From Arenicellales bacterium (lineage in GTDB: Bacteria; Pseudomonadota; Gammaproteobacteria; Arenicellales; JAJDZL01), in assembly GCA_965200765.1 (NCBI GenBank), contig OZ241380.1, positions 1,106,417 to 1,170,416 of the forward strand: a stretch of DNA of 64,000 bases, given 5' to 3'. Positions 1 through 64,000 of this stretch are shown here, piece by piece. The notes under the pieces were generated by a model, which ran no database searches, was not told the DNA's origin, and saw only the letters and a list, made by a program, of their open reading frames with translations. The translations under genes and the position numbers were made by a program. How positions within the stretch are numbered: the stretch's first letter is position 1; each line of letters opens with the position of its first letter.

Positions 1-1413
1 ATTCGACTGGCCGCGCAGTTGGGTTCCAGCTTGTGCGGTGCCTGCTATATTCTTGATGAACCTACAATCGGCCTGCATAGCCGCGACAACCGTAAACTCC
101 TTGATGCCTTGAAATCACTTCGACACAAGGGCAACTCAATTGTTGTTGTGGAGCATGACGAAGAGACAATCGAAAGTGCTGACCATATTATTGATTTGGG
201 TCCCGGCGGCGGTGTTCGCGGCGGAGAAGTAATTGCGGTGGGAACGCCAATCCAAATCAGGAAAAACAATCGATCAGTAACCGGACAATCGTTGGCCCAA
301 CCGTTGCAACATCCTCAGCCGAGACAACGGGGTGCAGCAAACCCGAAGAAAGCCGTACAAGTGATTGGAGCCTGGAAGCATAATCTGCGAAATATCAATG
401 CAACGATACCGATTCAGGCGCTGGTATGTGTAACCGGTGTGAGCGGGAGCGGAAAAAGCACCTTGGTGCGCAATATTCTTTACGAAAATCTTGTCAGTTT
501 GGCATCTCGGTATAAAAATTCCAATGATTTGGCAATTTTCAATGACTGCGAAAACATTGAGGGTTGGGAAGCATTCAGTCGCGTACTTGAAGTGGATCAA
601 ACGCCAATCGGAAAAACCCCGCGTTCCTGTCCGGCCACCTATGTCAATGTTTGGGGAAAAATCAGACAACTGTTTGCTGAAACACCGGAAGCAAGATTAC
701 GCGGCTACGAGGCCGGCCGTTTTTCATTCAATGTCGCAGGTGGACGCTGTGCCAGTTGCGACGGTCAGGGCGAGAAAAAAATCGAAATGAATTTCCTGCC
801 GGATGTGAGAGTGATTTGCGAAACTTGCAATGGTTCCAGATTCAATTCGGAAACGCTGGCAGTTACCTATAGAGGCAAGACAGTTGCCGATGTTTTGTCA
901 TTGAGTATGGAAGAAGCGGCGGAGTTTTTCAAGCCGTTATCGTCCTTGAGAAAGGTATTCGAATTGCTTGTGGATGTTGGTTTGGGATATTTGACACTTG
1001 GGCAACCCAGTCCGACGCTGAGCGGCGGTGAAGCACAACGGATCAAGCTGGTTGCCGAATTGTCAAAAGCTGTTCGAATTGCTGATCGCGAGACACGAAA
1101 GGGCAATGCGACGATTGGCTCACGCACTCTCTATCTGTTGGATGAACCCACTGTGGGGTTACATGTTGCGGATATTGAAAAACTGGTTCGGGTATTGCAT
1201 GCGCTGGTTGATGCCGGCAATACAGTGGTCGTGGTTGAGCATAATCTGGACATCATTGCCGAAGCGGACTGGGTCATTGATTTAGGACCGGAAGGAGGTG
1301 ATGCCGGCGGAAAAATTGTAACGCAAGGACCATTAAATAAATTCATGCGCTCCAAGCGTTCTCACACCGCAAGGGCATTACGCGAATTGCAGGAGAAACG
1401 AAATCTACTATGA
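1..1413 (+). CDS. UvrA-family ABC ATPase, C-terminal ~470 aa (5' end cut by window edge)
   Basis: The frame is open from nt 1 (IRLAAQLGSSLCGACYILDEPTIGLH). It shows Walker B/D-loop of half 1 (VVVEHDE), a second Walker A (GVSGSGKSTL), a UvrA-type Cys4 module (CASCDGQG...CETCNGSRF), and a second signature plus Walker B (LSGGEAQRIKL, LYLLDEPTVGLH, VVVEHNLD). Confidence 0.85.
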   Translation: MRLAAQLGSSLCGACYILDEPTIGLHSRDNRKLLDALKSLRHKGNSIVVVEHDEETIESADHIIDLGPGGGVRGGEVIAVGTPIQIRKNNRSVTGQSLAQPLQHPQPRQRGAANPKKAVQVIGAWKHNLRNINATIPIQALVCVTGVSGSGKSTLVRNILYENLVSLASRYKNSNDLAIFNDCENIEGWEAFSRVLEVDQTPIGKTPRSCPATYVNVWGKIRQLFAETPEARLRGYEAGRFSFNVAGGRCASCDGQGEKKIEMNFLPDVRVICETCNGSRFNSETLAVTYRGKTVADVLSLSMEEAAEFFKPLSSLRKVFELLVDVGLGYLTLGQPSPTLSGGEAQRIKLVAELSKAVRIADRETRKGNATIGSRTLYLLDEPTVGLHVADIEKLVRVLHALVDAGNTVVVVEHNLDIIAEADWVIDLGPEGGDAGGKIVTQGPLNKFMRSKRSHTARALRELQEKRNLL

Positions 1414-1428
1414 TGCTGCAATCGGGAA

Positions 1429-2097
1429 CTACAGCGCGCGTCTCACATCTTGCTGGCGTTGTGAAATGTAGTTTTTCATTGCCAGTTCGGCGCGGTCCGG
1501 ATCGCGCTGGGCGATAGCTTCGGCAACATCATGCGTCATCACCTCGTGTGCTTCGGCGATAGAATGCCAATTCCCCAGTTTTGATGAGATAAAGAACCAA
1601 AGGCGCAGGTGAAGATTGAATATTCTCGGAATTGCTTCAGCCAAATATCCATTCTGAGATGCTTCTGCCAATACCTTGTAGAATTTTCGGTCCAGAAAAA
1701 CATACTGGTCAATGTTGTCATCGCGAGTTGCCTGAACCAAAGCCTGGTGAATATCAAGCAAGTCATCAGCTTGCTTGGCAGTTGCCCGATTTGCGGCAAG
1801 CCGGCAGGCAAACCCGTCAATCAAACTTCTGAATTCGTAGATTTCCTGCATTGCCGTATAGCTGATTTCCGAAACAAACATGCCGCGATTCAGGCGATGC
1901 ACAACCAGTCCTTCACGCGCCAGCCGTTGCAACGCTTCCCGAACTGGCGTGCGGCCGATATTCAGCTCTTCCACCAAAACTTGTTCTGCCAAAACAGCAC
2001 CGGGTTGAAGGTCCAGACGGGTAATGCGGGTTACGAGTTCATTGTAGGCCTTGTCTGCAAGGGAAACGGGAGGTGATTTTTCAGTTGAGTTGGGCAT
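1429..2097 (-). CDS. GntR-family (FadR/FCD-type) transcriptional regulator
   Basis: N-terminal wHTH (LNIGRTPVREALQRLAREGLV) followed by an all-helical FCD-like C-terminal domain. It is the last gene of the co-directional operon, 12 nt after the upstream gene. Confidence 0.85.
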   Translation of the reverse strand: MPNSTEKSPPVSLADKAYNELVTRITRLDLQPGAVLAEQVLVEELNIGRTPVREALQRLAREGLVVHRLNRGMFVSEISYTAMQEIYEFRSLIDGFACRLAANRATAKQADDLLDIHQALVQATRDDNIDQYVFLDRKFYKVLAEASQNGYLAEAIPRIFNLHLRLWFFISSKLGNWHSIAEAHEVMTHDVAEAIAQRDPDRAELAMKNYISQRQQDVRRAL

Positions 2098-2109
2098 TTC
2101 TCCGTTTTT

Positions 2110-3063
2110 CTACGATTCAGGTGAAGCAACAAGTGTTCCCAATCCTTTTGACAACTTGTCTGTATCCAACTGTTGGCCAATGATCACAAGACGGTTGGTC
2201 GATCGTGGGGCGGCTTCCGAAATATCAAGTTGCCCCGCCGAATACTGAACCAGTACAGGTTGATCGTCTATCTGCATAAATCCTTTCATTCGCCAAACCG
2301 TATCAGGCAGCACATCACAATATTGTTTGAATTCAGAGCGGGTGATATCGACCCTGGGTTCAATCACGATTGACATCATCAGCTCGTGAACATGATGATG
2401 GTGATGATGATGGTGCGAACTGGACGGTTCACTCGCATCAGCTTCAGCATCCAGAACCAGGTCCTTTTCAATTTGGCACTGCTCGGTAAAGTAAATCAGC
2501 CCGTCGGGATTGATATTTTTGACTTCGCATGCAACTTTTCGAAGCTCATCTTTATCGGCCAAATCGATTTTGTTGACTACGACGATATCGGCATTCAAAA
2601 TTTGTGATTCGTAGAATTCGCCTAGCATGGAGCGAATTTTGTTGAATTTCGCGGCATCGACAACTGTAACGATCGGACAGATGTCAAAATTTGCTGAAAC
2701 AGAGGGGTCTTCAAAGTCGTCCAGCATATCTTCAGGGTCAGCAACACCACTAGCTTCAACAATAATTCTCTGTGCACCGGCATCATTCACGAGTTCTTCT
2801 GCGGCATTTAGCAACGATCCTTTCAGCGTGCAACAAAGACAACCTGAATTCAATTCTACTGTATCAATCGCGTTGCCTTGAATAATGTCGCCATCCACAC
2901 CGACATCACCAAACTCATTGACAATAATCGCCGTAGGAACTTCATTGCCGGCAGTTTCAATCAAATGGCGCACAAGCGTAGTTTTGCCGGAGCCAAGAAA
3001 TCCAAACAGGAGATGCAGGTTCGCTTGATTCGAGTGCGATCGGGTTGAAGTTTCTGTCGACAT
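2110..3063 (-). CDS. COG0523 / CobW-type G3E P-loop GTPase metallochaperone with His8 tract
   Basis: Walker A GFLGSGKTT, COG0523 hallmark GCLCCT, NKID (NKxD). A His-rich linker SSSHHHHHHHHVH (nt 2391-2414) precedes a CobW_C-like domain. Confidence 0.85.
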   Translation of the reverse strand: MSTETSTRSHSNQANLHLLFGFLGSGKTTLVRHLIETAGNEVPTAIIVNEFGDVGVDGDIIQGNAIDTVELNSGCLCCTLKGSLLNAAEELVNDAGAQRIIVEASGVADPEDMLDDFEDPSVSANFDICPIVTVVDAAKFNKIRSMLGEFYESQILNADIVVVNKIDLADKDELRKVACEVKNINPDGLIYFTEQCQIEKDLVLDAEADASEPSSSHHHHHHHHVHELMMSIVIEPRVDITRSEFKQYCDVLPDTVWRMKGFMQIDDQPVLVQYSAGQLDISEAAPRSTNRLVIIGQQLDTDKLSKGLGTLVASPES

Positions 3064-3069
3064 TGCCGC

Positions 3070-5022
3070 TTACTGCGATATAGATTCTGTAGATCGTTTA
3101 ATCCGTGTTTCTCTTCGAGACTTTGCGGTTGACCTCGCTGCCGATGGAAACGGCATTCCGGAAAATGACATGGAATCCACGAAAATATCCTGAAAATCCG
3201 GACGTGCGGCAAGCGCAACATGTTCAATGCTTTGACTGATTTCATATGCGGATTGGCGTTCGGTTTCCGACAGCAATGCCATTTGTGCACCAAGCAGAGC
3301 TGCATTGCCTACATAGGCGATACGCTCATGCGGCAAATTGGGTAGCAAGCGAATGGTTTTGGCACTTTCGATACTGACATAATTGCCAAATCCACCACAA
3401 AGCATCAGTTGTTCAATTTGTTCATCCTGAATATTCATGACAGTTTGAAGCATGCGAATTCCTGAATAAATAGCACTCTTTGCCAATTGCAACTGTCTGA
3501 CATCGCCTTGTGTGACACCGATGTTTTTCTTCTTGCCAGTTTCTTGATTCCAAACGAGGACGAATTCGGCCGAGCCATTGTCTGATTTTACCAACCGTTC
3601 CCGAATGCAGTCCGGCAACTCTTCAAGGTCCCGCTTTCGCATGTTTCCGTTGCTATCCATAATATGCGAATCAATCATTTTCGCCGCAGCATCAATGAGT
3701 CCTGAACCACAGATTCCAATTGCCGGCACGTCGCCGATGATCAGGCAGTTAAAATCGTTATTCACCTCGACTTTTTCAATTGCACCCAAAGCCCCCCGCA
3801 TGCCGTCTCGAATCTGTGCACCTTCCAGTGCCGGACCAGCTGGAGCAGAGCATGCCGTCATTCGTTTGCGCGACCCCATGACAACTTCGCCATTGGTGCC
3901 GATATCCACCAGTGCGCGAATCTCTTCACTCTCATGAATTCGAGTGGACAAGATGCATCCGACTGTATCAGCACCGACAAAACCTGCAATGATCGGTAGC
4001 AAGCATACCTTTGCCTTGGGTGCCGCCTTGAGCGGCAGATCGGCAGAGCTCAGAACCAGATTTTCCCGAACCACGGGAGCGTATGGCGCCAAGCCTACGT
4101 AAGAAACATCAATCCCGAGAAAAATATGATGCATGCAGGTATTGCCGACTACGACAATTTTATAGACATGCTCGGGTGATACGCCTGCTTCTTTGCAGGT
4201 TTGACGAATATATTCGTTCACTGCATTCAGAATTTTGGCGCGCAACGTAGACAATTTTTTATCGTCAAATTGCGCGTAGGCGATGCGCGACATCAGGTCG
4301 CCGCCATACACGGCTTGCGGATTTACACCGCCCGCCGAGGCCAGTTGTTCGCCAGATTTCAGGTCTAGCAGAGTTGCAACTACGCTAGTAGTGCCAATGT
4401 CAAAAGCCATGCCGTAGACGTGCTCCGTGGTATCACCGGCTTCAACATCAATCAACTCGCCATTGAATGTCGTAATTGTCAATTTGCCATTTTCGGCCCG
4501 AAGCAATTGGGGAATTTTACGTAGCAAATGAATGGAAGATTGAGTTGCATCGAGTTCGGCCGCACCCAGAATTTCCTCAATGTCTGAAGTCTGGTGATGT
4601 TCTTCAACCGGGAGGTTTGCGTGAATGATTCGTTTCTCCACACCACTGTCAAGGTGCATGCGATGGTTGTCCATTGACGAGTTTCCCGATTCAAGAATTT
4701 GATGTCCTTGCTCGGCTTTCGGCGGCACCGCCATGACAGTTGTATCGCCGAGCATACGCGTCTGACAGGCGAGGCGAAAACCTTCGTGAACTTCATCATG
4801 TCCTAGCTGCACTGAATCTTGTACAGTGGGCGGTGGTGTATCACCTTCCAAAATCTTGACCCGACAACTGCGACAACGCCCACGGCTACCGCAAGTTGCG
4901 TCGATATTGATTCCAGCCTGGCGCGAGGCTTCCAGAATTGTTGCGTCGCGAGCTACATTGACGGTTCTCGGTTTCTCGGCGCTACTGAGACCAACAAAAG
5001 TAACTGCAATGTCGGCAGACAT
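3070..5022 (-). CDS. RACo-like reductive activator of corrinoid proteins ([2Fe-2S] ferredoxin + ASKHA/DUF4445 ATPase)
   Basis: N-terminal plant-type ferredoxin pattern CGSRGRCRSCRV...LACQT. The C-terminal part has actin/sugar-kinase-fold phosphate motifs AFDIGTTSV and LVDIGTNGEVV. Its start overlaps the stop of the corrinoid protein gene. Confidence 0.8.
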   Translation of the reverse strand: MSADIAVTFVGLSSAEKPRTVNVARDATILEASRQAGINIDATCGSRGRCRSCRVKILEGDTPPPTVQDSVQLGHDEVHEGFRLACQTRMLGDTTVMAVPPKAEQGHQILESGNSSMDNHRMHLDSGVEKRIIHANLPVEEHHQTSDIEEILGAAELDATQSSIHLLRKIPQLLRAENGKLTITTFNGELIDVEAGDTTEHVYGMAFDIGTTSVVATLLDLKSGEQLASAGGVNPQAVYGGDLMSRIAYAQFDDKKLSTLRAKILNAVNEYIRQTCKEAGVSPEHVYKIVVVGNTCMHHIFLGIDVSYVGLAPYAPVVRENLVLSSADLPLKAAPKAKVCLLPIIAGFVGADTVGCILSTRIHESEEIRALVDIGTNGEVVMGSRKRMTACSAPAGPALEGAQIRDGMRGALGAIEKVEVNNDFNCLIIGDVPAIGICGSGLIDAAAKMIDSHIMDSNGNMRKRDLEELPDCIRERLVKSDNGSAEFVLVWNQETGKKKNIGVTQGDVRQLQLAKSAIYSGIRMLQTVMNIQDEQIEQLMLCGGFGNYVSIESAKTIRLLPNLPHERIAYVGNAALLGAQMALLSETERQSAYEISQSIEHVALAARPDFQDIFVDSMSFSGMPFPSAARSTAKSRRETRIKRSTESISQ

Positions 5023-5023
5023 T

Positions 5024-5731
5024 TCAAGCCCAGGCTTCTCTTTGCTCTTGCACTAGTCGAAGGGCGAGACGAACCGCTTCAACTGCATCTTTTCCCCAGC
5101 CATCTGCACCACATTCGTCGGCCCAATCCTGGGTTGTCGGTGCGCCGCCAATCAAGATCTTCACTTTGCCACGATGACCGGCATTACAAAATTCGTCAAT
5201 GGTAACTTTCTGATAGTAGACGGTCGTGGAAAGCAGGGCAGAAAACCCGATCAGATCAGCATTTTCTTCCAGCGCAGTTTGAATGAACCGGTCGGGATGA
5301 ACATCCGTACCCAAATTGATGACCCGGAAGCCGGCATTTTCAAGCATGATGGTCACAATGGATTGTCCGATATCATGCATATCGCCCAGTACAGTTCCAA
5401 TCACGAAAGTACCGACCGGTTTTTCCGCCATGGCGGCCAAAAGCGGACGAATCAGTGCCAATCCCGCTTTCATCGCACGCGCGGTGATCAACATTTCCGG
5501 AATAAAAATCACCTGTGCACTAAATCGGTCTGCTTGCAGATTGAAGCCCGGAAACAATCCGTCGTCCAAAATGACTCGCGGGTCGATATCAGCATCAATG
5601 GCTTGCTTGACCCTCTCGTCCGTATAGACATGATCGCCGGTTTCAACAGCATCCCAAAGTGTTTCCCATTCCCAGCCTTCGGGGGCTCGTTCTTCCCAGC
5701 CTGTTGGAATTTCTAATTCAGGTTCGTCCAT
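5024..5731 (-). CDS. Corrinoid (cobalamin-binding) protein, MtaC/MtgC/MetH-B12-domain type
   Basis: B12-binding motifs DxHxxG (GDMHDIGQ), SxL (SALLSTT) and GG (LIGGAP), preceded by a helical cap domain. Confidence 0.9.
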   Translation of the reverse strand: MDEPELEIPTGWEERAPEGWEWETLWDAVETGDHVYTDERVKQAIDADIDPRVILDDGLFPGFNLQADRFSAQVIFIPEMLITARAMKAGLALIRPLLAAMAEKPVGTFVIGTVLGDMHDIGQSIVTIMLENAGFRVINLGTDVHPDRFIQTALEENADLIGFSALLSTTVYYQKVTIDEFCNAGHRGKVKILIGGAPTTQDWADECGADGWGKDAVEAVRLALRLVQEQREAWA

Positions 5732-5754
5732 GGTTGCAGCTCCGATGAGTTTCT

Positions 5755-6924
5755 CTAGTTCAGTGGATATTTGCCATAAGTGCCAAAGTCGCGTTGTGCT
5801 TCCAGCATTGTAAAAATGTTTTGAATTGGCACATCGGCGAGTATGTAGTGGGCCGGTGAAAAAATATAACCACCGCCAGTCGCCAGGTTTTTCATAACTT
5901 CGCAGACACCGTTTCGTACGGCTTCAACTTGGCCGCGAGGAAGTAGTCTCTGTACATCAAATCCACCGATGAATGCAATGTCATCCCCGTACTGTTTTTT
6001 CAGATCGACCTGGTTCTTGTTGCCGCCTGTGGGTTGCATCAGGCCTGACAGGTCAACTCCAAGTTCAATCATGTCGCCGATGATCGGAGAGTAGTCTCCG
6101 CAAGAATGCAACTTGATGAAGATATCCTTGTTGGTTTCACGGAATTTCTTGAACATATAGTCAAATCTGGGTTTGCCCAGCTCACGCCACTGCTGTGGAG
6201 ATATCATCATGGATTGCTGTGCGCCGACATCATCGCCCACGCGAATCATGTCAATTCCCAGGTCAATTACGTTTTGTCCAAGTTTGGTGTAGTATTCGGT
6301 TAGTCCGTCCAGCACACCATGGATCAGCTCCGGTTCATCAAACAGATAGAGAAAGAAATTCTGTGTGCCAACCAAATGAGCGTAGGCCGCTTCGATCAAT
6401 GTGGAAGACAGGTCGACGATTATGAAATACTCGTCCTGATATTGGTCCAACAACGTACGAATTGGACCAATCAATTCTTCATCAGCCGGGTCTGGCCATG
6501 TATAGTTTTTCAAGTCTTCCATGGAGGTAATTGGGTGAAAGTTGGGAAAATTTTCCGGTACGACTTTGGCGGGTCCCCAAAAATCCTGCGTTTTCTGGAA
6601 CTCAAGGTGTTCTTCTTCGGTTCTGCCTTTGAGTCCGCTTTTGCCATAGCCAACTCCAAAGTGGTTGTACCAGGTTTCACCGATTGCAATGGGTCGATGG
6701 GAAAATTCGGCATTGATTCCGATTTGATAAATAATTGCATCGTTTCCCAGCCGAAGTTCCAATTCCGGATTGTGCTTCAAGCCTGTACCGGTTTTTTCAA
6801 TCCCGAAAACGCGGGCGATTTTCTCCTTGGCTTCGCTTTTCATGCGATACAGAAGGGGGACACGGTCCACAGGTTCGTGCCTGACAGCCCGTGCGAATCG
6901 TTCACGAGGAATTAACTCTTTCAT
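5755..6924 (-). CDS. URO-D-family (MtaA/MtbA/MtsA/CmuA-N-like) corrinoid-dependent methyltransferase with putative Zn site
   Basis: Length and overall pattern fit the uroporphyrinogen-decarboxylase-like methyltransferase family. It has an HxC motif KLHSCGD (H273 nt 6106-6108, C275 nt 6100-6102) and a downstream Cys (C341 nt 5902-5904). Confidence 0.75.
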   Translation of the reverse strand: MKELIPRERFARAVRHEPVDRVPLLYRMKSEAKEKIARVFGIEKTGTGLKHNPELELRLGNDAIIYQIGINAEFSHRPIAIGETWYNHFGVGYGKSGLKGRTEEEHLEFQKTQDFWGPAKVVPENFPNFHPITSMEDLKNYTWPDPADEELIGPIRTLLDQYQDEYFIIVDLSSTLIEAAYAHLVGTQNFFLYLFDEPELIHGVLDGLTEYYTKLGQNVIDLGIDMIRVGDDVGAQQSMMISPQQWRELGKPRFDYMFKKFRETNKDIFIKLHSCGDYSPIIGDMIELGVDLSGLMQPTGGNKNQVDLKKQYGDDIAFIGGFDVQRLLPRGQVEAVRNGVCEVMKNLATGGGYIFSPAHYILADVPIQNIFTMLEAQRDFGTYGKYPLN

Positions 6925-6989
6925 GGTGTCTGTTCTCCTGGATCAATTGGGTTAAGTGATTGAGTGAATTTTACAAACATTGCCTGAAT

Positions 6990-8000
6990 TTACTTCATGC
7001 TCTTGCGAGCGGTTCTGTTTGATTTGGTAATTGATCGAATGTATCGTAGATACTGTACAGAAAACTCGTCTTCTGCTGTAAGTGCATTCACTGCAAACCG
7101 AAAGTCGTCGAACGGCTTCACCGGATTCATAATCGGGTCGATCATCAGGGAATCACAACCGGCCAGAATGGACAGACTGACAAAAGCATGGTTCAAGATT
7201 TTCCTTTGTGGCAGTCCGAATGACACGTTGCTGTGTCCGCCGAATATATGAACTTTCGGATAGCGGGAACGCATTGTTCGCACTGCGTCCAGATAGTGGT
7301 TGCCGAAATCCGGTCCGGCACCAATGGGAAACACCAGCGGGTCCAAAAAACGATCCTCTATTGCGATGCCACCTTCCTCCATCATACTCATGCATTGTTC
7401 AAGATTTTCAATGCGTTGTTCAGCATTCTGGGGCATGCCTTTATTGCCACTTGCATTTGCGAACAGCAAGGCATTTCGCTCTTTTGCCATATCTACAAGC
7501 ACTTGTCTGCCATCTTCCAGATTGAACGAATTAATTGCAGGTCTGCTGATTGACCCGTCGTGTGCTTCCAGGCCCGCGTAAATCGTGTTTGAATCCGAAG
7601 AATCAATCGAAACAATACTGCTGGTGATGGATTGGGCAGTTTTGACGAGCCATTTTATCCATTCGTAGCGTTCTTCGGGATACACAGACATTTCGTCAAC
7701 ACACAGATCAATGATATGTGCACCCCCGCGTTCTTGAGCTCGAATCACCCAGGTGATGTAATCCATGTTCTTTTGTCGGCATGCTTCGGCGATGTGCGGA
7801 ATGGCGAAGAGCGCCTGTTCGTTCGGATCTTCCGGCATGCTACTCGTAACATCCAATCGTCCGGGAGTCGAGTCCAGTTTCGTATAAGTTACAAAAAATT
7901 TCCCATTTTCTTGTATCACACGAGTGCTGGATGCCTTGATTTTTCGAGTGGCATTGAAATTTTCGCCGATGATGACCAAGCCGTTATTTGCTACTTTCAT
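6990..8000 (-). CDS. Pterin-binding methyltetrahydrofolate:corrinoid methyltransferase (MetH-pterin/AcsE/CmuB/MtgA-like)
   Basis: DHPS-like TIM-barrel family. The N-terminal LVIIGENFNATRK resembles the IGERxN motif of MeTr/MetH pterin domains. IIDLCVDE and GLPQRK-type motifs are present. Confidence 0.75.
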   Translation of the reverse strand: MKVANNGLVIIGENFNATRKIKASSTRVIQENGKFFVTYTKLDSTPGRLDVTSSMPEDPNEQALFAIPHIAEACRQKNMDYITWVIRAQERGGAHIIDLCVDEMSVYPEERYEWIKWLVKTAQSITSSIVSIDSSDSNTIYAGLEAHDGSISRPAINSFNLEDGRQVLVDMAKERNALLFANASGNKGMPQNAEQRIENLEQCMSMMEEGGIAIEDRFLDPLVFPIGAGPDFGNHYLDAVRTMRSRYPKVHIFGGHSNVSFGLPQRKILNHAFVSLSILAGCDSLMIDPIMNPVKPFDDFRFAVNALTAEDEFSVQYLRYIRSITKSNRTARKSMK

Positions 8001-8021
8001 AGAATTGATTCCGTAACTTTG

Positions 8022-8678
8022 TCACTCGGGGAGCAATCCGTACATTCCGGAGCGCGACATTTTCGGAAGCATGGCGGCGCTTTCCAGAAGTGAAATGGGA
8101 ATTTGCGTGTCATCAAAAACCGTGAACAACTTTTTCTGGTCAAACAGGTCCCACTGAATCTGGTGTCCATCAATGGGATAGGAATAACCCGGTCCGAGTC
8201 GACGCGTGATTCTGAGTTGTTGCTTGTGTGCCCAACGGCGGGTTGTAATCACAAACTGCTTGGTGGCATTTTCGACACTCAGCCAAGCGGCCGATTCCAG
8301 AAACAGTGCCTCCACCAGCAACTCTTCATCCATCCATTGAATGGTTTGGTCGTCGACGGCTTTTCCGGCGGTCAAAGCAAATATGACGGCTTCTTTCGAG
8401 TTATTCATATATCGTTGAAAAATCTGGCTCTTCATGGAGACACCATTTTCCAGCACAATCTTGTCCTCATCAAGACAATCAACTGCAACAATGCGGTAGC
8501 TGACAGTGGGTTGAACAACGTCTGTCAATGCCTGAATAGCTGTTTCAGCTGCCTTGACAACCGCTGGTCGCACTTTTGCACCTTCCTTGTATCCATGTAT
8601 TCGCAATACAGAATCAAGTTTCGGTTTTGACTTGGCAAGTGAAACAGTTTGAGTTCGACCTCTTACTAAATTGTCCAT
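8022..8678 (-). CDS. Stand-alone MetH activation (AdoMet-binding reactivation) domain-like protein
   Basis: At 218 aa it matches the size of stand-alone Met_synt_B12-domain proteins. RRLGPGYSYPIDGH resembles the RxxxGY AdoMet-binding motif of the MetH C-terminal domain. Confidence 0.6.
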   Translation of the reverse strand: MDNLVRGRTQTVSLAKSKPKLDSVLRIHGYKEGAKVRPAVVKAAETAIQALTDVVQPTVSYRIVAVDCLDEDKIVLENGVSMKSQIFQRYMNNSKEAVIFALTAGKAVDDQTIQWMDEELLVEALFLESAAWLSVENATKQFVITTRRWAHKQQLRITRRLGPGYSYPIDGHQIQWDLFDQKKLFTVFDDTQIPISLLESAAMLPKMSRSGMYGLLPE

Positions 8679-8785
8679 TTCAACCTATCAGGCAATGAAA
8701 TATATATTCAAAATATATCATTTAAAAACAGCCTGTAGGGTACTTTCTTCAATTCTCCAATAATTGACCTATGAGAACAGGGGGT

Positions 8786-9634
8786 TTAACTGGTATTTTC
8801 CGGTTTTGGAAGCCGGGTCGCCAAGAGTTTGTACAAACCTGCGCCGACAACTGCCCCTACCATTGGTCCCAAAATATAGACAATGAAAAATCCGCCGCGA
8901 GGTCCTGGTATGGCAATATTTCCCCAGCCGAGAAAGAATGCGGCCAGACGGGGGCCGAAATCACGCGCCGGATTCATGCAACCCATGGTAATCGGACCCA
9001 GCACTGAAATGATTGCAGCGACGCAAACACCAATTACGACAGCCGCGATAGGAAAGTTTGGACGAGCATCATTGTGCGGGTGAATCACTGCTGCGATCAC
9101 AAACGCCATGACACCTGTACCAACGATTTCAGCGATAAACGCGGTGGGCATGCCAACAATCTGCCATGCTTCTTCACCTGTACCGTAGGTAGCCGGATTC
9201 GGAAAGTACAGACCGTAAGCCATTGCGCTTAGCTGACTGCCGGGTTCGCCTCGCAAAATCTCAAGTTTCGCTTCATAGGCCAGTATGGCATCGGCGAAGA
9301 TATAGTGAACAACAAACCCGGCGCAAACACCGGCAGTAATCTGAACGATCCAGTAGGGCAGAATTCGCCTGGCCGGAAAACCGTTCCAAACGGCGAACAT
9401 TAATGTAACAGCAGGATTAATGTGCGCCCCCGAAAGAGTTGCGGCTGTATAGATTCCCAGCGTTACACCAATCCCGGCAATGACTGCCACTTGCCACACT
9501 CCCATTTGTGCGCCGCCGATTGCTGCTGCGTGAGCTGAGCCGATACTAAAGAATACTAGTACGAATGTCCCTAAAAATTCTCCGCTGAGAGCTGACTTCA
9601 AGCTGGGGAGAGTTTGCTTGTCGTTGTCAGACAA
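8786..9634 (-). CDS. MIP-family channel (aquaporin/aquaglyceroporin-like)
   Basis: Hydrophobic six-helix pattern with two NPA boxes (GAHINPAVT and GCMNPARDFG). Confidence 0.9.
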   Translation of the reverse strand: MSDNDKQTLPSLKSALSGEFLGTFVLVFFSIGSAHAAAIGGAQMGVWQVAVIAGIGVTLGIYTAATLSGAHINPAVTLMFAVWNGFPARRILPYWIVQITAGVCAGFVVHYIFADAILAYEAKLEILRGEPGSQLSAMAYGLYFPNPATYGTGEEAWQIVGMPTAFIAEIVGTGVMAFVIAAVIHPHNDARPNFPIAAVVIGVCVAAIISVLGPITMGCMNPARDFGPRLAAFFLGWGNIAIPGPRGGFFIVYILGPMVGAVVGAGLYKLLATRLPKPENTS

Positions 9635-9677
9635 TGAACTTTCCCGTTTTCTGTATGAACAAAGAGTTTGTTGAAAC

Positions 9678-10595
9678 TTAGTTTACGCTGATTGACGTAT
9701 TGTCTTCACTCAGCGAAAATCTTCCGTCGGCTACTGCTTGAAACCAATCGGATGATTTTTTGAGTCCCCCAAAAGGATACACATGAAGTTTTTGAATCGG
9801 GCAGTCTGGATTGTCGCGACGAAACTGTGCCAATTCAATCAGGAGTTTCTCCGGTGTTGAGTTTTGTAACAGTTTGGAAGTGTTTTGCGCTTGCCGCCTC
9901 AATACCTTGATTGAAGGGCCTACACCGCATTGCATTGCATGTCGAAGCAGTGTTCCAAGCGTTGCAACTCCTGGCGCACCGATGTGAACGGGGAGTTCAA
10001 TTCCATCGTCGTCGATTTTCTTTTGCCAGCCGAGTACGGTTTTTGATTCAAAGCAGAATTGCGTGATGATGTAAATCTCGGCACTGGTGTGTTGAGCAAA
10101 CTCATTTTTCCAGTCCAAAGCCAATTTGATGTCTTTGTCCGGAATGTCAGGACTGCCTTCCGGATGACCTGCAATACCGATTTTTTGAATGCCGTACTTG
10201 TCGAACAATCCGGTTTGAAGCAACTGCATGGAATTCGAGAATTCACCGACTGGCTTGGCCGAACCGCCAGCGATTGCGAGAATCTGCCTGGAATCGTTTT
10301 CTTCTGTGAACCGCTTCAATCCGGTTTCCAGTACTTCTTCATTTTGAATTTGACGGGCCGCGAAATGCGGTACCGGAGTTAATCCTTCGGACGACAGTCG
10401 CTGGCACAAATTCAATGTATCGTACAAATGGGTGCCGGGTAGCAGGGTGACGTACACTTCGGTCTTGCTTGGCAAAATATCGCGATAGCTTGAAATTTTG
10501 GCCGCGGCTCCGGGCGTAGTTTCAACCGAATATCCCTGAGTCAATTCCTGGATGTGTGAAAACGTGCTAACAGACAATGTTTTTTCCTCGATCAT
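9678..10595 (-). CDS. Methylenetetrahydrofolate reductase (MetF)-like protein
   Basis: MTHFR-family motifs in the correct order: SVETTP (cf. SFEFFPP), VPHFAAR, LAIAGG, AGHPEGSP (cf. GYPEGH), ITQFCFE (cf. TQFFFD). Confidence 0.75.
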   Translation of the reverse strand: MIEEKTLSVSTFSHIQELTQGYSVETTPGAAAKISSYRDILPSKTEVYVTLLPGTHLYDTLNLCQRLSSEGLTPVPHFAARQIQNEEVLETGLKRFTEENDSRQILAIAGGSAKPVGEFSNSMQLLQTGLFDKYGIQKIGIAGHPEGSPDIPDKDIKLALDWKNEFAQHTSAEIYIITQFCFESKTVLGWQKKIDDDGIELPVHIGAPGVATLGTLLRHAMQCGVGPSIKVLRRQAQNTSKLLQNSTPEKLLIELAQFRRDNPDCPIQKLHVYPFGGLKKSSDWFQAVADGRFSLSEDNTSISVN

Positions 10596-10631
10596 TGGTT
10601 GTCTTGAAATACAAAATTTGAAAAGCTCCTG

Positions 10632-11165
10632 CTACTTCCACTCAAAGTAAACCACTGCGTCGTGAAAATCGTTGATGTCTTCTTCGCAGGAGGACAGAAT
10701 TCTGAAACCGTCATTGCTCTCGTTTCGCCAATTCATGTCAAGCATAATACGATTGGCAACCCAATAGTCAGATATCTTGTGTCCGATCAATACGAACACC
10801 AATGAGTTGCTGATTACGATGCCGTCGTCCGGCCCCAATCGTGTATTCATCGGACGAGGAGTTTGCCAATCTGCAACAATGTTGCTAGCGTCAGCATCCA
10901 GCGAGTCCACGATTGCAACGCGCTGAATCGGCCACGCAAAGGAATTACCGGTGATTTTCGTCTCTCCTTCAGGCAACTTGCAGGCCACCGCGAGAAGATG
11001 GTCGCCGCGGAAGGAGAGTTTGTCGTACAGGTTTTGACTACCATCAACGGCAACACAACCGGTTTCATTCAATTCGTTCAGTGACTGAATTGGCGGTGCA
11101 ACCCAGTCCATATTTTTCAATGAATGGCGGTTGAATTGAGGTACAGGAAATCGTTTTGCCCACAT
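10632..11165 (-). CDS. Hypothetical protein, first gene of the corrinoid operon
   Basis: 177-aa ORF, co-directional and 36 nt upstream of the MTHFR-like gene. No TM segment, signal peptide or motif I recognise. An alternative start lies at MDWVAPP. Confidence 0.55.
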   Translation of the reverse strand: MWAKRFPVPQFNRHSLKNMDWVAPPIQSLNELNETGCVAVDGSQNLYDKLSFRGDHLLAVACKLPEGETKITGNSFAWPIQRVAIVDSLDADASNIVADWQTPRPMNTRLGPDDGIVISNSLVFVLIGHKISDYWVANRIMLDMNWRNESNDGFRILSSCEEDINDFHDAVVYFEWK

Positions 11166-11240
11166 GTTGGTGAATTGGCTTTACTTGTAAAGTGAATGGA
11201 CAATTATAATACCAGTTTTATTTGGATGGCATCTTGGGTA

Positions 11241-11254
11241 TTTGTCAATACAAA
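11241..11254. promoter_or_regulatory. Candidate GntR-family operator (TTTGT-N4-ACAAA inverted repeat) in the divergent promoter region
   Basis: tttgtcaatacaaa has 5-bp perfect inverted arms and contains the GT-Nx-AC core typical of GntR/FadR-type operators. It lies 76-89 nt upstream of the operon's first start codon. Confidence 0.3.
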
Positions 11255-11398
11255 GCGACATTTTGGGTTGAATTTGTGAATCGTCTCTTACGTAAAATAA
11301 ATGGTTCAAACCCTCCTCGCAATCAATTCCGATTATACTCTATTAACGGATATGTCAGTTTATCCAATTGATTTTCAACAACGCGAGACGATGCAAAC

Positions 11399-11689
11399 AT
11401 GGCGAAAGTAACAATTCTTTACTGGCAGGATATACCGTCTGTCGTAGAAGCCCGCGAGGGCAGGGAAGTACACAAAGAATTACTTAGCGAGCGATTTCAG
11501 GAGCTGATCGACCTGGTTGCGATGAAGAAGAATTTGGCCGGCACAGACGACTACCTCAATCACTGGACTAAAGGTTCCCCTACGACAGTTGAGGGTTCAC
11601 CCGAGGAAGCGGCACGAAAGGTCAAGGAAGAACTTGAAGCTCGCTACAAAGAAATCCGTAAAGAAGAACTCGCGAAGGCGGTTGGTTAG
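11399..11689 (+). CDS. Small 'virulence factor'-domain family protein (function unknown)
   Basis: 96 aa. The N-terminal KVTILYWQDIPSVVEA motif matches my recollection of the Pfam Virulence_fact family, often found next to MTHFR and corrinoid methyltransferase genes. It is divergent from the operon. Confidence 0.5.
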   Translation: MAKVTILYWQDIPSVVEAREGREVHKELLSERFQELIDLVAMKKNLAGTDDYLNHWTKGSPTTVEGSPEEAARKVKEELEARYKEIRKEELAKAVG

Positions 11690-11736
11690 TCTGAATGTGC
11701 ACGAGGCAATGCAGTACTAAAAGCTACGCAGAAAAA

Positions 11737-12114
11737 TTACAAGTGCCCAGTTTCCTCTAATACTTTCTTTGCTGCCCGAAAGCACTCCAACGCTTGGGGT
11801 ACGCCGCAATAAATCCCGACAATGTGGATGATGGCGCGAATCTCTTCCACAGAAACGCCGTTGTTGATTGCACCGCGGCAGTGCAATTCCCATTCGTGCA
11901 TCTTGCCAAGTGCACCAATCATCGCCAAGTTAATCATGGAACGTTGCTTTGCACTGATACATTCGTCTCCCCAGCCAAATCCCCAGCACCACTCAGTCAT
12001 CGCCTCCTGAAATGGTCGCGTAAAGTCATCGCCAGCGAGATTTTTGTTGACATATTCTTCACCCAAAGTCGCTTTTCGCTTTGCCAGACCTTTTTCAAAT
12101 AGCTGTTGGTCCAT
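11737..12114 (-). CDS. Carboxymuconolactone decarboxylase (CMD/PcaC-like) family protein
   Basis: 125 aa with the typical gamma-CMD pattern (FTRPFQEAMTEWCWGFGWGD, ISAKQRSMINLAM, ELHCRGAINNGVSVEEI). Confidence 0.8.
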   Translation of the reverse strand: MDQQLFEKGLAKRKATLGEEYVNKNLAGDDFTRPFQEAMTEWCWGFGWGDECISAKQRSMINLAMIGALGKMHEWELHCRGAINNGVSVEEIRAIIHIVGIYCGVPQALECFRAAKKVLEETGHL

Positions 12115-12517
12115 TCAATTCACTCCATATCGTCAGTTCAAGAAACAAAAGTATTGTGTATTTCAGGTCAAATTCTTGCCTTCTTGTGTTCTCTTAGTTG
12201 ATTTGAATTTCTCATGAGAACACGCGTCAACAAGCAATAAGACCTGATTGACTACCCCAGATCCTGTCTGATGAATTTTTGTACTCGCAAGTCTGCTGGC
12301 CTGTAGCCATAGACAGTAGTATTCAGTTGTCAGGCGAGAAAACAGGGTCAAAGTGAAGTATAGCAGGTATTCGTGGGCGAGAACATTTCGCGAAAATTAT
12401 CAGAGTGAGTTGCCCGCTGATTCAACACCAAGCCTAGGCATGTCAATTTGCGGATTTGTAGGTGAACTTGTAGTTAAAATCAGTATCGTAATCGAAACAC
12501 TTATTCAATACATTTCA

Positions 12518-13582
12518 ATGGATTTCTGCATTCAGCTCTCCGCATACTATCCAAGCCACGAACTGGGCGGAAAGCAATTGTACAGCAATATGCTGGAGCA
12601 GGCGGTTCTGGCTGACCAGGTTGGTTTTGAATCGGTGTCCTGTACCGAGCATCACCTTATCAATATTCTGCTGATGCCAGCACCTTTGCAGTTTGCTGTC
12701 AGGATTGCCAGCATGACAGACCGCGTCAAAATCATAACGACTGTGGTTGTGCTTCCGCTTCACGACATGCGAGTCTATGCCGGCGAGGTCATTTGCGCGG
12801 ACATTTTTACCGAAGGCCGCCTGTTGCTCGGGGTTGGTCGCGGTGCATTTGAATTTGAAATGGACCGGCTGGGTGTACCTTTGGAAAACACCAGAGAAAA
12901 ATTTGACGAGTCTTTAAATGTATTGCAAGCGTTGCTGTCTCGGCGGGAGGTTTCCTGGGACGGTCAGTACTACAATTTCCCACCGCTTACGGTGATGCCC
13001 AGACCGACAAAATCCGGCGGACCACCGATCATGATGAGTGCGATCGTGCCAGAAGCAATCTATCATAGTGCCAAACGCGGCTTCCATATTCAAACAACAC
13101 CATTGTCAGGCTCGCACGAGCATATGTTGAAGCAAGTTGATGCTTTCCAGCGAGGAAAACAAGAGCTGGGGTGCGAAGGAGAGGCTTTGACTCTTTCGAT
13201 GTCAAGAGTTGCGTTTGTTGCCAGAAACGATGCTGACAAAAAACAGAAAACCGAACTGGCGCATCACTACTACGGACAATTCGACAATGTTTTTACCGGT
13301 GATGGCATAGTGAATGACGGCATCATTGTACCCATTCCGCGCAAAGTTCCGATTGAAGAAACAGCAAAGAATCTGCACATCTGCACAGCTTCCGAAATGG
13401 TTGACCAATTGGCACCGTATGCAGAAGCCGGTGTAAACCGTTTCATTCTCAATGTCAATTTCGGTGCCGACCAGATTGATACACTGGAGTGCATCGAGCG
13501 TTTCGCAACTGAAGTGATGCCCGAGTTTTCAGAAACACCCGCGAATCAGGTTTCACCTGGTACTGATATTGCTTCGAAATGA
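12518..13582 (+). CDS. LLM-class (luciferase-like) flavin-dependent oxidoreductase
   Basis: The TIM-barrel LLM pattern begins at MDFCIQLSAYYP (GFESVSCTEHH, LLLGVGRG). The ORF-track start at 12353 adds 55 non-homologous residues, so the ATG at 12518 is preferred. Confidence 0.75.
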   Translation: MDFCIQLSAYYPSHELGGKQLYSNMLEQAVLADQVGFESVSCTEHHLINILLMPAPLQFAVRIASMTDRVKIITTVVVLPLHDMRVYAGEVICADIFTEGRLLLGVGRGAFEFEMDRLGVPLENTREKFDESLNVLQALLSRREVSWDGQYYNFPPLTVMPRPTKSGGPPIMMSAIVPEAIYHSAKRGFHIQTTPLSGSHEHMLKQVDAFQRGKQELGCEGEALTLSMSRVAFVARNDADKKQKTELAHHYYGQFDNVFTGDGIVNDGIIVPIPRKVPIEETAKNLHICTASEMVDQLAPYAEAGVNRFILNVNFGADQIDTLECIERFATEVMPEFSETPANQVSPGTDIASK

Positions 13583-14349
13583 TTGCAAAAGGAATTTGCT
13601 TTGAGGTTGCCGGCGATGGACCGCCTTTGTACATGATTCATGGTATTGGTTCCCGCAAAACCACCTGGAATCCGCTTGTAGCTGAGCTTGCAGCGCATTT
13701 CACTTGCGTATCGTACGACTTGCGCGGACATGGAGGCAGTGATGTGTTACCCACCCCTTATTTGCTGGACGATTTGGTAAATGATTTGGAGACACTGAGG
13801 AGCCATTTGGGGCACGAACAAATTCGGATAGTGGGGCATTCTCTGGGTGGCATGATAGGGCCAGCATATGCACGGGCATATTCAGACAAAGTTCACTCTC
13901 TGGTTCTACTAAGTACGGCGGCGGGACGTTCGAAAGAAGATCGCAACAAACTCAAAGTACTGACTGATTCAATGAACGAAAAGGGTGTAATGCCAGTGAT
14001 TGACACGCTGGTTCATCGCTGGTTCACCGATGGCTTCATTGCAAATCGACCCGACGCAATCGAACATCGAAAACGACAAATCGAGGAAACCCCGGAAAAT
14101 GTTTTCCTCAGTGTATTTCAAATTTATGCACAAACCGAAATGGCACCGTGGTTGAAGGAAATCAAAGGTCCTTGCCTGATCATGACAGGTGAACTGGACG
14201 GCGGTTGCCATGTAACCCTCAATCGTTTCATGCACGGTGAACTGAAAAACTCCAAGCTGGTCATATTGGACGGGTTGAAGCATTCAATCCTTGTGGAAGC
14301 TCCCGACCGAGTGCTGAAGCATGTGAAAGAATTCCTGCTTGATGAGTGA
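13579..14349 (+). CDS. Alpha/beta hydrolase (3-oxoadipate enol-lactonase-like)
   Basis: HGIGS oxyanion region and nucleophile elbow GHSLGG. C-terminal GLKHS provides the catalytic His. There is a 4-nt overlap with the upstream gene. Confidence 0.8.
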   Translation: MIAKGICFEVAGDGPPLYMIHGIGSRKTTWNPLVAELAAHFTCVSYDLRGHGGSDVLPTPYLLDDLVNDLETLRSHLGHEQIRIVGHSLGGMIGPAYARAYSDKVHSLVLLSTAAGRSKEDRNKLKVLTDSMNEKGVMPVIDTLVHRWFTDGFIANRPDAIEHRKRQIEETPENVFLSVFQIYAQTEMAPWLKEIKGPCLIMTGELDGGCHVTLNRFMHGELKNSKLVILDGLKHSILVEAPDRVLKHVKEFLLDE

Positions 14350-14476
14350 TTGTGTTGCTTGGGAGAAGTTGGCGATTCAATCTTTCAGCAGAGAATTCAA
14401 GTACAAATCCATACAGAGTAGTAAAATTCAGACTTGAAACTGCGAAAATCGAATATGTAATGGGAGATGGACCGAA

Positions 14477-16264
14477 ATGACTGATTATTTTGCGCCGCTA
14501 AGCGAAATGAAGTTCGTATTGAATGGTGTCGCCGGACTGGACGAGATTCTGCAATTGCCATGTTTCAATGAAATTGACGGAGAACTGGTGTCTGCTGTGC
14601 TCAGCGAATCATCCAGATTCACCTCTGAAGTATTGGCACCATTGAACAGGACTGGCGATGAAGTCGGGTGTGAATGCCATGATGGACGAGTAACCACTGC
14701 ACCGGGCTGGAAAGACGCGTATCGCCAGTTTATCGAGAGCGGTTGGAACGGATTGGCGTTTGAACCTGAGTGGGGTGGGCAGGGACTGCCATGGTTGGTA
14801 GCGACTGCTGTGCAGGAAATGTGGCATTCAGCAAACATGTCGTTTGGTTTGTGTCCGCTTCTGACACAAGGTGCAATTCGGGCCCTCTCTTTGCATGGTT
14901 CAAAAGAGTTGCAGGACATTTACATGAACAAACTTGTGTCGGGTGAATGGGCCGGCACGATGAATCTCACCGAGACACAAGCGGGGTCTGATCTCAGTAC
15001 CGTGCGAACCAGTGCCGTCGAGACTGGTGATCACTATCTTCTGAAAGGGCAGAAAGTCTTCATCACTTACGGCGAGCACGATCTTACCGAAAATATCATT
15101 CATTTTGTACTGGCCAGAGCAAGTGATTCTCCCGAAGGAGTCAAGGGCATCTCATTGTTTGTCGTACCGAAATTTTTGGTAAATCAAGACGGTACATGCG
15201 GAAAGCGAAACGACGTGCATTGCGTTTCAATAGAACACAAACTGGGCATCAACGCGAGTCCGACCGCGGTGCTTTCTTTCGGTGAGAACGAAGGTGCCGT
15301 AGGCTATCTTGTCGGGGAAAAGAACCGTGGACTGGAATATATGTTCACTATGATGAACTTGGCCCGGCATGCAGTTGGAGTAGAAGGTTTGGCCGTATCA
15401 GAAAGATCGTATCAGCAAGCGCGCGAGTTTGCAAAACAGCGAATTCAGGGAACTTCCATCGCATTGAAAGATCGAAATCGGGTCAGCATCATCAACCATC
15501 CCGATGTCCGACGCATGTTGTTAACCATGAAATCCCTGATTGAAGCCATGCGTTGCCTCGCATACTACACTTCCGCAATATTTGATCTGTCCAGTCGACA
15601 TCCGGATGAGAACCAGCGGCACCAGTATCTTTCAGAACTGGGAGTGTTGATTCCAATAGTGAAAGGATGGTGTGCCGAGATCGGGATTGAAGTTGCATCT
15701 GTCGGTCTTCAGGTCCATGGCGGAATGGGCTTTATTGAAGAAACCGGAGCAGCACAACACTATCGGGATGTTCGCATCACTTCAATCTATGAAGGCACTA
15801 CAGGAATTCAGGCAAATGACTTGATCGGCAGAAAGTTGCTGAAGGACCAAGGTGTAGCGATTGTCAAGTTGGTCGAGGAATTGAACCGAAATTTGGAAAA
15901 TATCAAGGAATCCGATGCCACTCAAAAGATAGTAGCCGCATCAAAATCAGGAATATCTGAACTCGAGCGTTCTACGAGATGGGTATTGGAGACAGGCAAG
16001 AATGCCCCCGAATTGCCGACTGCCACGAGTGTGAATTATCTCCTTCAATTGGGTTATGTGGTTGGGGGATGCCTGATGGCACAATCAGCGAGTTTGGCCG
16101 CAGAAATGCTGAATAACAAGGGAGCCAACAAAAATCTCTTGCGCGCCAAGATCATCACCGCAAAATTCTATGCAACGCACATCATGCCGCGTGCCAAGGC
16201 TTGCGGCGAGGCGGCGGTCAGCTCGTCAGAGAGCATTTTGGAAATCACGGAAGAGCAGTTTTAG
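14477..16264 (+). CDS. Long acyl-CoA dehydrogenase (with extra C-terminal helical domain)
   Basis: ACAD N, middle and C domains (MNLTETQAGSDL, FITYGEHD, YEGTTGIQANDL) with a ~150-aa C-terminal extension. Confidence 0.85.
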   Translation: MTDYFAPLSEMKFVLNGVAGLDEILQLPCFNEIDGELVSAVLSESSRFTSEVLAPLNRTGDEVGCECHDGRVTTAPGWKDAYRQFIESGWNGLAFEPEWGGQGLPWLVATAVQEMWHSANMSFGLCPLLTQGAIRALSLHGSKELQDIYMNKLVSGEWAGTMNLTETQAGSDLSTVRTSAVETGDHYLLKGQKVFITYGEHDLTENIIHFVLARASDSPEGVKGISLFVVPKFLVNQDGTCGKRNDVHCVSIEHKLGINASPTAVLSFGENEGAVGYLVGEKNRGLEYMFTMMNLARHAVGVEGLAVSERSYQQAREFAKQRIQGTSIALKDRNRVSIINHPDVRRMLLTMKSLIEAMRCLAYYTSAIFDLSSRHPDENQRHQYLSELGVLIPIVKGWCAEIGIEVASVGLQVHGGMGFIEETGAAQHYRDVRITSIYEGTTGIQANDLIGRKLLKDQGVAIVKLVEELNRNLENIKESDATQKIVAASKSGISELERSTRWVLETGKNAPELPTATSVNYLLQLGYVVGGCLMAQSASLAAEMLNNKGANKNLLRAKIITAKFYATHIMPRAKACGEAAVSSSESILEITEEQF

Positions 16265-16317
16265 GCCGAGATGCCAGAAGCGAAGTTGTCGATATTTACT
16301 GAAGATGCCTTGATCAC

Positions 16318-16656
16318 TCAGGCCAGCTTTGCACCGTTTTGCACCGGTCGTTCCGGCTGGGCGATTACGACTGCACCATCTTCTTGATAGAATCCTGTCA
16401 ACAAAAACTGTGACATAATGGGTCCGATTTGTTTGGGTGGAAAGTTGACAACGCCGACAATTTGCCTGCCCATCAAATCTTCCATCGAATATAAGTCTGT
16501 AATCTGGGCGCTACATTTCAGTTTTCCGATATCCGGGCCAAAGTCCGCGACTACGATGTACGCCGGCCGGCGTGCTTTCGGAAATTCTTGTACTTCCACG
16601 ACCGTTCCGACTCGCAATTCGACTTGCTCAAAATCACTCCATTGAATTTTTTTCAT
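16318..16656 (-). CDS. tRNA-binding domain protein (CsaA/YgjH-like)
   Basis: 112 aa with the OB-fold tRNA-binding pattern ([25 protein letters not shown]...[10 protein letters not shown]). Confidence 0.8.
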
Positions 16657-17012
16657 TGATCGTTGCTCCTGATGTTTATCTGGTTTTCATAGTTGATAGG
16701 ATGGGGGCAGATTTTATCTTCTGTTGTCAATGAAACGGATGGTTCAAAATTCCGCTTGAAACCGATCATTCTATCCACGTCGACTGGTCATCATTGCCGT
16801 AGTTGACAAAACTGCGACTTGAAAAGATGAATTCAACTTCTCCACTCATCTGGTATTTTGTGTAGCCATTGAACGTGACCGATGTCTACGAGCTTGGCAA
16901 GTGTTGGGCATAACGGTTTGTATTTTTACTCATTTTGTGTGTACAATAGCCGTTTCTTACTACTCCATTCATCAAATTTCTGCTCCAAACCGGAAGCATC
17001 CAACACGGGTCA

Positions 17013-18449
17013 ATGATGGTGCAATCTACAAATCTGTCAAGTGAATCAAGTCGTCTGATTGGGCAGCTAGTGAAGAACGCAAAGCAGGCCATGCGCGATT
17101 TTCGACACGCCAATCAGGAAGATGTTGACGAGGCAGTTACAGCAATCGCCTGGTCGCTGTATGAAGATGGCAATGCGGCTACTTTGGCAGAGTTGGCGGT
17201 AGCAGACACAAAACTTGGCAATGTCAGTGACAAAATCGTCAAGAACAAGCGCAAGACTTTTGGAACCTTGCGCGATTTGATGCGAGTGAAAACGGTGGGT
17301 GTCATCGAAGAAATTCCGAAGTTGGGGTTGGTCAAGTATGCCAAGCCGGTTGGTGTCGTGGGGGCGGTGACCCCTTCAACAAATCCAGCAGCGACGCCGG
17401 TTAACAAGTGCATGATGGCGGTCAAGGGCAGAAATGCAATCATTGTTGCACCTTCTCCATCTGGCTGGAAAACCACCAACCGGGCAGTAGAATTGATGCG
17501 CGAACAACTAGATCTGATTAACGCTCCAATCAATCTGGTGCAAATCCTGCCTGAACCTGTCAATCGGGAAATCACCGAAGAATTGATGCGACAAGTTGAT
17601 TTGGTAGTGGTAACCGGTTCGCAAAACAATGTTCGCGGGGCTTATCGAAGCGGAACTCCGGCAATTGGAGTTGGTGCGGGCAATGTGCCTGTTATTGTTG
17701 ATGAGACTGCTAATCTGGACCAAGCGGCATTCAAAATCTGCAGTTCCAAGATATTTGACAACGGCACTTCATGCTCTTCGGAGAATTCAGTCATTGTCGT
17801 AGATGAAACTTATGACAGAATGATGCAGGCATTTGCAAAGCATGGTGGTTACATTGCAACAGAGGAGGAAAAAAATAGCATCACTGATGCGTTGTGGTCA
17901 TCGAACGGCAAGTTGAATCGTGATTTGATCGCGAAAGATGCAAGCGTCATAGTTCGCGAGTGCAAATTGTCTCCAAGTGCTGAGTCGGCAAAATTTATTG
18001 TTGTTGCAGAAACGGGAGTTGGCCCGGCTTACCCGCTGTCCGGAGAAAAACTTTCAATTGTACTAACTGCCTACAGAGCTAGAAATTTCGAACAGGCTTC
18101 TGAAATAGTTCAGGAGATTCTGAATTTTCAAGGAGCAGGGCACTCTTGCGGTATTCACACTTCAAAGCCCGAAAGAGCAGAGTACCTGGCTGAAGAACTT
18201 GATGTTGTCAGAGTGCTGGTGAACCAAGCCCACACATTTGGTAATGGTGGGGGATTTACCAGTGGATTGAACTTTACTTTGAGCATGGGTTGCGGAACTT
18301 GGGCAGGCAACAGCATATCTGAAAATCTGAACTATCGTCACTTCATCAACATAACCCATCTGTCAACTGAAATCGCGGAAGACAGGCCGAGTGAAGATGA
18401 GCTGTTTGGTGCATTTCTTCGCAAATACCATCCCGATTTATCAAACTGA
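17013..18449 (+). CDS. CoA-acylating aldehyde dehydrogenase (EutE/PduP/SauS-like)
   Basis: ALDH fold with the catalytic Cys in FDNGTSCSSEN and the NAD-binding stretch VVVTGSQNNV. Size and pattern match acylating, AdhE-N-terminal-like enzymes. Confidence 0.8.
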   Translation: MMVQSTNLSSESSRLIGQLVKNAKQAMRDFRHANQEDVDEAVTAIAWSLYEDGNAATLAELAVADTKLGNVSDKIVKNKRKTFGTLRDLMRVKTVGVIEEIPKLGLVKYAKPVGVVGAVTPSTNPAATPVNKCMMAVKGRNAIIVAPSPSGWKTTNRAVELMREQLDLINAPINLVQILPEPVNREITEELMRQVDLVVVTGSQNNVRGAYRSGTPAIGVGAGNVPVIVDETANLDQAAFKICSSKIFDNGTSCSSENSVIVVDETYDRMMQAFAKHGGYIATEEEKNSITDALWSSNGKLNRDLIAKDASVIVRECKLSPSAESAKFIVVAETGVGPAYPLSGEKLSIVLTAYRARNFEQASEIVQEILNFQGAGHSCGIHTSKPERAEYLAEELDVVRVLVNQAHTFGNGGGFTSGLNFTLSMGCGTWAGNSISENLNYRHFINITHLSTEIAEDRPSEDELFGAFLRKYHPDLSN

Positions 18450-18461
18450 GAGAACTTGGCG

Positions 18462-20003
18462 ATGGCAGATACTTTCCGGTCATTGATAGAACAACGCGCA
18501 AATGAGCAACCCGATCGTTGTTTTCTGATTGACCCTGATTCCAATTTGTCCATGACCTTTAGGGAACTTCGGGACCAGTGCCGCGCATTTGAGCAATTTC
18601 TGGATAGCAAGGGCATTCAACCTGGCAGTCATGTAGGCTTTTTGCTGGACAACGGATACTGGACCGTGATTGTTTTCTTCGGAACAATGTATGCCGGGCG
18701 AGTTGTTATCCCTCTGAATGCTGTCGCCAGCGTGGGAAATCTTGCTTACATTCTGGAGAATTCTGATGCTGAGGCTGTGTTTGTAAGTTCGGACTATCGG
18801 GAGTTGATGACAAGGATCATTGAAAATCAAACGCATAAAGTCACGTGCATTGACTTGGATATGCAGAAGGGACCCAATAAGTGGATGCGATTTCAGGAAT
18901 CCACTGATTCCGCCGGGTGTCAAGTAACAGAAGAGACTGAAGGCATGATTCTCTATACATCAGGTACTGTTGGTCGACCAAAGGGTGCGGTCCATACTCA
19001 TCAAAGCCTGCTTGCCGGAGGCAGAAATGTTGAATTTGCACATCAAATCACAAGTGACGACTGCGTCTATTGCGTACTTCCGCTTTATCACATCAATGGT
19101 CAAATAGTCACGACTATTGCCCAGCTAGTAACCGGATCGTGCGTCGTGATGCCAAGAAAGTTCAGTGTGAACAAATTTTGGGATCATGTCGAGAAGTTCA
19201 AGTGTACATGGTTCAGCATTGTGCCCACGATTGCAAAATATCTGCTTGACCAGGCACATCGGGAACCGGAGCAAACCGCACGGATACACAAATTGAAGTA
19301 CTTGCGTTTTGGTCGCTCGGCAACCTCGGCTATGCCGGCAGCAATGCACAAGGAATTTGAAGAAACCTTCGGGGTGCCGATGATTGAAACGATGGGGTTG
19401 ACAGAGACCGCCGCACCCATTCTTTCAAACCCCATGCCACCGGCGAAGCGCATCAGCGGATCAGTCGGGATACCGTTTGGTGACGAAGTGATCGTTGTTG
19501 ACAAGCAGTTCAAGGAAGTCTCGAGAAGGCAGGTTGGTGAATTTGCGGTGCGCGGGCCGAATGTGATTCGAGAGTATTTCAAGCTTCCTGACACTACCAA
19601 ATCCTCTTTTACACCCGACGGCTGGTTTTTGACCGGTGATTTGGGTTTTCAGGATGAAGACGGATATTTTTTTGTTTCAGGACGTAGCAAGGAGTTGATC
19701 ATCAAAGGGGGTGAAAATATTTCACCTCGGGAAATTGATGATGTTCTGTATCAGCATGAAGCTGTATTGGAAGCCGCAGCATTCGGTTTGCCGGATGATG
19801 CTTACGGTCAGGTAGTTGCGGCCGCGATAGTCGTGAGAGGTGGTTTCAATATCAGTGCAGACGAGCTAAGTGCGTTTTGTACCGAGCATCTGGGCCCATA
19901 TCGGGCCCCCTCAAACTTCTATTTTGTAGAGGAAATGCCGAAAGGCCCCTCCGGAAAAATTCAACGACTTGAGTTGGAAAAAATGATTTCTCAGCTCAAT
20001 TGA
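18462..20003 (+). CDS. AMP-dependent acyl-CoA synthetase/ligase
   Basis: AMP-binding motif LYTSGTVGRPKG, TGDLG, and the C-terminal PKGPSGKIQR. The ORF can also start at TTG 18456. It begins 13 nt after the aldehyde dehydrogenase stop. Confidence 0.85.
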   Translation: MADTFRSLIEQRANEQPDRCFLIDPDSNLSMTFRELRDQCRAFEQFLDSKGIQPGSHVGFLLDNGYWTVIVFFGTMYAGRVVIPLNAVASVGNLAYILENSDAEAVFVSSDYRELMTRIIENQTHKVTCIDLDMQKGPNKWMRFQESTDSAGCQVTEETEGMILYTSGTVGRPKGAVHTHQSLLAGGRNVEFAHQITSDDCVYCVLPLYHINGQIVTTIAQLVTGSCVVMPRKFSVNKFWDHVEKFKCTWFSIVPTIAKYLLDQAHREPEQTARIHKLKYLRFGRSATSAMPAAMHKEFEETFGVPMIETMGLTETAAPILSNPMPPAKRISGSVGIPFGDEVIVVDKQFKEVSRRQVGEFAVRGPNVIREYFKLPDTTKSSFTPDGWFLTGDLGFQDEDGYFFVSGRSKELIIKGGENISPREIDDVLYQHEAVLEAAAFGLPDDAYGQVVAAAIVVRGGFNISADELSAFCTEHLGPYRAPSNFYFVEEMPKGPSGKIQRLELEKMISQLN

Positions 20004-20057
20004 TATCAACTTTGAACAAGTTAATCGTTTGATTTCTGGTATCTGTTCAGTATGGTT

Positions 20058-20681
20058 TTAACCTGATTGCCAATTCAGCATTCCTTCGTGTTCAATAAAT
20101 TTCACGACTTCATCAAGGCCTTCACCGCTCTTGAGATTGGTAAACACAAAAGGTCGCTCATCGCGCATCTTTTTCGTATCTCGTTCCATCACTTCCAATG
20201 AAGCACCGACATGCGGTGCCAAATCGGTCTTGTTGATCACCAGCAAGTCCGAACGGGAAATTCCCGGGCCGCCTTTTCGGGGAATTTTGTCGCCGGCGGC
20301 TACATCAATGACGTAGATTGTCAAATCCGACAATTCCGGACTGAAGGTAGCTGCAAGATTATCGCCGCCGCTTTCAACTATTACCAAATCAAGATTTCCA
20401 AATCGCTGATGAAGTTCATCTACGGCATTGAGATTTATTGACGCATCTTCCCGAATTGCAGTATGTGGGCAACCGCCCGTTTCTACACCGATGATGCGAT
20501 TGGCTTCCAGACTTTCGTGGCGAACCAGAAACAGTGCATCTTCTTTCGTGAAAATATCATTGGTGACCACCGCAATCTGGTAGTTGTTTCGCATTCGCTT
20601 GCACAGCGAGTCCACCAATGCGGTCTTGCCGGCACCCACAGGACCGCCAATTCCCAATCGAAGTGTTGAATTGGAACTCAT
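20058..20681 (-). CDS. ureG: Urease accessory GTPase UreG
   Basis: P-loop [21 protein letters not shown]; strong UreG pattern. Confidence 0.95.
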
Positions 20682-20684
20682 CTT

Positions 20685-21386
20685 CTATGAGCGAAACATG
20701 CGACTGTATTGATCTTCGTGCAATGCGCTTCCAATAGCCATTGCTGGGGCAGTTTGACCGATATTGTCATCTTCCAGGTCGTTAACCGCATCAATCCACT
20801 CCGGTATGTTCTTGGCGCAATGCGACAATATTCGTTGTCCTGAAGTTTGACCAAGTGGCACCAGTCTGATTGCTGACGCAACCTGATGTTCACACCATAC
20901 CCACAAATACGCATGTTGCATTGTTAGTTTATTGATTCCCCATTCGCAGGCGGCCAAACTGAAAAGTGTGGCCCAACTTGTTTCGACGGTATCGAACCAC
21001 TGTTCAGCTCGTCTAATGCCCAAATCACTCAGCAACTTGGCTAATGCAATGCCCATTTGACGATCTTCCGCTAGCAGTTCTGAAGATTCTCTGAATGCAA
21101 TGAGAAACTGACTCCATTCGAAAACCTTTGATAGATCATCTTCTTTCCACGCATCGAACATTCGTCCGATTACTGGAATGTCCAGATGGCAAACATTGTG
21201 ACAGGCAATTTCGGAAATCCAGTCGTGAGCATCTTGTTCACAATTTATCCAGTCTCGGTGCACAGCGTATTCCAAACCGGTGGAATACGAATATGCTCCA
21301 ACTGGCAACGCAGGGCTGGCGAGTTGCAGTAGTCTGCAAATCGGAATGTCATTGTTGACACTAGTTGTGAGAGTGCCTATGTCCAA
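20685..21386 (-). CDS. ureF: Urease accessory protein UreF
   Basis: Position between ureE and ureG, and a UreF-like helical sequence (LLQLASPALPVGAYSYSTGLE). Confidence 0.85.
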   Translation of the reverse strand: MDIGTLTTSVNNDIPICRLLQLASPALPVGAYSYSTGLEYAVHRDWINCEQDAHDWISEIACHNVCHLDIPVIGRMFDAWKEDDLSKVFEWSQFLIAFRESSELLAEDRQMGIALAKLLSDLGIRRAEQWFDTVETSWATLFSLAACEWGINKLTMQHAYLWVWCEHQVASAIRLVPLGQTSGQRILSHCAKNIPEWIDAVNDLEDDNIGQTAPAMAIGSALHEDQYSRMFRS

Positions 21387-21801
21387 GATAGGCTCCTGAT
21401 TCCGGATTGAATGGTGCCTCGCCTACATCAACAGTGAGACCCAATCCGCGTATCATGTCATCCAGTACGTCATCGTGTGAATATCGTAGCCAGTTTGTTC
21501 CAATTTCAAGTGGCACATGTCGATTGCCCAGATGAAAGGCAGCCCGCGCAATTTGTTGCATATCACTGCAAATTATCGTTGAAACTGATTCACAAGCGGA
21601 CCGAATTTCAACGACAAATCCATCACTTGCTGAAATCTGGTCGCCCTCATTCAATGAATTTCCGCGCGGCAATTCGAGACCTGCTTCTTCGCCATTGTCC
21701 AGCTTGATTCGCTGACGGGAGAGTTTTCTTTTCTCGCTTGGAAGAGTCAAATAGGTGTCCGGAGATTGTTGTTGAACAAGCTTGCGGTTGAACATTCTCA
21801 T
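21361..21801 (-). CDS. ureE: Urease accessory protein UreE
   Basis: Sits directly after ureC, with the UreE pattern (HLGNRHVPLEI) and a C-terminal His-containing tail (GHRHSHN). Confidence 0.85.
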   Translation of the reverse strand: MRMFNRKLVQQQSPDTYLTLPSEKRKLSRQRIKLDNGEEAGLELPRGNSLNEGDQISASDGFVVEIRSACESVSTIICSDMQQIARAAFHLGNRHVPLEIGTNWLRYSHDDVLDDMIRGLGLTVDVGEAPFNPESGAYLGHRHSHN

Positions 21802-21803
21802 TG

Positions 21804-23507
21804 TCAGAACAAAAAGTATCGTTGTGCCAATGGCAGTGTTTTTTCCGGTTCTGCTGTCAGCAACTCTCCATCCGCACGAACTTCATAGGTTTGCGGGTCA
21901 ATTTCCATATTTGGCAAGTAACTGTTGTGTACCATGTTTCGTTTTGAAATTTGTCGACAGTTTTTCACTGGCGTAATTCGTTTCTGCAGACCTAGTTGCT
22001 CACCCAAATTGCGGTCAAAAGCCGCCTGAGATACAAAACTTAAACTAGTCGCACTGGGTGCGAGTCCATAGGCACCGAACATAGGCCGAAAGTGAACTGG
22101 CTGAGGAGTTGGAATTGAAGCATTTGGATCGCCCATTGCGGCGGCGGCAATCATTCCGCCCTTGATGACAATGTAAGGTCGTACACCGAAAAAAGGTGTT
22201 TCCCAAATCACCAAATCCGCCAGTTTGCCCACTTCGATTGAACCGATTTCATGAGAAATACCGTGTGCGAGGGCAGGGTTGATCGTGTATTTTGCGATAA
22301 ATCGCTTGACTCGATGATTATCATGCTCAGCGGAGTCTTCGGTCAACGTGCCGCGTTGTTTCTTTTGGCAATGTGCAACTTGCCAAGTTCGCAGAATCAC
22401 TTCACCGATACGTCCCATTGCCTGAGAGTCTGAGCCAACCATGGAAATAGCTCCCATATCATGCAAGATGCCTTCCGCCGCAATTGTTTCCGGACGAATT
22501 CGGGATTCTGCGAATGCGATGTCTTCTGCCAACTTGAAATCCAGGTGATGGCAAACCATCAGCATGTCAAGGTGTTCACTGACAGTGTTCACACTGTAAG
22601 GGAGTGTGGGGTTCGTGCTGGAAGGCAGTACGTTGCTTTCGCCGCAAGCGCGCATGATGTCGGGGGCATGTCCACCGCCGGCACCTTCGGTGTGATACAT
22701 GTGAATGTTTCGTTCTTTGAAGGCGGCGAGTGTATCTTCCAGAAAGCCCGATTCATTCAGTGTATCGGTATGCAGAGTTACCTGAATGTCGAATTCCTCG
22801 GCAACGCCAAGGCAACAGTCAATCGCAGCCGGGGTAGAACCCCAGTCTTCATGCAGTTTTAATCCAACACAGCCGGCTTCTACTTGCTCTCGCAAAGCTT
22901 CGGGTTGACTGGAATTTCCCTTGCCGGTAAATCCAAAATTCAAAGGCATGGAATCGATTGACTGGTACATACGGTGAATGTTCCATGGGCCGGGTGTGCA
23001 AGTTGTCGCTTTGGACCCGGTAGCCGGTCCGGTGCCGCCGCCGATTAGTGTGGTTGTACCAGACATGAGTGCTTCTTCGGCCAGTTGTGGGCAGATAAAA
23101 TGCACATGAGAGTCAATTGCACCGGCGGTAAGAATCTTGTTCTCACAATCAATGATTTCAGTTCCCGGTCCGATCAGCAGGTTTACACCTGATTGAGTGT
23201 TGGGGTTGCCGGCCTTTCCAATTCCGGCTATGCGTCCGTTTTGAATGCCAACATCTGCTTTGACAATTCCCCAATGGTCGATCACCAAAGCGTTGGTGAT
23301 CACTGCATCCATGACATCATCACCACAATATTGGCTCTGTGCCATGCCATCCCGAACAGTCTTGCCGCCGCCGAATTTTGTTTCTTCGCCAAATACCGTA
23401 TGGTCCTTTTCAACTTGAACCCACAAGTTCGTATCACCCAGCCGGACACAATCCCCGGTCGTGGGTCCATACATTTCTGTATAAGCAACACGATCGATTT
23501 TAGCCAT
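21804..23507 (-). CDS. ureC: Urease alpha subunit
   Basis: 567 aa with the metal-binding HVHFICPQ, the carbamylated-Lys region GLKLHEDWG, and MVCHHLD. Confidence 0.97.
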
Positions 23508-23811
23508 CCAGATTCCCCATTACCTTTGCATTGAAACCGTAGATGCTTCGCGTGCCGGCATATTCGACCAGCTCTACGGTTCTCGATTGACCCGGTTCAA
23601 AACGAACCGAAGTTCCAGCGGGAATATTCAATCGATATCCTCTTGTACTCGCACGGTCGAAATGCAGTGCAGAGTTCACTTCATGGAAATGAAAATGGGA
23701 ACCAACCTGAACAGGGCGGTCCCCGCTGTTTGCAACTTTCACTGTTACAGTCTTGCGACCAGTATTGATCTCGACTGCATCCGGCTTCAGTCTGTATTCA
23801 CCCGGTATCAA
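23500..23811 (-). CDS. ureB: Urease beta subunit
   Basis: MIPGEY...[11 protein letters not shown] is the canonical UreB pattern. Confidence 0.95.
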
Positions 23812-23829
23812 ACGATGCTTTCCTTGTTA

Positions 23830-24132
23830 CTAAACAATTGGATTATGGATTGACACCAACTTGGTGCCGTCAGTAAACGTAGCTTCCACCTGAAGTTGAG
23901 GGATCAGTTCCGGCACGCCTTCCATGACATCATCGCGGGTTAGCAGGTTCGTTCCGAAATCCATCAGCTCGGCAACGCTTTTGCCATCACGCGCACCTTC
24001 CAGTACGGCGGCCGAGATATATGCAACAGCTTCCGGGTAGTTCAGCTTCAAACCGCGCTCCTTTCGCCGTTCAGCCAGAAGTGCGGCCGTAAACACCATT
24101 AGTTTGTCTTTTTCTTGCGGAGACAGATTCAT
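23830..24132 (-). CDS. ureA: Urease gamma subunit
   Basis: [23 protein letters not shown] is the canonical UreA N-terminus. The ATG at 24132 is preferred over the ORF-track start at 24153. Confidence 0.95.
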
Positions 24133-24341
24133 CGGATTCTCACAAAATCTCAAACATCAAAACACACTATGGAAGCCTTCCGAGTCTTCCACAATTGCAT
24201 TGCATCAAACAAAATAGTGCAGAAGATTTCCTGCGTGCTTGAGTGTCTATTCAACAGTAAAACTATGTTCAAATTATAATCAAAATGGCAGGCAGGGTAG
24301 CCTGAGTTCAGAAATCGTAGCAAATTTGTTACCGCTTTAAA

Positions 24342-25202
24342 TCAAGTGTTCCAAATTCGAGGTTGAACAGGGTTTCTGCCCAACGCGTCAGAACGAATTA
24401 TATTCCAAGCGATTTGAAGCAGATTTTTCGCTTCTTCTGCATGGTGCCCCAAATATCTGCAGACTGTGACTTCAGACAGTGCAGTGGCTGAAAACAACAC
24501 ATCGCTTGGTGTTGAAACACTGTCGCGAATTTTCCGAACCAGAGAATCGTCTCGTTTTGAAAAAACAAGGATTCCGGATACGGTGTATCCTTGCAAACCC
24601 CAGCGGCTATTCAAAACTTTACAGTCATCTGTGAACCGTGTTCGCTCTATCCACAACGGGCGAGAATTTCTCCAAATTTCAAATTTCTGCCGTATATTGC
24701 ACAAGTGAAGAGTTTCCCCACTCGCCGGTCGCCCGAAACAACTGATATCCCATCCCAGAAACTCACCCTGGTTGCACAGGTCAACATGAATTGAAGAATT
24801 AATGCGAGCATCATTGAAGTAGATGGTTTCCTGGGGGAGCCACTCCAGAATTCCATTTGTCTTGACATACATTTTCAAATTTTGGGTCACAGGAGGACGT
24901 GGTCCGCATCGATAGATCTTTGTTGCGCCTGGAGTGGTTACCAATCCACAAGCACCGGTGCTCACCTTAATATTCATAACAATTCTGTCTCCGCCGACAT
25001 AGCCACCTGGAGGGTGAATTACATAGACGTGGGAGACACCGTCGCCTTCGGGATAAAACGGGCTTTGCACCAACAACGGACCGATATGATGACGGTCGAC
25101 AAGAACAGTTTTCTTTCCTCGTTTTGCGAATCGAAAACCAAGCGATGCGAGCCAACCGGTGGCCTGGCTACTGTTCTCAACTTTCAAGGCATCTTGCAAC
25201 AA
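24342..25202 (-). CDS. ureD: Urease accessory protein UreD
   Basis: 286 aa upstream of ureABC with a UreD/UreH-like pattern (HPPGGYVGGD). Confidence 0.85.
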   Translation of the reverse strand: MLQDALKVENSSQATGWLASLGFRFAKRGKKTVLVDRHHIGPLLVQSPFYPEGDGVSHVYVIHPPGGYVGGDRIVMNIKVSTGACGLVTTPGATKIYRCGPRPPVTQNLKMYVKTNGILEWLPQETIYFNDARINSSIHVDLCNQGEFLGWDISCFGRPASGETLHLCNIRQKFEIWRNSRPLWIERTRFTDDCKVLNSRWGLQGYTVSGILVFSKRDDSLVRKIRDSVSTPSDVLFSATALSEVTVCRYLGHHAEEAKNLLQIAWNIIRSDALGRNPVQPRIWNT

Positions 25203-25234
25203 GTCTGAATCAAAAATTGTTCAATACTCGTAAG

Positions 25235-26665
25235 CTATCGAATGGTGCGAGCCGCTTCTTTGATTGCGGCCCAAGCGTTTTCAATGTGAGATCTTTCAGT
25301 CTGCAGGGAACCGACAGCAAATCGAATGACATAAGTGTTGTCAAGTACGGTGTGCGTAACGAATATTTTCCCGGAGGCGTTCAGTGTTTCAAGGATTTTT
25401 CGGGTTACATCGTTGCCATCCTGATGATGGAAACACACCAGGTTCAGCGTCGACGGTTGAAGGAGTACAAAGTCGTCATCCGATTCGACCCACGAAGCAA
25501 ATTCCTTTGCGAGTCGGCAATGTTTTCGAATATGTGCCTGCAAACCCTCAATACCATAGTGTCGAATGACAAGCCAAAGCTTAAGGGAGCGAAAACGCCT
25601 ACCAAGTGATACCTGCCATCCACTGTAGTCAAAAACCTTGCCGGATTCTGTGTGCTTGTTTTTCAAAAATTCAGGTGTAAAGGTAAGTGCGTCAACCAGT
25701 GCATTACGTTCTGCAACATAAAACAGGTCGCAATCGAAATTCGTGAGCAACCACTTGTGAGGGTTGAAGCAGTAACTGCTAGCCAGTTCCAGACCGTCGA
25801 CTAGCCAGCGATATTCAGGGCATACGGTTGCACAACCGGCAAGCGCACCATCAACATGTAGCCAGATATCATGGGCGTTAGTGATTTCCCCGATTGCACG
25901 AACCGGGTCGACAGCAAGCGATGACGTTGTACCGATTGTGGTGCAGACAAATGCAGGTACAAGCCCCTTTTTCAAATCTGACGCGATGAGTAAGTGCAGT
26001 TTTTCGGGGATCATTCGACAATCATCGTCTACCTCCACCTGGCGAATCTTATCTTGCGTGAATCCGGCGATTTTCAAGCCCTTTTCTGCAGAAGAATGAG
26101 TATGTTCGGAAATATAGGCGGTAAGCATGGGAAGCGATTTGCCGGATTTTCGAAGTGCCTGTTCTCTCCCGGCTACAACGGCGCAAAGCGTAGCCATTGA
26201 GGCAGTATCCTGAATTACTCCGCCACCAGTCGAGTTTGACCGGAAGCGAGGTGGTAGTCCGGCAATGTCAACCATCCAGTCAGTAACGAGAGTTTCCAAT
26301 TCGGTACACGCCGGACTGGTAGCCCACAGCATTCCTTGAATTCCGAAACCTGATGACAAAATATCTCCAACAATACCCGGCCCTGACGAGTTTGCTGGAA
26401 AGTAAGCAAAAAAATTGGGAGATTGCCAGTGTGTCAAGCCAGGAATGATGTATTTCTTGATGTCTTCGAGCACATCTTCAAATGGTTCACCCTGAATGGG
26501 CGGATGTTGCGGGAGGTGGTTGTAAACATCACCCGGATTCAATTGCGAAAGCACAGGATACTTTTCTACCTGTTCCAGATACTCGGCAATCAGTTCCAGT
26601 GCCTGTTGACCGCGGTCTAGCAGTTCGTCAGGCGAAACATGATTGGGGTTTCTGTCAGAATCCAA
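25235..26665 (-). CDS. Group II PLP-dependent decarboxylase (aromatic-L-amino-acid/tyrosine decarboxylase-like)
   Basis: The N-terminus resembles DDC (EYLEQVEKYPV) and the PLP-lysine motif is FNPHKW. The apparent start codon is TTG. Confidence 0.85.
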   Translation of the reverse strand: MDSDRNPNHVSPDELLDRGQQALELIAEYLEQVEKYPVLSQLNPGDVYNHLPQHPPIQGEPFEDVLEDIKKYIIPGLTHWQSPNFFAYFPANSSGPGIVGDILSSGFGIQGMLWATSPACTELETLVTDWMVDIAGLPPRFRSNSTGGGVIQDTASMATLCAVVAGREQALRKSGKSLPMLTAYISEHTHSSAEKGLKIAGFTQDKIRQVEVDDDCRMIPEKLHLLIASDLKKGLVPAFVCTTIGTTSSLAVDPVRAIGEITNAHDIWLHVDGALAGCATVCPEYRWLVDGLELASSYCFNPHKWLLTNFDCDLFYVAERNALVDALTFTPEFLKNKHTESGKVFDYSGWQVSLGRRFRSLKLWLVIRHYGIEGLQAHIRKHCRLAKEFASWVESDDDFVLLQPSTLNLVCFHHQDGNDVTRKILETLNASGKIFVTHTVLDNTYVIRFAVGSLQTERSHIENAWAAIKEAARTIR

Positions 26666-26667
26666 AT

Positions 26668-26829
26668 CTACTTTGCTTGTCTACTTTCTTTATAGCCACA
26701 ACGTGCGCATTCAACGATCTCAACCTGTCCGCCGGTGCCAAAGCCGAACTTCACTTCAATGACTTTGAACTGGTGAAAGCCCAAGCGACAAAGGATGTTT
26801 CCAATGAGGTTGTTCGAATTCTTGGACAT
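26668..26829 (-). CDS. Possible small Cys-containing protein (53 aa), not in the ORF track
   Basis: ATG-initiated ORF read by hand: MSKNSNNLIGNILCRLGFHQFKVIEVKFGFGTGGQVEIVECARCGYKESRQAK. It fills the ETF-QO/decarboxylase gap, and its stop lies 2 nt before the decarboxylase TTG start. No clear Shine-Dalgarno sequence. Confidence 0.35.
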   Translation of the reverse strand: MSKNSNNLIGNILCRLGFHQFKVIEVKFGFGTGGQVEIVECARCGYKESRQAK

Positions 26830-26873
26830 GACACTGAATTTTCATATTGTGGCGAGCAGGTTCAAACCGAATT

Positions 26874-28505
26874 CTACATGTTCGGGTAGTTGGGTCCGCC
26901 ACCGCCTTCAGGAACTGCCCAATTGATATTCTGCATCGGGTCCTTGATATCGCAGGTTTTGCAGTGTACACAATTTTGCGCGTTGATCACCAATTGAGGA
27001 TTTTTGTCTTCACCATCGACAATTTCGTAGACTCCGGCAGGGCAGTATCGTTGCTCCGGCGCCTCATACAAGGCCAAATTGACGTCAATCGGTGTAGCAG
27101 TATTCTGTAGTTGCAAGTGCACCGGCTGGTTTTCTTCATGATTCGTGTTGGAAAGATAGACTGAAGAATTGCGGTCAAAACTCAGTACACCATCTGGTTT
27201 TGGATACTCAATCGGTTTGAAATTCTTGGCAGGCTTCAGGCTATCGTGGTCGGTATGATGAGACTTGGTCCAAGGAGCCTTGCCGCGAAAGAGATAGGTT
27301 TCAAACGCAGCATTGATTATGCCGTTCCAAAAACCGTTCTGGAAACCTGGGCGAATGTTTCGAGCGCGGTACAGTTCATCCCAGAGCCAGGATTTCTCAA
27401 GATTTTCCGGATATGCGGTTAGTTCACCATTATTTCCCGATTTCAAATGGTCGAATGCTGCTTCTGCCGCCACAATGGCAGATTTCATTGATGTGTGAGT
27501 GCCTTTGATTTTGGGCATGTTCAAAAATCCGGCACAGTCGCCAATCAGCGCACCACCCGGAAACACAAGCTTCGGAATGGATTGAAAGCCGCCTTCATTC
27601 AAAGCTCTTGCACCATAAGCAACTCTCCGGCCGTTTTTGAAAGTGTCGCGTACCGCAGGATGATGCTTGAACCTTTGAAACTCTTCAAAAGGGTTAAGGT
27701 AAGGATTCTGATAGTCAAGGCCAATCACAAAGCCAACTGAAACCTGATTGTCTTCCAGGTGGTATACAAATGAGCCACCGTAGGTTTTTGAATCCAGCGG
27801 CCAGCCGACGCTGTGCCATACAAGTCCTTGACGGTGACATTCAGGAGTGACTTCCCAAAGTTCCTTGATGCCGATTCCGAATGTTTGAGGTTGCACTCCG
27901 TCACGCAAGTTATAACGCTCAAACAGTTTTTTAGTCAGAGAACCCCGGCATCCTTCTGCAAACAGTACCAGTTTGGCGCGCAATTCAGCACCGGGCACAA
28001 AATTTGCAGTTTGCTTGCCCTCCTTGTCAATACCCATATCGCCGGTTACTACGCCAACTACGCGATCATTTTCGATTAAAAGATCGGCCGCAGGATAGCC
28101 CGGAATAATGTCAACGCCAAGTTCTTCGGCTTGCTCCCCTAGCCAGCGACACAGATTTCCCAGAGAGATGACATAGTTGCCGTGGTTGTTCATTTGTGGT
28201 GGAGTAGGGAATGGAATTGCTAACTTTTCTGTCAAATATACGAATTTGTCTTTGGTAGCAGGCGAGTTCAGCGGTGCTCCTTTCTCCTTCCAGTCAGGGA
28301 TCAATTCGTTCAGCGCGCGCGGTTCAAGTACTGCCCCTGACAGGATATGTGCGCCGATTTCAGAGCCTTTCTCCAGTAAACAAACAGAGATTTCGTGGTT
28401 GTTTTCCTTGCACAGTTGGCGCAGTCGAATACCAGCCGACAAGCCGGAAGGACCGCCGCCAACAATGACAACATCGTATTCAAGTACGTCTCGTTCGATT
28501 TCCAT
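26874..28505 (-). CDS. Electron-transfer flavoprotein:ubiquinone oxidoreductase (ETF-QO)
   Basis: FAD motif VVIVGGGPSGLSAG and a C-terminal 4Fe-4S ferredoxin-like segment NCVHCKTCDIKDP. Confidence 0.92.
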   Translation of the reverse strand: MEIERDVLEYDVVIVGGGPSGLSAGIRLRQLCKENNHEISVCLLEKGSEIGAHILSGAVLEPRALNELIPDWKEKGAPLNSPATKDKFVYLTEKLAIPFPTPPQMNNHGNYVISLGNLCRWLGEQAEELGVDIIPGYPAADLLIENDRVVGVVTGDMGIDKEGKQTANFVPGAELRAKLVLFAEGCRGSLTKKLFERYNLRDGVQPQTFGIGIKELWEVTPECHRQGLVWHSVGWPLDSKTYGGSFVYHLEDNQVSVGFVIGLDYQNPYLNPFEEFQRFKHHPAVRDTFKNGRRVAYGARALNEGGFQSIPKLVFPGGALIGDCAGFLNMPKIKGTHTSMKSAIVAAEAAFDHLKSGNNGELTAYPENLEKSWLWDELYRARNIRPGFQNGFWNGIINAAFETYLFRGKAPWTKSHHTDHDSLKPAKNFKPIEYPKPDGVLSFDRNSSVYLSNTNHEENQPVHLQLQNTATPIDVNLALYEAPEQRYCPAGVYEIVDGEDKNPQLVINAQNCVHCKTCDIKDPMQNINWAVPEGGGGPNYPNM

Positions 28506-28529
28506 ATCAGATTGTGGTGCGTAATGTTT

Positions 28530-29165
28530 TCAGTTTTGCGGTGTCAATACTTCAACCCGGATATCAGTGGGGTCGCCATCGTTGCAGGGATTATTGATCT
28601 GCGGGCAGTTTGAAATAAGTGCCAATATTCGCATTTCAGCTTGCAGCTTTACATACTCTCCGGGGCGCGAAGGGCTTTGAGCGAAGACGCTTGCCTCTGT
28701 GCTGCCATCTCCATGCACCGGAACTGAACAAAAGAAATTGATATTTGGCACAATGTCTGTCCATCCCATGCCATGTGTCTCCAGCGATTGAAGAAAATTC
28801 TCTCGACAACCATTCGTTGATGTAGCACCGTAGAGCATTTTGTTGCCAGGAATCGAGCAGCAACCAGCGATTGTGTCATGACCTCCCAATGAGTCTTCAA
28901 CCACTGTCATCATAGGGTTTGCAAAGTCGGAGTAAAGGACTGTATCCTTTTCAATGCGGATATTCTTGGCCGCCTTGATTGTATTGGGTGCATGATAGCG
29001 TTCTTTTCGATTGTCTGCGTTGTAGCACAGAAAATCTACCCCTTGCTTTCCCTCAAGGTCGGTTATTTTCAGAAATTGACCCATTTCCAGTACACCTTGC
29101 CATGGATGTCCAGCCGGTACAATCGTATCGCTAACAGTGATTGTGTTTGTTGTCGTGTCTGCCAT
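28530..29165 (-). CDS. DUF1989 (urea-carboxylase-associated-type) family protein
   Basis: 211 aa. GHDTIAGCCS and the surrounding pattern match my recollection of the DUF1989/YcgI family. Confidence 0.6.
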   Translation of the reverse strand: MADTTTNTITVSDTIVPAGHPWQGVLEMGQFLKITDLEGKQGVDFLCYNADNRKERYHAPNTIKAAKNIRIEKDTVLYSDFANPMMTVVEDSLGGHDTIAGCCSIPGNKMLYGATSTNGCRENFLQSLETHGMGWTDIVPNINFFCSVPVHGDGSTEASVFAQSPSRPGEYVKLQAEMRILALISNCPQINNPCNDGDPTDIRVEVLTPQN

Positions 29166-29514
29166 TTGGACAATTCTGGTAGTTTCACAGGATAAAAGCT
29201 TCTGTGTCTCAACACAGTATAACCGCTAACAAAGCCTTGCGGGACAAAATTCATCTTGTATTTCTCAATCACGAAATCTCTGTTGCACAACCCAGGTTTG
29301 TCCACTCGGTGCGATACTTGGCGTCGGAATTCCATTTTTGGCAGTGTTATCCAATGACAGCTTGAATCATCTGGTGCATCGGCATTGTCACAAGAACAGG
29401 TGTTGTTGTGGCATAATTTGTAGCACGCAGATTGATTTTGTTGTGCCCAGGTGCGTTCAACAGGGTCATTCAACAACTGAATCTGGTTCATTACAAATCG
29501 AGGGATTTCTATCA

Positions 29515-30282
29515 ATGCAGACGAATGGAGTTGCTGCGCTTGTAACAGGTGCAGCTTCAGGAATGGGTGAAGCAACCGCTCGGTACTTGGCGAATTCTGG
29601 TGCGAAGGTTGCTTTTTTGGACATGAACAAGGAAAAGATCGCAGTCTCTGCGAAAGAATGTAACGGTGTAGCGATTGAGTGTGATGTTACGAGCGAGAAA
29701 AGTATGGAAGAAGCGGTCGCGGTTGCCAGAGAGCATCATGGCGTTGCGCGGATTTTGATTAACTGCGCGGGGATCGCTCCGGCTGCCCGGATCGTCAATC
29801 GGGAAGGGCAGGCCATGCCACTTGCTGAATTCAAACGAGTGATTGATGTAAATTTGATTGGTACATTCAATGCAATTCGATTGATGGCGGCGGATTTGCA
29901 GAGTGCAGAGCCACTGGATGACGTGGGCGAGAAGGGCGTAATTGTAAATGTCGCGTCGGTGTCAGCTTTTGAAGGACAGGTTGGACAAGCCGCATACAGT
30001 TCGTCAAAAGGTGCGATTGTTGCATTGACGATTCAGGCGGCGCGTGAGCTTTCGAGTTCCGGAATTCGTGTAATGACTATCGCACCTGGTTTAATCGCCA
30101 CTCCCATGTTGTTCGGGATGCCGCAAGCGGTGCAAGATAGCCTTGCACTGCAAGTTCCTTTCCCCAAGCGATTGGGGAATCCTGAAGAATTTGCAGGTCT
30201 TGTGGGGCATATTCTGGAAAATCAAATGTTGAATGGCGAAGTGATTCGCCTGGATGGAGCGATTCGAATGCAACCGAAGTAG
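29515..30282 (+). CDS. SDR-family dehydrogenase (3-hydroxyacyl-CoA dehydrogenase type II-like)
   Basis: TGAASGMGEA cofactor motif, and a catalytic S...YSSSK (YxxxK). The ATG at 29515 is preferred; the ORF-track start at 29338 adds 59 Cys/His-rich junk-like residues. Confidence 0.85.
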   Translation: MQTNGVAALVTGAASGMGEATARYLANSGAKVAFLDMNKEKIAVSAKECNGVAIECDVTSEKSMEEAVAVAREHHGVARILINCAGIAPAARIVNREGQAMPLAEFKRVIDVNLIGTFNAIRLMAADLQSAEPLDDVGEKGVIVNVASVSAFEGQVGQAAYSSSKGAIVALTIQAARELSSSGIRVMTIAPGLIATPMLFGMPQAVQDSLALQVPFPKRLGNPEEFAGLVGHILENQMLNGEVIRLDGAIRMQPK

Positions 30283-30425
30283 GTTGCTAAGCGTCAAAAC
30301 CCTAATAATTCTTTCGCTTGTTTTTGCCCGTTTGTTGCATTAGAAATTGAGAATGATAAGAATTTTTGTTGTAAAGCTTTGCTTTCAAGAGCATCTTCCA
30401 CTCTGGGCATTTGTTTAACTTGAAT

Positions 30426-30821
30426 TCAAGAATGTAACTTTAATCGATTTCTTATTTTGGATTGAAGTTCGAGCACATCAAGAGATAATGGATTGTCTTG
30501 GTCTTCGGCGTATTCATTCCACAAAAATTCCAGCTCGGCTTCCAAAGTATTTTCGAGGTCAGTGCGGGTCTCGTCATAGATGTAGTGGATAAACTCACCT
30601 TCAAGTCCATAGTAGAAAGTCTTAGTGTCAAAAGTTACATCAAATTTTAAGGGCGGTTCAGCATAATAGTACTGCTCATTTATCCTCACCTTATTCACTT
30701 CAATTGGATTTTCGTCTACTGCGAGAATCTTATCTACCTTACTAATAGAAACAGGTTCGTCTCTCTTGTTGAATACAATGTCGCCATATACATGAACAGG
30801 TTTACGAAGATTGTCAAGCAA
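30426..30821 (-). CDS. Hypothetical acidic protein downstream of the DNA methyltransferase (frame B)
   Basis: 131-aa ORF from a TTG start. The same frame is open upstream to about nt 30902 without an ATG. The gene is AT-rich with an acidic C-terminal half (EAELEFLWNEYAEDQDNPLSLD). Confidence 0.45.
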   Translation of the reverse strand: MLDNLRKPVHVYGDIVFNKRDEPVSISKVDKILAVDENPIEVNKVRINEQYYYAEPPLKFDVTFDTKTFYYGLEGEFIHYIYDETRTDLENTLEAELEFLWNEYAEDQDNPLSLDVLELQSKIRNRLKLHS

Positions 30822-30982
30822 AATCGGTTTGATATTTTGAACACTCGAGTAGCAGGCAACAGGTGGTGACCAGATATTAGCCTGATTTGAATTTCTTCTT
30901 TTTCAACATCAATTCTATTCAAGAAGCCTGTTATGTGGTAAGGCTTACAATCACTTACGAATGCAATGGTATTTTTGATCAT
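30734..30982 (-). CDS. Short ORF (frame A) starting 13 nt after the methyltransferase stop; possible 5' part of a frameshifted gene
   Basis: ATG-initiated 82-aa ORF. Its first ~27 residues look protein-like (MIKNTIAFVSDCKPYHITGFLNRIDVE) and its tail looks like out-of-frame junk (FCLTIFVNLFMYMATLY). It overlaps frame B by about 90-170 nt. Confidence 0.3.
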   Translation of the reverse strand: MIKNTIAFVSDCKPYHITGFLNRIDVEKEEIQIRLISGHHLLPATRVFKISNRFCLTIFVNLFMYMATLYSTRETNLFLLVR

Positions 30983-30994
30983 TAAAGCAGACTC

Positions 30995-31885
30995 CTAATT
31001 AAATAGTGTTGGTTGAAGTTTATCAGGTACTGAAACTGGCGCATATTCAAATGTATTTGATGGCCAAATACGTTCTAAATTATCTGTGTAAAAGTAATCA
31101 CTTTGATAACGATCTATGTGATCAGATTTACGAAAGGAGTTTAATCTGTTTTCGATTAACTCAAAATTCAATGGATCTTTCTCTATCCCGATAACATATC
31201 GGTCGAGTTGACTTGCTACTGATAATGTAGTCCCTGTTCCAGCGAATGGATCAAATATGCAGTCCCCAGGTAAAGATGAAGTAAGAATAATTCTCAACAG
31301 CAATGCAATAGGAGATTGCTGTTTGTGTGCTCGTTCACCAGAATGCGTACGTAAAGCTTCATCACCGGCAAAATACCCTGAGGTCAACTCTCTGATGTCG
31401 TCCCAAACGTCATTTACACAAACCCCTTTTGTTCTGGGCGTGTATCCATGTGGAAGTGGAGGATTGATTCGCAAACGATTGAACACTGAAGGGGGACTGC
31501 CTTTTGTTGCATAAACAATAATTTGATATGCTTTGCCGTAACGATGGATGCCAGGTACAATAGATGTTTTCTTTTTCCATATTATTAGGTTCTGAAACGT
31601 CCATCCAGATTTTCTTAATGTTTCAAGTACACGCTCTGAATTCTTTTCTCTCTGCATGAAGTATATTGCTGCACCAGTGGCAGAGTGCTTAAAAATACCC
31701 TCTGATATGTTCAACATCCATTCCCAATATTGATCATCGTTCATTTGATCATCATGGTTTCGATAGTCTTTGCCTTGATTGAACGGCGGGTCAAGAAAAG
31801 AGACATTGAATTCGGGCACGTCCAGTTCTTCGCTTGATAACCATTTCGAGCAATCAGTACAGATTAATTTATGTTTATTAGACAT
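30995..31885 (-). CDS. Beta-class DNA methyltransferase (N6-adenine or N4-cytosine; N6_N4_Mtase family)
   Basis: Catalytic motif IV DPPF (SFLDPPFNQG) lies N-terminal to AdoMet motif I (FDPFAGTGTT). This is the beta-class order typical of ParB-less type II/orphan amino-methyltransferases. Confidence 0.85.
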   Translation of the reverse strand: MSNKHKLICTDCSKWLSSEELDVPEFNVSFLDPPFNQGKDYRNHDDQMNDDQYWEWMLNISEGIFKHSATGAAIYFMQREKNSERVLETLRKSGWTFQNLIIWKKKTSIVPGIHRYGKAYQIIVYATKGSPPSVFNRLRINPPLPHGYTPRTKGVCVNDVWDDIRELTSGYFAGDEALRTHSGERAHKQQSPIALLLRIILTSSLPGDCIFDPFAGTGTTLSVASQLDRYVIGIEKDPLNFELIENRLNSFRKSDHIDRYQSDYFYTDNLERIWPSNTFEYAPVSVPDKLQPTLFN

Positions 31886-32135
31886 TTTGGTAATATTTGA
31901 GTATTGATGTTACAATTCTAACCCAAATTCAATTTTACGTACCTGCAAAGATAACAGGCCAAGAAAGATTTCCACCATGAGCAGAAAGAAATATAACCCC
32001 AAAACCGCGAAATGTCAACTGTGATGTCTTCAATTCAAAGAATTGCCGACGAGAAAAAGTGAAATACTTACACTACCTTCCTTTGCGAAGCGAATATTTG
32101 AAAGATTAAGTAGTCAAGTAAAATTCCACACTGGA

Positions 32136-32780
32136 TTAGTCGTTTGCAGGCTTTGTACCGTCTTTGATGTGTTTCAATCGGGTCATTGCTTCGCGGTTAA
32201 ACAGATACGGCTTCTCCAGGTAGTCAAGTAAAACATCCAGTGAATCAAGTCCCCAGAACAGTTCGTTGTCGTAGCACAATGTAGGTACGCCGTAAACTCC
32301 CTGTTCAATTGCAAACTCTGTATTTGAACGCAGACTATCCTTGACGGCAGGAGCACTGATTAGTGGGGTTGCATCACGAACATTTAAACTCGAACACACC
32401 GCATTCCAGCATTCTTCGCTCGTTGGGTCTAGCTCTTTTGTCCAGATGACTTGAAAAATCTTGCTTACAACTTCATGCGTATTGTCAAGTGCAATGGACA
32501 AGCGGAGGTAGGGAAGAGGGTTGAATGGATGTATATCCGGTGTACGAAAAGGGATCCCCAGTTTTTCGGCAAGCCATGTGGTATGGCGGTAGGTGAACAA
32601 CCTTTTCTGTTCAATTTCAACCGGCCCCAGATGTCCCCAATGTTTGAGTAGCGCGGCAAACAACACAGGAGTGAGTTTGACTTCAACATTGCCAGGAATA
32701 CGATACAGTTGTTCATGAAGCAGATAGGAAAACGGTGATATGAAATCAAACAGGATTTCAACTTGTTTATTCTTTGACAT
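32136..32780 (-). CDS. 2-hydroxychromene-2-carboxylate isomerase / DsbA-like thioredoxin-fold family protein
   Basis: N-terminal ILFDFISPFSYL and C-terminal GVPTLCYDNELFWGLD are characteristic of the HCCA isomerase family. Confidence 0.75.
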   Translation of the reverse strand: MSKNKQVEILFDFISPFSYLLHEQLYRIPGNVEVKLTPVLFAALLKHWGHLGPVEIEQKRLFTYRHTTWLAEKLGIPFRTPDIHPFNPLPYLRLSIALDNTHEVVSKIFQVIWTKELDPTSEECWNAVCSSLNVRDATPLISAPAVKDSLRSNTEFAIEQGVYGVPTLCYDNELFWGLDSLDVLLDYLEKPYLFNREAMTRLKHIKDGTKPAND

Positions 32781-32786
32781 GATTGT

Positions 32787-34424
32787 CTATTCCAGTGAAT
32801 TTGCCAGTTCGCGAAGCTTGAACTTCTGGATTTTACCGGTAGATGTTTTCGGTAGCTCACAAAACACAACTGTTCTTGGAGCCTTGAATCTAGCCATGTT
32901 CATCTTGCAATACTCAATGAGTTCAGCTTCGGTAGGTTGCGGTTCTGCATTGGGGTTCAATGTGACAAATGCGCACGGTGTTTCTCCCCATTTTTCGTCG
33001 TTTCGGGCTACAACAGCGGCCGCCATGACTGCGGGATGCTCGAACAACACGTCTTCGATTTCAATGGACGAGATATTTTCCCCTCCTGAAATGATGATGT
33101 CTTTCGACCGATCTTTCAGTTGAATGTAGTTGTCCGGATGCATCACTCCAAGGTCACCCGAGTGAAACCAACCACCTTCGAACGCTTCCTCAGTCGCGGT
33201 CGGATTTTTCAGATAGCCTTTCATTACATTGTTTCCCTGAAACATGACTTCGCCCAATGTTTCTTTGTCAGAAGGCAGATTTTGCATGGTCTCGGGGTCC
33301 TGGATTTGCAGGTCATTCAAAGCAATGTTAGGTACGCCTTGACGCGATTTGAGTTGTGCGCGTTCTGATTCACTCAAGTCATTCCAGTCTTGATTCCATG
33401 CACAAATCACCGCCGGACCGTATGTTTCTGTCAAACCGTACACGTGGGTCATATGAAAGCCGCTTGCCTCCATTTGCGCCAGTACTGATGCTGGCGGCGG
33501 GGCCGCAGCTGTCATGACTTTCACTAGATGGTCAAACTCGCGTTTGTCGTCGTTGCTAGCGTTGGTCACCATGCCCAATACTATGGGGGCACCGCAAAAA
33601 TGTGTCACTCCATGGTCGGCAATGGCATCGAAGATATTCTTCGCATTGACTTGACGCAGACAAACATTGGTTCCGGTCATCATTGCCATGGTCCATGGAA
33701 AACACCATCCGTTGCAGTGAAACATGGGAAGTGTCCACAGATAAACCGGATGAAAGGGCAGTTGCCAATCAAGTGCAATGCTCAGTACATTCAGGTATGC
33801 TCCGCGATGATGATAAACCACTCCTTTGGGGTTTCCTGTCGTTCCGGAAGTGTAGTTCAACGAGATGGCATCCCACTCGTCTTCAGGCATTTTGAAAAAA
33901 AATTCAAATTTTTCTTGACTTATGAGGGTTTCATAGTCCATACTTCCCTGCTTTGTATTATGTTGCAGTGCATCATCAATTATGTCAATTACGGAAATAT
34001 CTCTGTTGACCATGCCGAGTGCTGTATCAACGACACTCGAATATTCAGTGTCGGCGAGCAGGATATTCGTTTCGGAATGGTCGAGAATGACCGCGACCGT
34101 ACTGGCATCCAGACGCGTATTCAGAGAATTCAGCACCGCACCCGACATGGGCACTCCGAAATGGGCTTCGTACATTGGTGGTGTATTGGGACACATGATT
34201 GATACAGTATCCCCGTGTTGCACGCCAAGTTTCTGCAAACCCGAAGCGAGTTGATGGCACCGTCTGGTTGTTTCTTGCCATGTATACCGCTGATTTCCGT
34301 AAATTAGCGATGTTCTGTTCGGAAAAGCTCGATTACACCGTTCCAGAAAGCTCAAGGGTGTCAACGGAACATAGTTTGCCGGATTCTTGTCTAGACCGTA
34401 TTCGTATGGATTATCTGATTTCAT
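32787..34424 (-). CDS. AMP-dependent acyl-CoA synthetase (medium-chain type)
   Basis: YTSGTTGNPKGV, SGDLG, and the C-terminal PKTSTGKIQKF. Confidence 0.88.
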   Translation of the reverse strand: MKSDNPYEYGLDKNPANYVPLTPLSFLERCNRAFPNRTSLIYGNQRYTWQETTRRCHQLASGLQKLGVQHGDTVSIMCPNTPPMYEAHFGVPMSGAVLNSLNTRLDASTVAVILDHSETNILLADTEYSSVVDTALGMVNRDISVIDIIDDALQHNTKQGSMDYETLISQEKFEFFFKMPEDEWDAISLNYTSGTTGNPKGVVYHHRGAYLNVLSIALDWQLPFHPVYLWTLPMFHCNGWCFPWTMAMMTGTNVCLRQVNAKNIFDAIADHGVTHFCGAPIVLGMVTNASNDDKREFDHLVKVMTAAAPPPASVLAQMEASGFHMTHVYGLTETYGPAVICAWNQDWNDLSESERAQLKSRQGVPNIALNDLQIQDPETMQNLPSDKETLGEVMFQGNNVMKGYLKNPTATEEAFEGGWFHSGDLGVMHPDNYIQLKDRSKDIIISGGENISSIEIEDVLFEHPAVMAAAVVARNDEKWGETPCAFVTLNPNAEPQPTEAELIEYCKMNMARFKAPRTVVFCELPKTSTGKIQKFKLRELANSLE

Positions 34425-34546
34425 TGATATTTGTCGCTATGGTTCGCTATCGTCGCGAGAATTTGAGTTCAATGAAATTATACGAACTTCATCTTAAATT
34501 TTTTCAACTCCAACCTTTTATAGGAAATCACTGAACGAGGTATGTA

Positions 34547-35041
34547 ATGGTTGACGAAAAAACCTTTTCTGATTTGCATGGCTACTACTTTGAGGACTTG
34601 CAAGTAGGAATGTCCGCTGTACACGGCAAAACGGTAACAGATGCAGATGTGCTGATGTTTACAGGTGTATCCGGAGATACTAATCCGTTGCATCTGAATC
34701 GTGATTTTGCCGGCGGCACTCCATTTGGCGAACCCATTGTCCACGGCATGTTGACTGCAAGTCTGATTTCGACATTAATCGGTACGCGCTTGCCTGGTCC
34801 AGGTTGTATTTACATGAACCAGAGTCTTAAATTCACTGCACCGGTACGGGTTGGAGATACGGTCATCGCAAGAGCCACGATTCGGGAAATGGATCGCGAG
34901 CGACCTTATGTGATTATGGAAACGGTCTGCGAAGTTGACGGTGAAATCGTTCTTGAGGGCAAGGCAAAAATCAAGGTGCCACGCCGGTCGAATGGAAAAA
35001 ATCTGCCAAATTCAACAAATGTTCGAAATGGTTCTTCCTAA
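34547..35041 (+). CDS. MaoC-like (R)-specific enoyl-CoA hydratase (PhaJ-like)
   Basis: Hot-dog fold MaoC dehydratase pattern (FTGVSGDTNPLHLN...IVHGML). It lies immediately upstream of phaC. Confidence 0.82.
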   Translation: MVDEKTFSDLHGYYFEDLQVGMSAVHGKTVTDADVLMFTGVSGDTNPLHLNRDFAGGTPFGEPIVHGMLTASLISTLIGTRLPGPGCIYMNQSLKFTAPVRVGDTVIARATIREMDRERPYVIMETVCEVDGEIVLEGKAKIKVPRRSNGKNLPNSTNVRNGSS

Positions 35042-35055
35042 TCATTTATAATGCA

Positions 35056-36852
35056 GTGCAACATAAACCACGCTTTATGTCAAATCACACACCCGAATTG
35101 ACTGACAACCCGCAAGTATTCGAGCAGGCTGGACAACTCAGTGAGTTGACGACCCAGTGGAGACGAGTATTGGAAGTAATTATGAATACCGAAAGCAAGC
35201 AAGATTCTGTTAATTTTTCTTTGGACCTCAGTGAATTGTTCGCCAAAGCGTTGGCAGGCAATGTAATTCAACCGGACAAGTTGCTGGAAGCAAACACTGC
35301 AGCATTTGACCAATACTCGAAACTGTTTGGTTATGTCTGGAGTAAATCTTTGGGAACCAATGCCGAGCCAGTGATTGAAACAGAAGTCGGTGACCCGAGG
35401 TTTCGGTCAAAACACTGGAGCGAGAACCTTTGGTTCGATACGTTGAAACAGTCTTACTTGATCGGTTCGGAGTACTTTCACTCACTCTGTCAAACCACCG
35501 ACCATCTTTCGGAGAAAGAGGCCAAAAAGGTTGATTTTTTCACCAGGCAGTTCACGGATGCCCTTGCACCGACAAATATCGCAATGCTGAATCCGGAGGT
35601 GATTCAACAAGCGATGAAAACGAACGGGCAGAGCATTATTGACGGCATGAAAAATCTGGCTGATGATCTGGAAGCCGGAACTGGCGTAAAGATGGTGGAT
35701 CGCAGTGAGTTCAAGCTTGGAGTCGATATTGCTTCAACTCCGGGCAAGGTGATCGCCAGAAACAAACTGGCCGAACTGATTCAGTACTCTCCCACTACTG
35801 AGCAAGTGTACGAAAAGCCAATTCTGATCATTCCGCCGTGGATCAACAAGTATTACATCCTGGACCTGAAAAGGAAAAATTCCTATATCGGTTGGCTGGT
35901 AGAGCAGGGTTTTACAGTGTTTGTAATCTCATGGATCAACCCGGACGGCTCCTATCGCGAGATCGAGTTCGAAGATTATCTGAAAGTTGGACCCCTGTGG
36001 GCCTTGGAAGAAATTGAAGCGGCAACCGGATCCAGGGAAGTAAATGCAATTGGCTATTGTCTGGGCGGAACGTTGCTTTCAATTCTGCTAGCATATCTGG
36101 CGGCGCATAAGCAGAACCGCATTGCAAGTGCTACATTCTTCACCTCAATGATTGATTTTGGTGAACCCGGCGATTTGGGTGTGTTTGTGGATGATTCCAG
36201 TGTATCTCAATTGGAATCGATGATGCAGAAAACCGGTTATCTGGATGGCAAGTCTATGGCTTCCACTTTCAATATGATGCGGGCGAATGACCTGATTTGG
36301 CATTTTGTGGTCAACAACTACCTGCTTGGAAAATCACCGGGTTCCTTCGACCTTTTGTACTGGAATTCCGATTCGACCCGAATGCCGGCCAAAATGCATA
36401 GCTGGTACCTGAAAAACATGTATGTTGAAAATAACCTGTGCAAGCCGAACGGTATAACATTGCTGGATACGCCGATTGATTTGTCGCTGGTCAAGACTCC
36501 TTGTTACTTCCTGTCAACAGAACTGGACCATATCTCGCCTTGGAAATCTACGTATACCGGTGCCAAGTTGCTCAAAGGCAGTGTGAAATTTGTACTTGGT
36601 GAATCGGGACATATTGCCGGGGTTATCAACCCGCCTGCGAAGAACAAGTATGGCTACTATACGACTCGGAGACGATTGCCGGCCACACCGGATCGATGGC
36701 TTGAAACGGCAACGTATCAGGCAGGCTCATGGTGGCCGCACTGGAACAAATGGGTTTCGGCTCATTCCGGTTCCAAGGTTGAAGCCAGACAACCGGAAAC
36801 GAATGCGAGACCGCCTCTATGCGATGCCCCGGGTACCTATGTTCTGATGTAA
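35056..36852 (+). CDS. phaC: Class I poly(R)-hydroxyalkanoate synthase
   Basis: About 590 aa with the lipase-box variant GYCLGG (catalytic Cys), PPWINKYYILDL, and the C-terminal HIAGVINPP. Start is GTG 35056 or ATG 35077. Confidence 0.9.
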   Translation: MQHKPRFMSNHTPELTDNPQVFEQAGQLSELTTQWRRVLEVIMNTESKQDSVNFSLDLSELFAKALAGNVIQPDKLLEANTAAFDQYSKLFGYVWSKSLGTNAEPVIETEVGDPRFRSKHWSENLWFDTLKQSYLIGSEYFHSLCQTTDHLSEKEAKKVDFFTRQFTDALAPTNIAMLNPEVIQQAMKTNGQSIIDGMKNLADDLEAGTGVKMVDRSEFKLGVDIASTPGKVIARNKLAELIQYSPTTEQVYEKPILIIPPWINKYYILDLKRKNSYIGWLVEQGFTVFVISWINPDGSYREIEFEDYLKVGPLWALEEIEAATGSREVNAIGYCLGGTLLSILLAYLAAHKQNRIASATFFTSMIDFGEPGDLGVFVDDSSVSQLESMMQKTGYLDGKSMASTFNMMRANDLIWHFVVNNYLLGKSPGSFDLLYWNSDSTRMPAKMHSWYLKNMYVENNLCKPNGITLLDTPIDLSLVKTPCYFLSTELDHISPWKSTYTGAKLLKGSVKFVLGESGHIAGVINPPAKNKYGYYTTRRRLPATPDRWLETATYQAGSWWPHWNKWVSAHSGSKVEARQPETNARPPLCDAPGTYVLM

Positions 36853-36876
36853 GCTGGTATGAGTTGGCGGATGCGA

Positions 36877-37674
36877 CTACGACCAGTTTGGTTTGCGTTT
36901 CTCGATAAACGCGTTGATACCCTCGGTCGTTGAACTCAATGTCATGTTGCAAGTCATGGTGTCGCTTGCGTTCTTGTATGCAGACTCGACCTCCTGGTCG
37001 ATTTGCTGATAGAACAACTGTTTCCCCAATGCCAGTACTTCGCGGGGTTTTTCAGCAATTTTCTGGGCCAAGGCCGTTGTTTCAGCTTCAAGGTTATCCG
37101 GTTTGACTGCTTTATTGACCAATCCCTTTTCGACGGCGGCTTCGGCATCAATAAAATCTCCGGTAAACAGCATTTCAAAGGAATGCTTGCGGGAAACATT
37201 GCGACTCAATGCGACGCTGGGAGTCGAACAGAACAGCCCAAGATTAATGCCTGAAACTGCAAATTTTGCCTTGTCTGATGCGACAGCCAAGTCGCAATTT
37301 GCAACAAGTTGGCAACCGGCCGCAGTAGCAATTCCCTGGACTTGTGCAATTACCGGTTGGGGAAGGCGAGTCATGGACAACATCATGCGGTTGCACTGCT
37401 GGAGAATTTTATCGACCATCTTCGATTCGGATGCCTGCACTTCCTTCAGATCATGGCCGGCGCAAAACGCTTTGCCGTTCGCGGCGAGAATGATGACTTT
37501 GACAGTTTCATCATCGGCCAGTTCATCGAAAGTATTCTGGAGCATGGACAACATGTCTTGTGAAAGAGGGTTATACTGGTCAGGTCTGTTCAGCGTCAAC
37601 TTGGCAATGCCGCCGTTGTCTTCTCTGTACAACAAAGGAAATTCAGTGGTTGTGTCAATGGCTAAATTGGTCAT
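36877..37674 (-). CDS. Enoyl-CoA hydratase/isomerase (crotonase) family protein
   Basis: Crotonase pattern FCAGHDLKE ... GIATAAGCQL. Confidence 0.88.
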   Translation of the reverse strand: MTNLAIDTTTEFPLLYREDNGGIAKLTLNRPDQYNPLSQDMLSMLQNTFDELADDETVKVIILAANGKAFCAGHDLKEVQASESKMVDKILQQCNRMMLSMTRLPQPVIAQVQGIATAAGCQLVANCDLAVASDKAKFAVSGINLGLFCSTPSVALSRNVSRKHSFEMLFTGDFIDAEAAVEKGLVNKAVKPDNLEAETTALAQKIAEKPREVLALGKQLFYQQIDQEVESAYKNASDTMTCNMTLSSTTEGINAFIEKRKPNWS

Positions 37675-37745
37675 GAAGTTCTCTCGGTTTCGGATAGGAT
37701 TGATGAAGCTTATTGTAGCCTGTTATTCGAATTTGGGCAAGTAAA

Positions 37746-38165
37746 ATGTCAAATGTATCAATAGAAGAGTTTCGGGAATTTGCTACCCGTCATGTACCGC
37801 TCACAAAAAAACTTGGATTTGTCATAGACAACCTGAACGAACGTGAATGCCTGGTTCGAGCAAAATACCAAGACGATTTTCTCAGGCCGGGCGGAACAAT
37901 ATCCGGTCCGATCATGATGGCACTGGCGGATTTTGCGATGTATGGTGCAATCATTGGACGGGCCGGAGAAGTACAACAGGCCGTGACTGCCAGTTTCAAC
38001 ATCAACTTCCTGATACGACCCGAACCGGGAGATATTGTTGCCAGAGCGCAAGTGCTCAAGATGGGCAAGCGTTTGGCCGTGGGTACAGTTGATTTACTTG
38101 GAAATCAGGACAACCAGCTGGTTGCCCATGCGACTTGTACCTATTCGTTGCCAAGCAACAATTAA
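37746..38165 (+). CDS. PaaI-family hot-dog thioesterase
   Basis: 139 aa with LRPGGTISGPIMMALADFAM, typical of PaaI/YbgC-like thioesterases. Confidence 0.75.
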   Translation: MSNVSIEEFREFATRHVPLTKKLGFVIDNLNERECLVRAKYQDDFLRPGGTISGPIMMALADFAMYGAIIGRAGEVQQAVTASFNINFLIRPEPGDIVARAQVLKMGKRLAVGTVDLLGNQDNQLVAHATCTYSLPSNN

Positions 38166-38264
38166 CCAGTATCGCTCAAAGGAAGGTATTGAAGTATTTG
38201 AACTGTATGACACCCTGATTTGTCGTACATAATGGAAAAATAACTTTTAGGGAGAACTGCACAG

Positions 38265-38942
38265 ATGTTCAAAAATATTCAAGTTTGTGTTTTCGATGCC
38301 TACGGTACCTTGTTTGATGTTCATTCGGCCGCAGGTTTTCATAGCAAAGCATTGGGGAAGTTGGAATCACCGGTGTCCGAGCTTTGGCGCACCAAGCAGC
38401 TTCAATATACCTGGCTTCGAAGCCTGATGGGGAACTACGTGGAATTTTGGACCGTTACAGGAGATGCGCTTGACTATGCTTTGGAGACGCATGGCGTTCA
38501 GGATCCGGAATTACGAAACAACTTGATGGATTCATATCTGAATCTGCAGTGCTTCGATGAAGTGCCTGATGTGTTGCGACTGTTGAAAAAATCGGGCAAG
38601 TCTACTGCAATCCTTTCGAATGGCTCGCCCTACATGCTGAATCCGGTCATCAAGAATTCCGGGATATCCGAATATCTGGATGCCTGCATTTCAGTTGATG
38701 AAATTGGCATCTACAAACCTGTGCCGAAAGTTTACGATTTGGCTTGCAAACGATTTGGAGTCAAACCGGAAGAAATTTGTTTTTTGTCTTCCAATTGTTG
38801 GGATGCAATTGGTGCGGCTTCATTTGGATTTCAGGTTGCCTGGGTGAACCGGTACAATCAGCAATTGGATCGAATGTCAATCGAACTGCAAGCGGAAATC
38901 AAGGATTTGACTGAGCTTCCGGCATTGTTGGGTATCACATAA
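38265..38942 (+). CDS. Type II haloacid dehalogenase (HAD superfamily)
   Basis: Nucleophile motif FDAYGTLFDV, SNGS, and the family-typical YKP...VY region. Confidence 0.8.
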   Translation: MFKNIQVCVFDAYGTLFDVHSAAGFHSKALGKLESPVSELWRTKQLQYTWLRSLMGNYVEFWTVTGDALDYALETHGVQDPELRNNLMDSYLNLQCFDEVPDVLRLLKKSGKSTAILSNGSPYMLNPVIKNSGISEYLDACISVDEIGIYKPVPKVYDLACKRFGVKPEEICFLSSNCWDAIGAASFGFQVAWVNRYNQQLDRMSIELQAEIKDLTELPALLGIT

Positions 38943-38963
38943 CACAGTTTCAAATTCTTCCAG

Positions 38964-39509
38964 TTATGGATTTCGGCGTTGTTTTCGGTCCGCGCAGGTG
39001 CTGCACAGCAGATCGGAAAAGGGATCGAATTCAAGATTTGGATAAACTCGCCATTCATCTGGTGGATTGAATCCACCGCGCCAAACTCCGGCCATTTGAT
39101 TCTTTGCCGAGTTCTCCTCCCTTGAGTACTGCTCCATTGCAGGTACGGTCAAGGCCCAGCCTTCAAGAACTAGCTGTTGTGCAATATTGAATTCCGCGTT
39201 CTTGCAAATGACAAAGGCCACTGAATCTTGTTTGTCAACTGATTCGCATTTCACATCATTCGTGTTGAGCAGCTGGTGCAACCGCAATGTAGCGGCGGCA
39301 CCACAAGTCCATTTTTCGTTGTTCGCCAAACATTTGGCGGTGCTTATCGGTACAGCGATTCCGTGCAGCACGAGTGTCTCGCCATCGACTTCGATTGCAT
39401 TGCCATTCAATATCCTGAACTGACCCGCATTCGCGGATCCGACCATGCCTGAAACAGACAAAGCAAGCACAATTGCGACCATTCTGAAGAGTTGTAAACT
39501 GTTTGCCAT
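38964..39509 (-). CDS. Secreted staphylococcal-nuclease (SNase/thermonuclease)-like protein
   Basis: Signal peptide (MANSLQLFRMVAIVLALSVSGMVGSANA) followed by an SNc-like OB fold (VLHGIAVP..., LVLEGWAL, AKNQMAGVW). The internal ATG at 39509 is preferred over the ORF-track start. Confidence 0.65.
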   Translation of the reverse strand: MANSLQLFRMVAIVLALSVSGMVGSANAGQFRILNGNAIEVDGETLVLHGIAVPISTAKCLANNEKWTCGAAATLRLHQLLNTNDVKCESVDKQDSVAFVICKNAEFNIAQQLVLEGWALTVPAMEQYSREENSAKNQMAGVWRGGFNPPDEWRVYPNLEFDPFSDLLCSTCADRKQRRNP

Positions 39510-39626
39510 TCGCCAATGAATTAAATTCTTGATTTCAGAGAAAAATTTAACTTTCAATTGCATGCTATAGAATTAAAATATAAGCGACAAACTGTTTTAC
39601 CAACAATAACAAATCATTTGGTAGCA

Positions 39627-40496
39627 ATGAAACAAAAACTGACTACTGAGCAGATTGAACACTTCCATGACTTGGGCTATCTGATCGCTTCATCCGGGCT
39701 TGATGATGACACGCTCAATGCCATGGATTCACAAATTGATTCATGGATTGAAGAAAGCCGAACCTATGAAGCCAATTATGGCGAAACGATGGATGGCAAG
39801 GCGCGCTTTGATCTGGAAGAAGGACACTGTAGCCAAACGCCCAAGTTGCGTCGAGTTGCAAACCCTGTTGATGTATCCGAAGTGTTCCAGCGCGTACTCT
39901 GGGACAGTCCGGTTACGGATATGGTTGCACAACTCATTGGACCAAGCATCAAGTTTCATCACTGCAAGCTCAATATCAAGCTTCCGAAAATGGATACGGT
40001 GGTCTATTATCATCAGGATCATTCGTATGATCCGCATACCAACGACGATATGCTGGCAATTCTGCTGATGCTGGATGAATCAACCCCGCTCAATGGTTGC
40101 CTGAAAATTGTTCCTGGCTCGCACAAGAAACGATACTCACACTTTCAGGACAACAAGTATGTTGGTCTGATTGACTCGCAACACTATGATGAATTCAATC
40201 GGGAGGCGGTACCGGTCACCGCGAAGCGGGGAGAGATTTGCTTTATGCACACTTGGTCAGTCCATGGGTCGGAATCAAATCGCTCCAGTAAACCCCGGCG
40301 GCTTCTGATTTGCGACTACGCAAGTGCAGACGCGTTTCCGTTGCTTTCACCAGCGGTGCCATCACCGTACACTGGAATGGTCGTGCGGGGTGAACCGAGT
40401 CCATACGCCCGGCTAACCCAGGATCGTATTGAAATACGAACACCGTATTCTGAAGATTCTTTCTTCGGTGTTCAAGGCCAACCCTCGGCAACATGA
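39627..40496 (+). CDS. Phytanoyl-CoA dioxygenase (PhyH) family Fe(II)/2OG oxygenase
   Basis: N-terminal LTTEQIEHFHDLGYL, the facial triad region YHQDHSYD, and WSVHGSESN. Confidence 0.8.
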   Translation: MKQKLTTEQIEHFHDLGYLIASSGLDDDTLNAMDSQIDSWIEESRTYEANYGETMDGKARFDLEEGHCSQTPKLRRVANPVDVSEVFQRVLWDSPVTDMVAQLIGPSIKFHHCKLNIKLPKMDTVVYYHQDHSYDPHTNDDMLAILLMLDESTPLNGCLKIVPGSHKKRYSHFQDNKYVGLIDSQHYDEFNREAVPVTAKRGEICFMHTWSVHGSESNRSSKPRRLLICDYASADAFPLLSPAVPSPYTGMVVRGEPSPYARLTQDRIEIRTPYSEDSFFGVQGQPSAT

Positions 40497-40515
40497 GGCC
40501 GGAGCAAATTTTGTT

Positions 40516-41196
40516 GTGACTTTTTCCATTGTTGGCTTCGATCGAAACAGCGGTGATTTTGGTGTCGCGATCACGACATCCAGTATTGCTGTAGGCAGTC
40601 GTTGTCCTTGGGTAAGGGCAGGGGTCGGAGCTGTTGCTACCCAGAATATTACCAACCCTTCACTCGGTCCGGCGGTCCTTGATTTGTTGCAATCGGGCTT
40701 GGGAGCAAAAGATGCACTCGCACAGGTTATGGCAGAACAACCGTTCATGGATTTTCGTCAACTGACAATTGTTGACAAAAATGGTGAGATCGCAGAGTTT
40801 ACAGGCAAAAATATTCTGGGTACTCACGCAGTCGCTTATGGCGATTGTTGCGTGGCAGCTGGCAATTTGCTTGCGAATACCCGTGTACCATCTGCCATGG
40901 TGGAAAATTTCGAAAGTCGTCAGACGGGCATTCACATTGCAGAAGCATTATTGGAAGCGATAAAAGCAGGGCTTGATGCTGGCGGTGAACTTGGAGAGGT
41001 ACATTCAGCGGCATTGCTCACAGCAAGTGAATTTTCATGGCCAGAAGTCAATTTGCGGATTGACTGGCACGATACCGAACCAGTCAAACAGCTTGAAAGT
41101 CTATGGAAAGCCTACGCACCACAACGCGTTGATTACAACAATCGTGCAGTGAATCCGGATGCGGCTCCTTCTTACGGAGTACCAGGCGACCCCTAA
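40516..41196 (+). CDS. DUF1028 family (Ntn-hydrolase-like) protein
   Basis: The family-typical N-terminus (M)TFSIVGFD follows GTG 40516, with GGAG 12-15 nt upstream. Followed by GVAITTSS and GAVATQ. Confidence 0.75.
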   Translation: MTFSIVGFDRNSGDFGVAITTSSIAVGSRCPWVRAGVGAVATQNITNPSLGPAVLDLLQSGLGAKDALAQVMAEQPFMDFRQLTIVDKNGEIAEFTGKNILGTHAVAYGDCCVAAGNLLANTRVPSAMVENFESRQTGIHIAEALLEAIKAGLDAGGELGEVHSAALLTASEFSWPEVNLRIDWHDTEPVKQLESLWKAYAPQRVDYNNRAVNPDAAPSYGVPGDP

Positions 41197-41211
41197 GCAA
41201 AAAGATTGACC

Positions 41212-42015
41212 TCAAAGCGAGGCTTCAATGATTTGAAGACACTCGTTGTGCAGTTCGGGATTCGCTGACGCGAGTACCTGCCCATTGCAATCCAGGGTAA
41301 GAGGGTTGCCTTGCCAGTCGGTTATGACTCCTTTGGCACACTCCACTACCGGCACCAGCGCCATGATATCGTGTGGCTTCATATTGGCTTCCATCACAAC
41401 ATCTGCCTTGCCCGTAGCGAGTAGTCCATACGCATAGCAATCAACACCGTATCGACGACGCTTTGCTTTTTCGGTTACCGCGTAAAACGCGCGCAACTCA
41501 TCGGTATCGAACATATCTGGCGAGGTAGCAAAAACAATTGAAAATTCAAGTTGTTGATTCGGGTTGCTTGAACATACTTGTTCTTGCCAAGTTGTTCTGT
41601 GGTGCTTCGCACCAACCCATCGACCGCCCAGCGCAGGATGGTCAATGATTCCGATTACCGGTACCTTCTTGTAAAGCAAACTGATCAGAATTCCGAACGT
41701 CGGTATTCCATGAACGAATGCGGTTGTTCCGTCAATCGGATCAATACACCAAACCCAGTCTCGGTCCAAGTTGGATGCTCCATATTCTTCTCCCCAAAAT
41801 CCGTGTTCGGGAAATTTTTCTTCCACCATGGATTTTGCAGTCAATTCAATATTCTGGTCTGCAAGAGTGATGTATGTATCATCCATTTTTTCGCTTGGTT
41901 GCATGAATTTTCGATAGTACCGGAGTGCTATCGGTCGAGCACAGTCCGCTATGGAAACTGCAAAACTCAGCAACGTGGAGATTGTTTCCTCGTCAGGATA
42001 AGAATTTGAACTCAT
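41212..42015 (-). CDS. Inositol monophosphatase family protein (IMPase/HisN-like)
   Basis: IMPase signatures GEE...WCIDPIDGT and WDIMAL-like HDIMALVPVV. Confidence 0.85.
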   Translation of the reverse strand: MSSNSYPDEETISTLLSFAVSIADCARPIALRYYRKFMQPSEKMDDTYITLADQNIELTAKSMVEEKFPEHGFWGEEYGASNLDRDWVWCIDPIDGTTAFVHGIPTFGILISLLYKKVPVIGIIDHPALGGRWVGAKHHRTTWQEQVCSSNPNQQLEFSIVFATSPDMFDTDELRAFYAVTEKAKRRRYGVDCYAYGLLATGKADVVMEANMKPHDIMALVPVVECAKGVITDWQGNPLTLDCNGQVLASANPELHNECLQIIEASL

Positions 42016-42099
42016 GGTGGTTCCGTCCCCCGATAGCGGACATCGAATGTACTTGAAACGAACCGGATACGGATCGCTAATGTTCTGCGAACCGATTTG

Positions 42100-43161
42100 T
42101 CAATAGGCTTTCCAGGAATCTGTGACCGGTTTCAAATCCGAATTGTCACCTGCTATAAACTCTTGCTCGCATCGAAATTTCATGCGAGTGGATTCCAGCC
42201 AGGCAATATTCCCCAGAACTTTGTCGTTCTTTTGGGGAACCTGATTCAACGTCGGAATAATCTGCCGATTATGATATTGTTGAAAAATCTGCAACATCAA
42301 TTGCTCCACCTTGGAGCTGGGATTCACAACATTCAGGCCAATTTTTTTGGCCTCCTTTCGACCGATACGATATTGATGCGACATGTAGTTGTCGCACAGA
42401 GTGTCTATGATTTCATTGATTCTTTGCGAATCCCGGCTTGCATCCATGTGTGTTTCAAGACACTGGCGGGCCGTGAGTTTTGAAAGTTCATAGCTTTGCT
42501 GGATTCCTCCAATCGCCAACGGATGAATTTTGTCGAACAATGCAGTCAGAATTTGTGCCCATGATTCCGGAGTGGCAGGACCATGTTGCTCAATTGAATC
42601 CTGTATGAATTTCATTGCATGTCGCAAATCTTGTACCGAAACAGGTTCAGGATTTTCTTGTTGTTCGCTCTTGGGCAGCAATGGATGAATTCGATGGGGG
42701 TCAATCGGACCCAAGTACCCCATGCTTGACATGACAATCTCGTCAGCACCCAATGCGAATGTTGTTCCGGCACTCAGTGCCATGTAGGGCACCAACACGG
42801 AAAATCGCGGTGCATGTTCGCGAATCAGAGAAACAAGTCGCCCCGGACATTCCGTATCTCCACCAGCGGTATTCAGGAGAATATCAACTCCATCGTTGCC
42901 CGGAACTTTCAACAACTGGTCCATGAACGGAAGATCGACAGCTACTGACATTTTTGCCATGTGCGTAGTCCAGTAGACAATCAATGGTCGTCGACGTTCG
43001 GTTTCAATTGCCTTAAGCAATTCATCAGCTGCAGGCGGTTTTTTATTGCCCTGAGCCGACGGTTCGGAACCATTGCCAGTTCTCGTTATACCGTTTCCAC
43101 CGGAACCATTAGACTTTCCGTATCTCGATATTTCAGGCAGTTGCCATTTCTGCTTGCTCAT
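42100..43161 (-). CDS. Clp-fold serine protease of the SDH (serine dehydrogenase proteinase)/SppA-like type
   Basis: ClpP/crotonase-fold pattern LLNTAGGD...PYMALSAGTTFALGADEIVM (nucleophile Ser in ALSAG). Gly/Asn-rich, low-complexity N-terminus. Confidence 0.6.
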   Translation of the reverse strand: MSKQKWQLPEISRYGKSNGSGGNGITRTGNGSEPSAQGNKKPPAADELLKAIETERRRPLIVYWTTHMAKMSVAVDLPFMDQLLKVPGNDGVDILLNTAGGDTECPGRLVSLIREHAPRFSVLVPYMALSAGTTFALGADEIVMSSMGYLGPIDPHRIHPLLPKSEQQENPEPVSVQDLRHAMKFIQDSIEQHGPATPESWAQILTALFDKIHPLAIGGIQQSYELSKLTARQCLETHMDASRDSQRINEIIDTLCDNYMSHQYRIGRKEAKKIGLNVVNPSSKVEQLMLQIFQQYHNRQIIPTLNQVPQKNDKVLGNIAWLESTRMKFRCEQEFIAGDNSDLKPVTDSWKAY

Positions 43162-43363
43162 AACTTGTTTTGATTGAACCAGTGTTGGATGGAATTTCGT
43201 TCAAATTTTATTTTACAGCATGGCAGTGTAACAGATTTCTAAAATATACTACTTGGCAAAATAGTTATACAGGTTGACATGCTTCAAATGGCAGGTCACA
43301 AGTTGTTGCTCTGGACTATGCAAACCACGATTCCAAAATCTACACACACTGAAAGTCTAGCCC

Positions 43364-44458
43364 ATGCGATTTGAATCATCCTTGTTTAGCCCCATCTCGT
43401 TCAGAGGCTTGCAGTTGCGAAACCGAATCATGGTTTCGCCGATGTGTCAGTACTCCTCGCACAATGGATGTGTTTCCGACTGGCACAAGATGCATCTGGG
43501 TCAATTTGCAGTGTCCGGTGCGGGCTTGTTGATTGTTGAAATGACGAATGTGGAACCACGCGGCCGTATCAGTCCGAAATGTGCCGGTTTGTATGACGAG
43601 GCGACCGAAGTTGCATTCAGGGAAGTGGTGGATTTTTGCAAGCATTACGGTCATGTGCCAATAGGAGTGCAGTTGGCCCATGCTGGACGCAAAGCATCTA
43701 CGGCACCGCCCTGGGAAGGGCGAACCTCCTTGCAACCGAACCATGGCGGATGGCAACCGGTTGCACCTTCCGCAATTCCTTATAACAACTCTGCACTGGT
43801 TCCAGGCGAGTTGACGGAGCAGGAAGTTTTTGAACTGGTTGACAAGTTTGTCGAGTCAGCTAGCCGAGCCGAACGGGTTGGCTTCGACGCAATTGAGTTG
43901 CATGCCGCGCATGGCTATCTTCTTCACCAGTTTTTGTCGCCGCTCTCCAACCACAGAAGTGACCAGTTCGGGGGTACCCCGGAGAATCGCATGCGGTTTC
44001 CCTTAAGCGTTTTTCGGGAAGTTCGTGCAGTTTGGCCAGATGACAAGCCGCTGGGCGTTCGAGTATCTGCAACCGATGGAATCGAAGGTGGCCTGGATCT
44101 GAATCAAACGATTGAGTTTGCCAAAGAATTGAAAAAACTGGGTTGTGACTGGATTGATGTTTCAAGTGGCGGTCTTGCGGGTCATCAGGATGTGAGCCCG
44201 GGTCCTGGTTATCAGGTGAATCTTTCCCGAGCTGTTCGGATTCAAGCGGATATTCCAACCATTGCAGTAGGGATGATTACGGAACCGGTGCAGGCCGAGC
44301 AGATTGTTCGGTCCGGCGATGCGGATGTCGTTGCGCTTGCAAGAGGGATGCTATTCAACCCGCGCTGGGTTTGGCATGCGGCCGAAGTGCTGGGGGCCAA
44401 AGCCGAATATCCCAATCAATATCTGCGTTGCCAACCATCTTTCGGTCTTCGAACATGA
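43364..44458 (+). CDS. Old Yellow Enzyme family NADH:flavin oxidoreductase
   Basis: MVSPMCQY and HAAHGYLLHQFLSP; TIM-barrel OYE pattern. Confidence 0.9.
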   Translation: MRFESSLFSPISFRGLQLRNRIMVSPMCQYSSHNGCVSDWHKMHLGQFAVSGAGLLIVEMTNVEPRGRISPKCAGLYDEATEVAFREVVDFCKHYGHVPIGVQLAHAGRKASTAPPWEGRTSLQPNHGGWQPVAPSAIPYNNSALVPGELTEQEVFELVDKFVESASRAERVGFDAIELHAAHGYLLHQFLSPLSNHRSDQFGGTPENRMRFPLSVFREVRAVWPDDKPLGVRVSATDGIEGGLDLNQTIEFAKELKKLGCDWIDVSSGGLAGHQDVSPGPGYQVNLSRAVRIQADIPTIAVGMITEPVQAEQIVRSGDADVVALARGMLFNPRWVWHAAEVLGAKAEYPNQYLRCQPSFGLRT

Positions 44459-44498
44459 AGCTGTTGTAATCAATCGTTGGCTTGGAGAGTTTCTTGCA

Positions 44499-45773
44499 AT
44501 GCATTATCGAAAGCACATTTTTTGCTGTGTCAATGAGCGAATGCCAAAACATCCTCGAAGTTGTTGCTCGGCCCGAGGATCAGTGGAACTGCGCGGCTAC
44601 ATGAAACTGCGCGCCGCTCAAATGGGGCTCAAGGATATTCGAATCAATAATGCAGGTTGCCTGGAGCGATGCGAACTGGGTCCAACCATGGTGATTTATC
44701 CGGAAGGGGTTTGGTATCACTATCAGACAAAAGATGATGTTGATGAAATTTTGCAAATGCATGTGATTGAAGACCGGCCGGTAGAGCGATTATTGCTTGC
44801 AGATGGACAAAAATATCCTGGTCCGCTTCGATTTTCTAAACTGCAGTTGAAAACCACGAAGATTGATTGGCTGTCAGATGACACTATGCAGGTTGAGTTC
44901 CAGCACGTCACCGATCAGTCATTGCCGACGTTTACAGCTGGAACTCGTATCAGCATTCAGACAACCGGCGAGCGGCCGTTGCGTCAATCCTATTCCTTGA
45001 TCAACAGTCCGGCGGAACGGCATCGCTATGTCATCGGAGTGCCGTCAAGCAATCGCGATACATCCGGGTGGCTTCACAAAGAATTGAAGGTTGGCGATAC
45101 GATTAATGCATCACTTTTGGAAAACAACTTTGAACTTGACGAAAGTGCCATGAAACATGTACTGATTGCCGATGATGCAGGGATAGCATCAATGTTGTCC
45201 ATATGCCATCGGTTGAAGGAGACTGATGCGGCATTTGAATGCCATTTTTGCGCTAGTTCGAAGGAGAATTCTCCATTCCTGAAAATGGCAGAGAAAATTG
45301 CGGGCGATCAATTGACAGTGTATGCCAGCAACGGCATTCCACTGGGTTCATTGTTGCAGTTTCATCAAGCAGGTGATCATCTGTATCTTGCCGGAACGTC
45401 TGATTTGATCAGGGAAGGTCGGAAACATGCAAGTCACTGGCCACAAGAATCAGTCTGCTGGGAGAGTGGCTATGACAGGCAATCAAGCAGTTTGCCGAAT
45501 CATGCGTTTGAAATTCAATTGGCAAGGCAGCAAAGAACAATCCCGGTGCGCGAAGATCAAACTATACTTGAAGCACTGCAGGAACATGGTGTGACAACTG
45601 AGATTGCGTGCGAAGATGAACTTTGCGGAGCATGTCAAACCAAGGTTATCCATGGACAGGTTGAACATCGGAATTTCGAGATTGTTGATAGTGCGAGGGA
45701 TGATTGCAAATCAATGTTAATTTGCGTATCCAGGGCCGCACCCGAAGAGACTCGACTGATTTTGGATCTATGA
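44499..45773 (+). CDS. Fusion: thioredoxin-like [2Fe-2S] ferredoxin + PDR/VanB-type flavin reductase + plant-type [2Fe-2S] ferredoxin
   Basis: N-terminal domain: IFCCVNER...SCCSARG...AGCLERCELGPTMVIYPEGVWY. Middle domain: RQSYSL (RxYS flavin motif). C-terminal domain: CEDELCGACQT...LICVS. The ATG at 44499 is preferred; the ORF-track start at 44304 overlaps the OYE gene. Confidence 0.75.
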   Translation: MHYRKHIFCCVNERMPKHPRSCCSARGSVELRGYMKLRAAQMGLKDIRINNAGCLERCELGPTMVIYPEGVWYHYQTKDDVDEILQMHVIEDRPVERLLLADGQKYPGPLRFSKLQLKTTKIDWLSDDTMQVEFQHVTDQSLPTFTAGTRISIQTTGERPLRQSYSLINSPAERHRYVIGVPSSNRDTSGWLHKELKVGDTINASLLENNFELDESAMKHVLIADDAGIASMLSICHRLKETDAAFECHFCASSKENSPFLKMAEKIAGDQLTVYASNGIPLGSLLQFHQAGDHLYLAGTSDLIREGRKHASHWPQESVCWESGYDRQSSSLPNHAFEIQLARQQRTIPVREDQTILEALQEHGVTTEIACEDELCGACQTKVIHGQVEHRNFEIVDSARDDCKSMLICVSRAAPEETRLILDL

Positions 45774-45793
45774 CTGAATTGACAGGTATTTGA

Positions 45794-46567
45794 ATGAGCA
45801 ACAAAAATATTATTGTAACTGGCGGTGGTACCGGCATAGGGCTTGCAATTGCAACAGCGTTCGCAAAACAGGGCGATTGCGTTGTGATTTGCGATCGTGA
45901 CACGGCGCTGGTCGACCAATTGAATAACAGTGAGCAACAGATTACCGGATATGTAGCCGATGCGGCCGATGAAGCAGCAGTGAATCATTTGTTTGACAAG
46001 GCGCTTTCAAAGTTCAAAGGCAAGCTTGATGTGCTGGTGAACAATGTTGGCATTGCAGGACCGAATGGTCCACTGGAAACGCTAGACGCATCTGAATGGA
46101 GTGAAACTGTAAGAGTGAATCTTGTCAGTGCATTTTTGTGTTCCAAACGAGCGATACCGGTGATGAAAGAACAGGGATTTGGTTCCATTGTGAATTTGTC
46201 ATCGACTGCCGGTATTCAGGGGTATCCCTTGAGATCGCCTTATGCTGCGTCGAAATGGGGAATCGTGGGTCTGACAAAAACAATGGCAATGGAGTTGGGT
46301 GCGTTTGGTGTTCGAGTCAATGCAATCTGTCCCGGCCCGGTTTCGGGTCCTCGCATTGACCGGGTCATTGCGGCAGAGGCGAATACGCGTGGTGTGGAAT
46401 TTCAGCAAATTCGCGAGAAGTACGAAAACCAGGTGTCAATGAAGACGTTTGTTGAAGCAGAAGATGTTGCAGATATGATACTGTTCATTTGCTCTTCGGA
46501 AGGGGCCAAGATCAGCGGACAGGCACTGGCGGTGGATGGACACACCGAGACTTTGGCATTTCATTGA
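45794..46567 (+). CDS. SDR-family oxidoreductase
   Basis: TGGGTGIGLA, NNVGI, and a catalytic S...YAASK. Confidence 0.88.
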   Translation: MSNKNIIVTGGGTGIGLAIATAFAKQGDCVVICDRDTALVDQLNNSEQQITGYVADAADEAAVNHLFDKALSKFKGKLDVLVNNVGIAGPNGPLETLDASEWSETVRVNLVSAFLCSKRAIPVMKEQGFGSIVNLSSTAGIQGYPLRSPYAASKWGIVGLTKTMAMELGAFGVRVNAICPGPVSGPRIDRVIAAEANTRGVEFQQIREKYENQVSMKTFVEAEDVADMILFICSSEGAKISGQALAVDGHTETLAFH

Positions 46568-46807
46568 GTCCGTCGGCGAAAGGTTCATCCAAATTTTCAG
46601 TACTGCAGACGCAACTCCGCAATCATGGCAGGGCAGTACAGGTGTTTCGCTACTCTGCAAAGTGACACTTCACAGTGTATTTGCAATATAGTTTCAGTTT
46701 CGAGACAATTTGTGACTCAAATTTGAATAAACTAATATATTGAATCTGTCTGACTGTTTGCAGATGGTTCAGTCCATAAACATTTTCACGATAAAGGAGT
46801 TGAAGAT

Positions 46808-47836
46808 ATGATGGTTTTACTGAAAAAATTGTTGTTCAGCGCATCAGCTGCACTATTTGCCGGCACGGGTTTTCTGGCATCGGCAGTTGTTCTGGCCGAT
46901 GGGCATGGCGACTATCCAAATCGACCAATCACAGTAATTTGCTGCTATGGCAAGGGCGGTGGCTCGGACCAGTCGGTGGATGCCATTGCAGGACCCGCGG
47001 CCGAAATCATGGGTGCCAAGATCAACAAGATTAATATTCCCGGTGGCGGTGGCAGCAATTGCTTGCCTGAGTTCCAGCAGGCACCCGCAGACGGTTACAC
47101 GCTTCTGCAACACATTGACACGCTTCCGTCAAAGTATGTCGAAGGCACGATTGATTTGAATCCGGTTACTGACCTGGAACCACTTGTGATTATGAACGTT
47201 GCCCCGACGATGCTGTTCATCAAGTCTGATGACGAGCGATTTTTGACTAACGGTGAGGCAGATTTTGACAAAGTGCTGGCTTATGCCCGGTCTGAAGAAG
47301 GCAAGATGACAGTATCCAACATCAATATTCCGATGGAATTGGTTAGCATGGCCGTGTTGGAGAAACACTTTGGCATCAAGGTGAAACAGGTTCTGAACGA
47401 CAAGGCTGCCCAGCGCTATGGCGTGGTGATTGGCGGACAGCTTGACGTGCTTATGGAACAACCGGGCGATGTCAAGAAATTTGTTGAAGCGGGCCAGTTG
47501 ACGCCGGTACTGGCGATTTGGCCGAATCGATTTGAAGCGTATCCAGATACCAAGTCAACCGGACAGGATTATGGGTTAGACTGGAATCCGTTGTTGCGTT
47601 TCCGCGGAATGTTCGTCAAGAAGGGGGCTCCCCAAGAAATCGTTGACTATCTTGCTGGCGTATTTACGCAAGCCTACATGTCGGATGAGCATCAGGATTT
47701 TATCAAGCGCAAGAACCTGGATATCGTGGATTCGTATCGTAGCCGGGATGACACTGCAGGACTGCTGCAGGAAGCCCTTGGGGTATACGCGGATGCATTT
47801 CGTGATCTGGGTATGAACGTCCGAGAAGGATTCTAA
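46808..47836 (+). CDS. tctC: Tripartite tricarboxylate transporter substrate-binding protein (TctC/Bug family)
   Basis: Signal peptide, then YPNRPITVICCYGKGGGSD (Bug-family N-terminal motif). Followed by tctB and tctA. Confidence 0.85.
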   Translation: MMVLLKKLLFSASAALFAGTGFLASAVVLADGHGDYPNRPITVICCYGKGGGSDQSVDAIAGPAAEIMGAKINKINIPGGGGSNCLPEFQQAPADGYTLLQHIDTLPSKYVEGTIDLNPVTDLEPLVIMNVAPTMLFIKSDDERFLTNGEADFDKVLAYARSEEGKMTVSNINIPMELVSMAVLEKHFGIKVKQVLNDKAAQRYGVVIGGQLDVLMEQPGDVKKFVEAGQLTPVLAIWPNRFEAYPDTKSTGQDYGLDWNPLLRFRGMFVKKGAPQEIVDYLAGVFTQAYMSDEHQDFIKRKNLDIVDSYRSRDDTAGLLQEALGVYADAFRDLGMNVREGF

Positions 47837-47860
47837 GGTTTCAAACTCCTATTTTGTTGA

Positions 47861-47897
47861 CCGTCGGTGATTTATCAATCATCGACGGAATTTTTTT
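47861..47897 (+). terminator. Rho-independent terminator/attenuator between tctC and tctB
   Basis: 12-bp stem (47861-47872 pairs with 47877-47888, one G-U pair), a 4-nt loop (tatc), then aaTTTTTTT. Confidence 0.7.
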
Positions 47898-47923
47898 GTT
47901 GCAAGACTAACTGGATTTGATAA

Positions 47924-48463
47924 ATGGGCGATTCCAAGAAGCTATCTGCTCACAGGCGTAAAGGTGCCATTGAAGGCGGTTGCTGGTTGGTATTCGCAAT
48001 TCTGGCCTACGTTTACACATTCCAGTTTGATGCACCGCAAATCGGCTTTCAATTGGGTCCGGCATATTGGCCGCGGCTGATCATCATTGGAATTGTGATT
48101 GCGGCGGGCTGGACCATCTACTCGAATCTTGTCGGTATCACAGAGGGAAAAGAGGGTGAAAGTAATAAAGTAACCCCCCAAGCATCGAAAAAAGTTGATA
48201 TTCGTGTTGCACTGATCTTCGCGTCACCGGTTGTGTACGTTATTTTGATGCACCAGTTCGGATTTTTGCTGGTCACTCCATTTTTTCTGTTTTTTTACAT
48301 GAAACTGCTCGGAGTACAAAAGTGGCGAACGCTGTTTATCATTACAACTTTCGTCTATGCAACCATTATTTTGGTATTCGTACGGCTGATTTTCACTTAT
48401 ATGCCTCCGGGCAGAGGAATTTTCCATACGATGAACGGTTACATTGTCGGATTCTTTAGCTGA
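47924..48463 (+). CDS. tctB: Tripartite tricarboxylate transporter small membrane protein TctB
   Basis: 179-aa protein with four hydrophobic helices between tctC and tctA; its stop overlaps the tctA start. Confidence 0.75.
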   Translation: MGDSKKLSAHRRKGAIEGGCWLVFAILAYVYTFQFDAPQIGFQLGPAYWPRLIIIGIVIAAGWTIYSNLVGITEGKEGESNKVTPQASKKVDIRVALIFASPVVYVILMHQFGFLLVTPFFLFFYMKLLGVQKWRTLFIITTFVYATIILVFVRLIFTYMPPGRGIFHTMNGYIVGFFS

Positions 48464-49974
48464 TGGAAGATTTTTTAACCGGAACTGCCTTGTTGTTCAC
48501 CAATCCCGCCGGGATTGTAATTTTCATTGCTGGCTTGCTTGGTGGGTTGGTGTTTGGCGCGGTACCGGGTTTGAGTATGCTTACGCTTGCAGCGGTGCTT
48601 CTTCCGTTTACTGCATGGATGTCGTCAGAACATGCAATCATGCTGTATGGAGTGATTTATGTCGCGGGTGTATATGGTGGTGCCATCACTGCAATTCTGT
48701 TCAACATTCCAGGTTCGGTAGAAAACGCTCCAACTGCATTCGATGGATATCCGATGACCCGCAATGGACAGTCCGGCAAGGCGATTGGATATGCCGTTAC
48801 ATGTTCTGCCATTGGCGGAACACTTTCTGCGATTGCCATGATGGCGTTTACTGAACCGGTTGCGAATTTCGCCATCAAAACATTCGGCTATCCGGAGATT
48901 TTTGCATTGGTATTTTTTGGACTGGCAGTGGTTGCCGGCATCGGTACGCGATCGCTGGCCAAGGGATGGTTGTCGCTGTTGCTGGGGTTGATGATTGGCG
49001 CAGTCGGCAGCGACCCGGTCAGCGGAGTGCCGCGCTTTACATTCGGTACGCTCTACATGCATGGCGGAATTCACTTTATTCCACTAATTCTGGGTTTCTT
49101 TGCCATATCGGAAGTTTTTATGCAAGGCACGCGACTTGCGAAAGGCCAATATGAAGCACCGATCGTATCGGTCAATTATCCCAGTTTTATCGAATTCTGG
49201 AAAATGAAGTTCGTTGTTGTTCGCTCGGCACTCATTGGCTTTTTCTGCGGGGTTTTGCCAGGCATCGGTGCTACGCTGGCCGCATTCATGTCGTACAACG
49301 AAGCGGTTCGTTGGTCCAAGACACCTGAAAAATTCGGTACCGGCATACCTGAAGGGGTTGTGGCGCCTGAAACTGCAAACAACTCGGCTACCGGTGCGGC
49401 GATGATTCCGCTGTTGGCACTGGGTTTGCCGGGCGGGGCGTTGACAGCAATGATGATTGCGGTATTCAATCTGCACGACATGGATATTGGCCCTTTAATC
49501 ATGGTGGAAGCCCGAGACCTGGTCTGGGTGCTGTTTGCATCAATGTTTTGGGCCAGCCTGGCGATATTGCTATTGGGGGTTGTCGAAGCAAAGGGAATTG
49601 TCAATTTGCTCAGAATACCTTTTCCGATGCTGGCGCCGGTCATATTGGTGTTTGCAACGATTGGAGCGTTTGCGTTGCGCAGCAATATCATTGATATCTA
49701 TACGATGTTCATTGCGGGGGTATTGGGCTATGTCCTGAGAAAGAGGGATTATTCAATTCCGGCCCTTGTAATGGGGGTTATTCTGGGAAAGATCGGAGAG
49801 GAAAATTTTGCCTTGTCGCTGGTACTGATGGACTACAACTTTTTCCAGTTTTTTACCAGTCCTATCAGTGCTGTTCTGATTTCAATCGGCATTCTGACGA
49901 TTGTGATGAATCTGGTTCGTCATCGAAAAATGTTTGGTTCCAAGTACGCCGAGTTCGAGGGGGAGAATCAGTAG
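48463..49974 (+). CDS. tctA: Tripartite tricarboxylate transporter permease TctA
   Basis: 503-aa polytopic membrane protein with the TctA/DUF112 pattern (GAVPGLS..., GVLPGIGATLAAFMSY). Confidence 0.88.
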   Translation: MEDFLTGTALLFTNPAGIVIFIAGLLGGLVFGAVPGLSMLTLAAVLLPFTAWMSSEHAIMLYGVIYVAGVYGGAITAILFNIPGSVENAPTAFDGYPMTRNGQSGKAIGYAVTCSAIGGTLSAIAMMAFTEPVANFAIKTFGYPEIFALVFFGLAVVAGIGTRSLAKGWLSLLLGLMIGAVGSDPVSGVPRFTFGTLYMHGGIHFIPLILGFFAISEVFMQGTRLAKGQYEAPIVSVNYPSFIEFWKMKFVVVRSALIGFFCGVLPGIGATLAAFMSYNEAVRWSKTPEKFGTGIPEGVVAPETANNSATGAAMIPLLALGLPGGALTAMMIAVFNLHDMDIGPLIMVEARDLVWVLFASMFWASLAILLLGVVEAKGIVNLLRIPFPMLAPVILVFATIGAFALRSNIIDIYTMFIAGVLGYVLRKRDYSIPALVMGVILGKIGEENFALSLVLMDYNFFQFFTSPISAVLISIGILTIVMNLVRHRKMFGSKYAEFEGENQ

Positions 49975-50002
49975 CTGGAAATGTTGGTAGTCCAGTCACA
50001 GT

Positions 50003-50863
50003 ATGATATCAATCAAATCACCTTGGTATAAAGAGTTTGACAAGTTTGTCCGCGCGATCCAAAATTCAGTCCTGATTGCGGCGCCTTACATTAATCGGCA
50101 ACCCGTAGAACGATTGGTGAGGGAATTGCATAGCAAGGATTTGGTGCAAATTGATGTATTGACGAATTTGGACAGCACTCATCTCATCAATGGTTCTGTT
50201 GATGCGGGGGCATTATTCTGGCTATGTCAAGAGGTTCCAGGAACAAGTGTCTGGAGCTTGCCACGCTTGCATGCGAAAGCCTATGTAGCTGACAATCGTA
50301 CTGCAATTGTTACTTCTGCAAATTTCACCAACAACGGACTCACTCGAAATTACGAACTGGGGGTGGAAATTTCAGATTCACGATATATTGACGACTTGGT
50401 GCAAGATCTTCAAGAATACAAACAGTTAGGATGTTGTGTACCGCAAAGAATTTTGATGGAGTTAGATCAGATAGCAGGAGAAGCCAGGCGGATACAGGTA
50501 AATACTGATTCTTCCACTCGTTCTGTCTATTCGACTGAAATTGAAAACTTTTTGAATCAATTGGATGATGTTTTGGTTGATTTGAGAACTCTGCCCGGAG
50601 AATCCAGAACCACAATTTTTGGACGGGCAATTCTTTATGTTTTAAGTCAATATGGTCCTTTGACCACCAAGGAGTTACAACCGATTATTCAGAATCTTTA
50701 TCCGGATTTGTGCAGTGAAGGTGAGCAACGAATTATCAATGGCGTCGCTTTTGGTAGTAAATGGAAGCACGATTTCCGGAATGCTCAGGTGAGTTTGAAA
50801 CGTAGCGGAAAAATTCGTAATGATGGTGGCCGTGGCGGCAAGTGGTTTGTAAAACCACAGTAA
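50003..50863 (+). CDS. Single-HKD phospholipase-D-family (Nuc/BfiI-type nuclease-like) protein with C-terminal wHTH-like domain
   Basis: One HxK(x)4D(x)6(G/T)SxN motif: LHAKAYVADNRTAIVTSANFTNNG. The C-terminal ~90 aa (ILYVLSQYGPLTTKELQPIIQ...WKHDFRNAQVSLKRSGKI) resembles Mrr-N-type winged-helix modules. Confidence 0.7.
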   Translation: MISIKSPWYKEFDKFVRAIQNSVLIAAPYINRQPVERLVRELHSKDLVQIDVLTNLDSTHLINGSVDAGALFWLCQEVPGTSVWSLPRLHAKAYVADNRTAIVTSANFTNNGLTRNYELGVEISDSRYIDDLVQDLQEYKQLGCCVPQRILMELDQIAGEARRIQVNTDSSTRSVYSTEIENFLNQLDDVLVDLRTLPGESRTTIFGRAILYVLSQYGPLTTKELQPIIQNLYPDLCSEGEQRIINGVAFGSKWKHDFRNAQVSLKRSGKIRNDGGRGGKWFVKPQ

Positions 50864-51240
50864 GATGATTATTCGTGTCTCTGACTATAAGTAGGGGAAG
50901 CTCAAACTGGCATAAGTTCAGCAACCACTTTTGCCCAGTCAGTGTCCGCCGACGAAGGTGTCACCACTTTGACTAGCCTCTTGAGCTGTATGCTTCTGTG
51001 TCCAAAAATTGGTAGGGTTCTGCTACGGTTTGATTTATCCTCGCCGGCATGCTCAATCAGATAGTTGTGTTGTGTTATACGACAATCCTTTACAATAGCT
51101 GGAGACATGTATTAAACAAGTGGGTCAAATTGCTGATTGAGGACAAAACACTCATGGCGGTTCATCGAAAGTAATCTCCGAATGAAGTACGGTGAACCAG
51201 GAAGGTCAAGTTTTATGCAAACTGAATCAAGGATGGCTTC

Positions 51241-53070
51241 GTGACAGAATCATTGATCTGGCTGGCATTTTGGATGGGGATCATCAGTGCTTGCTCACTT
51301 CCTATGGGTACATTGACAACCTTGGTGTGGAAGCCCAGCGACCGGGCGGTCGGCATACTGATGTCTTTTGGCGGCGGTGCGTTGCTCGCTGCACTTACCT
51401 TGGACCTGGTTGGTGCCGCACTGGCAAGAGGACATTTTGTATCGTTGGCCTTAGGTTGTATTGCAGGGGGTATCATCTTTGTTGCGCTTGACCAGATGGT
51501 AAACAACCACGGTGGATTTCTGCGCAAATCCTCAACTGTGATTCAATATGTTCACCGACAAAGAAGAGCTCGCTTCAAGAAAGTAATCACTGCAATTGAA
51601 AGAGCAACCATATTCCACAATCTGCCAAGTGAAGACGTGGAGTATCTTGCAAGGTCCGTAGAACATGAAATGGTAGAAGCAGGGGTAACAATAATTGCGG
51701 CTGGTGACCCCTCTGAATTCTTGTACATCGTGGAAAAAGGCGAAGTTACGATTACTGATCCGCGTATGGGAAGACAACTTTCAGGGGTTTGGACCGATGG
51801 TCAAACGTTTGGCTGGCATGCATTCATTACCGGCTCGCCTAACACGCGCAATGCTGTTGCAACGGAGGAGAGCAGTATTTGGAAACTGTCAAGAGAGCAT
51901 TTTCAGAACTTGCTTCATCAGTCTTCAAACTTGGTGAATGCAACCAAAGATGTATTGACCAGTGACCTGGTTGCCGAATATCTGATGGACCGTCAAGGAC
52001 TAACTCGGCAACAGTATACGGAATGGCGTGACAATGCTGTTCAAGTATTGGAAAATGACAATGAAATTCTTAACGCAATCTCGCTAAATCGTCATCAGGA
52101 AGAGTTTGTCAACGTTTCAAACAGAATTGGCCGCATACCTCTTTTTCAAGGACTGTCACGAAAAAAACTTGTTGCTGTCGCTGACCGTTTGTACTGTGTT
52201 CGTTTCACTCAAGGGGACATAATCTTTAAAGAGGGCGATCTGGCCGACCGGTTTTATATTGTGAAATCTGGCCGTGTTGCGATGGTGAGTTCTGATGACC
52301 CTTTGGGGCAAAGATTGACCATAGGTGAAAATCAGGCCTTTGGTGGCAAGTCATTTATTACCGGCGCAACGCGTGCTAACAGTGTAGTCGCTTCAGTTGA
52401 CACGGAGTTATGGGTGTTGCGAAAAACAGATTTCAACGCCTTGCTTAAGCGATACCCCAGATTTCAAAAGCAACTTCGGTCTTATCTTGCTGATGAAGAA
52501 ATTTCGGAGTATCTTGAAAGTCGAAAAGGGCTTGAGTCGGACAAGGTGGAACAATGGATCAAGGAAGCAACCGAAAGCACAAAACTAAGGCAGATGACTC
52601 CGTCGGTGGCGGACATGGCAAAAAAGATCGGGCATGGTGGTGCGCCGATGGCGATTTGGTTGGGGATCATGCTGGATGGAGTTCCTGAATCGCTTGTAAT
52701 CGGTAGCTCGCTTATCCACTCGCATGTCAGCTTGTCATTGATTGCAGGGTTGTTCTTGTCCAACTATCCGGAAGCCTTGTCCAGTTCGATCGGCATGCGT
52801 CAGCAGGGCATGAGTTTCATGCGCGTATTTATCATGTGGGGCTCACTTACGATTTTGACAGGCATCGGTGCGGCACTGGGGAACATTTTCTTTGTTGGTG
52901 CAGATCCACATTTGTTTGCAGTTGTTGAAGGAGTCGCGGCCGGAGCGATGCTTACAATGATTGCGCAGACAATGGCACCCGAAGCTTATATCAAGGGTGG
53001 TTCTGTGGTCGGTTTGTCAACCTTGTTAGGGTTTCTGGCAGCAGTTTTCTGCAAGACCCTTGGCAGTTGA
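51241..53070 (+). CDS. ZIP-like metal permease interrupted by two cyclic-nucleotide-binding (CAP-effector) domains
   Basis: N-terminal part: three hydrophobic helices. Middle part: two cNMP-binding-like domains (FHNLPSEDVEYLA...GDPSEFLYIVEKGEV...FGWHAF; and IPLFQGLSRKKL...GDLADRFYIVKSGRV...FGGKSFITG). C-terminal part: five helices with ZIP-like LDGVPESLVIGS and VEGVAAGAML. GTG start. Confidence 0.7.
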   Translation: MTESLIWLAFWMGIISACSLPMGTLTTLVWKPSDRAVGILMSFGGGALLAALTLDLVGAALARGHFVSLALGCIAGGIIFVALDQMVNNHGGFLRKSSTVIQYVHRQRRARFKKVITAIERATIFHNLPSEDVEYLARSVEHEMVEAGVTIIAAGDPSEFLYIVEKGEVTITDPRMGRQLSGVWTDGQTFGWHAFITGSPNTRNAVATEESSIWKLSREHFQNLLHQSSNLVNATKDVLTSDLVAEYLMDRQGLTRQQYTEWRDNAVQVLENDNEILNAISLNRHQEEFVNVSNRIGRIPLFQGLSRKKLVAVADRLYCVRFTQGDIIFKEGDLADRFYIVKSGRVAMVSSDDPLGQRLTIGENQAFGGKSFITGATRANSVVASVDTELWVLRKTDFNALLKRYPRFQKQLRSYLADEEISEYLESRKGLESDKVEQWIKEATESTKLRQMTPSVADMAKKIGHGGAPMAIWLGIMLDGVPESLVIGSSLIHSHVSLSLIAGLFLSNYPEALSSSIGMRQQGMSFMRVFIMWGSLTILTGIGAALGNIFFVGADPHLFAVVEGVAAGAMLTMIAQTMAPEAYIKGGSVVGLSTLLGFLAAVFCKTLGS

Positions 53071-53356
53071 AATTGAACGGCTTTTACTGATGGGACACGT
53101 TTCAGCGTTTTGCCTGGAACTGAGTTAACAATTCGGTCTGCCAATTTTGTCTTGTTTTGCTATCGTGTGTTGTATGAATCAGATAGTAAAAACGCTGTAC
53201 CAGGAGATTTTCAGATTTATAATCATGGAGCAATAACGGGTAGAAAATTTACGGGAGAGAGTTGCTATTTTCATTGCAAATGGAAATTGGCTTGCAACAT
53301 CAAACAAAGCAAATACACGGATTTACTGCGTTTAAATATTCAGTATATTCAATAGG

Positions 53357-53380
53357 ATAAAGTTTAATATTAAACTTTAT
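53357..53380. promoter_or_regulatory. 24-bp perfect palindrome ATAAAGTTTAAT|ATTAAACTTTAT, ~100 nt upstream of the amidohydrolase gene
   Basis: The reverse complement is identical over all 24 nt. There is no loop and it is AT-rich, so it looks more like a dimeric-regulator operator than a terminator. Confidence 0.45.
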
Positions 53381-53483
53381 TCTCAAATTTAGTCGAGTAC
53401 AGTTTTACTTGATGATTGGAGTTGCATTGCAAAACTCTTCGCATGTATGATCTACCAGACAAATTAATTTCAACGGGGGAATT

Positions 53484-54710
53484 ATGAATTTATCAGTGAA
53501 TGGTGAGAGGCTGTGGAATTCTCTGATGCGTATGGCAGAGATCGGGGCCACTCAGAAAGGCGGTGTATGCCGATTGGCATTGACAGATCTGGACAAGGAA
53601 GGCCGGGATTTGCTTTCACAGTGGTGTGATGCTGAACAATGCGAGCGACGAATCGATCCAATGGGCAACATGTTCTTCAAACGTTCGGGTGTTCAGGATT
53701 CGGCGCACGCGGTCGGGATGGGCAGTCATTTGGACACCCAGCCGACGGGTGGAAAATTCGACGGTGTTTACGGAGTTCTGGCCGCTTTGGAAGTAATTCG
53801 AGTCTTGAACGAGAACGACATCTCTACACGTCTTCCGGTAGAACTTGTGGTCTGGACAAACGAAGAAGGTGCAAGGTTTCCCCCGGCAATGATTGGTTCC
53901 GGGGTATATGCAGGAGCATTTGACCTTGAGTATGGACATGGACGTGCAGACCCCGACAACAAAACGATCGGCGATGAACTGAAGCGAATCGGCTATTTGC
54001 AGAACACTTTACCCAAGGACCACGGGTTTTCGGCATTTTTTGAAGCACATATTGAGCAGGGGCCGATTCTGGAAGCGAAAGGGCTTTCAATAGGTGTAGT
54101 TACAGGAGTCCAGGGAGTGCGCTGGTATGACATTGAAGTGACTGGCGAAGAAACGCATGCAGGACCGATGCCGATGGAAATGCGCAAGGATGCCATGCGA
54201 GGTGCTGCAAAACTGCTACCGGAAATCTATCAGATTGCCAAGCGGCACGAGCCCGATGGGCGCGTAACCATTGGCGAGTTTCACATTCAGCCAGGTTCGC
54301 GCAATACAGTTCCGTCAAAAGCAGTGTTTTCCATTGATTTTCGTCATCCGGATGAAACAATGTTCGATCAGATGCATACAGATCTGATTGAGATTGTTGA
54401 AAAACTGAATCAATCAAGCAATGTCGAGTTCCGTGTTGATAATTTTTGGCGAGCGGCACCAACGAAATTCAATGAAACGTGCGTAAATACAGTTCGCCGC
54501 AGTGCTGAAAAGTGCGGCTTTGAATCCATTGACATGGTTAGCGGTGCGGGGCATGATTCGGTTTACATCGCGCGTGTTGCGCCAACTGCCATGATATTCA
54601 TTCCTTGCGACGATGGTGTTAGTCACAGTGAGATAGAAAATACTTCGCCAGAATTTGTTGAAGCGGGCGCCAACGTGCTGCTTCATTCTGTTCTGGAAAC
54701 TGCCGGGTGA
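53484..54710 (+). CDS. M20-family amidohydrolase (N-carbamoyl-amino-acid / allantoate / beta-ureidopropionase type)
   Basis: GSHLDTQPTGGKFDGVYGV (cf. AllC/AmaB), VVWTNEEGARF, and the C-terminal GAGHDS. Confidence 0.85.
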   Translation: MNLSVNGERLWNSLMRMAEIGATQKGGVCRLALTDLDKEGRDLLSQWCDAEQCERRIDPMGNMFFKRSGVQDSAHAVGMGSHLDTQPTGGKFDGVYGVLAALEVIRVLNENDISTRLPVELVVWTNEEGARFPPAMIGSGVYAGAFDLEYGHGRADPDNKTIGDELKRIGYLQNTLPKDHGFSAFFEAHIEQGPILEAKGLSIGVVTGVQGVRWYDIEVTGEETHAGPMPMEMRKDAMRGAAKLLPEIYQIAKRHEPDGRVTIGEFHIQPGSRNTVPSKAVFSIDFRHPDETMFDQMHTDLIEIVEKLNQSSNVEFRVDNFWRAAPTKFNETCVNTVRRSAEKCGFESIDMVSGAGHDSVYIARVAPTAMIFIPCDDGVSHSEIENTSPEFVEAGANVLLHSVLETAG

Positions 54711-55687
54711 ATTTGATGAGCAAACAGCTTGATGTTCTTGGTATCGGAAATGCGATTGTCGATGTATTCCGGTTTGTTGATGATGGCATGCTTGAGGACA
54801 TTGGTTTGTCCAAAGGCACAATGACTTTGGTTGAATCGGAGGCTGATTCGCAAATTGATGAAGTAGTGAAGCCTGTCGCGCAACTTTCCGGCGGTTCGAT
54901 TGCCAATACATTGTTTTGCATCGCGTATCTTGGCGGTCATTGCCACTTTATCGGAAAAGTAGGCAATGATGAATTGGGACGGCTGTATGCTTGGGAAATG
55001 GAACAAGCCGGGGTGAGGTTTGCTACTGCTTTTGCCGAAAATGGTTCGACAACCGGGCGTTGCGATGTGTATGTCACCCATGATGCAGAAAGAACCATGC
55101 GTGTTTCCCCCGGTGCGATGTCCAAATTATCGGTCCGTGATTTTAATGAAGAAGCGATAAAGAACGCAAAAATCCTTCTGTTGGAAGGGTATTTGCTGGA
55201 TCTTGAGTGGGCCGGTGACCTGATTGATCAATCTATGGAAATAGCCCAACACAACAACACCGAGATTGCAATCAGCTTGTCAGACCCACAACTCGTTGAA
55301 CGACACCGCGACAAATTTCTTCAAATCGTTGAAACCCATGCAGAGCTGGTTTTTGCGAATGAGCTTGAAGCTTATCAACTCTGTCAAACAAACAATTTGT
55401 CGGATACATTGGCGTTTCTCCAAACAAAAGCACGCCATGCTATCGTCACACGAAGTGAGAATGGATCTGTTGCTGTATCGAACGGCGAGCAATTTGTTAT
55501 GGAAGGCCAGACAATTTCCAAGGTAGTTGACACAACCGGCGCGGGCGATGCCTATGCAGGCGGTTTCCTGTTTCAGTATTCCCGCGGAGAACCGATTCGG
55601 GCCTGCATGGAAATGGCAACGAAACTGGCATCCGAGGTTATCCAGCATATTGGAGCGCGGGTGGATGCCAAGCTTCCACCGCGCTAA
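54707..55687 (+). CDS. PfkB-family kinase (adenosine-kinase-like)
   Basis: N-terminal VLGIGNAIVD and PfkB signature 2 DTTGAGDAYAGGF. It overlaps the upstream gene by 4 nt. Confidence 0.85.
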   Translation: MNLMSKQLDVLGIGNAIVDVFRFVDDGMLEDIGLSKGTMTLVESEADSQIDEVVKPVAQLSGGSIANTLFCIAYLGGHCHFIGKVGNDELGRLYAWEMEQAGVRFATAFAENGSTTGRCDVYVTHDAERTMRVSPGAMSKLSVRDFNEEAIKNAKILLLEGYLLDLEWAGDLIDQSMEIAQHNNTEIAISLSDPQLVERHRDKFLQIVETHAELVFANELEAYQLCQTNNLSDTLAFLQTKARHAIVTRSENGSVAVSNGEQFVMEGQTISKVVDTTGAGDAYAGGFLFQYSRGEPIRACMEMATKLASEVIQHIGARVDAKLPPR

Positions 55688-55702
55688 TATCTGGATTCGT
55701 GA

Positions 55703-56182
55703 TTACAACAATTTCAGTATGGACTCTGCATCGCTGACCTCGTATTTTCCCGGTGCTTCCCGATTCAACGCAGTTACGACACCGTCTTCAACGATCATTG
55801 CGTATCGGTCCGAGCGAACTCCAAGTCCTTTGTCGGTCAAATCCAGTTCCAGCCCTGCCGCATTGGTGAAGTCAGCGCTTCCATCGGCGAGCATCAAGAT
55901 ATTATCCGCATTTTGCATCTCTCCCCAAGCACCCATGACAAACGCATCATTTACCGAAAGGCAGGCGATCGTATCAACTCCTTTGCCGAACAGATTGTCT
56001 GCATTGACTACATAACTTGGCAAATGTGCTTTTGAGCAAGTAGGTGTGAATGCACCGGGCAAAGCAAACAGAACAACCTTCTTGCCATTGAAGATTTCAT
56101 CTGTGGTGATTGCCTTCGGACCGTCACCGGTCATGTAGTAGAGCGTTGCTTGAGGAACTCTTTCTCCAACATGAATTGTCAT
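55703..56182 (-). CDS. Prx5-type peroxiredoxin
   Basis: FALPGAFTPTCS peroxidatic Cys motif; 159 aa. Confidence 0.9.
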   Translation of the reverse strand: MTIHVGERVPQATLYYMTGDGPKAITTDEIFNGKKVVLFALPGAFTPTCSKAHLPSYVVNADNLFGKGVDTIACLSVNDAFVMGAWGEMQNADNILMLADGSADFTNAAGLELDLTDKGLGVRSDRYAMIVEDGVVTALNREAPGKYEVSDAESILKLL

Positions 56183-56320
56183 TTTTGCATCTCCTTCAGG
56201 TTAAAGTTCTTAGATATTGGAAATTGGTTCATCCATTATAATTGGGTGAATTGAAACAGGACTAACACCTTCAGCATTCCATGCTGGAGAATTCATGAGA
56301 ATTCAGGATATTGCTCGTTC

Positions 56321-57685
56321 ATGAATCTTGACACTGCATTGAGAGACTACAAAGAACTCATCAAACGTCATCCGGAAGTTCGCTATATTGACGCAATCTT
56401 GTTCGATATTTGTGGGCAAGTGCGGGGCAAGAGAATATCGGTCGAGGATGCAGAGAAAATCTATACTTCAGGAATTCAGATTCCTGAAAGTGCGTTTTTG
56501 CTGAATGTGGACGGGCTAAGTACTGATCCATGCGGCCGGGGAATAGCCGACGGTGATCCGGATGGAACGTTGCTACCGATCCCGGGAACTACTGCTGTGG
56601 TTCCATGGGGTGCGGATAAAACCGCGCAGGTACTGACCAGTCTATGGTCCGAAGACGGAACTCCGTCTCAGGTCGATCCCAGAAATATCGCCACGGCTAT
56701 GGTTGATCGGTTCAGCACACTCGGTTACAACCTTTCCATCGCATTTGAACTGGAATTCTACTTGCTGGATCAGGAGTTGGACCAACGCGGATGCCCGCAA
56801 GCACCAGTTTCGCCCCGGACAGGCAAGAGATACGATGAATTTCAGGTGTACTCAATGGAAGATTTGGATGATCAAATGGAATTCCTGGACGGCGTACAAA
56901 AGTGTTGCAAACAACAATGCATTCCTGCTACAGTGATTGTCAGCGAATATTCTCCATCGCAGTATGAGGTGAATTTGCGGCATGTTGATGATCCCGTGCA
57001 AGCGGCAGACCATTGTCTGCTGTTGCGGCGTGTGGTTCAAGCGGTAGCCAAGTCGCAAAATTTGAGAGCGACGTTCATGTCCAAACCGTTTCTTGATTTG
57101 TCAGGCAATGGTATGCACTTGCATGTAAGTCTGCAAACGAGTTCCGGAGAGAATGCAATGAAAGGGGAGACAACACTCGGAAGCAGTGTCCTGCGCCATG
57201 CAGTCGGCGGACTGTTGCACACAATGGCGGATATGATGGCAGTTTTTGCGCCGAACGAAAATTCTTATCGACGCTTCATCGCTGGAGAGTATATTCCCGT
57301 AACAAAAACCTGGGGTGCAAACAATCGTTCGGTCGCAGTTCGTATTCCCGGTGGAGACAGTGCAAATCGACGTCTCGAGCATCGCGTAGCAGGGGCGGAT
57401 GCAAATCCTTATCTGGTGTTGGCCGCAGTGTTGGCGGGCATGCATCACGGTCTGACCAGCAATGTCGATCCCGGGCCACCATCACCCGGTTTGAATGAAA
57501 GTTTAACGATGGATCCGGATGTGCCGTTTGACTGGGAATCTGCCATTGACCGGTTTGAAAACTCCGAATTCGCCGCCAACTATCTGACCCCCGATTATGT
57601 GAAACTGTACTCGGAATTGAAACGGGGAGAACGGAAGAGGTTTTACGAACATATTACGGACCGCGAATACAACTGGTACTTGTAG
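56321..57685 (+). CDS. Glutamine-synthetase-family gamma-glutamyl-amine synthetase (PuuA-like)
   Basis: GS catalytic-domain pattern (FELEFYL, GNGMHLHVSL, NRSVAVRIP, LEHRVAGADANPYL). Its size and the adjacent PuuB-like gene suggest a gamma-glutamylation pathway. Confidence 0.8.
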   Translation: MNLDTALRDYKELIKRHPEVRYIDAILFDICGQVRGKRISVEDAEKIYTSGIQIPESAFLLNVDGLSTDPCGRGIADGDPDGTLLPIPGTTAVVPWGADKTAQVLTSLWSEDGTPSQVDPRNIATAMVDRFSTLGYNLSIAFELEFYLLDQELDQRGCPQAPVSPRTGKRYDEFQVYSMEDLDDQMEFLDGVQKCCKQQCIPATVIVSEYSPSQYEVNLRHVDDPVQAADHCLLLRRVVQAVAKSQNLRATFMSKPFLDLSGNGMHLHVSLQTSSGENAMKGETTLGSSVLRHAVGGLLHTMADMMAVFAPNENSYRRFIAGEYIPVTKTWGANNRSVAVRIPGGDSANRRLEHRVAGADANPYLVLAAVLAGMHHGLTSNVDPGPPSPGLNESLTMDPDVPFDWESAIDRFENSEFAANYLTPDYVKLYSELKRGERKRFYEHITDREYNWYL

Positions 57686-57697
57686 ATTGCAGCGACG

Positions 57698-59014
57698 GTG
57701 TCTGGGAAAGCAATTGAAATTGAGCCGCATGTAGATTCGTACTATGTCGCTACTGCAATCGGCATGCGGGAGTATGCACCGCTTGACAAATCGGCAACTT
57801 GCGACATTTGTGTAATTGGCGGCGGATTTACCGGAGTTTCAGCAGCACTGAATCTCGCGGAACGCGGTTATCGGGTTGTTCTTCTGGAAGCCAATCAAAT
57901 CGGCTGGGGTGCATCCGGCAGAAATGGCGGTCAGATGGGAAGCGGCATGGTCGACTCGCAATCAGATCTTGAAGAGCTATATGGATTCGACAAAGCACAA
58001 CAGTTCTGGGCGATGTGCGAAAGAGCCAAGAAAGAAGTTCTGGGCAGAATTGAGCGACATGACATTCAGTGCCATTTCAAGCCAGGGATTGTTGGCGTTG
58101 CTTGCACCAATCAGGCAAGCGAGGAATTTCATGCCGAGGTTGAAGATCTGCACAAGAATTACGATTATCTTTCCATTCGCTATCTGAACCGGAACGAGGT
58201 TGGTGAACTGCTTGGTACAGATTTGTATTATGGCGGGCGGCTTGATATGGGTGCCGGACATCTGCACCCGTTGAACTACATTCTGGGTTTGGCGAAAGCC
58301 GCAACACAAGCCAACGTTCAAATATACGAAAAAACCCGAGTTTTGAAATTCACGACAACCGCTGATAGAGTTGCGGTGCAAACATCTACCGGTGTCGAGG
58401 TTCGCGCAAAGTATCTGATACTCGCTTGCAACGGATACCTGAAAGGATTGTCGACGAAACTGGAGAACCTGCTGATGCCGCTGAACAGCTACATTGTTGC
58501 AACCGAACCATTGGACCAAGCAACCACAGAAAAAATCAACAAACGTGATGTAGCTGTATTCGATTCGCGTTTCGATTTGGACTATTATCGTCTGTCGTCG
58601 GACAAGCGACTGCTGTTTGGCGGTGGCGGTAGCTATACGCGCCGTAACATCTCTGACATTCGGTCGCGGCTGCGACGAAATATGTTGATCGTGTACCCCG
58701 AGTTGTCGCAAACCAAAATCGATTACGCGTGGGGCGGCCTAATTGCGATGACCGTCAATGAAATACCGGTTTTCGGTAAATTGGGTGAAAATGTTTTTTA
58801 TGCGCATGGATTTTCAGGTCACGGACTTGCATTGTCGAATTTGGCCGGCAAGTTGATTGCCGGAGCCATTGAAGGTTCAGTCGACCGGTTCAATATTTTT
58901 GCGGATGTAAGACATCGCGCGTTTCCGGGTGGAAAATATCTGAGATGGCCAGTGTATGCGTTGCGTTTACTCTATTATGCAGGTGGCGAGCAAATTCAAT
59001 TCTGGCGAGACTAA
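57698..59014 (+). CDS. FAD-dependent gamma-glutamyl-amine oxidoreductase (PuuB-like)
   Basis: Close positional similarity to my recollection of E. coli PuuB: SYYVATA...CDICVIGGGFTGVSAAL...GASGRNGGQ, LDYYRL, YAHGFSGHG. GTG start. Confidence 0.8.
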   Translation: MSGKAIEIEPHVDSYYVATAIGMREYAPLDKSATCDICVIGGGFTGVSAALNLAERGYRVVLLEANQIGWGASGRNGGQMGSGMVDSQSDLEELYGFDKAQQFWAMCERAKKEVLGRIERHDIQCHFKPGIVGVACTNQASEEFHAEVEDLHKNYDYLSIRYLNRNEVGELLGTDLYYGGRLDMGAGHLHPLNYILGLAKAATQANVQIYEKTRVLKFTTTADRVAVQTSTGVEVRAKYLILACNGYLKGLSTKLENLLMPLNSYIVATEPLDQATTEKINKRDVAVFDSRFDLDYYRLSSDKRLLFGGGGSYTRRNISDIRSRLRRNMLIVYPELSQTKIDYAWGGLIAMTVNEIPVFGKLGENVFYAHGFSGHGLALSNLAGKLIAGAIEGSVDRFNIFADVRHRAFPGGKYLRWPVYALRLLYYAGGEQIQFWRD

Positions 59015-59104
59015 AGAAATCGCTGAAGCAGGTTGGGTTGTCGAAACCGGCGAGCTCATGTTATTCTTGTTGCATCAGAATTAATCAAGTCAAGGATTAT
59101 CAGT

Positions 59105-60496
59105 ATGGCAGAAGTTGCAGTTTCCGTGTCCCGTAGCGGGGCGATTGAAGAATTGAAGGAACTGTTTGGCGAGAGAGTCTCTACATCGGATTCGGCTCGC
59201 CATCAGTTTGGAAAAGATGAGTCTTATCACGAGTCGATACCGCCGGATGCTGTATTTGCACCGCAGTCTACTGAAGAAGTCTCGAATGCAGTACGGATTT
59301 GCGCGAAGCATGCGACTCCAGTGATTCCTTATGGTACCGGTACTGGACTGGAAGGGCATGTTGCAGCCTTGCACGGCGGTGTGTGTCTGAACATGGCCGA
59401 GATGAATGAAATCATACAAGTCAATTCAGATGATTTGGATGTAGTTGTGCAACCGGGTGTGACTCGCAAGCAACTTAATCATCACCTCCGGGATATGGGG
59501 TTGTTTTTTCCCATAGATCCGGGAGCTGATGCCTCACTGGGAGGAATGACTTCCACCAGAGCATCAGGTACAAACGCCGTTCGCTACGGTACCATGCGGG
59601 AGAATGTTCTTTCATTGACCGCAGTGCTGGGGGATGGACGAGTAATCAGAACCGCCAAGCGAGCTCGAAAGTCGGCCGCAGGATACGATCTCACCAGACT
59701 TTTTGTCGGTTCCGAAGGAACTTTGGGAGTGATTACCGAACTGACAGTTCGAATCTACGGCATTCCGGAAAAAATATCTTCCGCAGTAGTCAACTTCCCG
59801 AATCTGGAAGATGCAGTGCAAACAGTCATTGAAACCATACAGCTTGGCATACCGATTGCACGGATTGAATTGCTGGATGACAAAATGATGAACGCGATCA
59901 ACAACTATTCAAAGACGGACTATCCTGAGGAATACACTTTGTTTCTGGAATTTCATGGTACGGAGGTGTCGGTGGCAGACCAGACAGAAACTGTACAGAT
60001 GATAGCCGAGTCGTATGGTAGCGGCTCGTTTCAATGGACGGTTCATGCTGAAGAGCGCAACAAGTTGTGGCAGGCACGCCATGACGCGGCATATGCTGCG
60101 AAGATGATGCGTCCGAATGCCCAGATATGGGCGACGGATGTGTGCGTGCCGATTTCCCGTTTGGCGGAATGTATTATGGAGACCAAGCGAGATATTGAAG
60201 AGTCAAATCTGCTTGCGCCGATAGTCGGTCATGTTGGTGACGGCAACTTTCATTTGGTGCTAGTGGTAGACCATAATGATCCGGAGGAAGAGGACAGGGC
60301 ACAGAGTTTGCATGAGCGAATGGTTATGCGCGCCCTTGAAATGGAAGGTACCTGCACAGGCGAGCATGGCATCGGCTACGGAAAAATGGACTTCCTGGTC
60401 GCCGAGCATGGTGAGGCAATCAGTGTGATGAGAAACATCAAGCAGGCGCTTGACCCGGACAATATTATGAATCCGGGCAAGATTGTTCGAGTCTAA
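59105..60496 (+). CDS. FAD-linked oxidase (D-lactate dehydrogenase/GlcD-like)
   Basis: FAD_binding_4 (PCMH) N-domain (VIPYGTGTGLEGH) and the C-terminal GTCTGEHGIGYGK...DPDNIMNPGK. Confidence 0.88.
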   Translation: MAEVAVSVSRSGAIEELKELFGERVSTSDSARHQFGKDESYHESIPPDAVFAPQSTEEVSNAVRICAKHATPVIPYGTGTGLEGHVAALHGGVCLNMAEMNEIIQVNSDDLDVVVQPGVTRKQLNHHLRDMGLFFPIDPGADASLGGMTSTRASGTNAVRYGTMRENVLSLTAVLGDGRVIRTAKRARKSAAGYDLTRLFVGSEGTLGVITELTVRIYGIPEKISSAVVNFPNLEDAVQTVIETIQLGIPIARIELLDDKMMNAINNYSKTDYPEEYTLFLEFHGTEVSVADQTETVQMIAESYGSGSFQWTVHAEERNKLWQARHDAAYAAKMMRPNAQIWATDVCVPISRLAECIMETKRDIEESNLLAPIVGHVGDGNFHLVLVVDHNDPEEEDRAQSLHERMVMRALEMEGTCTGEHGIGYGKMDFLVAEHGEAISVMRNIKQALDPDNIMNPGKIVRV

Positions 60497-60544
60497 TCCA
60501 ATCGCGCGACTGGCTTAAGTGAAAATTTTGTGCGGATTTGGATT
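60495..60544. terminator. Possible bidirectional terminator hairpin between convergent genes
   Basis: AATCCAA (60495-60501) pairs with TTGGATT (60538-60544), plus partial extra pairing (cgcgc/gtgcgg), followed by TTTT. The loop is long, so this is weak. Confidence 0.3.
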
Positions 60545-60549
60545 TTCGA

Positions 60550-60966
60550 TTAGTCGGAATCGACAGATTGTTTCAGCTTGACGACAACATCAACCTTGTC
60601 AACTGATTTGCCGTCGGGTGGATCAGGAATATTTTCAACTGTAATTTCATCTTCGCTGATATCAGTCAACTCACCCGTTTCTTCATCATAGAAATGGTGA
60701 TGGTGTGATTCCACATTTGAGTCGTAGTACACTTTGTTCGGGTCCACGATGACTTCTCGCAATAGCCCCTTTTCCACAAACAGTCCCAGAGTGTTGTATA
60801 CAGTTGCACGGGATACAGGCGGCCATGGGCCGTTGACATTTCGATAAATTTCCTCTGCTGACATATGTGCATGTTTTACCAGAATGATACGCGCGATTCG
60901 CAAGCGTTGCGGTGTCGGCATTACGCCATGTTCGCGTAAGTGTGAATCCAGGTCAGAGTTATCCAT
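60550..60966 (-). CDS. Fur-family regulator, Irr-like (no Cys, HHHH motif)
   Basis: Fur wHTH (PTPQRLRIARIIL...SRATVYNTLGLFVEKGLL). It has no cysteines, so it lacks the structural Zn CxxC pairs. ESHHHHFYDEETGEL resembles the HHH heme-responsive motif of alphaproteobacterial Irr. Confidence 0.7.
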   Translation of the reverse strand: MDNSDLDSHLREHGVMPTPQRLRIARIILVKHAHMSAEEIYRNVNGPWPPVSRATVYNTLGLFVEKGLLREVIVDPNKVYYDSNVESHHHHFYDEETGELTDISEDEITVENIPDPPDGKSVDKVDVVVKLKQSVDSD

Positions 60967-61063
60967 AGGTTACTCAATTCAATCAGTTTAATTACTAAGA
61001 TAATAATTTCATTATACGATAAATATGCTGACTGTCTAAACTATTTTCAATGAAATTCAAGAA

Positions 61064-61582
61064 ATGACAAATACAGTATGCAGAACTGGAGAATTCATTA
61101 GCGCGATGGTTGCAACCAAGCGAGAAGGTGTCATTCTGGCAATTGGTGAACAACCGTTGAACTATCAGAAAGAGATCCTGTCAGCGTTGGACCCACTTTC
61201 GCGACTGATCGTAAGCCTGAAACCATCCGTTGCAAGATTGCCGGTCGAAACACATCTGGAAACGGATTTGCGAGTGGCTGTGCATCGACAGGATATTCAT
61301 GAGTTTCTGGATGACATCAAGCACCATCGTTTCACATTGGTCATGCTGGGTGAGGAGAGCATCGATGATTCTCTGATCACAAAATGTATTGACATACTTG
61401 AGCAGGGTGGTATGGCACTCGTGCTACGAAGTTTATCGGAAAGCAAGCCACCCTATCTCGGAAACTGCGAGCGATGCTGGTGCGTATCATTGAACTTCTG
61501 CTACCTGATGGTCAAGTCTGACCAGCAGAAAAAACCCGTTCGACGCGGCGGCCGCAGAGCCAGACAGGCTTCGCAATACTGA
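61064..61582 (+). CDS. Hypothetical protein with degenerate class I (O-methyltransferase family 3-like) Rossmann pattern and basic tail
   Basis: GVILAIGEQP (degenerate motif I), RFTLVMLGEE and ILEQGGMALV lie in the order expected for Methyltransf_3-like proteins. C-terminal tail KKPVRRGGRRARQ. The match is weak. Confidence 0.4.
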   Translation: MTNTVCRTGEFISAMVATKREGVILAIGEQPLNYQKEILSALDPLSRLIVSLKPSVARLPVETHLETDLRVAVHRQDIHEFLDDIKHHRFTLVMLGEESIDDSLITKCIDILEQGGMALVLRSLSESKPPYLGNCERCWCVSLNFCYLMVKSDQQKKPVRRGGRRARQASQY

Positions 61583-61586
61583 CACA

Positions 61587-62228
61587 TTGGATACGAAAAC
61601 GTCAACTTCCAGGTTAGCGGAGTGTCTCTCGTTGCATGGATTTGAACAGTACAAAATCATAAACGGCGACATCTGGTATTGCGAGCGATTCCTGGATGAG
61701 GAAACCGCGGTCAGGTTGTTTGAAAACTTGCTGAAATCTACCCGGTGGACGCAACCCGTTGTCAAGATGGGCAACCGGATTGTAAATTCACCCCGGTTGG
61801 CAGCGTGGCATGGAGACCCGGATGCAGTCTATACCTACTCAGGCCTTCGAAATTCGCCTGTGGATTGGAATCCGGCATTAATCGAAATCAGAGACCGGCT
61901 TGAAACCGTTACCGCAATTCGATTCAACAGCGTTCTGCTCAATTATTATCGGGATGGCCACGACAGCATGGGCTGGCATCGCGATAATGAGCCCGAACTT
62001 GGCAAGAATCCGGTAGTTGCTTCAGTCAGTCTTGGAGCAACCCGAAGATTTTTGATGAAACACATACGACAGGACGATCAAAAGATGGAATTTCACTTGA
62101 CGCAGGGTTCAGCTCTGCTCATGATTGGTGAAACACAGCACAATTGGAAGCACAGTGTCCCCAAAAGGCCTGCGATCTCACAACCGCGAATCAATCTGAC
62201 ATTCAGAGTGGTTCAAAGTTTGGCTTGA
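61587..62228 (+). CDS. alkB: AlkB-family Fe(II)/2OG dioxygenase
   Basis: NSVLLNYYRDGHDSMGWHRDNE (HxD), NWKHSVP (distal His), and RINLTFR (2OG Arg). TTG start 4 nt after the upstream stop. Confidence 0.85.
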   Translation: MDTKTSTSRLAECLSLHGFEQYKIINGDIWYCERFLDEETAVRLFENLLKSTRWTQPVVKMGNRIVNSPRLAAWHGDPDAVYTYSGLRNSPVDWNPALIEIRDRLETVTAIRFNSVLLNYYRDGHDSMGWHRDNEPELGKNPVVASVSLGATRRFLMKHIRQDDQKMEFHLTQGSALLMIGETQHNWKHSVPKRPAISQPRINLTFRVVQSLA

Positions 62229-62237
62229 CTCGCCCGG

Positions 62238-63026
62238 TCACCACTGATTTCTTAGTTCTCTCAGTTTCAGAAATACAGTCTTGCGGTCAGGGTTGTCAGG
62301 AAGATTCGGAAAATCTTGACGCAAGCGTTCAATGACTGTGCGGCTGGAAAGTCTGAAGAATGTATTGAATTCTCGCTCCATTGACAATGTAGTGACCAAT
62401 GCGTTGTTTGGATCTTGATTTTCGATTTCGACCAGCATATCTTTGGCCGCACGATTATCCGGTTCCCGGTCAAGCGTGAACTGAAGATTATTGACAATGT
62501 AGTCGTGACCCGGGTAAATTCTGGTGTTCTCCGGCAAACGGTCCAGCTGGTTTGCAAAGGTTTCGTATAGCTCGTGCGGATGTCCGCCGTTGTGGCAGTT
62601 TCCAGCACCCGCATTGAAAAGGGTATCGCCACAAAACAGTGTCGGCGAATCCCCGTGCGAGAGCAAGCAGACATGGCTCATGGTATGGCCGGGGGTATCC
62701 AGTACTTCCAGTTCGACGGTGCCGAATTGAACCATATCACCGGCACCGAGTCCGCGGTCCATTCCACGAATCTTGTCTTTTGCGTTGTGGTGGGCCAACA
62801 GTTTGGCATTTGTGGCTGTTATTACGGAATCGTTGCCGCCGGTGTGATCTCCGTGTTCGTGTGTATTCAACACCTGGGTGATGGTCCACCCGCATTCTTT
62901 TGCTCTGGTCAGGCACTTTCGATGGTCAAGCGGATCAATTGCCAAGGCTTCGCCAGTTTCCGGGCAAGCAATCAGGTAGTTGAAATTTCGGTAGGCATTG
63001 TTGGTCCAGATTTGTTCGACAATCAC
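62238..63026 (-). CDS. gloB: Hydroxyacylglutathione hydrolase (glyoxalase II, MBL fold)
   Basis: THEHGDHTGG (HxHxDH), TPGHT, and the C-terminal REFNTFFR typical of GloB. Confidence 0.88.
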   Translation of the reverse strand: MIVEQIWTNNAYRNFNYLIACPETGEALAIDPLDHRKCLTRAKECGWTITQVLNTHEHGDHTGGNDSVITATNAKLLAHHNAKDKIRGMDRGLGAGDMVQFGTVELEVLDTPGHTMSHVCLLSHGDSPTLFCGDTLFNAGAGNCHNGGHPHELYETFANQLDRLPENTRIYPGHDYIVNNLQFTLDREPDNRAAKDMLVEIENQDPNNALVTTLSMEREFNTFFRLSSRTVIERLRQDFPNLPDNPDRKTVFLKLRELRNQW

Positions 63027-63553
63027 GGTTCTTTCTCCATTTGTTGTTTGCGTTGTGCGGCATCCTGAGCCGGATTTCTGATATGTTCCACGTCAGACAT
63101 ATCTACACCGTCAATTCGATATGCCTGTCCAAAGCCCTTGACATATACACCGCTTTCCGGTTTCAACTCATACATGCCAAAATCCGCTAGCTGAACAAGT
63201 GTATCGACGATTGCCCCAAAGCGATTTTTGTACAGGTCGATATATTTCTTGAATTCTTCTGTTTGTCGCTCGATGAATCTGGCTTTGCATTGCAGGGTGA
63301 AGCGTTCGCGAACAAACAAATTGGTTTGCGACTCGTCTTCAATGACCATCACCGATACATTGTTGTTTTCCGCGAGATTATGAGTGTGTATGGCCAAGCT
63401 GCTGATGAATACATACAGTCTGAATTTGTCGCCGCATAGATACGGTGCATAGCTCACATGCGGTGTGCCGGACTTGCTAACAGTCGCCATTTCCAGTGTA
63501 TAGCGTCGGACTAACAGTTGTTCAACTTCGTCAAGTATGTTTTCGGTATTCAT
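63023..63553 (-). CDS. PNPOx-fold protein (HugZ/HutZ heme-utilisation-like)
   Basis: 176-aa split-barrel pattern (LEMATVSKSGTPHVSYAPY...VSVMVIEDE). The family call comes from overall resemblance only. Confidence 0.5.
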   Translation of the reverse strand: MNTENILDEVEQLLVRRYTLEMATVSKSGTPHVSYAPYLCGDKFRLYVFISSLAIHTHNLAENNNVSVMVIEDESQTNLFVRERFTLQCKARFIERQTEEFKKYIDLYKNRFGAIVDTLVQLADFGMYELKPESGVYVKGFGQAYRIDGVDMSDVEHIRNPAQDAAQRKQQMEKEP

Positions 63554-63556
63554 GAC

Positions 63557-64000
63557 TCAGGCTCGAATTGCCCGATTCATGGCTTCAAAACCGGTTTCCA
63601 GGTCCGCTTTCAACTCATTGACATCTTCCAGTCCAATGTGAACTCTGAACAGTTGCTTGTCTTCATTCCATTTTTTGACTGAACGATAAGTGTTCGGAAA
63701 GGCCGGAAGAATCAAGCTTTCAAATCCGCCCCAGCTGTAGCCTATGCCAAACAATTCGACAGAATTGATCAGTGCGGCTACGGCCGCCTCGGAAGTTTCG
63801 TGTGTTTCAAAAGCAAATAATCCGCTAGCGCCTGTAAAATCCCGTTTCCAAAGCGTATGCCCTGAATCGCCGGGTAGTGCGGGGTGGATGACTCGCGAGA
63901 CTTCAGGGCACTCCAGCAACCAGTTGGCGATTTCCAAACCTGATTTCCAATGTTGCTGAAGTCGGGTCGGCATTGTGCGCAAGCCGCGCAAACCAAGAAA
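63557..64000 (-). CDS. metC: Cystathionine beta-lyase, C-terminal part (5' end beyond window edge)
   Basis: LRGLRTMPTRLQQH...HPALPGDSGHTLWKRDFTGASGLFAF...YSWGGFESLI...HIGLEDV closely tracks my recollection of the E. coli MetC C-terminus. The frame is open to nt 64000. Confidence 0.88.
   Translation of the reverse strand, partial: FLGLRGLRTMPTRLQQHWKSGLEIANWLLECPEVSRVIHPALPGDSGHTLWKRDFTGASGLFAFETHETSEAAVAALINSVELFGIGYSWGGFESLILPAFPNTYRSVKKWNEDKQLFRVHIGLEDVNELKADLETGFEAMNRAIRA

Follow-up and report, generated by a model that had tools for sequence, protein, structure and literature searches.

The AT-rich islet at positions 30,283 to 32,135 of a 64,000-nucleotide stretch of Arenicellales bacterium contig OZ241380.1 (hereafter the window) is probably a remnant of a restriction-modification (R-M) system, in which a DNA methylase stands as an orphan next to an independent, unrelated and freshly broken neighbor with a predicted OB-like fold. 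A preliminary description of the islet had suggested a novel or minimal R-M or defense module. Our analysis points instead to an ordinary orphan methylase followed by an unrelated broken gene, as the PD-ExK partner of the methylase family is absent and the neighbor is predicted to be OB-like. The features of the islet are listed in Table 1; the gene downstream of the methylase is referred to as the partner gene.

Table 1. Features of the AT-rich islet, in window coordinates
Feature	Position	Strand	Remarks
AT-rich spacer, partner gene to convergent short-chain dehydrogenase gene	30283..30425		35% G+C
Frameshifted gene, 185-aa product (partner gene)	30426..30982	-	Intact homologs of 185-231 aa exist; 1-nt deletion near 30860
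1-nt deletion splitting the partner gene	30859..30861	-	CACCTGGTTGCC in relatives, CACCTGTTGCC here (DNA alignment, blastn indel list)
Beta-class N6/N4 DNA methyltransferase, intact, 296 aa	30995..31885	-	PF01555, E = 1e-34; PADLOC MTase_II, E = 8e-33
AT-rich spacer, DsbA-like gene to methylase	31886..32135		35% G+C; length variable among relatives
Promoter-like site, TTGACA / 17 nt / TATATT	31990..32018	-	11 of 12 positions match the consensus; start codon of the methylase about 105 nt downstream

The composition of the islet supports a foreign origin of its sequence signature. Its G+C content is 37.6% against a window mean of 47.4%, which is the lowest value in the window and about 5 SD under the mean (intervals of the same length, 50-nt step, SD 1.9%). 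The local dip reported earlier from hand counts is thereby confirmed by a profile computed across the whole window, although the figures given at that time (33-35% for the islet and 45-60% for its flanks) did not hold: 200-nt intervals range from 31.5% to 47.5% G+C within the islet and the flanks from 44 to 52%. The spacer upstream of the methylase has a counterpart that is about 370 nt longer in three relatives (L002, L008 and L009), and the spacer downstream of the partner gene contains neither a convincing terminator nor a HicA-like ORF. A search for signs of mobile elements (integrase, transposase, tRNA genes, and flanking direct or inverted repeats) was empty, in line with the preliminary description, which had recognized no integrase or transposase.

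The methylase possesses both the catalytic motif IV ((D/N/S)PP(Y/F)) and the SAM-binding motif I (FxGxG), which were read from the translation as DPPF at aa 32-35 and as FAGTG at aa 214-218, the latter within FDPFAGTGTT at aa 211-220. Because motif IV lies ahead of motif I, the motif order is that of the beta class, and the original identification of a beta-class amino-methyltransferase is borne out by this order together with the Pfam match. Relatives found by sequence in the PDB are CcrM, M.MboIIA, DpnA and N4C methylases. The DPPF motif suggests that the methylated base is probably N6-adenine. The protein is 98% identical to its ortholog in L001, and dN/dS is 0.07-0.18 across the clade. The promoter-like site upstream is a putative methylase promoter; its TTGACA hexamer and the surrounding block are kept in L001, L002, L008 and L009, where the remainder of the spacer is variable.

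In other genomes, the methylase family is usually accompanied by a different gene. A protein of about 277 aa with an FPD...GGELIELK (PD-ExK) motif is encoded directly downstream of the methylase in 50 of 68 assessable metagenome loci (~74%), with the gene being full length in 35 of these, cut by the contig end in 9, and split or short in 6. In the remaining 18 loci, the ~277-aa gene has been lost and unrelated neighbors are found instead. In L020 and L021, whose methylases are 76% and 65% identical to that of the islet, the next gene encodes a homolog of 283-296 aa with an FPD...GGEFIE(L/M)K motif, and the genes for the methylase relatives and the PD-ExK-motif protein overlap or abut. Judging from this motif and the adjacency, the ~277-aa protein is presumably the restriction enzyme of the methylase family. 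It matched nothing in Pfam, NCBIfam, PADLOC or the PDB, or in a tblastn search of plasmids. At the islet, tblastn and HMM searches for the ~277-aa family were empty both in the window and at the orthologous loci L001-L010, and no remnant was detected in the islet. Since the usual PD-ExK partner is gone without a trace, the methylase is, on sequence evidence, solitary (orphan), with no restriction enzyme gene alongside.

The partner gene is represented by two overlapping ORFs at 30734-30982 (82 aa) and 30426-30821 (131 aa), which together make up one 185-codon gene. The preliminary description had seen a "small gene or genes" here, 13 nt after the methylase; a gene is indeed present, although it is a single frameshifted one, and 12 nt separate it from the methylase stop codon. 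A GGAG ribosome-binding site of its own overlaps that stop codon. The acidic C-terminal half noted previously is visible in the sequence, and we likewise recognized no PD-(D/E)xK, HNH or GIY-YIG nuclease motif. The lesion is a reduction of GG to G, and once the base is restored, the gene encodes 185 aa with 95% identity to an intact homolog and has no further lesions. Programmed frameshifting was considered for the break and rejected, as there is no slippery heptamer and every homolog is encoded in a single frame. When the split ORFs or the intact ortholog P0001 were searched against Pfam, NCBIfam, PADLOC and PHROGs, only a chance-level match to TIGR02574 (E = 0.05) was returned, and a PDB sequence search with a partner profile gave no meaningful match.

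The partner aligns with the profile of a longer protein family of about 355 aa over columns 176-351 only (hhalign probability 100%, E = 1e-43), and the HMM of this long form detects the window's partner ORF with E = 5e-40; by these alignments, the partner is a stand-alone C-terminal domain of a HicA-associated family. The N-terminal domain of about 175 aa is absent at the window locus, where the methylase stop codon precedes the partner. An exhaustive HMMER search retrieved 481 matching clusters (50% identity), in which typical members have 350-360 aa with the domain at the C-terminus; the long-form family is widespread and uncharacterized and has no Pfam family. A search of plasmid and phage records for the long form gave one weak plasmid match and no phage match. 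A second clade also has the short form, there in tandem copies flanked by a TRAP transporter and thyA, without an adjoining methylase. In the structural models, the partner domain is predicted to consist of an OB-like beta-barrel, a beta-sheet and two helices forming a helical hairpin (the AF2 model of the long form has a pLDDT of 93.5). Structure prediction followed by Foldseek, which the preliminary description had proposed as a check, yielded only generic OB folds in the PDB for both AF2 models, all with E above 1e-3, and no nuclease.

The long form is linked to a HicA-like gene. Three full-length proteins were looked up, and at the loci of each of them (L012-L019), as well as at L006 and L011, the long form is encoded immediately upstream of an overlapping gene of 94-97 aa. 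These small genes match Pfam HicA_toxin across the whole profile (E = 8e-5 to 0.09) and the PHROGs family phrog_353, "toxin" (E = 2e-6), and the surroundings are defense islands with type I R-M, helicases, GmrSD and Fic. The overlap suggests translational coupling, and gene order and overlap make an antitoxin-like or sensor role the most plausible one for the long-form protein. Antitoxin followed by toxin is the usual operon layout of most type II toxin-antitoxin systems. In canonical hicAB, the toxin gene comes first, and the HicB antitoxin combines a partial RNase H-like fold with an HTH or RHH domain. The long form has no HicB match and is built differently, from two domains of which the C-terminal one is OB-like. 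The window differs further in having the C-domain alone, without a HicA-like gene; a small-gene HMM detected none in six-frame translations of the window, L001-L005 and L007-L010. A literature search yielded no account of DUF7946 or of an OB-fold partner of HicA. Long forms match PADLOC PDC-M32A weakly and collinearly (E = 1.6e-4 to 0.01, profile positions ~11-265 of 376), while the small HicA-like genes and the short form of the window match no PADLOC model. PDC-M32 is a two-gene phage-defense candidate reported in prophages and named solely as a hypothetical candidate (PMC12429752).

In at least five lineages, the islet is found at the same site, flanked by the DsbA-like gene on one side and the dehydrogenase gene on the other; the loci with this arrangement include L001, L002, L007/L008 and L009/L010. 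The methylase and the partner gene are both under purifying selection at this site in the sister lineages, with a partner dN/dS of 0.22-0.32. The two genes are co-oriented, spaced by 12-115 nt and conserved jointly over a dS of about 0.65. In L009 and L010, a GmrSD/HNH gene and an EcoRI-like methylase gene have been inserted beside the islet site. The preliminary description had tied its proposal to the presence of partner homologs next to methyltransferases elsewhere; essentially none was seen, as there is one vertically inherited adjacency only, and other occurrences of the partner family have no methylase beside them. Counting against an independent neighbor, the co-oriented pair of genes, 12 nt apart here, conserved together and similarly AT-rich, would also fit a functional pair that was acquired jointly.

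Among known systems, the islet methylase has the same fold family, motif order and size as the beta-class N6A/N4C methyltransferases of Type II R-M systems (PF01555; M.RsrI, M.MboIIA and M.PvuII), and its close relatives have the gene for the PD-ExK-motif protein next to them, overlapping or abutting. The islet differs from these systems in containing neither an endonuclease gene nor a remnant of one. With solitary methyltransferases (E. coli YhdJ, CcrM and Dam as functional analogs) it shares an intact methylase and the lack of an endonuclease, as well as a fixed chromosomal position across lineages under purifying selection. The YhdJ-type model PRK11524 is its best NCBIfam match, yet the score is 98 bits against a cut-off of 292 bits, so the methylase is not a member of the YhdJ/CcrM equivalogs; it also differs from solitary methyltransferases in residing in an AT-rich islet and not in the core genome.

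The preliminary description had offered three identities for the partner, which we weighed against a remnant with an unrelated neighbor. The idea of a decayed endonuclease that left an orphan methylase is half sustained, in that the methylase is an orphan, whereas the adjacent gene is unrelated to the lost PD-ExK endonuclease. It is highly improbable that the partner is itself the cognate restriction endonuclease of the methylase, whether very small or of a novel type. It does lie downstream of the methylase, and many restriction enzymes lack a detectable family, but it shares homology with one domain of a family that is usually paired with HicA-like genes, its structural matches are OB folds only, it has none of the nuclease motifs searched for, its family also occurs as tandem copies without methylases, and the methylase family already owns a different, well-conserved PD-ExK partner. 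The partner may be a non-nuclease effector, the third identity, but nothing found speaks positively for cooperation between methylase and partner. In the fullest version of this idea, methylase and OB-fold protein would form a two-gene module of a new kind. Its effector would not be a nuclease but, for example, a protein that binds DNA or RNA and detects nucleic acid lacking methylation; it would have replaced the restriction enzyme and would need the methylase for self-protection. We consider this doubtful. The shared strand and short spacing, the position of the partner exactly where the endonuclease canonically lies, the purifying selection on both genes and the other defense genes drawn to the site in L009 and L010 would all suit such a module, as would the broken effector beside an intact methylase, which is the loss order expected for R-M-like modules. 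Against it, there is a single evolutionary instance, with adjacencies that are all orthologous and lie in a region where gene order is collinear in any case, the partner family is found without methylases elsewhere and at 0 of 80 methylase-family loci, and neither a catalytic motif nor a nuclease fold was found in the partner. It is also rather unlikely that the OB-like domain is a functional antitoxin-like derivative recruited to the vacated endonuclease slot, serving as a methylation-linked non-nuclease effector or as a free-standing decoy that neutralizes the HicA-like toxins of invaders.

A further alternative concerns only the frameshift, which could be an assembly or sequencing error that leaves the partner intact and functional as in relatives and the rest of the preferred explanation unchanged. 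One restored base suffices for a complete ORF, the intact form belongs to a 90%-identity cluster of 18 members, and the dN/dS of 0.32 between the window and L001 gives no sign of long-term relaxation. We nevertheless regard an error as unlikely and the frameshift as probably real, because the other 10 of the 11 indels that separate the window from L001 over 16.5 kb all fall in the non-coding ~10% of this region; with the partner frameshift as the sole coding indel, random indel errors seem rare in this assembly. The deletion is also in a GG dinucleotide and not in a long homopolymer.

Our preferred explanation is thus that the islet is a stable leftover of a horizontally acquired Type II R-M module whose endonuclease would have been lost. 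The methylase would persist alone, transcribed, as predicted, from the conserved promoter-like site ahead of it, and is retained by selection in a gammaproteobacterial clade that is probably Arenicellales-related. The neighbor occupies the endonuclease slot and is unrelated to the endonuclease gene; as a stand-alone domain, it most likely has nucleic acid or a HicA-like protein as its ligand and acts independently of the methylase, and it would have just been inactivated in the window by the 1-nt deletion. Restriction activity is not expected from the locus. The location of the partner exactly in the endonuclease slot could, on the other hand, mark a functional replacement and not a coincidence.

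For the window itself, these results are chiefly a correction: what lies there is no novel minimal R-M system but an orphan methylase, whose family is widespread, and a freshly broken neighbor. Two families emerged as by-products, neither of which resolves a long-standing question. The ~277-aa PD-ExK family, which has no Pfam, NCBIfam or PADLOC model, may be useful to annotators and defense researchers. The second possibly useful by-product is the ~355-aa protein that accompanies a HicA-like gene in defense islands and whose C-domain circulates alone. If the OB-like domain were indeed a recruited antitoxin-like derivative, the long form and its HicA-like gene (~480 clusters) would constitute an undescribed toxin-antitoxin or defense system, and the islet would exemplify its modular re-use.

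The AT-rich islet carries a DNA methyltransferase gene, as reported earlier; its product matches PF01555 N6_N4_Mtase (E 1e-34) and the Type II methyltransferase models of PADLOC, and its motif order, with DPPF (aa 32-35) preceding FDPFAGTGTT (aa 211-220), is that of the beta class. By sequence, its relatives in the PDB are CcrM, M.MboIIA, DpnA and N4C methylases. The family is very large, with more than 3,700 matches at E up to 1e-10, many of them about 60% identical. Among the orthologous loci the gene is under purifying selection (dN/dS 0.07-0.18, dS up to ~0.65), and a promoter-like site upstream is conserved in an otherwise variable spacer.

A 76%-identical methylase was found on the chromosome of an Arenicellales metagenome-assembled genome (L020), and a 65%-identical one in a further locus, L021. 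Both are followed by genes for proteins of 283-296 aa, 40% identical to one another, with a PD-ExK signature, FPD...GGEFIE(L/M)K. We searched 80 metagenome loci of the methylase family, 68 of which were assessable, with an HMM of this protein. The PD-ExK gene was full-length and directly downstream of the methylase in 35, cut by the contig end in nine, split or shortened in six, and absent from 18 with at least 900 nt of downstream sequence. This ~277-aa family is the regular downstream partner in about 50 of the 80 loci. Its loss recurs within the methylase family, and the 18 loci without it have mutually unrelated neighbors (other methylases, a serine recombinase, PrmC and others). The family alignment shows little or no variation in FPD, GGE..E.K and FNST.P. 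Since the family matches nothing in Pfam, NCBIfam, PADLOC or PDB sequences (nor in PLSDB plasmids), we infer from motif and adjacency that it is probably the cognate endonuclease of the methylase, and probably a Type II restriction endonuclease family so far without annotation. No trace of the gene was detected in the window or in the related loci L001-L010; a partner that is usual in the family and traceless here points to the window methylase as a solitary enzyme, all that survives of a Type II R-M module.

What lies downstream of the methylase, previously described as a small gene or genes, is a single gene split by a 1-nt deletion rather than two separate genes. Its two overlapping ORFs jointly match single intact metagenome proteins of 185-231 aa. 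DNA alignment places one missing G at ~30859-30861 (relatives, CACCTGGTTGCC; window, CACCTGTTGCC), and restoring it yields a clean 185-aa ORF that is 95% identical to the orthologue in L001. The gene is also under purifying selection across the orthologous loci (dN/dS 0.22-0.32, dS up to ~0.65). Programmed frameshifting was considered and rejected, as no slippery sequence is present.

The profile of this short form, used in an exhaustive HMMER search, matched 481 clusters at 50% identity, none with a Pfam family and all labeled hypothetical by their sources. Typical members, the long forms, are 350-360 aa in length and have residues ~180-350 as their homologous region, and hhalign aligned the short profile to long-form columns 176-351 (probability 100%, E 1e-43). 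The AF2 model of the long form (88-sequence alignment, pLDDT 93.5) has an alpha/beta N-domain followed by a C-domain that consists of a beta-barrel, additional strands and two long helices. For the short form, the model (9 sequences, pLDDT 66.7) shows its elements in the same order as this C-domain. Neither model had a Foldseek match in the PDB at E up to 1e-3, and the top matches, with E above that value, were consistently OB folds (probability ~0.99-1.0 over 80-90 columns), namely aminoacyl-tRNA synthetase anticodon domains, Ten1/Stn1, CspA, IF1, RPA and exosome S1 caps. BFVD gave matches of the long form to uncharacterised proteins from Leptospira phage LE1 (E 8e-9) and from a myovirus. The most reasonable guess is that the OB-like domain binds nucleic acid or a HicA-like protein of the kind described below.

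Eight loci (L012-L019) were obtained by look-up of three full-length proteins, and in all eight a gene of 94-97 aa comes next after the ~360-aa gene and overlaps it. The small proteins match Pfam HicA_toxin across the whole profile at sub-threshold values (E 8e-5, 6e-4 and 0.09) and phrog_353 'toxin' at E 2e-6. The same arrangement occurs in two Arenicellales-like loci, L006 and L011. Neighborhoods of the eight are defense islands with type I R-M, DEAD/MZB helicases, GmrSD, Fic and KilA-N, and the long forms match PADLOC PDC-M32A weakly but collinearly, PDC-M32 being an uncharacterised two-gene candidate (PMC12429752). Because of the overlapping HicA-like gene, the defense-island context and these matches, the pair, a widespread and uncharacterised unit, looks like a type II TA-like or defense module in which the large protein takes the antitoxin's place. 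The window contains no HicA-like ORF.

The closest relatives of the window short form (~50% identity) lie between a TRAP transporter (DctPQM) and thyA on Arenicellales-like contigs, in tandem arrays of two or three copies (88-94% identical) accompanied by decayed copies. None of these loci has a methylase beside them. The tandem copies adjoin a long form and HicA-like pair in L006 and not in L003 or L004, so short forms appear to originate when the C-domain of a long form is duplicated, and to persist independently. One tandem copy (P0009) has an extra N-terminal extension of ~45 aa, and similar sequence is a separate small ORF in L003. The N-terminal ~50 residues of P0011, a 275-aa protein with the family C-domain, resemble the N-terminus of a separate 185-aa ORF located ~3 kb downstream of the long form in an Arenicellales MAG (L011), which suggests that N-terminal modules are shuffled in the family.

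The computed profile confirmed the local G+C dip, with 37.6% in 30283-32135 versus 47.4% in the whole window; this is the minimum among same-length windows, ~5 SD under the mean (step 50 nt; mean 47.3%, SD 1.9%). The earlier hand counts, 33-35% within and 45-60% beyond the islet, overstated the contrast: 200-nt windows span 31.5-47.5% within it and 44-52% in its flanks. No integrase or transposase had been recognised at the islet; none was found, nor was a tRNA or flanking repeat. Methylase and intact 185-192-aa partner share one site in L001, L002, L007/L008 and L009/L010, in the order PhaC, MaoC, acyl-CoA synthetase, DsbA-like, islet, short-chain dehydrogenase, DUF1989 and ETF-QO, and these islets are all AT-rich (34-41% G+C versus 47-49% in the flanks). 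The islet is old and vertically inherited. One sister lineage (L009 and L010) has acquired two further genes, for GmrSD_N/HNH and for an EcoRI-like methylase, right beside the pair, between the partner and dehydrogenase genes; because of these insertions, the DsbA-like/dehydrogenase site is seen to have repeatedly taken up defense-type genes and behaves as a small hotspot for them. In L002, L008 and L009 the spacer upstream of the methylase is ~370 nt longer and contains short ORFs of 39-62 aa on the opposite strand; this may be what is left of another lost gene, and neither the window nor L001 has it. The mechanical ORF of the window's short-chain dehydrogenase has a TTG start and 314 aa; its orthologues have annotated lengths of 255 aa, which probably places the real start near 29515. 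Elsewhere in the window, the sole Rfam match at the gathering threshold, 5_ureB_sRNA (81 bits), overlaps the gene for the urease large subunit in its 5' part, in antisense orientation, and most likely reflects coding-sequence conservation rather than an sRNA.

Coordinates of the features in the window and in related loci
Feature	Sequence	Positions	Strand	Remark
Beta-class DNA methyltransferase	window	30995-31885	-	intact 296-aa ORF
Partner ORFs	window	30734-30982; 30426-30821	-	overlapping
Promoter-like site	window	32018-31990	-	TTGACA, 17 nt, TATATT
Methylase upstream spacer	window	31886-32135
Methylase upstream spacer	L002	6449-7066		longer
Methylase upstream spacer	L008	3875-4500		longer
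Methylase upstream spacer	L009	6448-7066		longer
Short-chain dehydrogenase	window	29338-30282	+	mechanical ORF
5_ureB_sRNA match	window	23072-23359	+
~277-aa PD-ExK family gene	L020	8944-9795		downstream of methylase
~277-aa PD-ExK family gene	L021	6907-7797		downstream of methylase
Long form + HicA-like unit	L012	6001-7366		example among L012-L019
Long form + HicA-like unit	L006	1511-2876
Long form + HicA-like unit	L011	18571-19984
Tandem short forms	L003	7230-8585
Tandem short forms	L004	4644-5779
Tandem short forms	L006	2982-4372
Small ORF similar to P0009 extension	L003	6618-6842
185-aa ORF	L011	13339-13896
Inserted defense-type genes	L009	8746-10998
Inserted defense-type genes	L010	3942-5130

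We favor, with some confidence, an explanation in which a Type II R-M module would have lost its PD-ExK partner, leaving the methylase alone, while the gene beside it would be an unrelated stand-alone OB-like domain from the HicA-associated family, recently frameshifted in the window. Of the three options offered in the preliminary description, a decayed endonuclease that leaves an orphan methylase is half right, since the methylase fits but the neighbor would be an unrelated gene and no endonuclease remains. The description was also right that the partner has no nuclease motif: neither sequence nor predicted structures revealed a nuclease fold or motif in the family, and Foldseek gave OB folds. 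With this, and with the homology to the C-domain of the HicA-associated family, its suggestion of a novel small restriction enzyme becomes very improbable. A methylase truly coupled with a non-nuclease effector as one module would account for their conserved adjacency, but that adjacency is a single vertically inherited event within a collinear region and therefore says little about functional coupling; we regard such a module as improbable. Slightly less doubtful, and compatible with the favored explanation, is an error of assembly as the origin of the frameshift. Over 16.5 kb, L001 shares 97.0% identity with the window and is separated from it by 11 indels; ten of these fall in the non-coding ~10% of the region, and the eleventh is the frameshift. 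Few random indel errors thus seem to have entered this assembly, and a real mutation of very recent date is the probable cause of the frameshift. The feature in the window would accordingly be an orphan methylase derived from an R-M system. Both the HicA-associated family and the PD-ExK family, the latter still lacking annotation, deserve notice as side observations, but they lie largely outside the window.

Follow-up and report, generated by a model that had tools for sequence, protein, structure and literature searches.

The window, as we call the whole analysed stretch of 64,000 nucleotides from an Arenicellales bacterium, contains a gene in which a PLD nuclease domain, a helical hairpin and a C-terminal winged helix are joined in one chain (PLD-wH; Table 1). 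The gene starts 28 nt behind the end of tctA, and no terminator was detected in between. A transporter operon and a permease gene had been named as its neighbours in the earlier note; both were found and are conserved. The absence of an adjoining methyltransferase gene was likewise borne out, the nearest DNA methyltransferase ORF being an orphan beta-class N6_N4 gene at 30995-31885, which lies 19 kb off among metabolic genes. The flanks in the window are made up of transporter and metabolic genes and form no defence island.

Table 1 Features at the PLD-wH locus (positions in the window)
Feature	Position	Strand	Basis and remarks
tctC-tctB-tctA transporter genes (left flank, conserved)	46808..49974	+	Pfam TctC/TctB/TctA on the 99% identical locus L082
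8-bp direct repeat TAGCTGGA, left copy	49972..49979	+	overlaps the tctA stop codon
Strain-variable segment	49987..51120		1,134 bp, gene plus 257 nt of 3' spacer; blastn against L090
PLD-wH gene	50003..50863	+	ORF, ATG start, 286 aa; PLD nuclease domain, helical hairpin, winged helix
PLD catalytic domain	50003..50440	+	residues 1-146; Foldseek against PDB
Single HKD motif LHAKAYVADNRTAIVTSANFTNNG	50267..50338	+	residues 89-112; sole HxKx4D match in the protein, at H90
Helical hairpin linker	50441..50599	+	residues 147-199; helices 148-167 and 170-194; DSSP on the AF2 model
C-terminal winged-helix domain	50600..50851	+	residues 200-283; AF2 and Foldseek; distantly Mrr_N-like
Recognition helix H3 WKHDFRNAQVSLKR	50762..50803	+	residues 254-267; peak conservation of the family
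Spacer, 377 nt	50864..51240		50864-51120 lineage-specific; 51121-51240 conserved region 5' of the permease gene
Antisense ORF, 68 codons	50902..51108	-	ORF finder; within the spacer part absent from L081 and L090
8-bp direct repeat TAGCTGGA, right copy	51096..51103	+	18 nt before the L090 homology resumes
ZIP-family permease with cNMP-binding domains (right flank, conserved)	51241..53070	+	

The PLD domain

A homology search yielded 144 full-length homologs of the protein, and its AF2 model reached a pLDDT of 88.7 and a pTM of 0.81. The gene is under purifying selection (dN/dS 0.19 against an ortholog with 83% identity), and its dS (0.56) is the same as in the genes on either side. Judging from these two values, the gene is functional.

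Residues 20-137 matched Pfam PLDc_2 (E=1.6e-14). The family RE_NgoFVII (Pfam PF09565), which describes the N-terminal PLD domain of a restriction enzyme, was marginally above its cut-off (24.5 bits vs. 23.8); 61 of 88 family members matched it at E<=10 (best 4.5e-8). With the PLD half the best Foldseek matches in the PDB were NucT (6ehi), Nuc (1byr), Zucchini (4ggj), SauUSI (7clg), PLD3/4 and BfiI (2c1l), with E between 1e-7 and 4e-5. The TM score was about 0.7 towards the single-domain proteins NucT and Nuc and 0.15-0.6 towards larger targets. The complete motif HxKx4Dx6(G/T)SxN occurs once in the chain; at residue 43 a further HxK stands without the remaining motif. Thus, both the single HKD motif and the assignment to the Nuc/BfiI type, as proposed from the sequence before, could be confirmed. 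H90, K92, S105, N107 and E118 were invariant across 47 homologs and at least 90% conserved across 88 more diverse ones. The lowest conservation in the protein was found for the hairpin linker (mean column identity 0.29), which may serve as spacer or dimerisation element.

No PADLOC defence model matched the protein as a whole. The best-scoring models of the defence libraries belong to DrmC, with which the HKD core is shared (PADLOC 1e-13, NCBIfam 1.8e-16), and ZacB and MkoB matched weakly. A DrmC-like accessory nuclease of a dispersed multi-gene system (DISARM, Mokosh, Zorya) is nevertheless extremely improbable. The NCBIfam DrmC_I score of 60.4 bits stayed below the cut-off of 133, and only the generic HKD region was spanned by the matches. 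Neither drmA/B/D/E nor a helicase or system methyltransferase lies near the gene, in the window or in 80 family loci, so that a DISARM context is missing. Furthermore, DrmC has no winged-helix tail, and the profile of this tail retrieves the present architecture only.

The winged-helix domain

The C-terminal wHTH assumed in the earlier note was found as well: the last ~85 amino acids fold as winged helix according to AF2 and Foldseek. Modelled alone, the domain reached a pLDDT of 89.9 and showed the topology H-beta-H-hairpin-H-beta-beta. Its best 50 Foldseek matches in the PDB were all winged helices (probability ~1, TM 0.5-0.65), among them ADAR1 Zbeta, PKZ Zalpha, TubR, PadR, H1 and cullin WHB.

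The more specific proposal of an Mrr-N-type domain received some support from relatives and none from the window sequence itself. Weak matches to Mrr_N (Pfam PF14338) were obtained for 7 of 24 relatives (best E 0.0028) and for 31 of 88 family members (best E 1.2e-4), and Mrr_N was the sole DNA-binding family matched repeatedly among these 88. The winged helix of the window protein reached no Pfam model and gave no match to Mrr_N even at E<=10. A relation to DpnI was not detected in three comparisons: the winged-helix profile did not match DpnI (4kyw) at E<=10 in a search of all PDB sequences, DpnI_C was absent from the families matched by more than one of the 88 members, and DpnI was not in the best 50 fold matches of the domain. 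Hence, these comparisons give no ground for transferring a 6mA/GATC specificity to this family.

Conservation of the family peaks in the recognition helix H3, with a mean column identity of 0.77 vs. 0.45 in the PLD domain. W254 and R259 are invariant and K255, H256, A261 and Q262 at least 90% conserved in 88 members. The helix is thus nearly invariant at an overall identity within the family of about 30%.

Distribution and neighbours of the family

The protein belongs to a conserved family of ~285 amino acids with 365 clusters at 50% identity. These were retrieved with the winged-helix profile, and the best 150 of the 365 all showed the same PLD-wH fusion. A query with the single protein against genome contigs found no relatives, whereas an alignment-based scan of 185,579 species genomes gave 372. 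Their spread is patchy (Chloroflexota, Acidobacteriota, Planctomycetota, Nitrospirota, Poribacteria and Proteobacteria), with the highest abundance in Chloroflexi/Anaerolineaceae. No family member was found in viral contigs and phage records, and a plasmid search gave only distant PLD proteins of 400 amino acids from Bacillus.

HigB/HigA, HNH_2 and pieces of N6_N4 methyltransferases recur as neighbours at the family loci. Some genomes have the gene of a separate Mrr_cat protein (neighbour cluster c26) immediately 5' of PLD-wH. A 2.53-kb cassette of both genes occurs in two copies with 99.5% identity in one Bryobacterales genome. Between Terriglobia and Dehalococcoidia the cassette is ~71% identical, with unrelated flanks. 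An apparent fusion protein of 1,007 amino acids (L071) was a run-on ORF artefact of high-GC DNA; from the true start the normal length of ~285 amino acids results.

N6_N4 methyltransferase genes or fragments adjoin PLD-wH in some family loci (neighbour clusters c51 and c63). They bear on the question if the protein could be a Type II/IIS-like endonuclease of the BfiI/NgoFVII kind, which would cut an unmodified sequence while an unlinked methyltransferase, for example that at 30995-31885, protects the host. The RE_NgoFVII matches, BfiI among the structural matches and the orphan N6_N4 gene in the window would fit such an enzyme, as would the depletion of GATC (O/E 0.60), which exceeds that of all other 4-bp palindromes in the window. 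We regard this explanation as unlikely. Most of the 80 family loci are without an adjoining methyltransferase, and several of the adjoining ones are short fragments; in L024, L046 and L074 the fragment 3' of PLD-wH could not be extended to a full gene. The orphan methyltransferase of the window is distant from the gene, has metabolic surroundings and shows no close kinship to the methyltransferases near family members. In addition, a DNA-reading helix that stays nearly invariant is the opposite of Type II diversification. BfiI and NgoFVII differ furthermore by a B3-like pseudobarrel and a cognate methyltransferase, whereas the present protein carries a winged helix on a helical hairpin.

In ~20 loci the gene is directly preceded by HigB/HigA modules, whose HigA-like protein gave a match to PADLOC PD-Lambda-2_B. 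About 25 Dehalococcoidia genomes have kept one neighbourhood, HigBA-PLD-small ORF-methylmalonyl-CoA mutase. In this group the gene shows translational coupling to small conserved ORFs on both sides (c12 upstream, c10 downstream), the gaps ranging from -34 to +20 nt. Such partners would suit a toxin-like or abortive-infection effector, that is a poorly specific DNase tethered by its winged helix, restrained by low expression or a partner and released by infection or stress. Toxicity points in the same direction: the PLD-wH fusion Aba4572I was toxic to E. coli with or without Dam, and over-expression of PLD-wH proteins was impossible (PMC11037411). For the window protein an effector of this kind has a low probability. 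A partner ORF is missing there, with tctA upstream and a non-coding spacer downstream, and the gene stands alone in two lineages, yet is under purifying selection. The strong conservation of the recognition helix points to specific reading of a ligand.

Strain variation at the tctA-permease site

Comparison of strains showed that the gene is accessory and occupies a strain-variable slot. In a sister strain of the same species (L090) positions 1-2299 correspond to 47689-49986 of the window and positions 4801-17683 to 51121-64000, with 97.1-97.5% identity (blastn). The sister strain comes from the same sample (ERZ25070167) as the PLD-wH strains L082 and L089. Between these blocks the sister strain carries a cargo of 2.5 kb in place of the PLD-wH segment. 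It encodes a Zn-ribbon protein and a methyltransferase of Type II (PADLOC MTase_II, 2.3e-64), together with an overlapping unknown ORF of 221 amino acids. In a more distant syntenic relative (L083) the site between tctA and the permease gene is empty. The core status that would have spoken for a housekeeping gene was therefore not found. Both cargos are GC-poor (0.42-0.43; PLD-wH segment 0.43) vs. 0.478 in the flanks. The low GC content and the transfer of the Mrr_cat cassette between phyla likewise indicate an accessory gene. An 8-mer (TAGCTGGA) has only two copies in the window, which lie close to the left and the right end of the variable segment. This direct-repeat signal is weak, because some shared 8-mer in the two junction stretches of 60 nt is expected with a chance of ~0.04.

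The same comparison bears on a housekeeping or regulatory role, either as a TrmB-like factor with a PLD-like ligand sensor and an operator-binding winged helix or as a chromosomal nuclease for repair or recombination. TrmBL2 (winged helix, coiled coil and PLD-like domain) was one of the proteins that the PLD half matched in structure, co-transcription with tctCBA is possible in view of the short gap without terminator, and the position is stably syntenic in many Dehalococcoidia. Still, we consider such a role very unlikely. Close relatives which keep the tct and permease genes lack PLD-wH or have other genes in its place, the scan of 185,579 species genomes gave only 372 relatives, and the signs of transfer given above do not suit a resident gene. 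In TrmB the winged helix is N-terminal and the PLD-like domain is without the catalytic HKD; here the domain order is reversed and the complete catalytic set invariant.

The long gap behind the gene was described correctly in the earlier note; it is non-coding and unstructured. At the ortholog locus with 83% identity (L081) only 51180-51240 could be aligned, whereas the sister strain aligns from 51121. L081 has a large spacer 5' of the gene instead, and a comparison for relatedness between the two spacers came out negative. The lineage-specific spacers have no repeat elsewhere in the window and are not remnants of neighbour genes seen at other loci. A structured RNA, riboswitch or terminator was rejected for the spacer: no Rfam match and no terminator-like site were found, and RNA structure showed no excess (z = +0.5 and +0.7 on the two strands). 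The weak antisense ORF noticed earlier is listed by the ORF finder as well. It is probably not a gene, because its sequence is missing at the ortholog locus; it also matched none of the neighbour proteins of the 80 family loci.

Proposed function and comparison with known systems

We think it rather probable that the PLD-wH gene encodes a solitary DNA endonuclease of the restriction type, which was acquired horizontally and resides in a strain-variable defence slot. The protein is most likely a stand-alone nuclease against foreign DNA, and it is probably modification-dependent, i.e. of Type IV. This class was already proposed in 2024: PLD-wH fusions from Anaerolineaceae and Chloroflexi, Aba4572I and CbaI, were suggested as Type IV enzymes (Helbrecht et al. 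2024, Front Microbiol, PMC11037411), and fusions of PLD and wHTH were mentioned in PMC12191111. Thus, the term "novel single-gene defence candidate" used in the earlier note was overstated.

Two chains would pair via their N-terminal single-HKD domains and form one metal-independent active site. This arrangement would be expected from BfiI/NgoFVII (NgoAVII), where an N-terminal single-HKD PLD domain is likewise combined with a separate C-terminal DNA-binding domain. Judging from the chemistry of the family, DNA would be cut via a covalent phospho-histidine intermediate, as by Nuc and BfiI. The Mrr_N-like winged helix on its helical-hairpin arm would bring the enzyme to the DNA. The mark read there would most likely be a DNA modification which the host does not have, since no cognate methyltransferase adjoins and the recognition helix is nearly invariant across phyla. 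A mark of this kind would point to a Type IV enzyme and not to one among many diverse Type II specificities. The nuclease may then act against phages or plasmids.

Aba4572I and CbaI are the closest counterparts by architecture, as PLD domain and winged helix are joined in one chain also in the window protein (Pfam, AF2, Foldseek). The genes mostly stand alone, and their source taxa are those in which the present family is most abundant. Upstream of CbaI a "restriction endonuclease" and upstream of Aba4572I an amino-methyltransferase is encoded, which resembles the Mrr_cat-PLD-wH and methyltransferase-PLD-wH loci described above; the leucyl-tRNA ligase neighbour of CbaI was sought in the 80 family loci and not found. 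The published winged helices were called DpnI-related, and the tested proteins were picked for a 6mA/GATC motif (PMC11037411). In contrast, a weak affinity to Mrr_N was observed here. Also the extent of the family differs, with 27 members, often near Type I methyltransferases, counted in the published study (PMC11037411) and 365 clusters with other typical neighbours in ours. The toxicity of CbaI was Dam-dependent, and neither CbaI nor Aba4572I could be purified (PMC11037411).

The pairing of an N-terminal PLD domain with a variable C-terminal sensor has been validated by experiment as a design for defence, in END nucleases and SauUSI (PMC12191111). With these the window protein shares the HxK PLD head with an exchangeable C-terminal sensor in a single gene without methyltransferase (PMC12191111, PMC3141236), and PADLOC recognises neither END nor the window protein. 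The sensors differ, being an inactivated EndoIII in END, a helicase with DUF3427 in SauUSI and a winged helix here, and the window protein is far smaller. Mrr is similar in that a winged helix of the Mrr_N type, for which the likeness is weak (31 of 88 members), is fused to a nuclease which is solitary and without methyltransferase. Its nuclease belongs to the PD-(D/E)xK type (Mrr_cat) and its reader is N-terminal, whereas the window protein combines PLD with a C-terminal reader.

Several observations speak against a restriction enzyme in a defence slot. The Mrr_N link is weak (best E = 1e-4, in relatives), and the winged helix of the window protein itself is without a Pfam model. Neither of the two published PLD-wH enzymes could be purified, and the toxicity of one, Aba4572I, did not depend on Dam (PMC11037411). 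A match to DpnI was not seen. The locus is no defence island, and transcription of the gene may be no more than read-through from tctA. The neighbourhood shared by ~25 Dehalococcoidia is stabler than typical for defence genes. Finally, the family is missing from the phage and viral collections and PADLOC recognises no system.

Tentatively, the family may be taken as a distinct Type IV family separate from the DpnI-type PLD-wH enzymes, a reading which we consider doubtful when all its parts are taken together. In this combination the helix W-K-H-x-x-R-x-A-Q, the preceding beta-hairpin and the invariant Cys237 would form the reader. It would sense one modification or DNA structure common to invaders of many phyla. 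In some genomes the enzyme would work in a two-nuclease cassette with the Mrr_cat partner, and the tctA-permease slot would be a hotspot of defence exchange with PLD-wH and a Type II R-M module as alternative alleles in one species.

Modification-dependent restriction enzymes are barriers to phages and tools for the mapping of DNA modifications. So far, the combination of PLD and winged helix is a proposed design. With its small size and wide spread, the family offers a clearly delimited set of candidates, and the unusual conservation of the reading helix gives the exact residues for mutation. The swap with an R-M module within one species supports a role in defence and allows a comparison of methylomes. 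If the specificity proves to be a single modified base, a metal-independent reagent is possible. Should the protein turn out to be no restriction enzyme, its conserved winged helix would still mark a DNA-recognition function across many uncultured phyla.

Domain architecture of the PLD-wH protein

The PLD-wH protein, composed of a PLD domain, a helical hairpin and a C-terminal winged helix, contained a single HxKx4D match, at H90. This agrees with the one HKD motif described in the earlier note. With Pfam, PLDc_2 was matched on residues 20-137 (E=1.6e-14), and RE_NgoFVII, the N-terminal PLD domain of restriction enzymes, scored barely above its cut-off (24.5 bits vs 23.8 bits). The matches in PADLOC and NCBIfam covered only the generic HKD core. 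DrmC models were the best of them, but the NCBIfam score for DrmC (60 bits) was below the cut-off (133 bits), and a role as DrmC-like accessory subunit was ranked lower than that of a defence nuclease. No family match in Pfam, PADLOC or NCBIfam was obtained for residues 140-286, and the C-terminus had zero Pfam matches even at E<=10.

The full-length AlphaFold2 model, built on 47 homologs, was confident (pLDDT 88.7, pTM 0.81). In Foldseek searches of the PDB the N-terminal half resembled NucT, Nuc, Zucchini, SauUSI, PLD3/4 and BfiI (E 1e-7 to 4e-5). For the C-terminal domain alone (pLDDT 89.9) all Foldseek matches were winged helices, among them ADAR1 Zbeta, PKZ Zalpha, TubR, PadR, histone H1 and cullin WHB, with modest E-values (0.01-0.1), a probability of ~1 and TM-scores of 0.5-0.65. 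Thus, the winged-helix fold proposed earlier for this domain was recovered in the model and by Foldseek.

Positions of the features in the window, in the PLD-wH protein and in the compared loci
Feature	Location	Strand	Description
PLD-wH ORF	50003..50863	+	ATG start, 286 aa
HKD motif LHAKAYVADNRTAIVTSANFTNNG	residues 89-112, nt 50267-50338	+	quoted in the earlier note
PLD alpha/beta domain	residues 1-146		AlphaFold2 model
Long helical hairpin	helices 148-167 and 170-194		AlphaFold2 model
C-terminal module	residues 200-283		AlphaFold2 model: helix, short strand, helix, beta-hairpin, helix, two strands
Recognition helix	residues 254-267		W-K-H-x-x-R-x-A-Q
tctC/tctB/tctA	upstream of PLD-wH gene		tctA ends 28 nt before start codon
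ZIP-type permease	downstream of PLD-wH gene		609 aa, cNMP-binding domains
TAGCTGGA copies	49972-49979 and 51096-51103		bracket the strain-variable segment
Beta-class N6_N4 DNA methyltransferase, solitary	30995-31885	-	DPPF motif; Pfam 1.1e-34
L090 cargo ORF 1			138 aa, IS1595-type zinc ribbon
L090 cargo ORF 2			308 aa, Type II N6_N4 methyltransferase; PADLOC MTase_II, 2.3e-64
L090 cargo ORF 3			221 aa, overlaps methyltransferase by 4 nt
HigB and HigA-like pair	L001-L032, L088, about 7100-7850		directly upstream of PLD-wH
Duplicated cassette copies	L033 6527-9056 and L034 6527-9056		Bryobacterales OZ251486.1
Bacillus cereus-group plasmid proteins	L086 6968-8170; L087 6986-8188		same position on related plasmids

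Family and conservation

Nearly all of the 144 homologs were full-length (~280-300 aa, 35-55% identity) and almost all were nameless. A profile of the winged helix only, searched against 1.84 billion representatives, retrieved 365 clusters. Since in all of the best 150 clusters the domain lies at ~200-285 of a ~285-aa protein, or the sequence is a fragment of such a protein, the fusion of PLD domain and winged helix is a fixed, self-contained architecture.

H90, K92, S105, N107 and E118 were invariant among 47 sequences and at least 90% conserved among 88 more diverse members. All 88 matched PLDc_2 in Pfam, 61 RE_NgoFVII and 31 Mrr_N (best E=1.2e-4). Apart from these, no DNA-binding family was recurrent, DpnI_C included. 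The Mrr_N-type label given to the C-terminus in the earlier note therefore appears to hold for the family, yet distantly, because 31/88 relatives match whereas the C-terminus of the window protein itself does not.

Mean column identity was higher in the winged helix (0.58) than in the catalytic domain (0.45) and lowest in the helical hairpin (0.29). It peaked in the loop and hairpin preceding the recognition helix (0.73) and in that helix (0.77). The constancy of this DNA-reading surface across many phyla suggests one common ligand for the winged helix, not diversified Type II sequence specificities. A Type II-like enzyme served by an unlinked methyltransferase was ranked lower; the orphan beta-class methyltransferase of the window would suit it. 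This gene gave weak YhdJ/CcrM-like NCBIfam matches; it is flanked by genes for a DsbA-like protein and a short-chain dehydrogenase, and no restriction gene adjoins it.

Strain variation at the tctA-permease site

The site was recovered in four states. The window is in state A, together with L082, at 99% protein identity, and L089, at 97.7% nucleotide identity. Here 28 nt separate tctA from the gene, and a 377-nt spacer follows the gene. State B was found in L090, a 605-kb contig of a sister strain from the same metagenome sample. Its flanks are 97.1-97.5% identical to the window, but a different 2.5-kb cargo occupies the same place (L090 2300-4800 vs window 49987-51120, the variable segment). 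The third ORF of this cargo had no match in Pfam, PADLOC or PDB and may be a putative unclassified or divergent restriction endonuclease. In state C (L081; flanks 87-90% identical, gene 83% protein identity) a 340-nt spacer precedes the gene and only 55 nt follow it. State D (L083, ~70% nucleotide identity) keeps the gene order from tctB to glnA, with no gene at the site, just a 290-nt AT-rich intergenic region.

Because the site differs among these states and the GC content of both cargos (0.42-0.43) is below that of the flanks (0.478), the PLD-wH gene is accessory in its own lineage. Another strain of this species has a restriction-modification-like module in the slot. A core gene was thus not found here, and a housekeeping or TrmB-like role was ranked lower than a defence function. 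Between states A and C the dN/dS of the gene was 0.19 and its dS (0.56) was similar to that of the flanking genes (0.43-0.54). By these rates, the gene has been vertically inherited since the two lineages split, under purifying selection.

Around a distant permease ortholog (L085 2262-9545) three toxin-antitoxin pairs were observed (PSK_trans_fac/PIN, MazE-like/PemK and HTH/BrnT); in other lineages, too, the flanks of this permease may be attractive to mobile modules.

Both the 377-nt gap and the antisense ORF of 68 codons were present as previously described. In the gap no Rfam match and no terminator-like site were detected, and on neither strand was its folding energy better than that of shuffled sequence. 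Alignment with L081 is confined to the final 61 nt of the gap, and the final 120 nt align with L090; this 3' end is the conserved sequence ahead of the permease gene. The remainder is lineage-specific: it is not related to the L081 5' spacer, has no second copy in the window and does not resemble any neighbour protein from the 80 best family loci. The antisense ORF lies wholly inside this part and is probably not a gene, nothing being found in its support. According to the junction alignments, the first ~100 nt of the 5' spacer are kept in both L081 and L090. An ancestral insert composed of 5' spacer, gene and 3' spacer would fit the alignments; the window lineage would have lost the 5' spacer and the L081 lineage the 3' spacer, altering the last residues of its protein. 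Only two copies of the 8-bp direct repeat TAGCTGGA exist in the 64-kb window, close to the two ends of the variable segment. The left copy, which shares bases with the tctA stop codon, has one base that is different in L090 and L081. The repeat may have arisen by chance (p about 0.04) or represent recombination microhomology.

Distribution and gene neighbourhoods

A scan of 185,579 species genomes yielded 372 relatives. The best 80 were mostly from MAGs of Dehalococcoidia and other Chloroflexota, the remainder from Acidobacteriota, Planctomycetota, Nitrospirota, Poribacteria, Rokubacteria and several Proteobacteria. No family member was found in viral contigs or phage records.

For the neighbour analysis ORFs were called in these 80 loci and clustered. 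In ~20 Dehalococcoidia loci a HigB toxin and a HigA-like antitoxin immediately precede PLD-wH, in a syntenic block adjoining methylmalonyl-CoA mutase; the antitoxin matched PADLOC PD-Lambda-2_B within the N-terminal 120 residues of that model (4e-17). Also in Dehalococcoidia, two small conserved ORFs are translationally coupled to PLD-wH in 12 loci each: upstream c12 (~103 aa), ending 0-20 nt before the start (e.g. L023, L036, L042, L045, L050, L051, L053, L057), and downstream c10 (~107 aa), starting -34 to +16 nt from the stop (e.g. L004, L007-L009, L013-L015). Both are without Pfam or PADLOC match and may act as regulators or partners. N6_N4 methyltransferase genes or fragments were near PLD-wH in about 6/80 loci, and an HNH_2 endonuclease lay immediately downstream in five.

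Immediately upstream, 7/80 loci carry an Mrr_cat nuclease-domain protein (460-480 aa). This pair behaves like a discrete mobile unit. In Bryobacterales OZ251486.1 a 2,530-bp two-gene segment (Mrr_cat of ~461 aa and PLD-wH) occurs twice, 400 kb apart, with 99.5% identity. Between Terriglobia (L046) and Dehalococcoidia (L024) this cassette shows ~71% identity, in unrelated flanks. It may represent a two-nuclease system missing from PADLOC.

Bacillus plasmids encode distant 'phospholipase D family' proteins of 400 aa that are ~22% identical along most of the query. Upstream lies a HEPN-domain gene in one case and a SIR2-family gene in the other; the position looks like a plasmid defence hotspot.

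Comparison with published systems and proposed function

'PLD-wH' fusion endonucleases with 27 predicted members were described by Helbrecht et al. (2024, PMC11037411), of which two were tested, one from an Anaerolineaceae bacterium (Aba4572I) and one from a Chloroflexi bacterium (CbaI). CbaI lowered transformation in Dam+ but not in Dam- E. coli, whereas Aba4572I was toxic with or without Dam; neither was expressed or purified successfully. A 'restriction endonuclease' gene immediately precedes CbaI, and Aba4572I is preceded by one for an amino-methyltransferase (PMC11037411). Compared by published descriptions, these neighbourhoods resemble the family loci found here. In contrast, the published winged helices are described as relatives of the DpnI C-terminal domain (PMC11037411), and no DpnI signal was detected for the C-terminal domain here in the top 50 fold matches, the profile search or the Pfam families recurring among 88 members. 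END nucleases, in which an N-terminal PLD nuclease is joined to an exchangeable C-terminal sensor, were shown experimentally to be a working single-gene, non-abortive defence, and winged helix-turn-helix domains are listed among the alternative sensors (2025 preprint, PMC12191111). A toxin or abortive-infection DNase was ranked lower as an explanation for the family studied here. Since PLD-wH fusions and the END design with such sensors are published, the kind is already known, and the present family can be no more than an uncharacterised member or sub-type of it.

The best-supported reading, in which we have moderate confidence, is a dimeric PLD nuclease that is targeted by its winged helix and restricts marked foreign DNA. 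By established PLD-nuclease chemistry, the single-HKD domains would dimerise to form one metal-independent active site, the winged helix would target the enzyme to DNA, and foreign DNA with a mark absent from the host would be restricted. The last step is suggested because the gene has no methyltransferase partner, the reading helix is invariant, and Mrr, SauUSI, END and PLD-wH provide precedents. The part of a defence nuclease is firmer than modification dependence. The observation in the earlier note was real, and its interpretation as a restriction or defence nuclease is supported by domains, family and accessory slot. Most useful are the within-species swap with a restriction-modification-like module, the two-nuclease cassette elsewhere and the sharply conserved recognition helix.

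Other observations in the window

Among the 4-bp palindromes of the window, GATC was under-represented most strongly (194 observed vs 321 expected, O/E 0.60), and it was second after CTAG when 72 PLD-wH-bearing loci were pooled (O/E 0.70). As counts from the window and PLD-wH-bearing loci alone, these values are only a hint of a link to the nuclease.

Rfam 5_ureB_sRNA was matched at 23072-23359 (+) with 81 bits (gathering score 40), antisense to a 567-aa ORF (21804-23507, -) that presumably encodes urease alpha. Coding-sequence conservation, rather than a real antisense RNA, probably explains the match.
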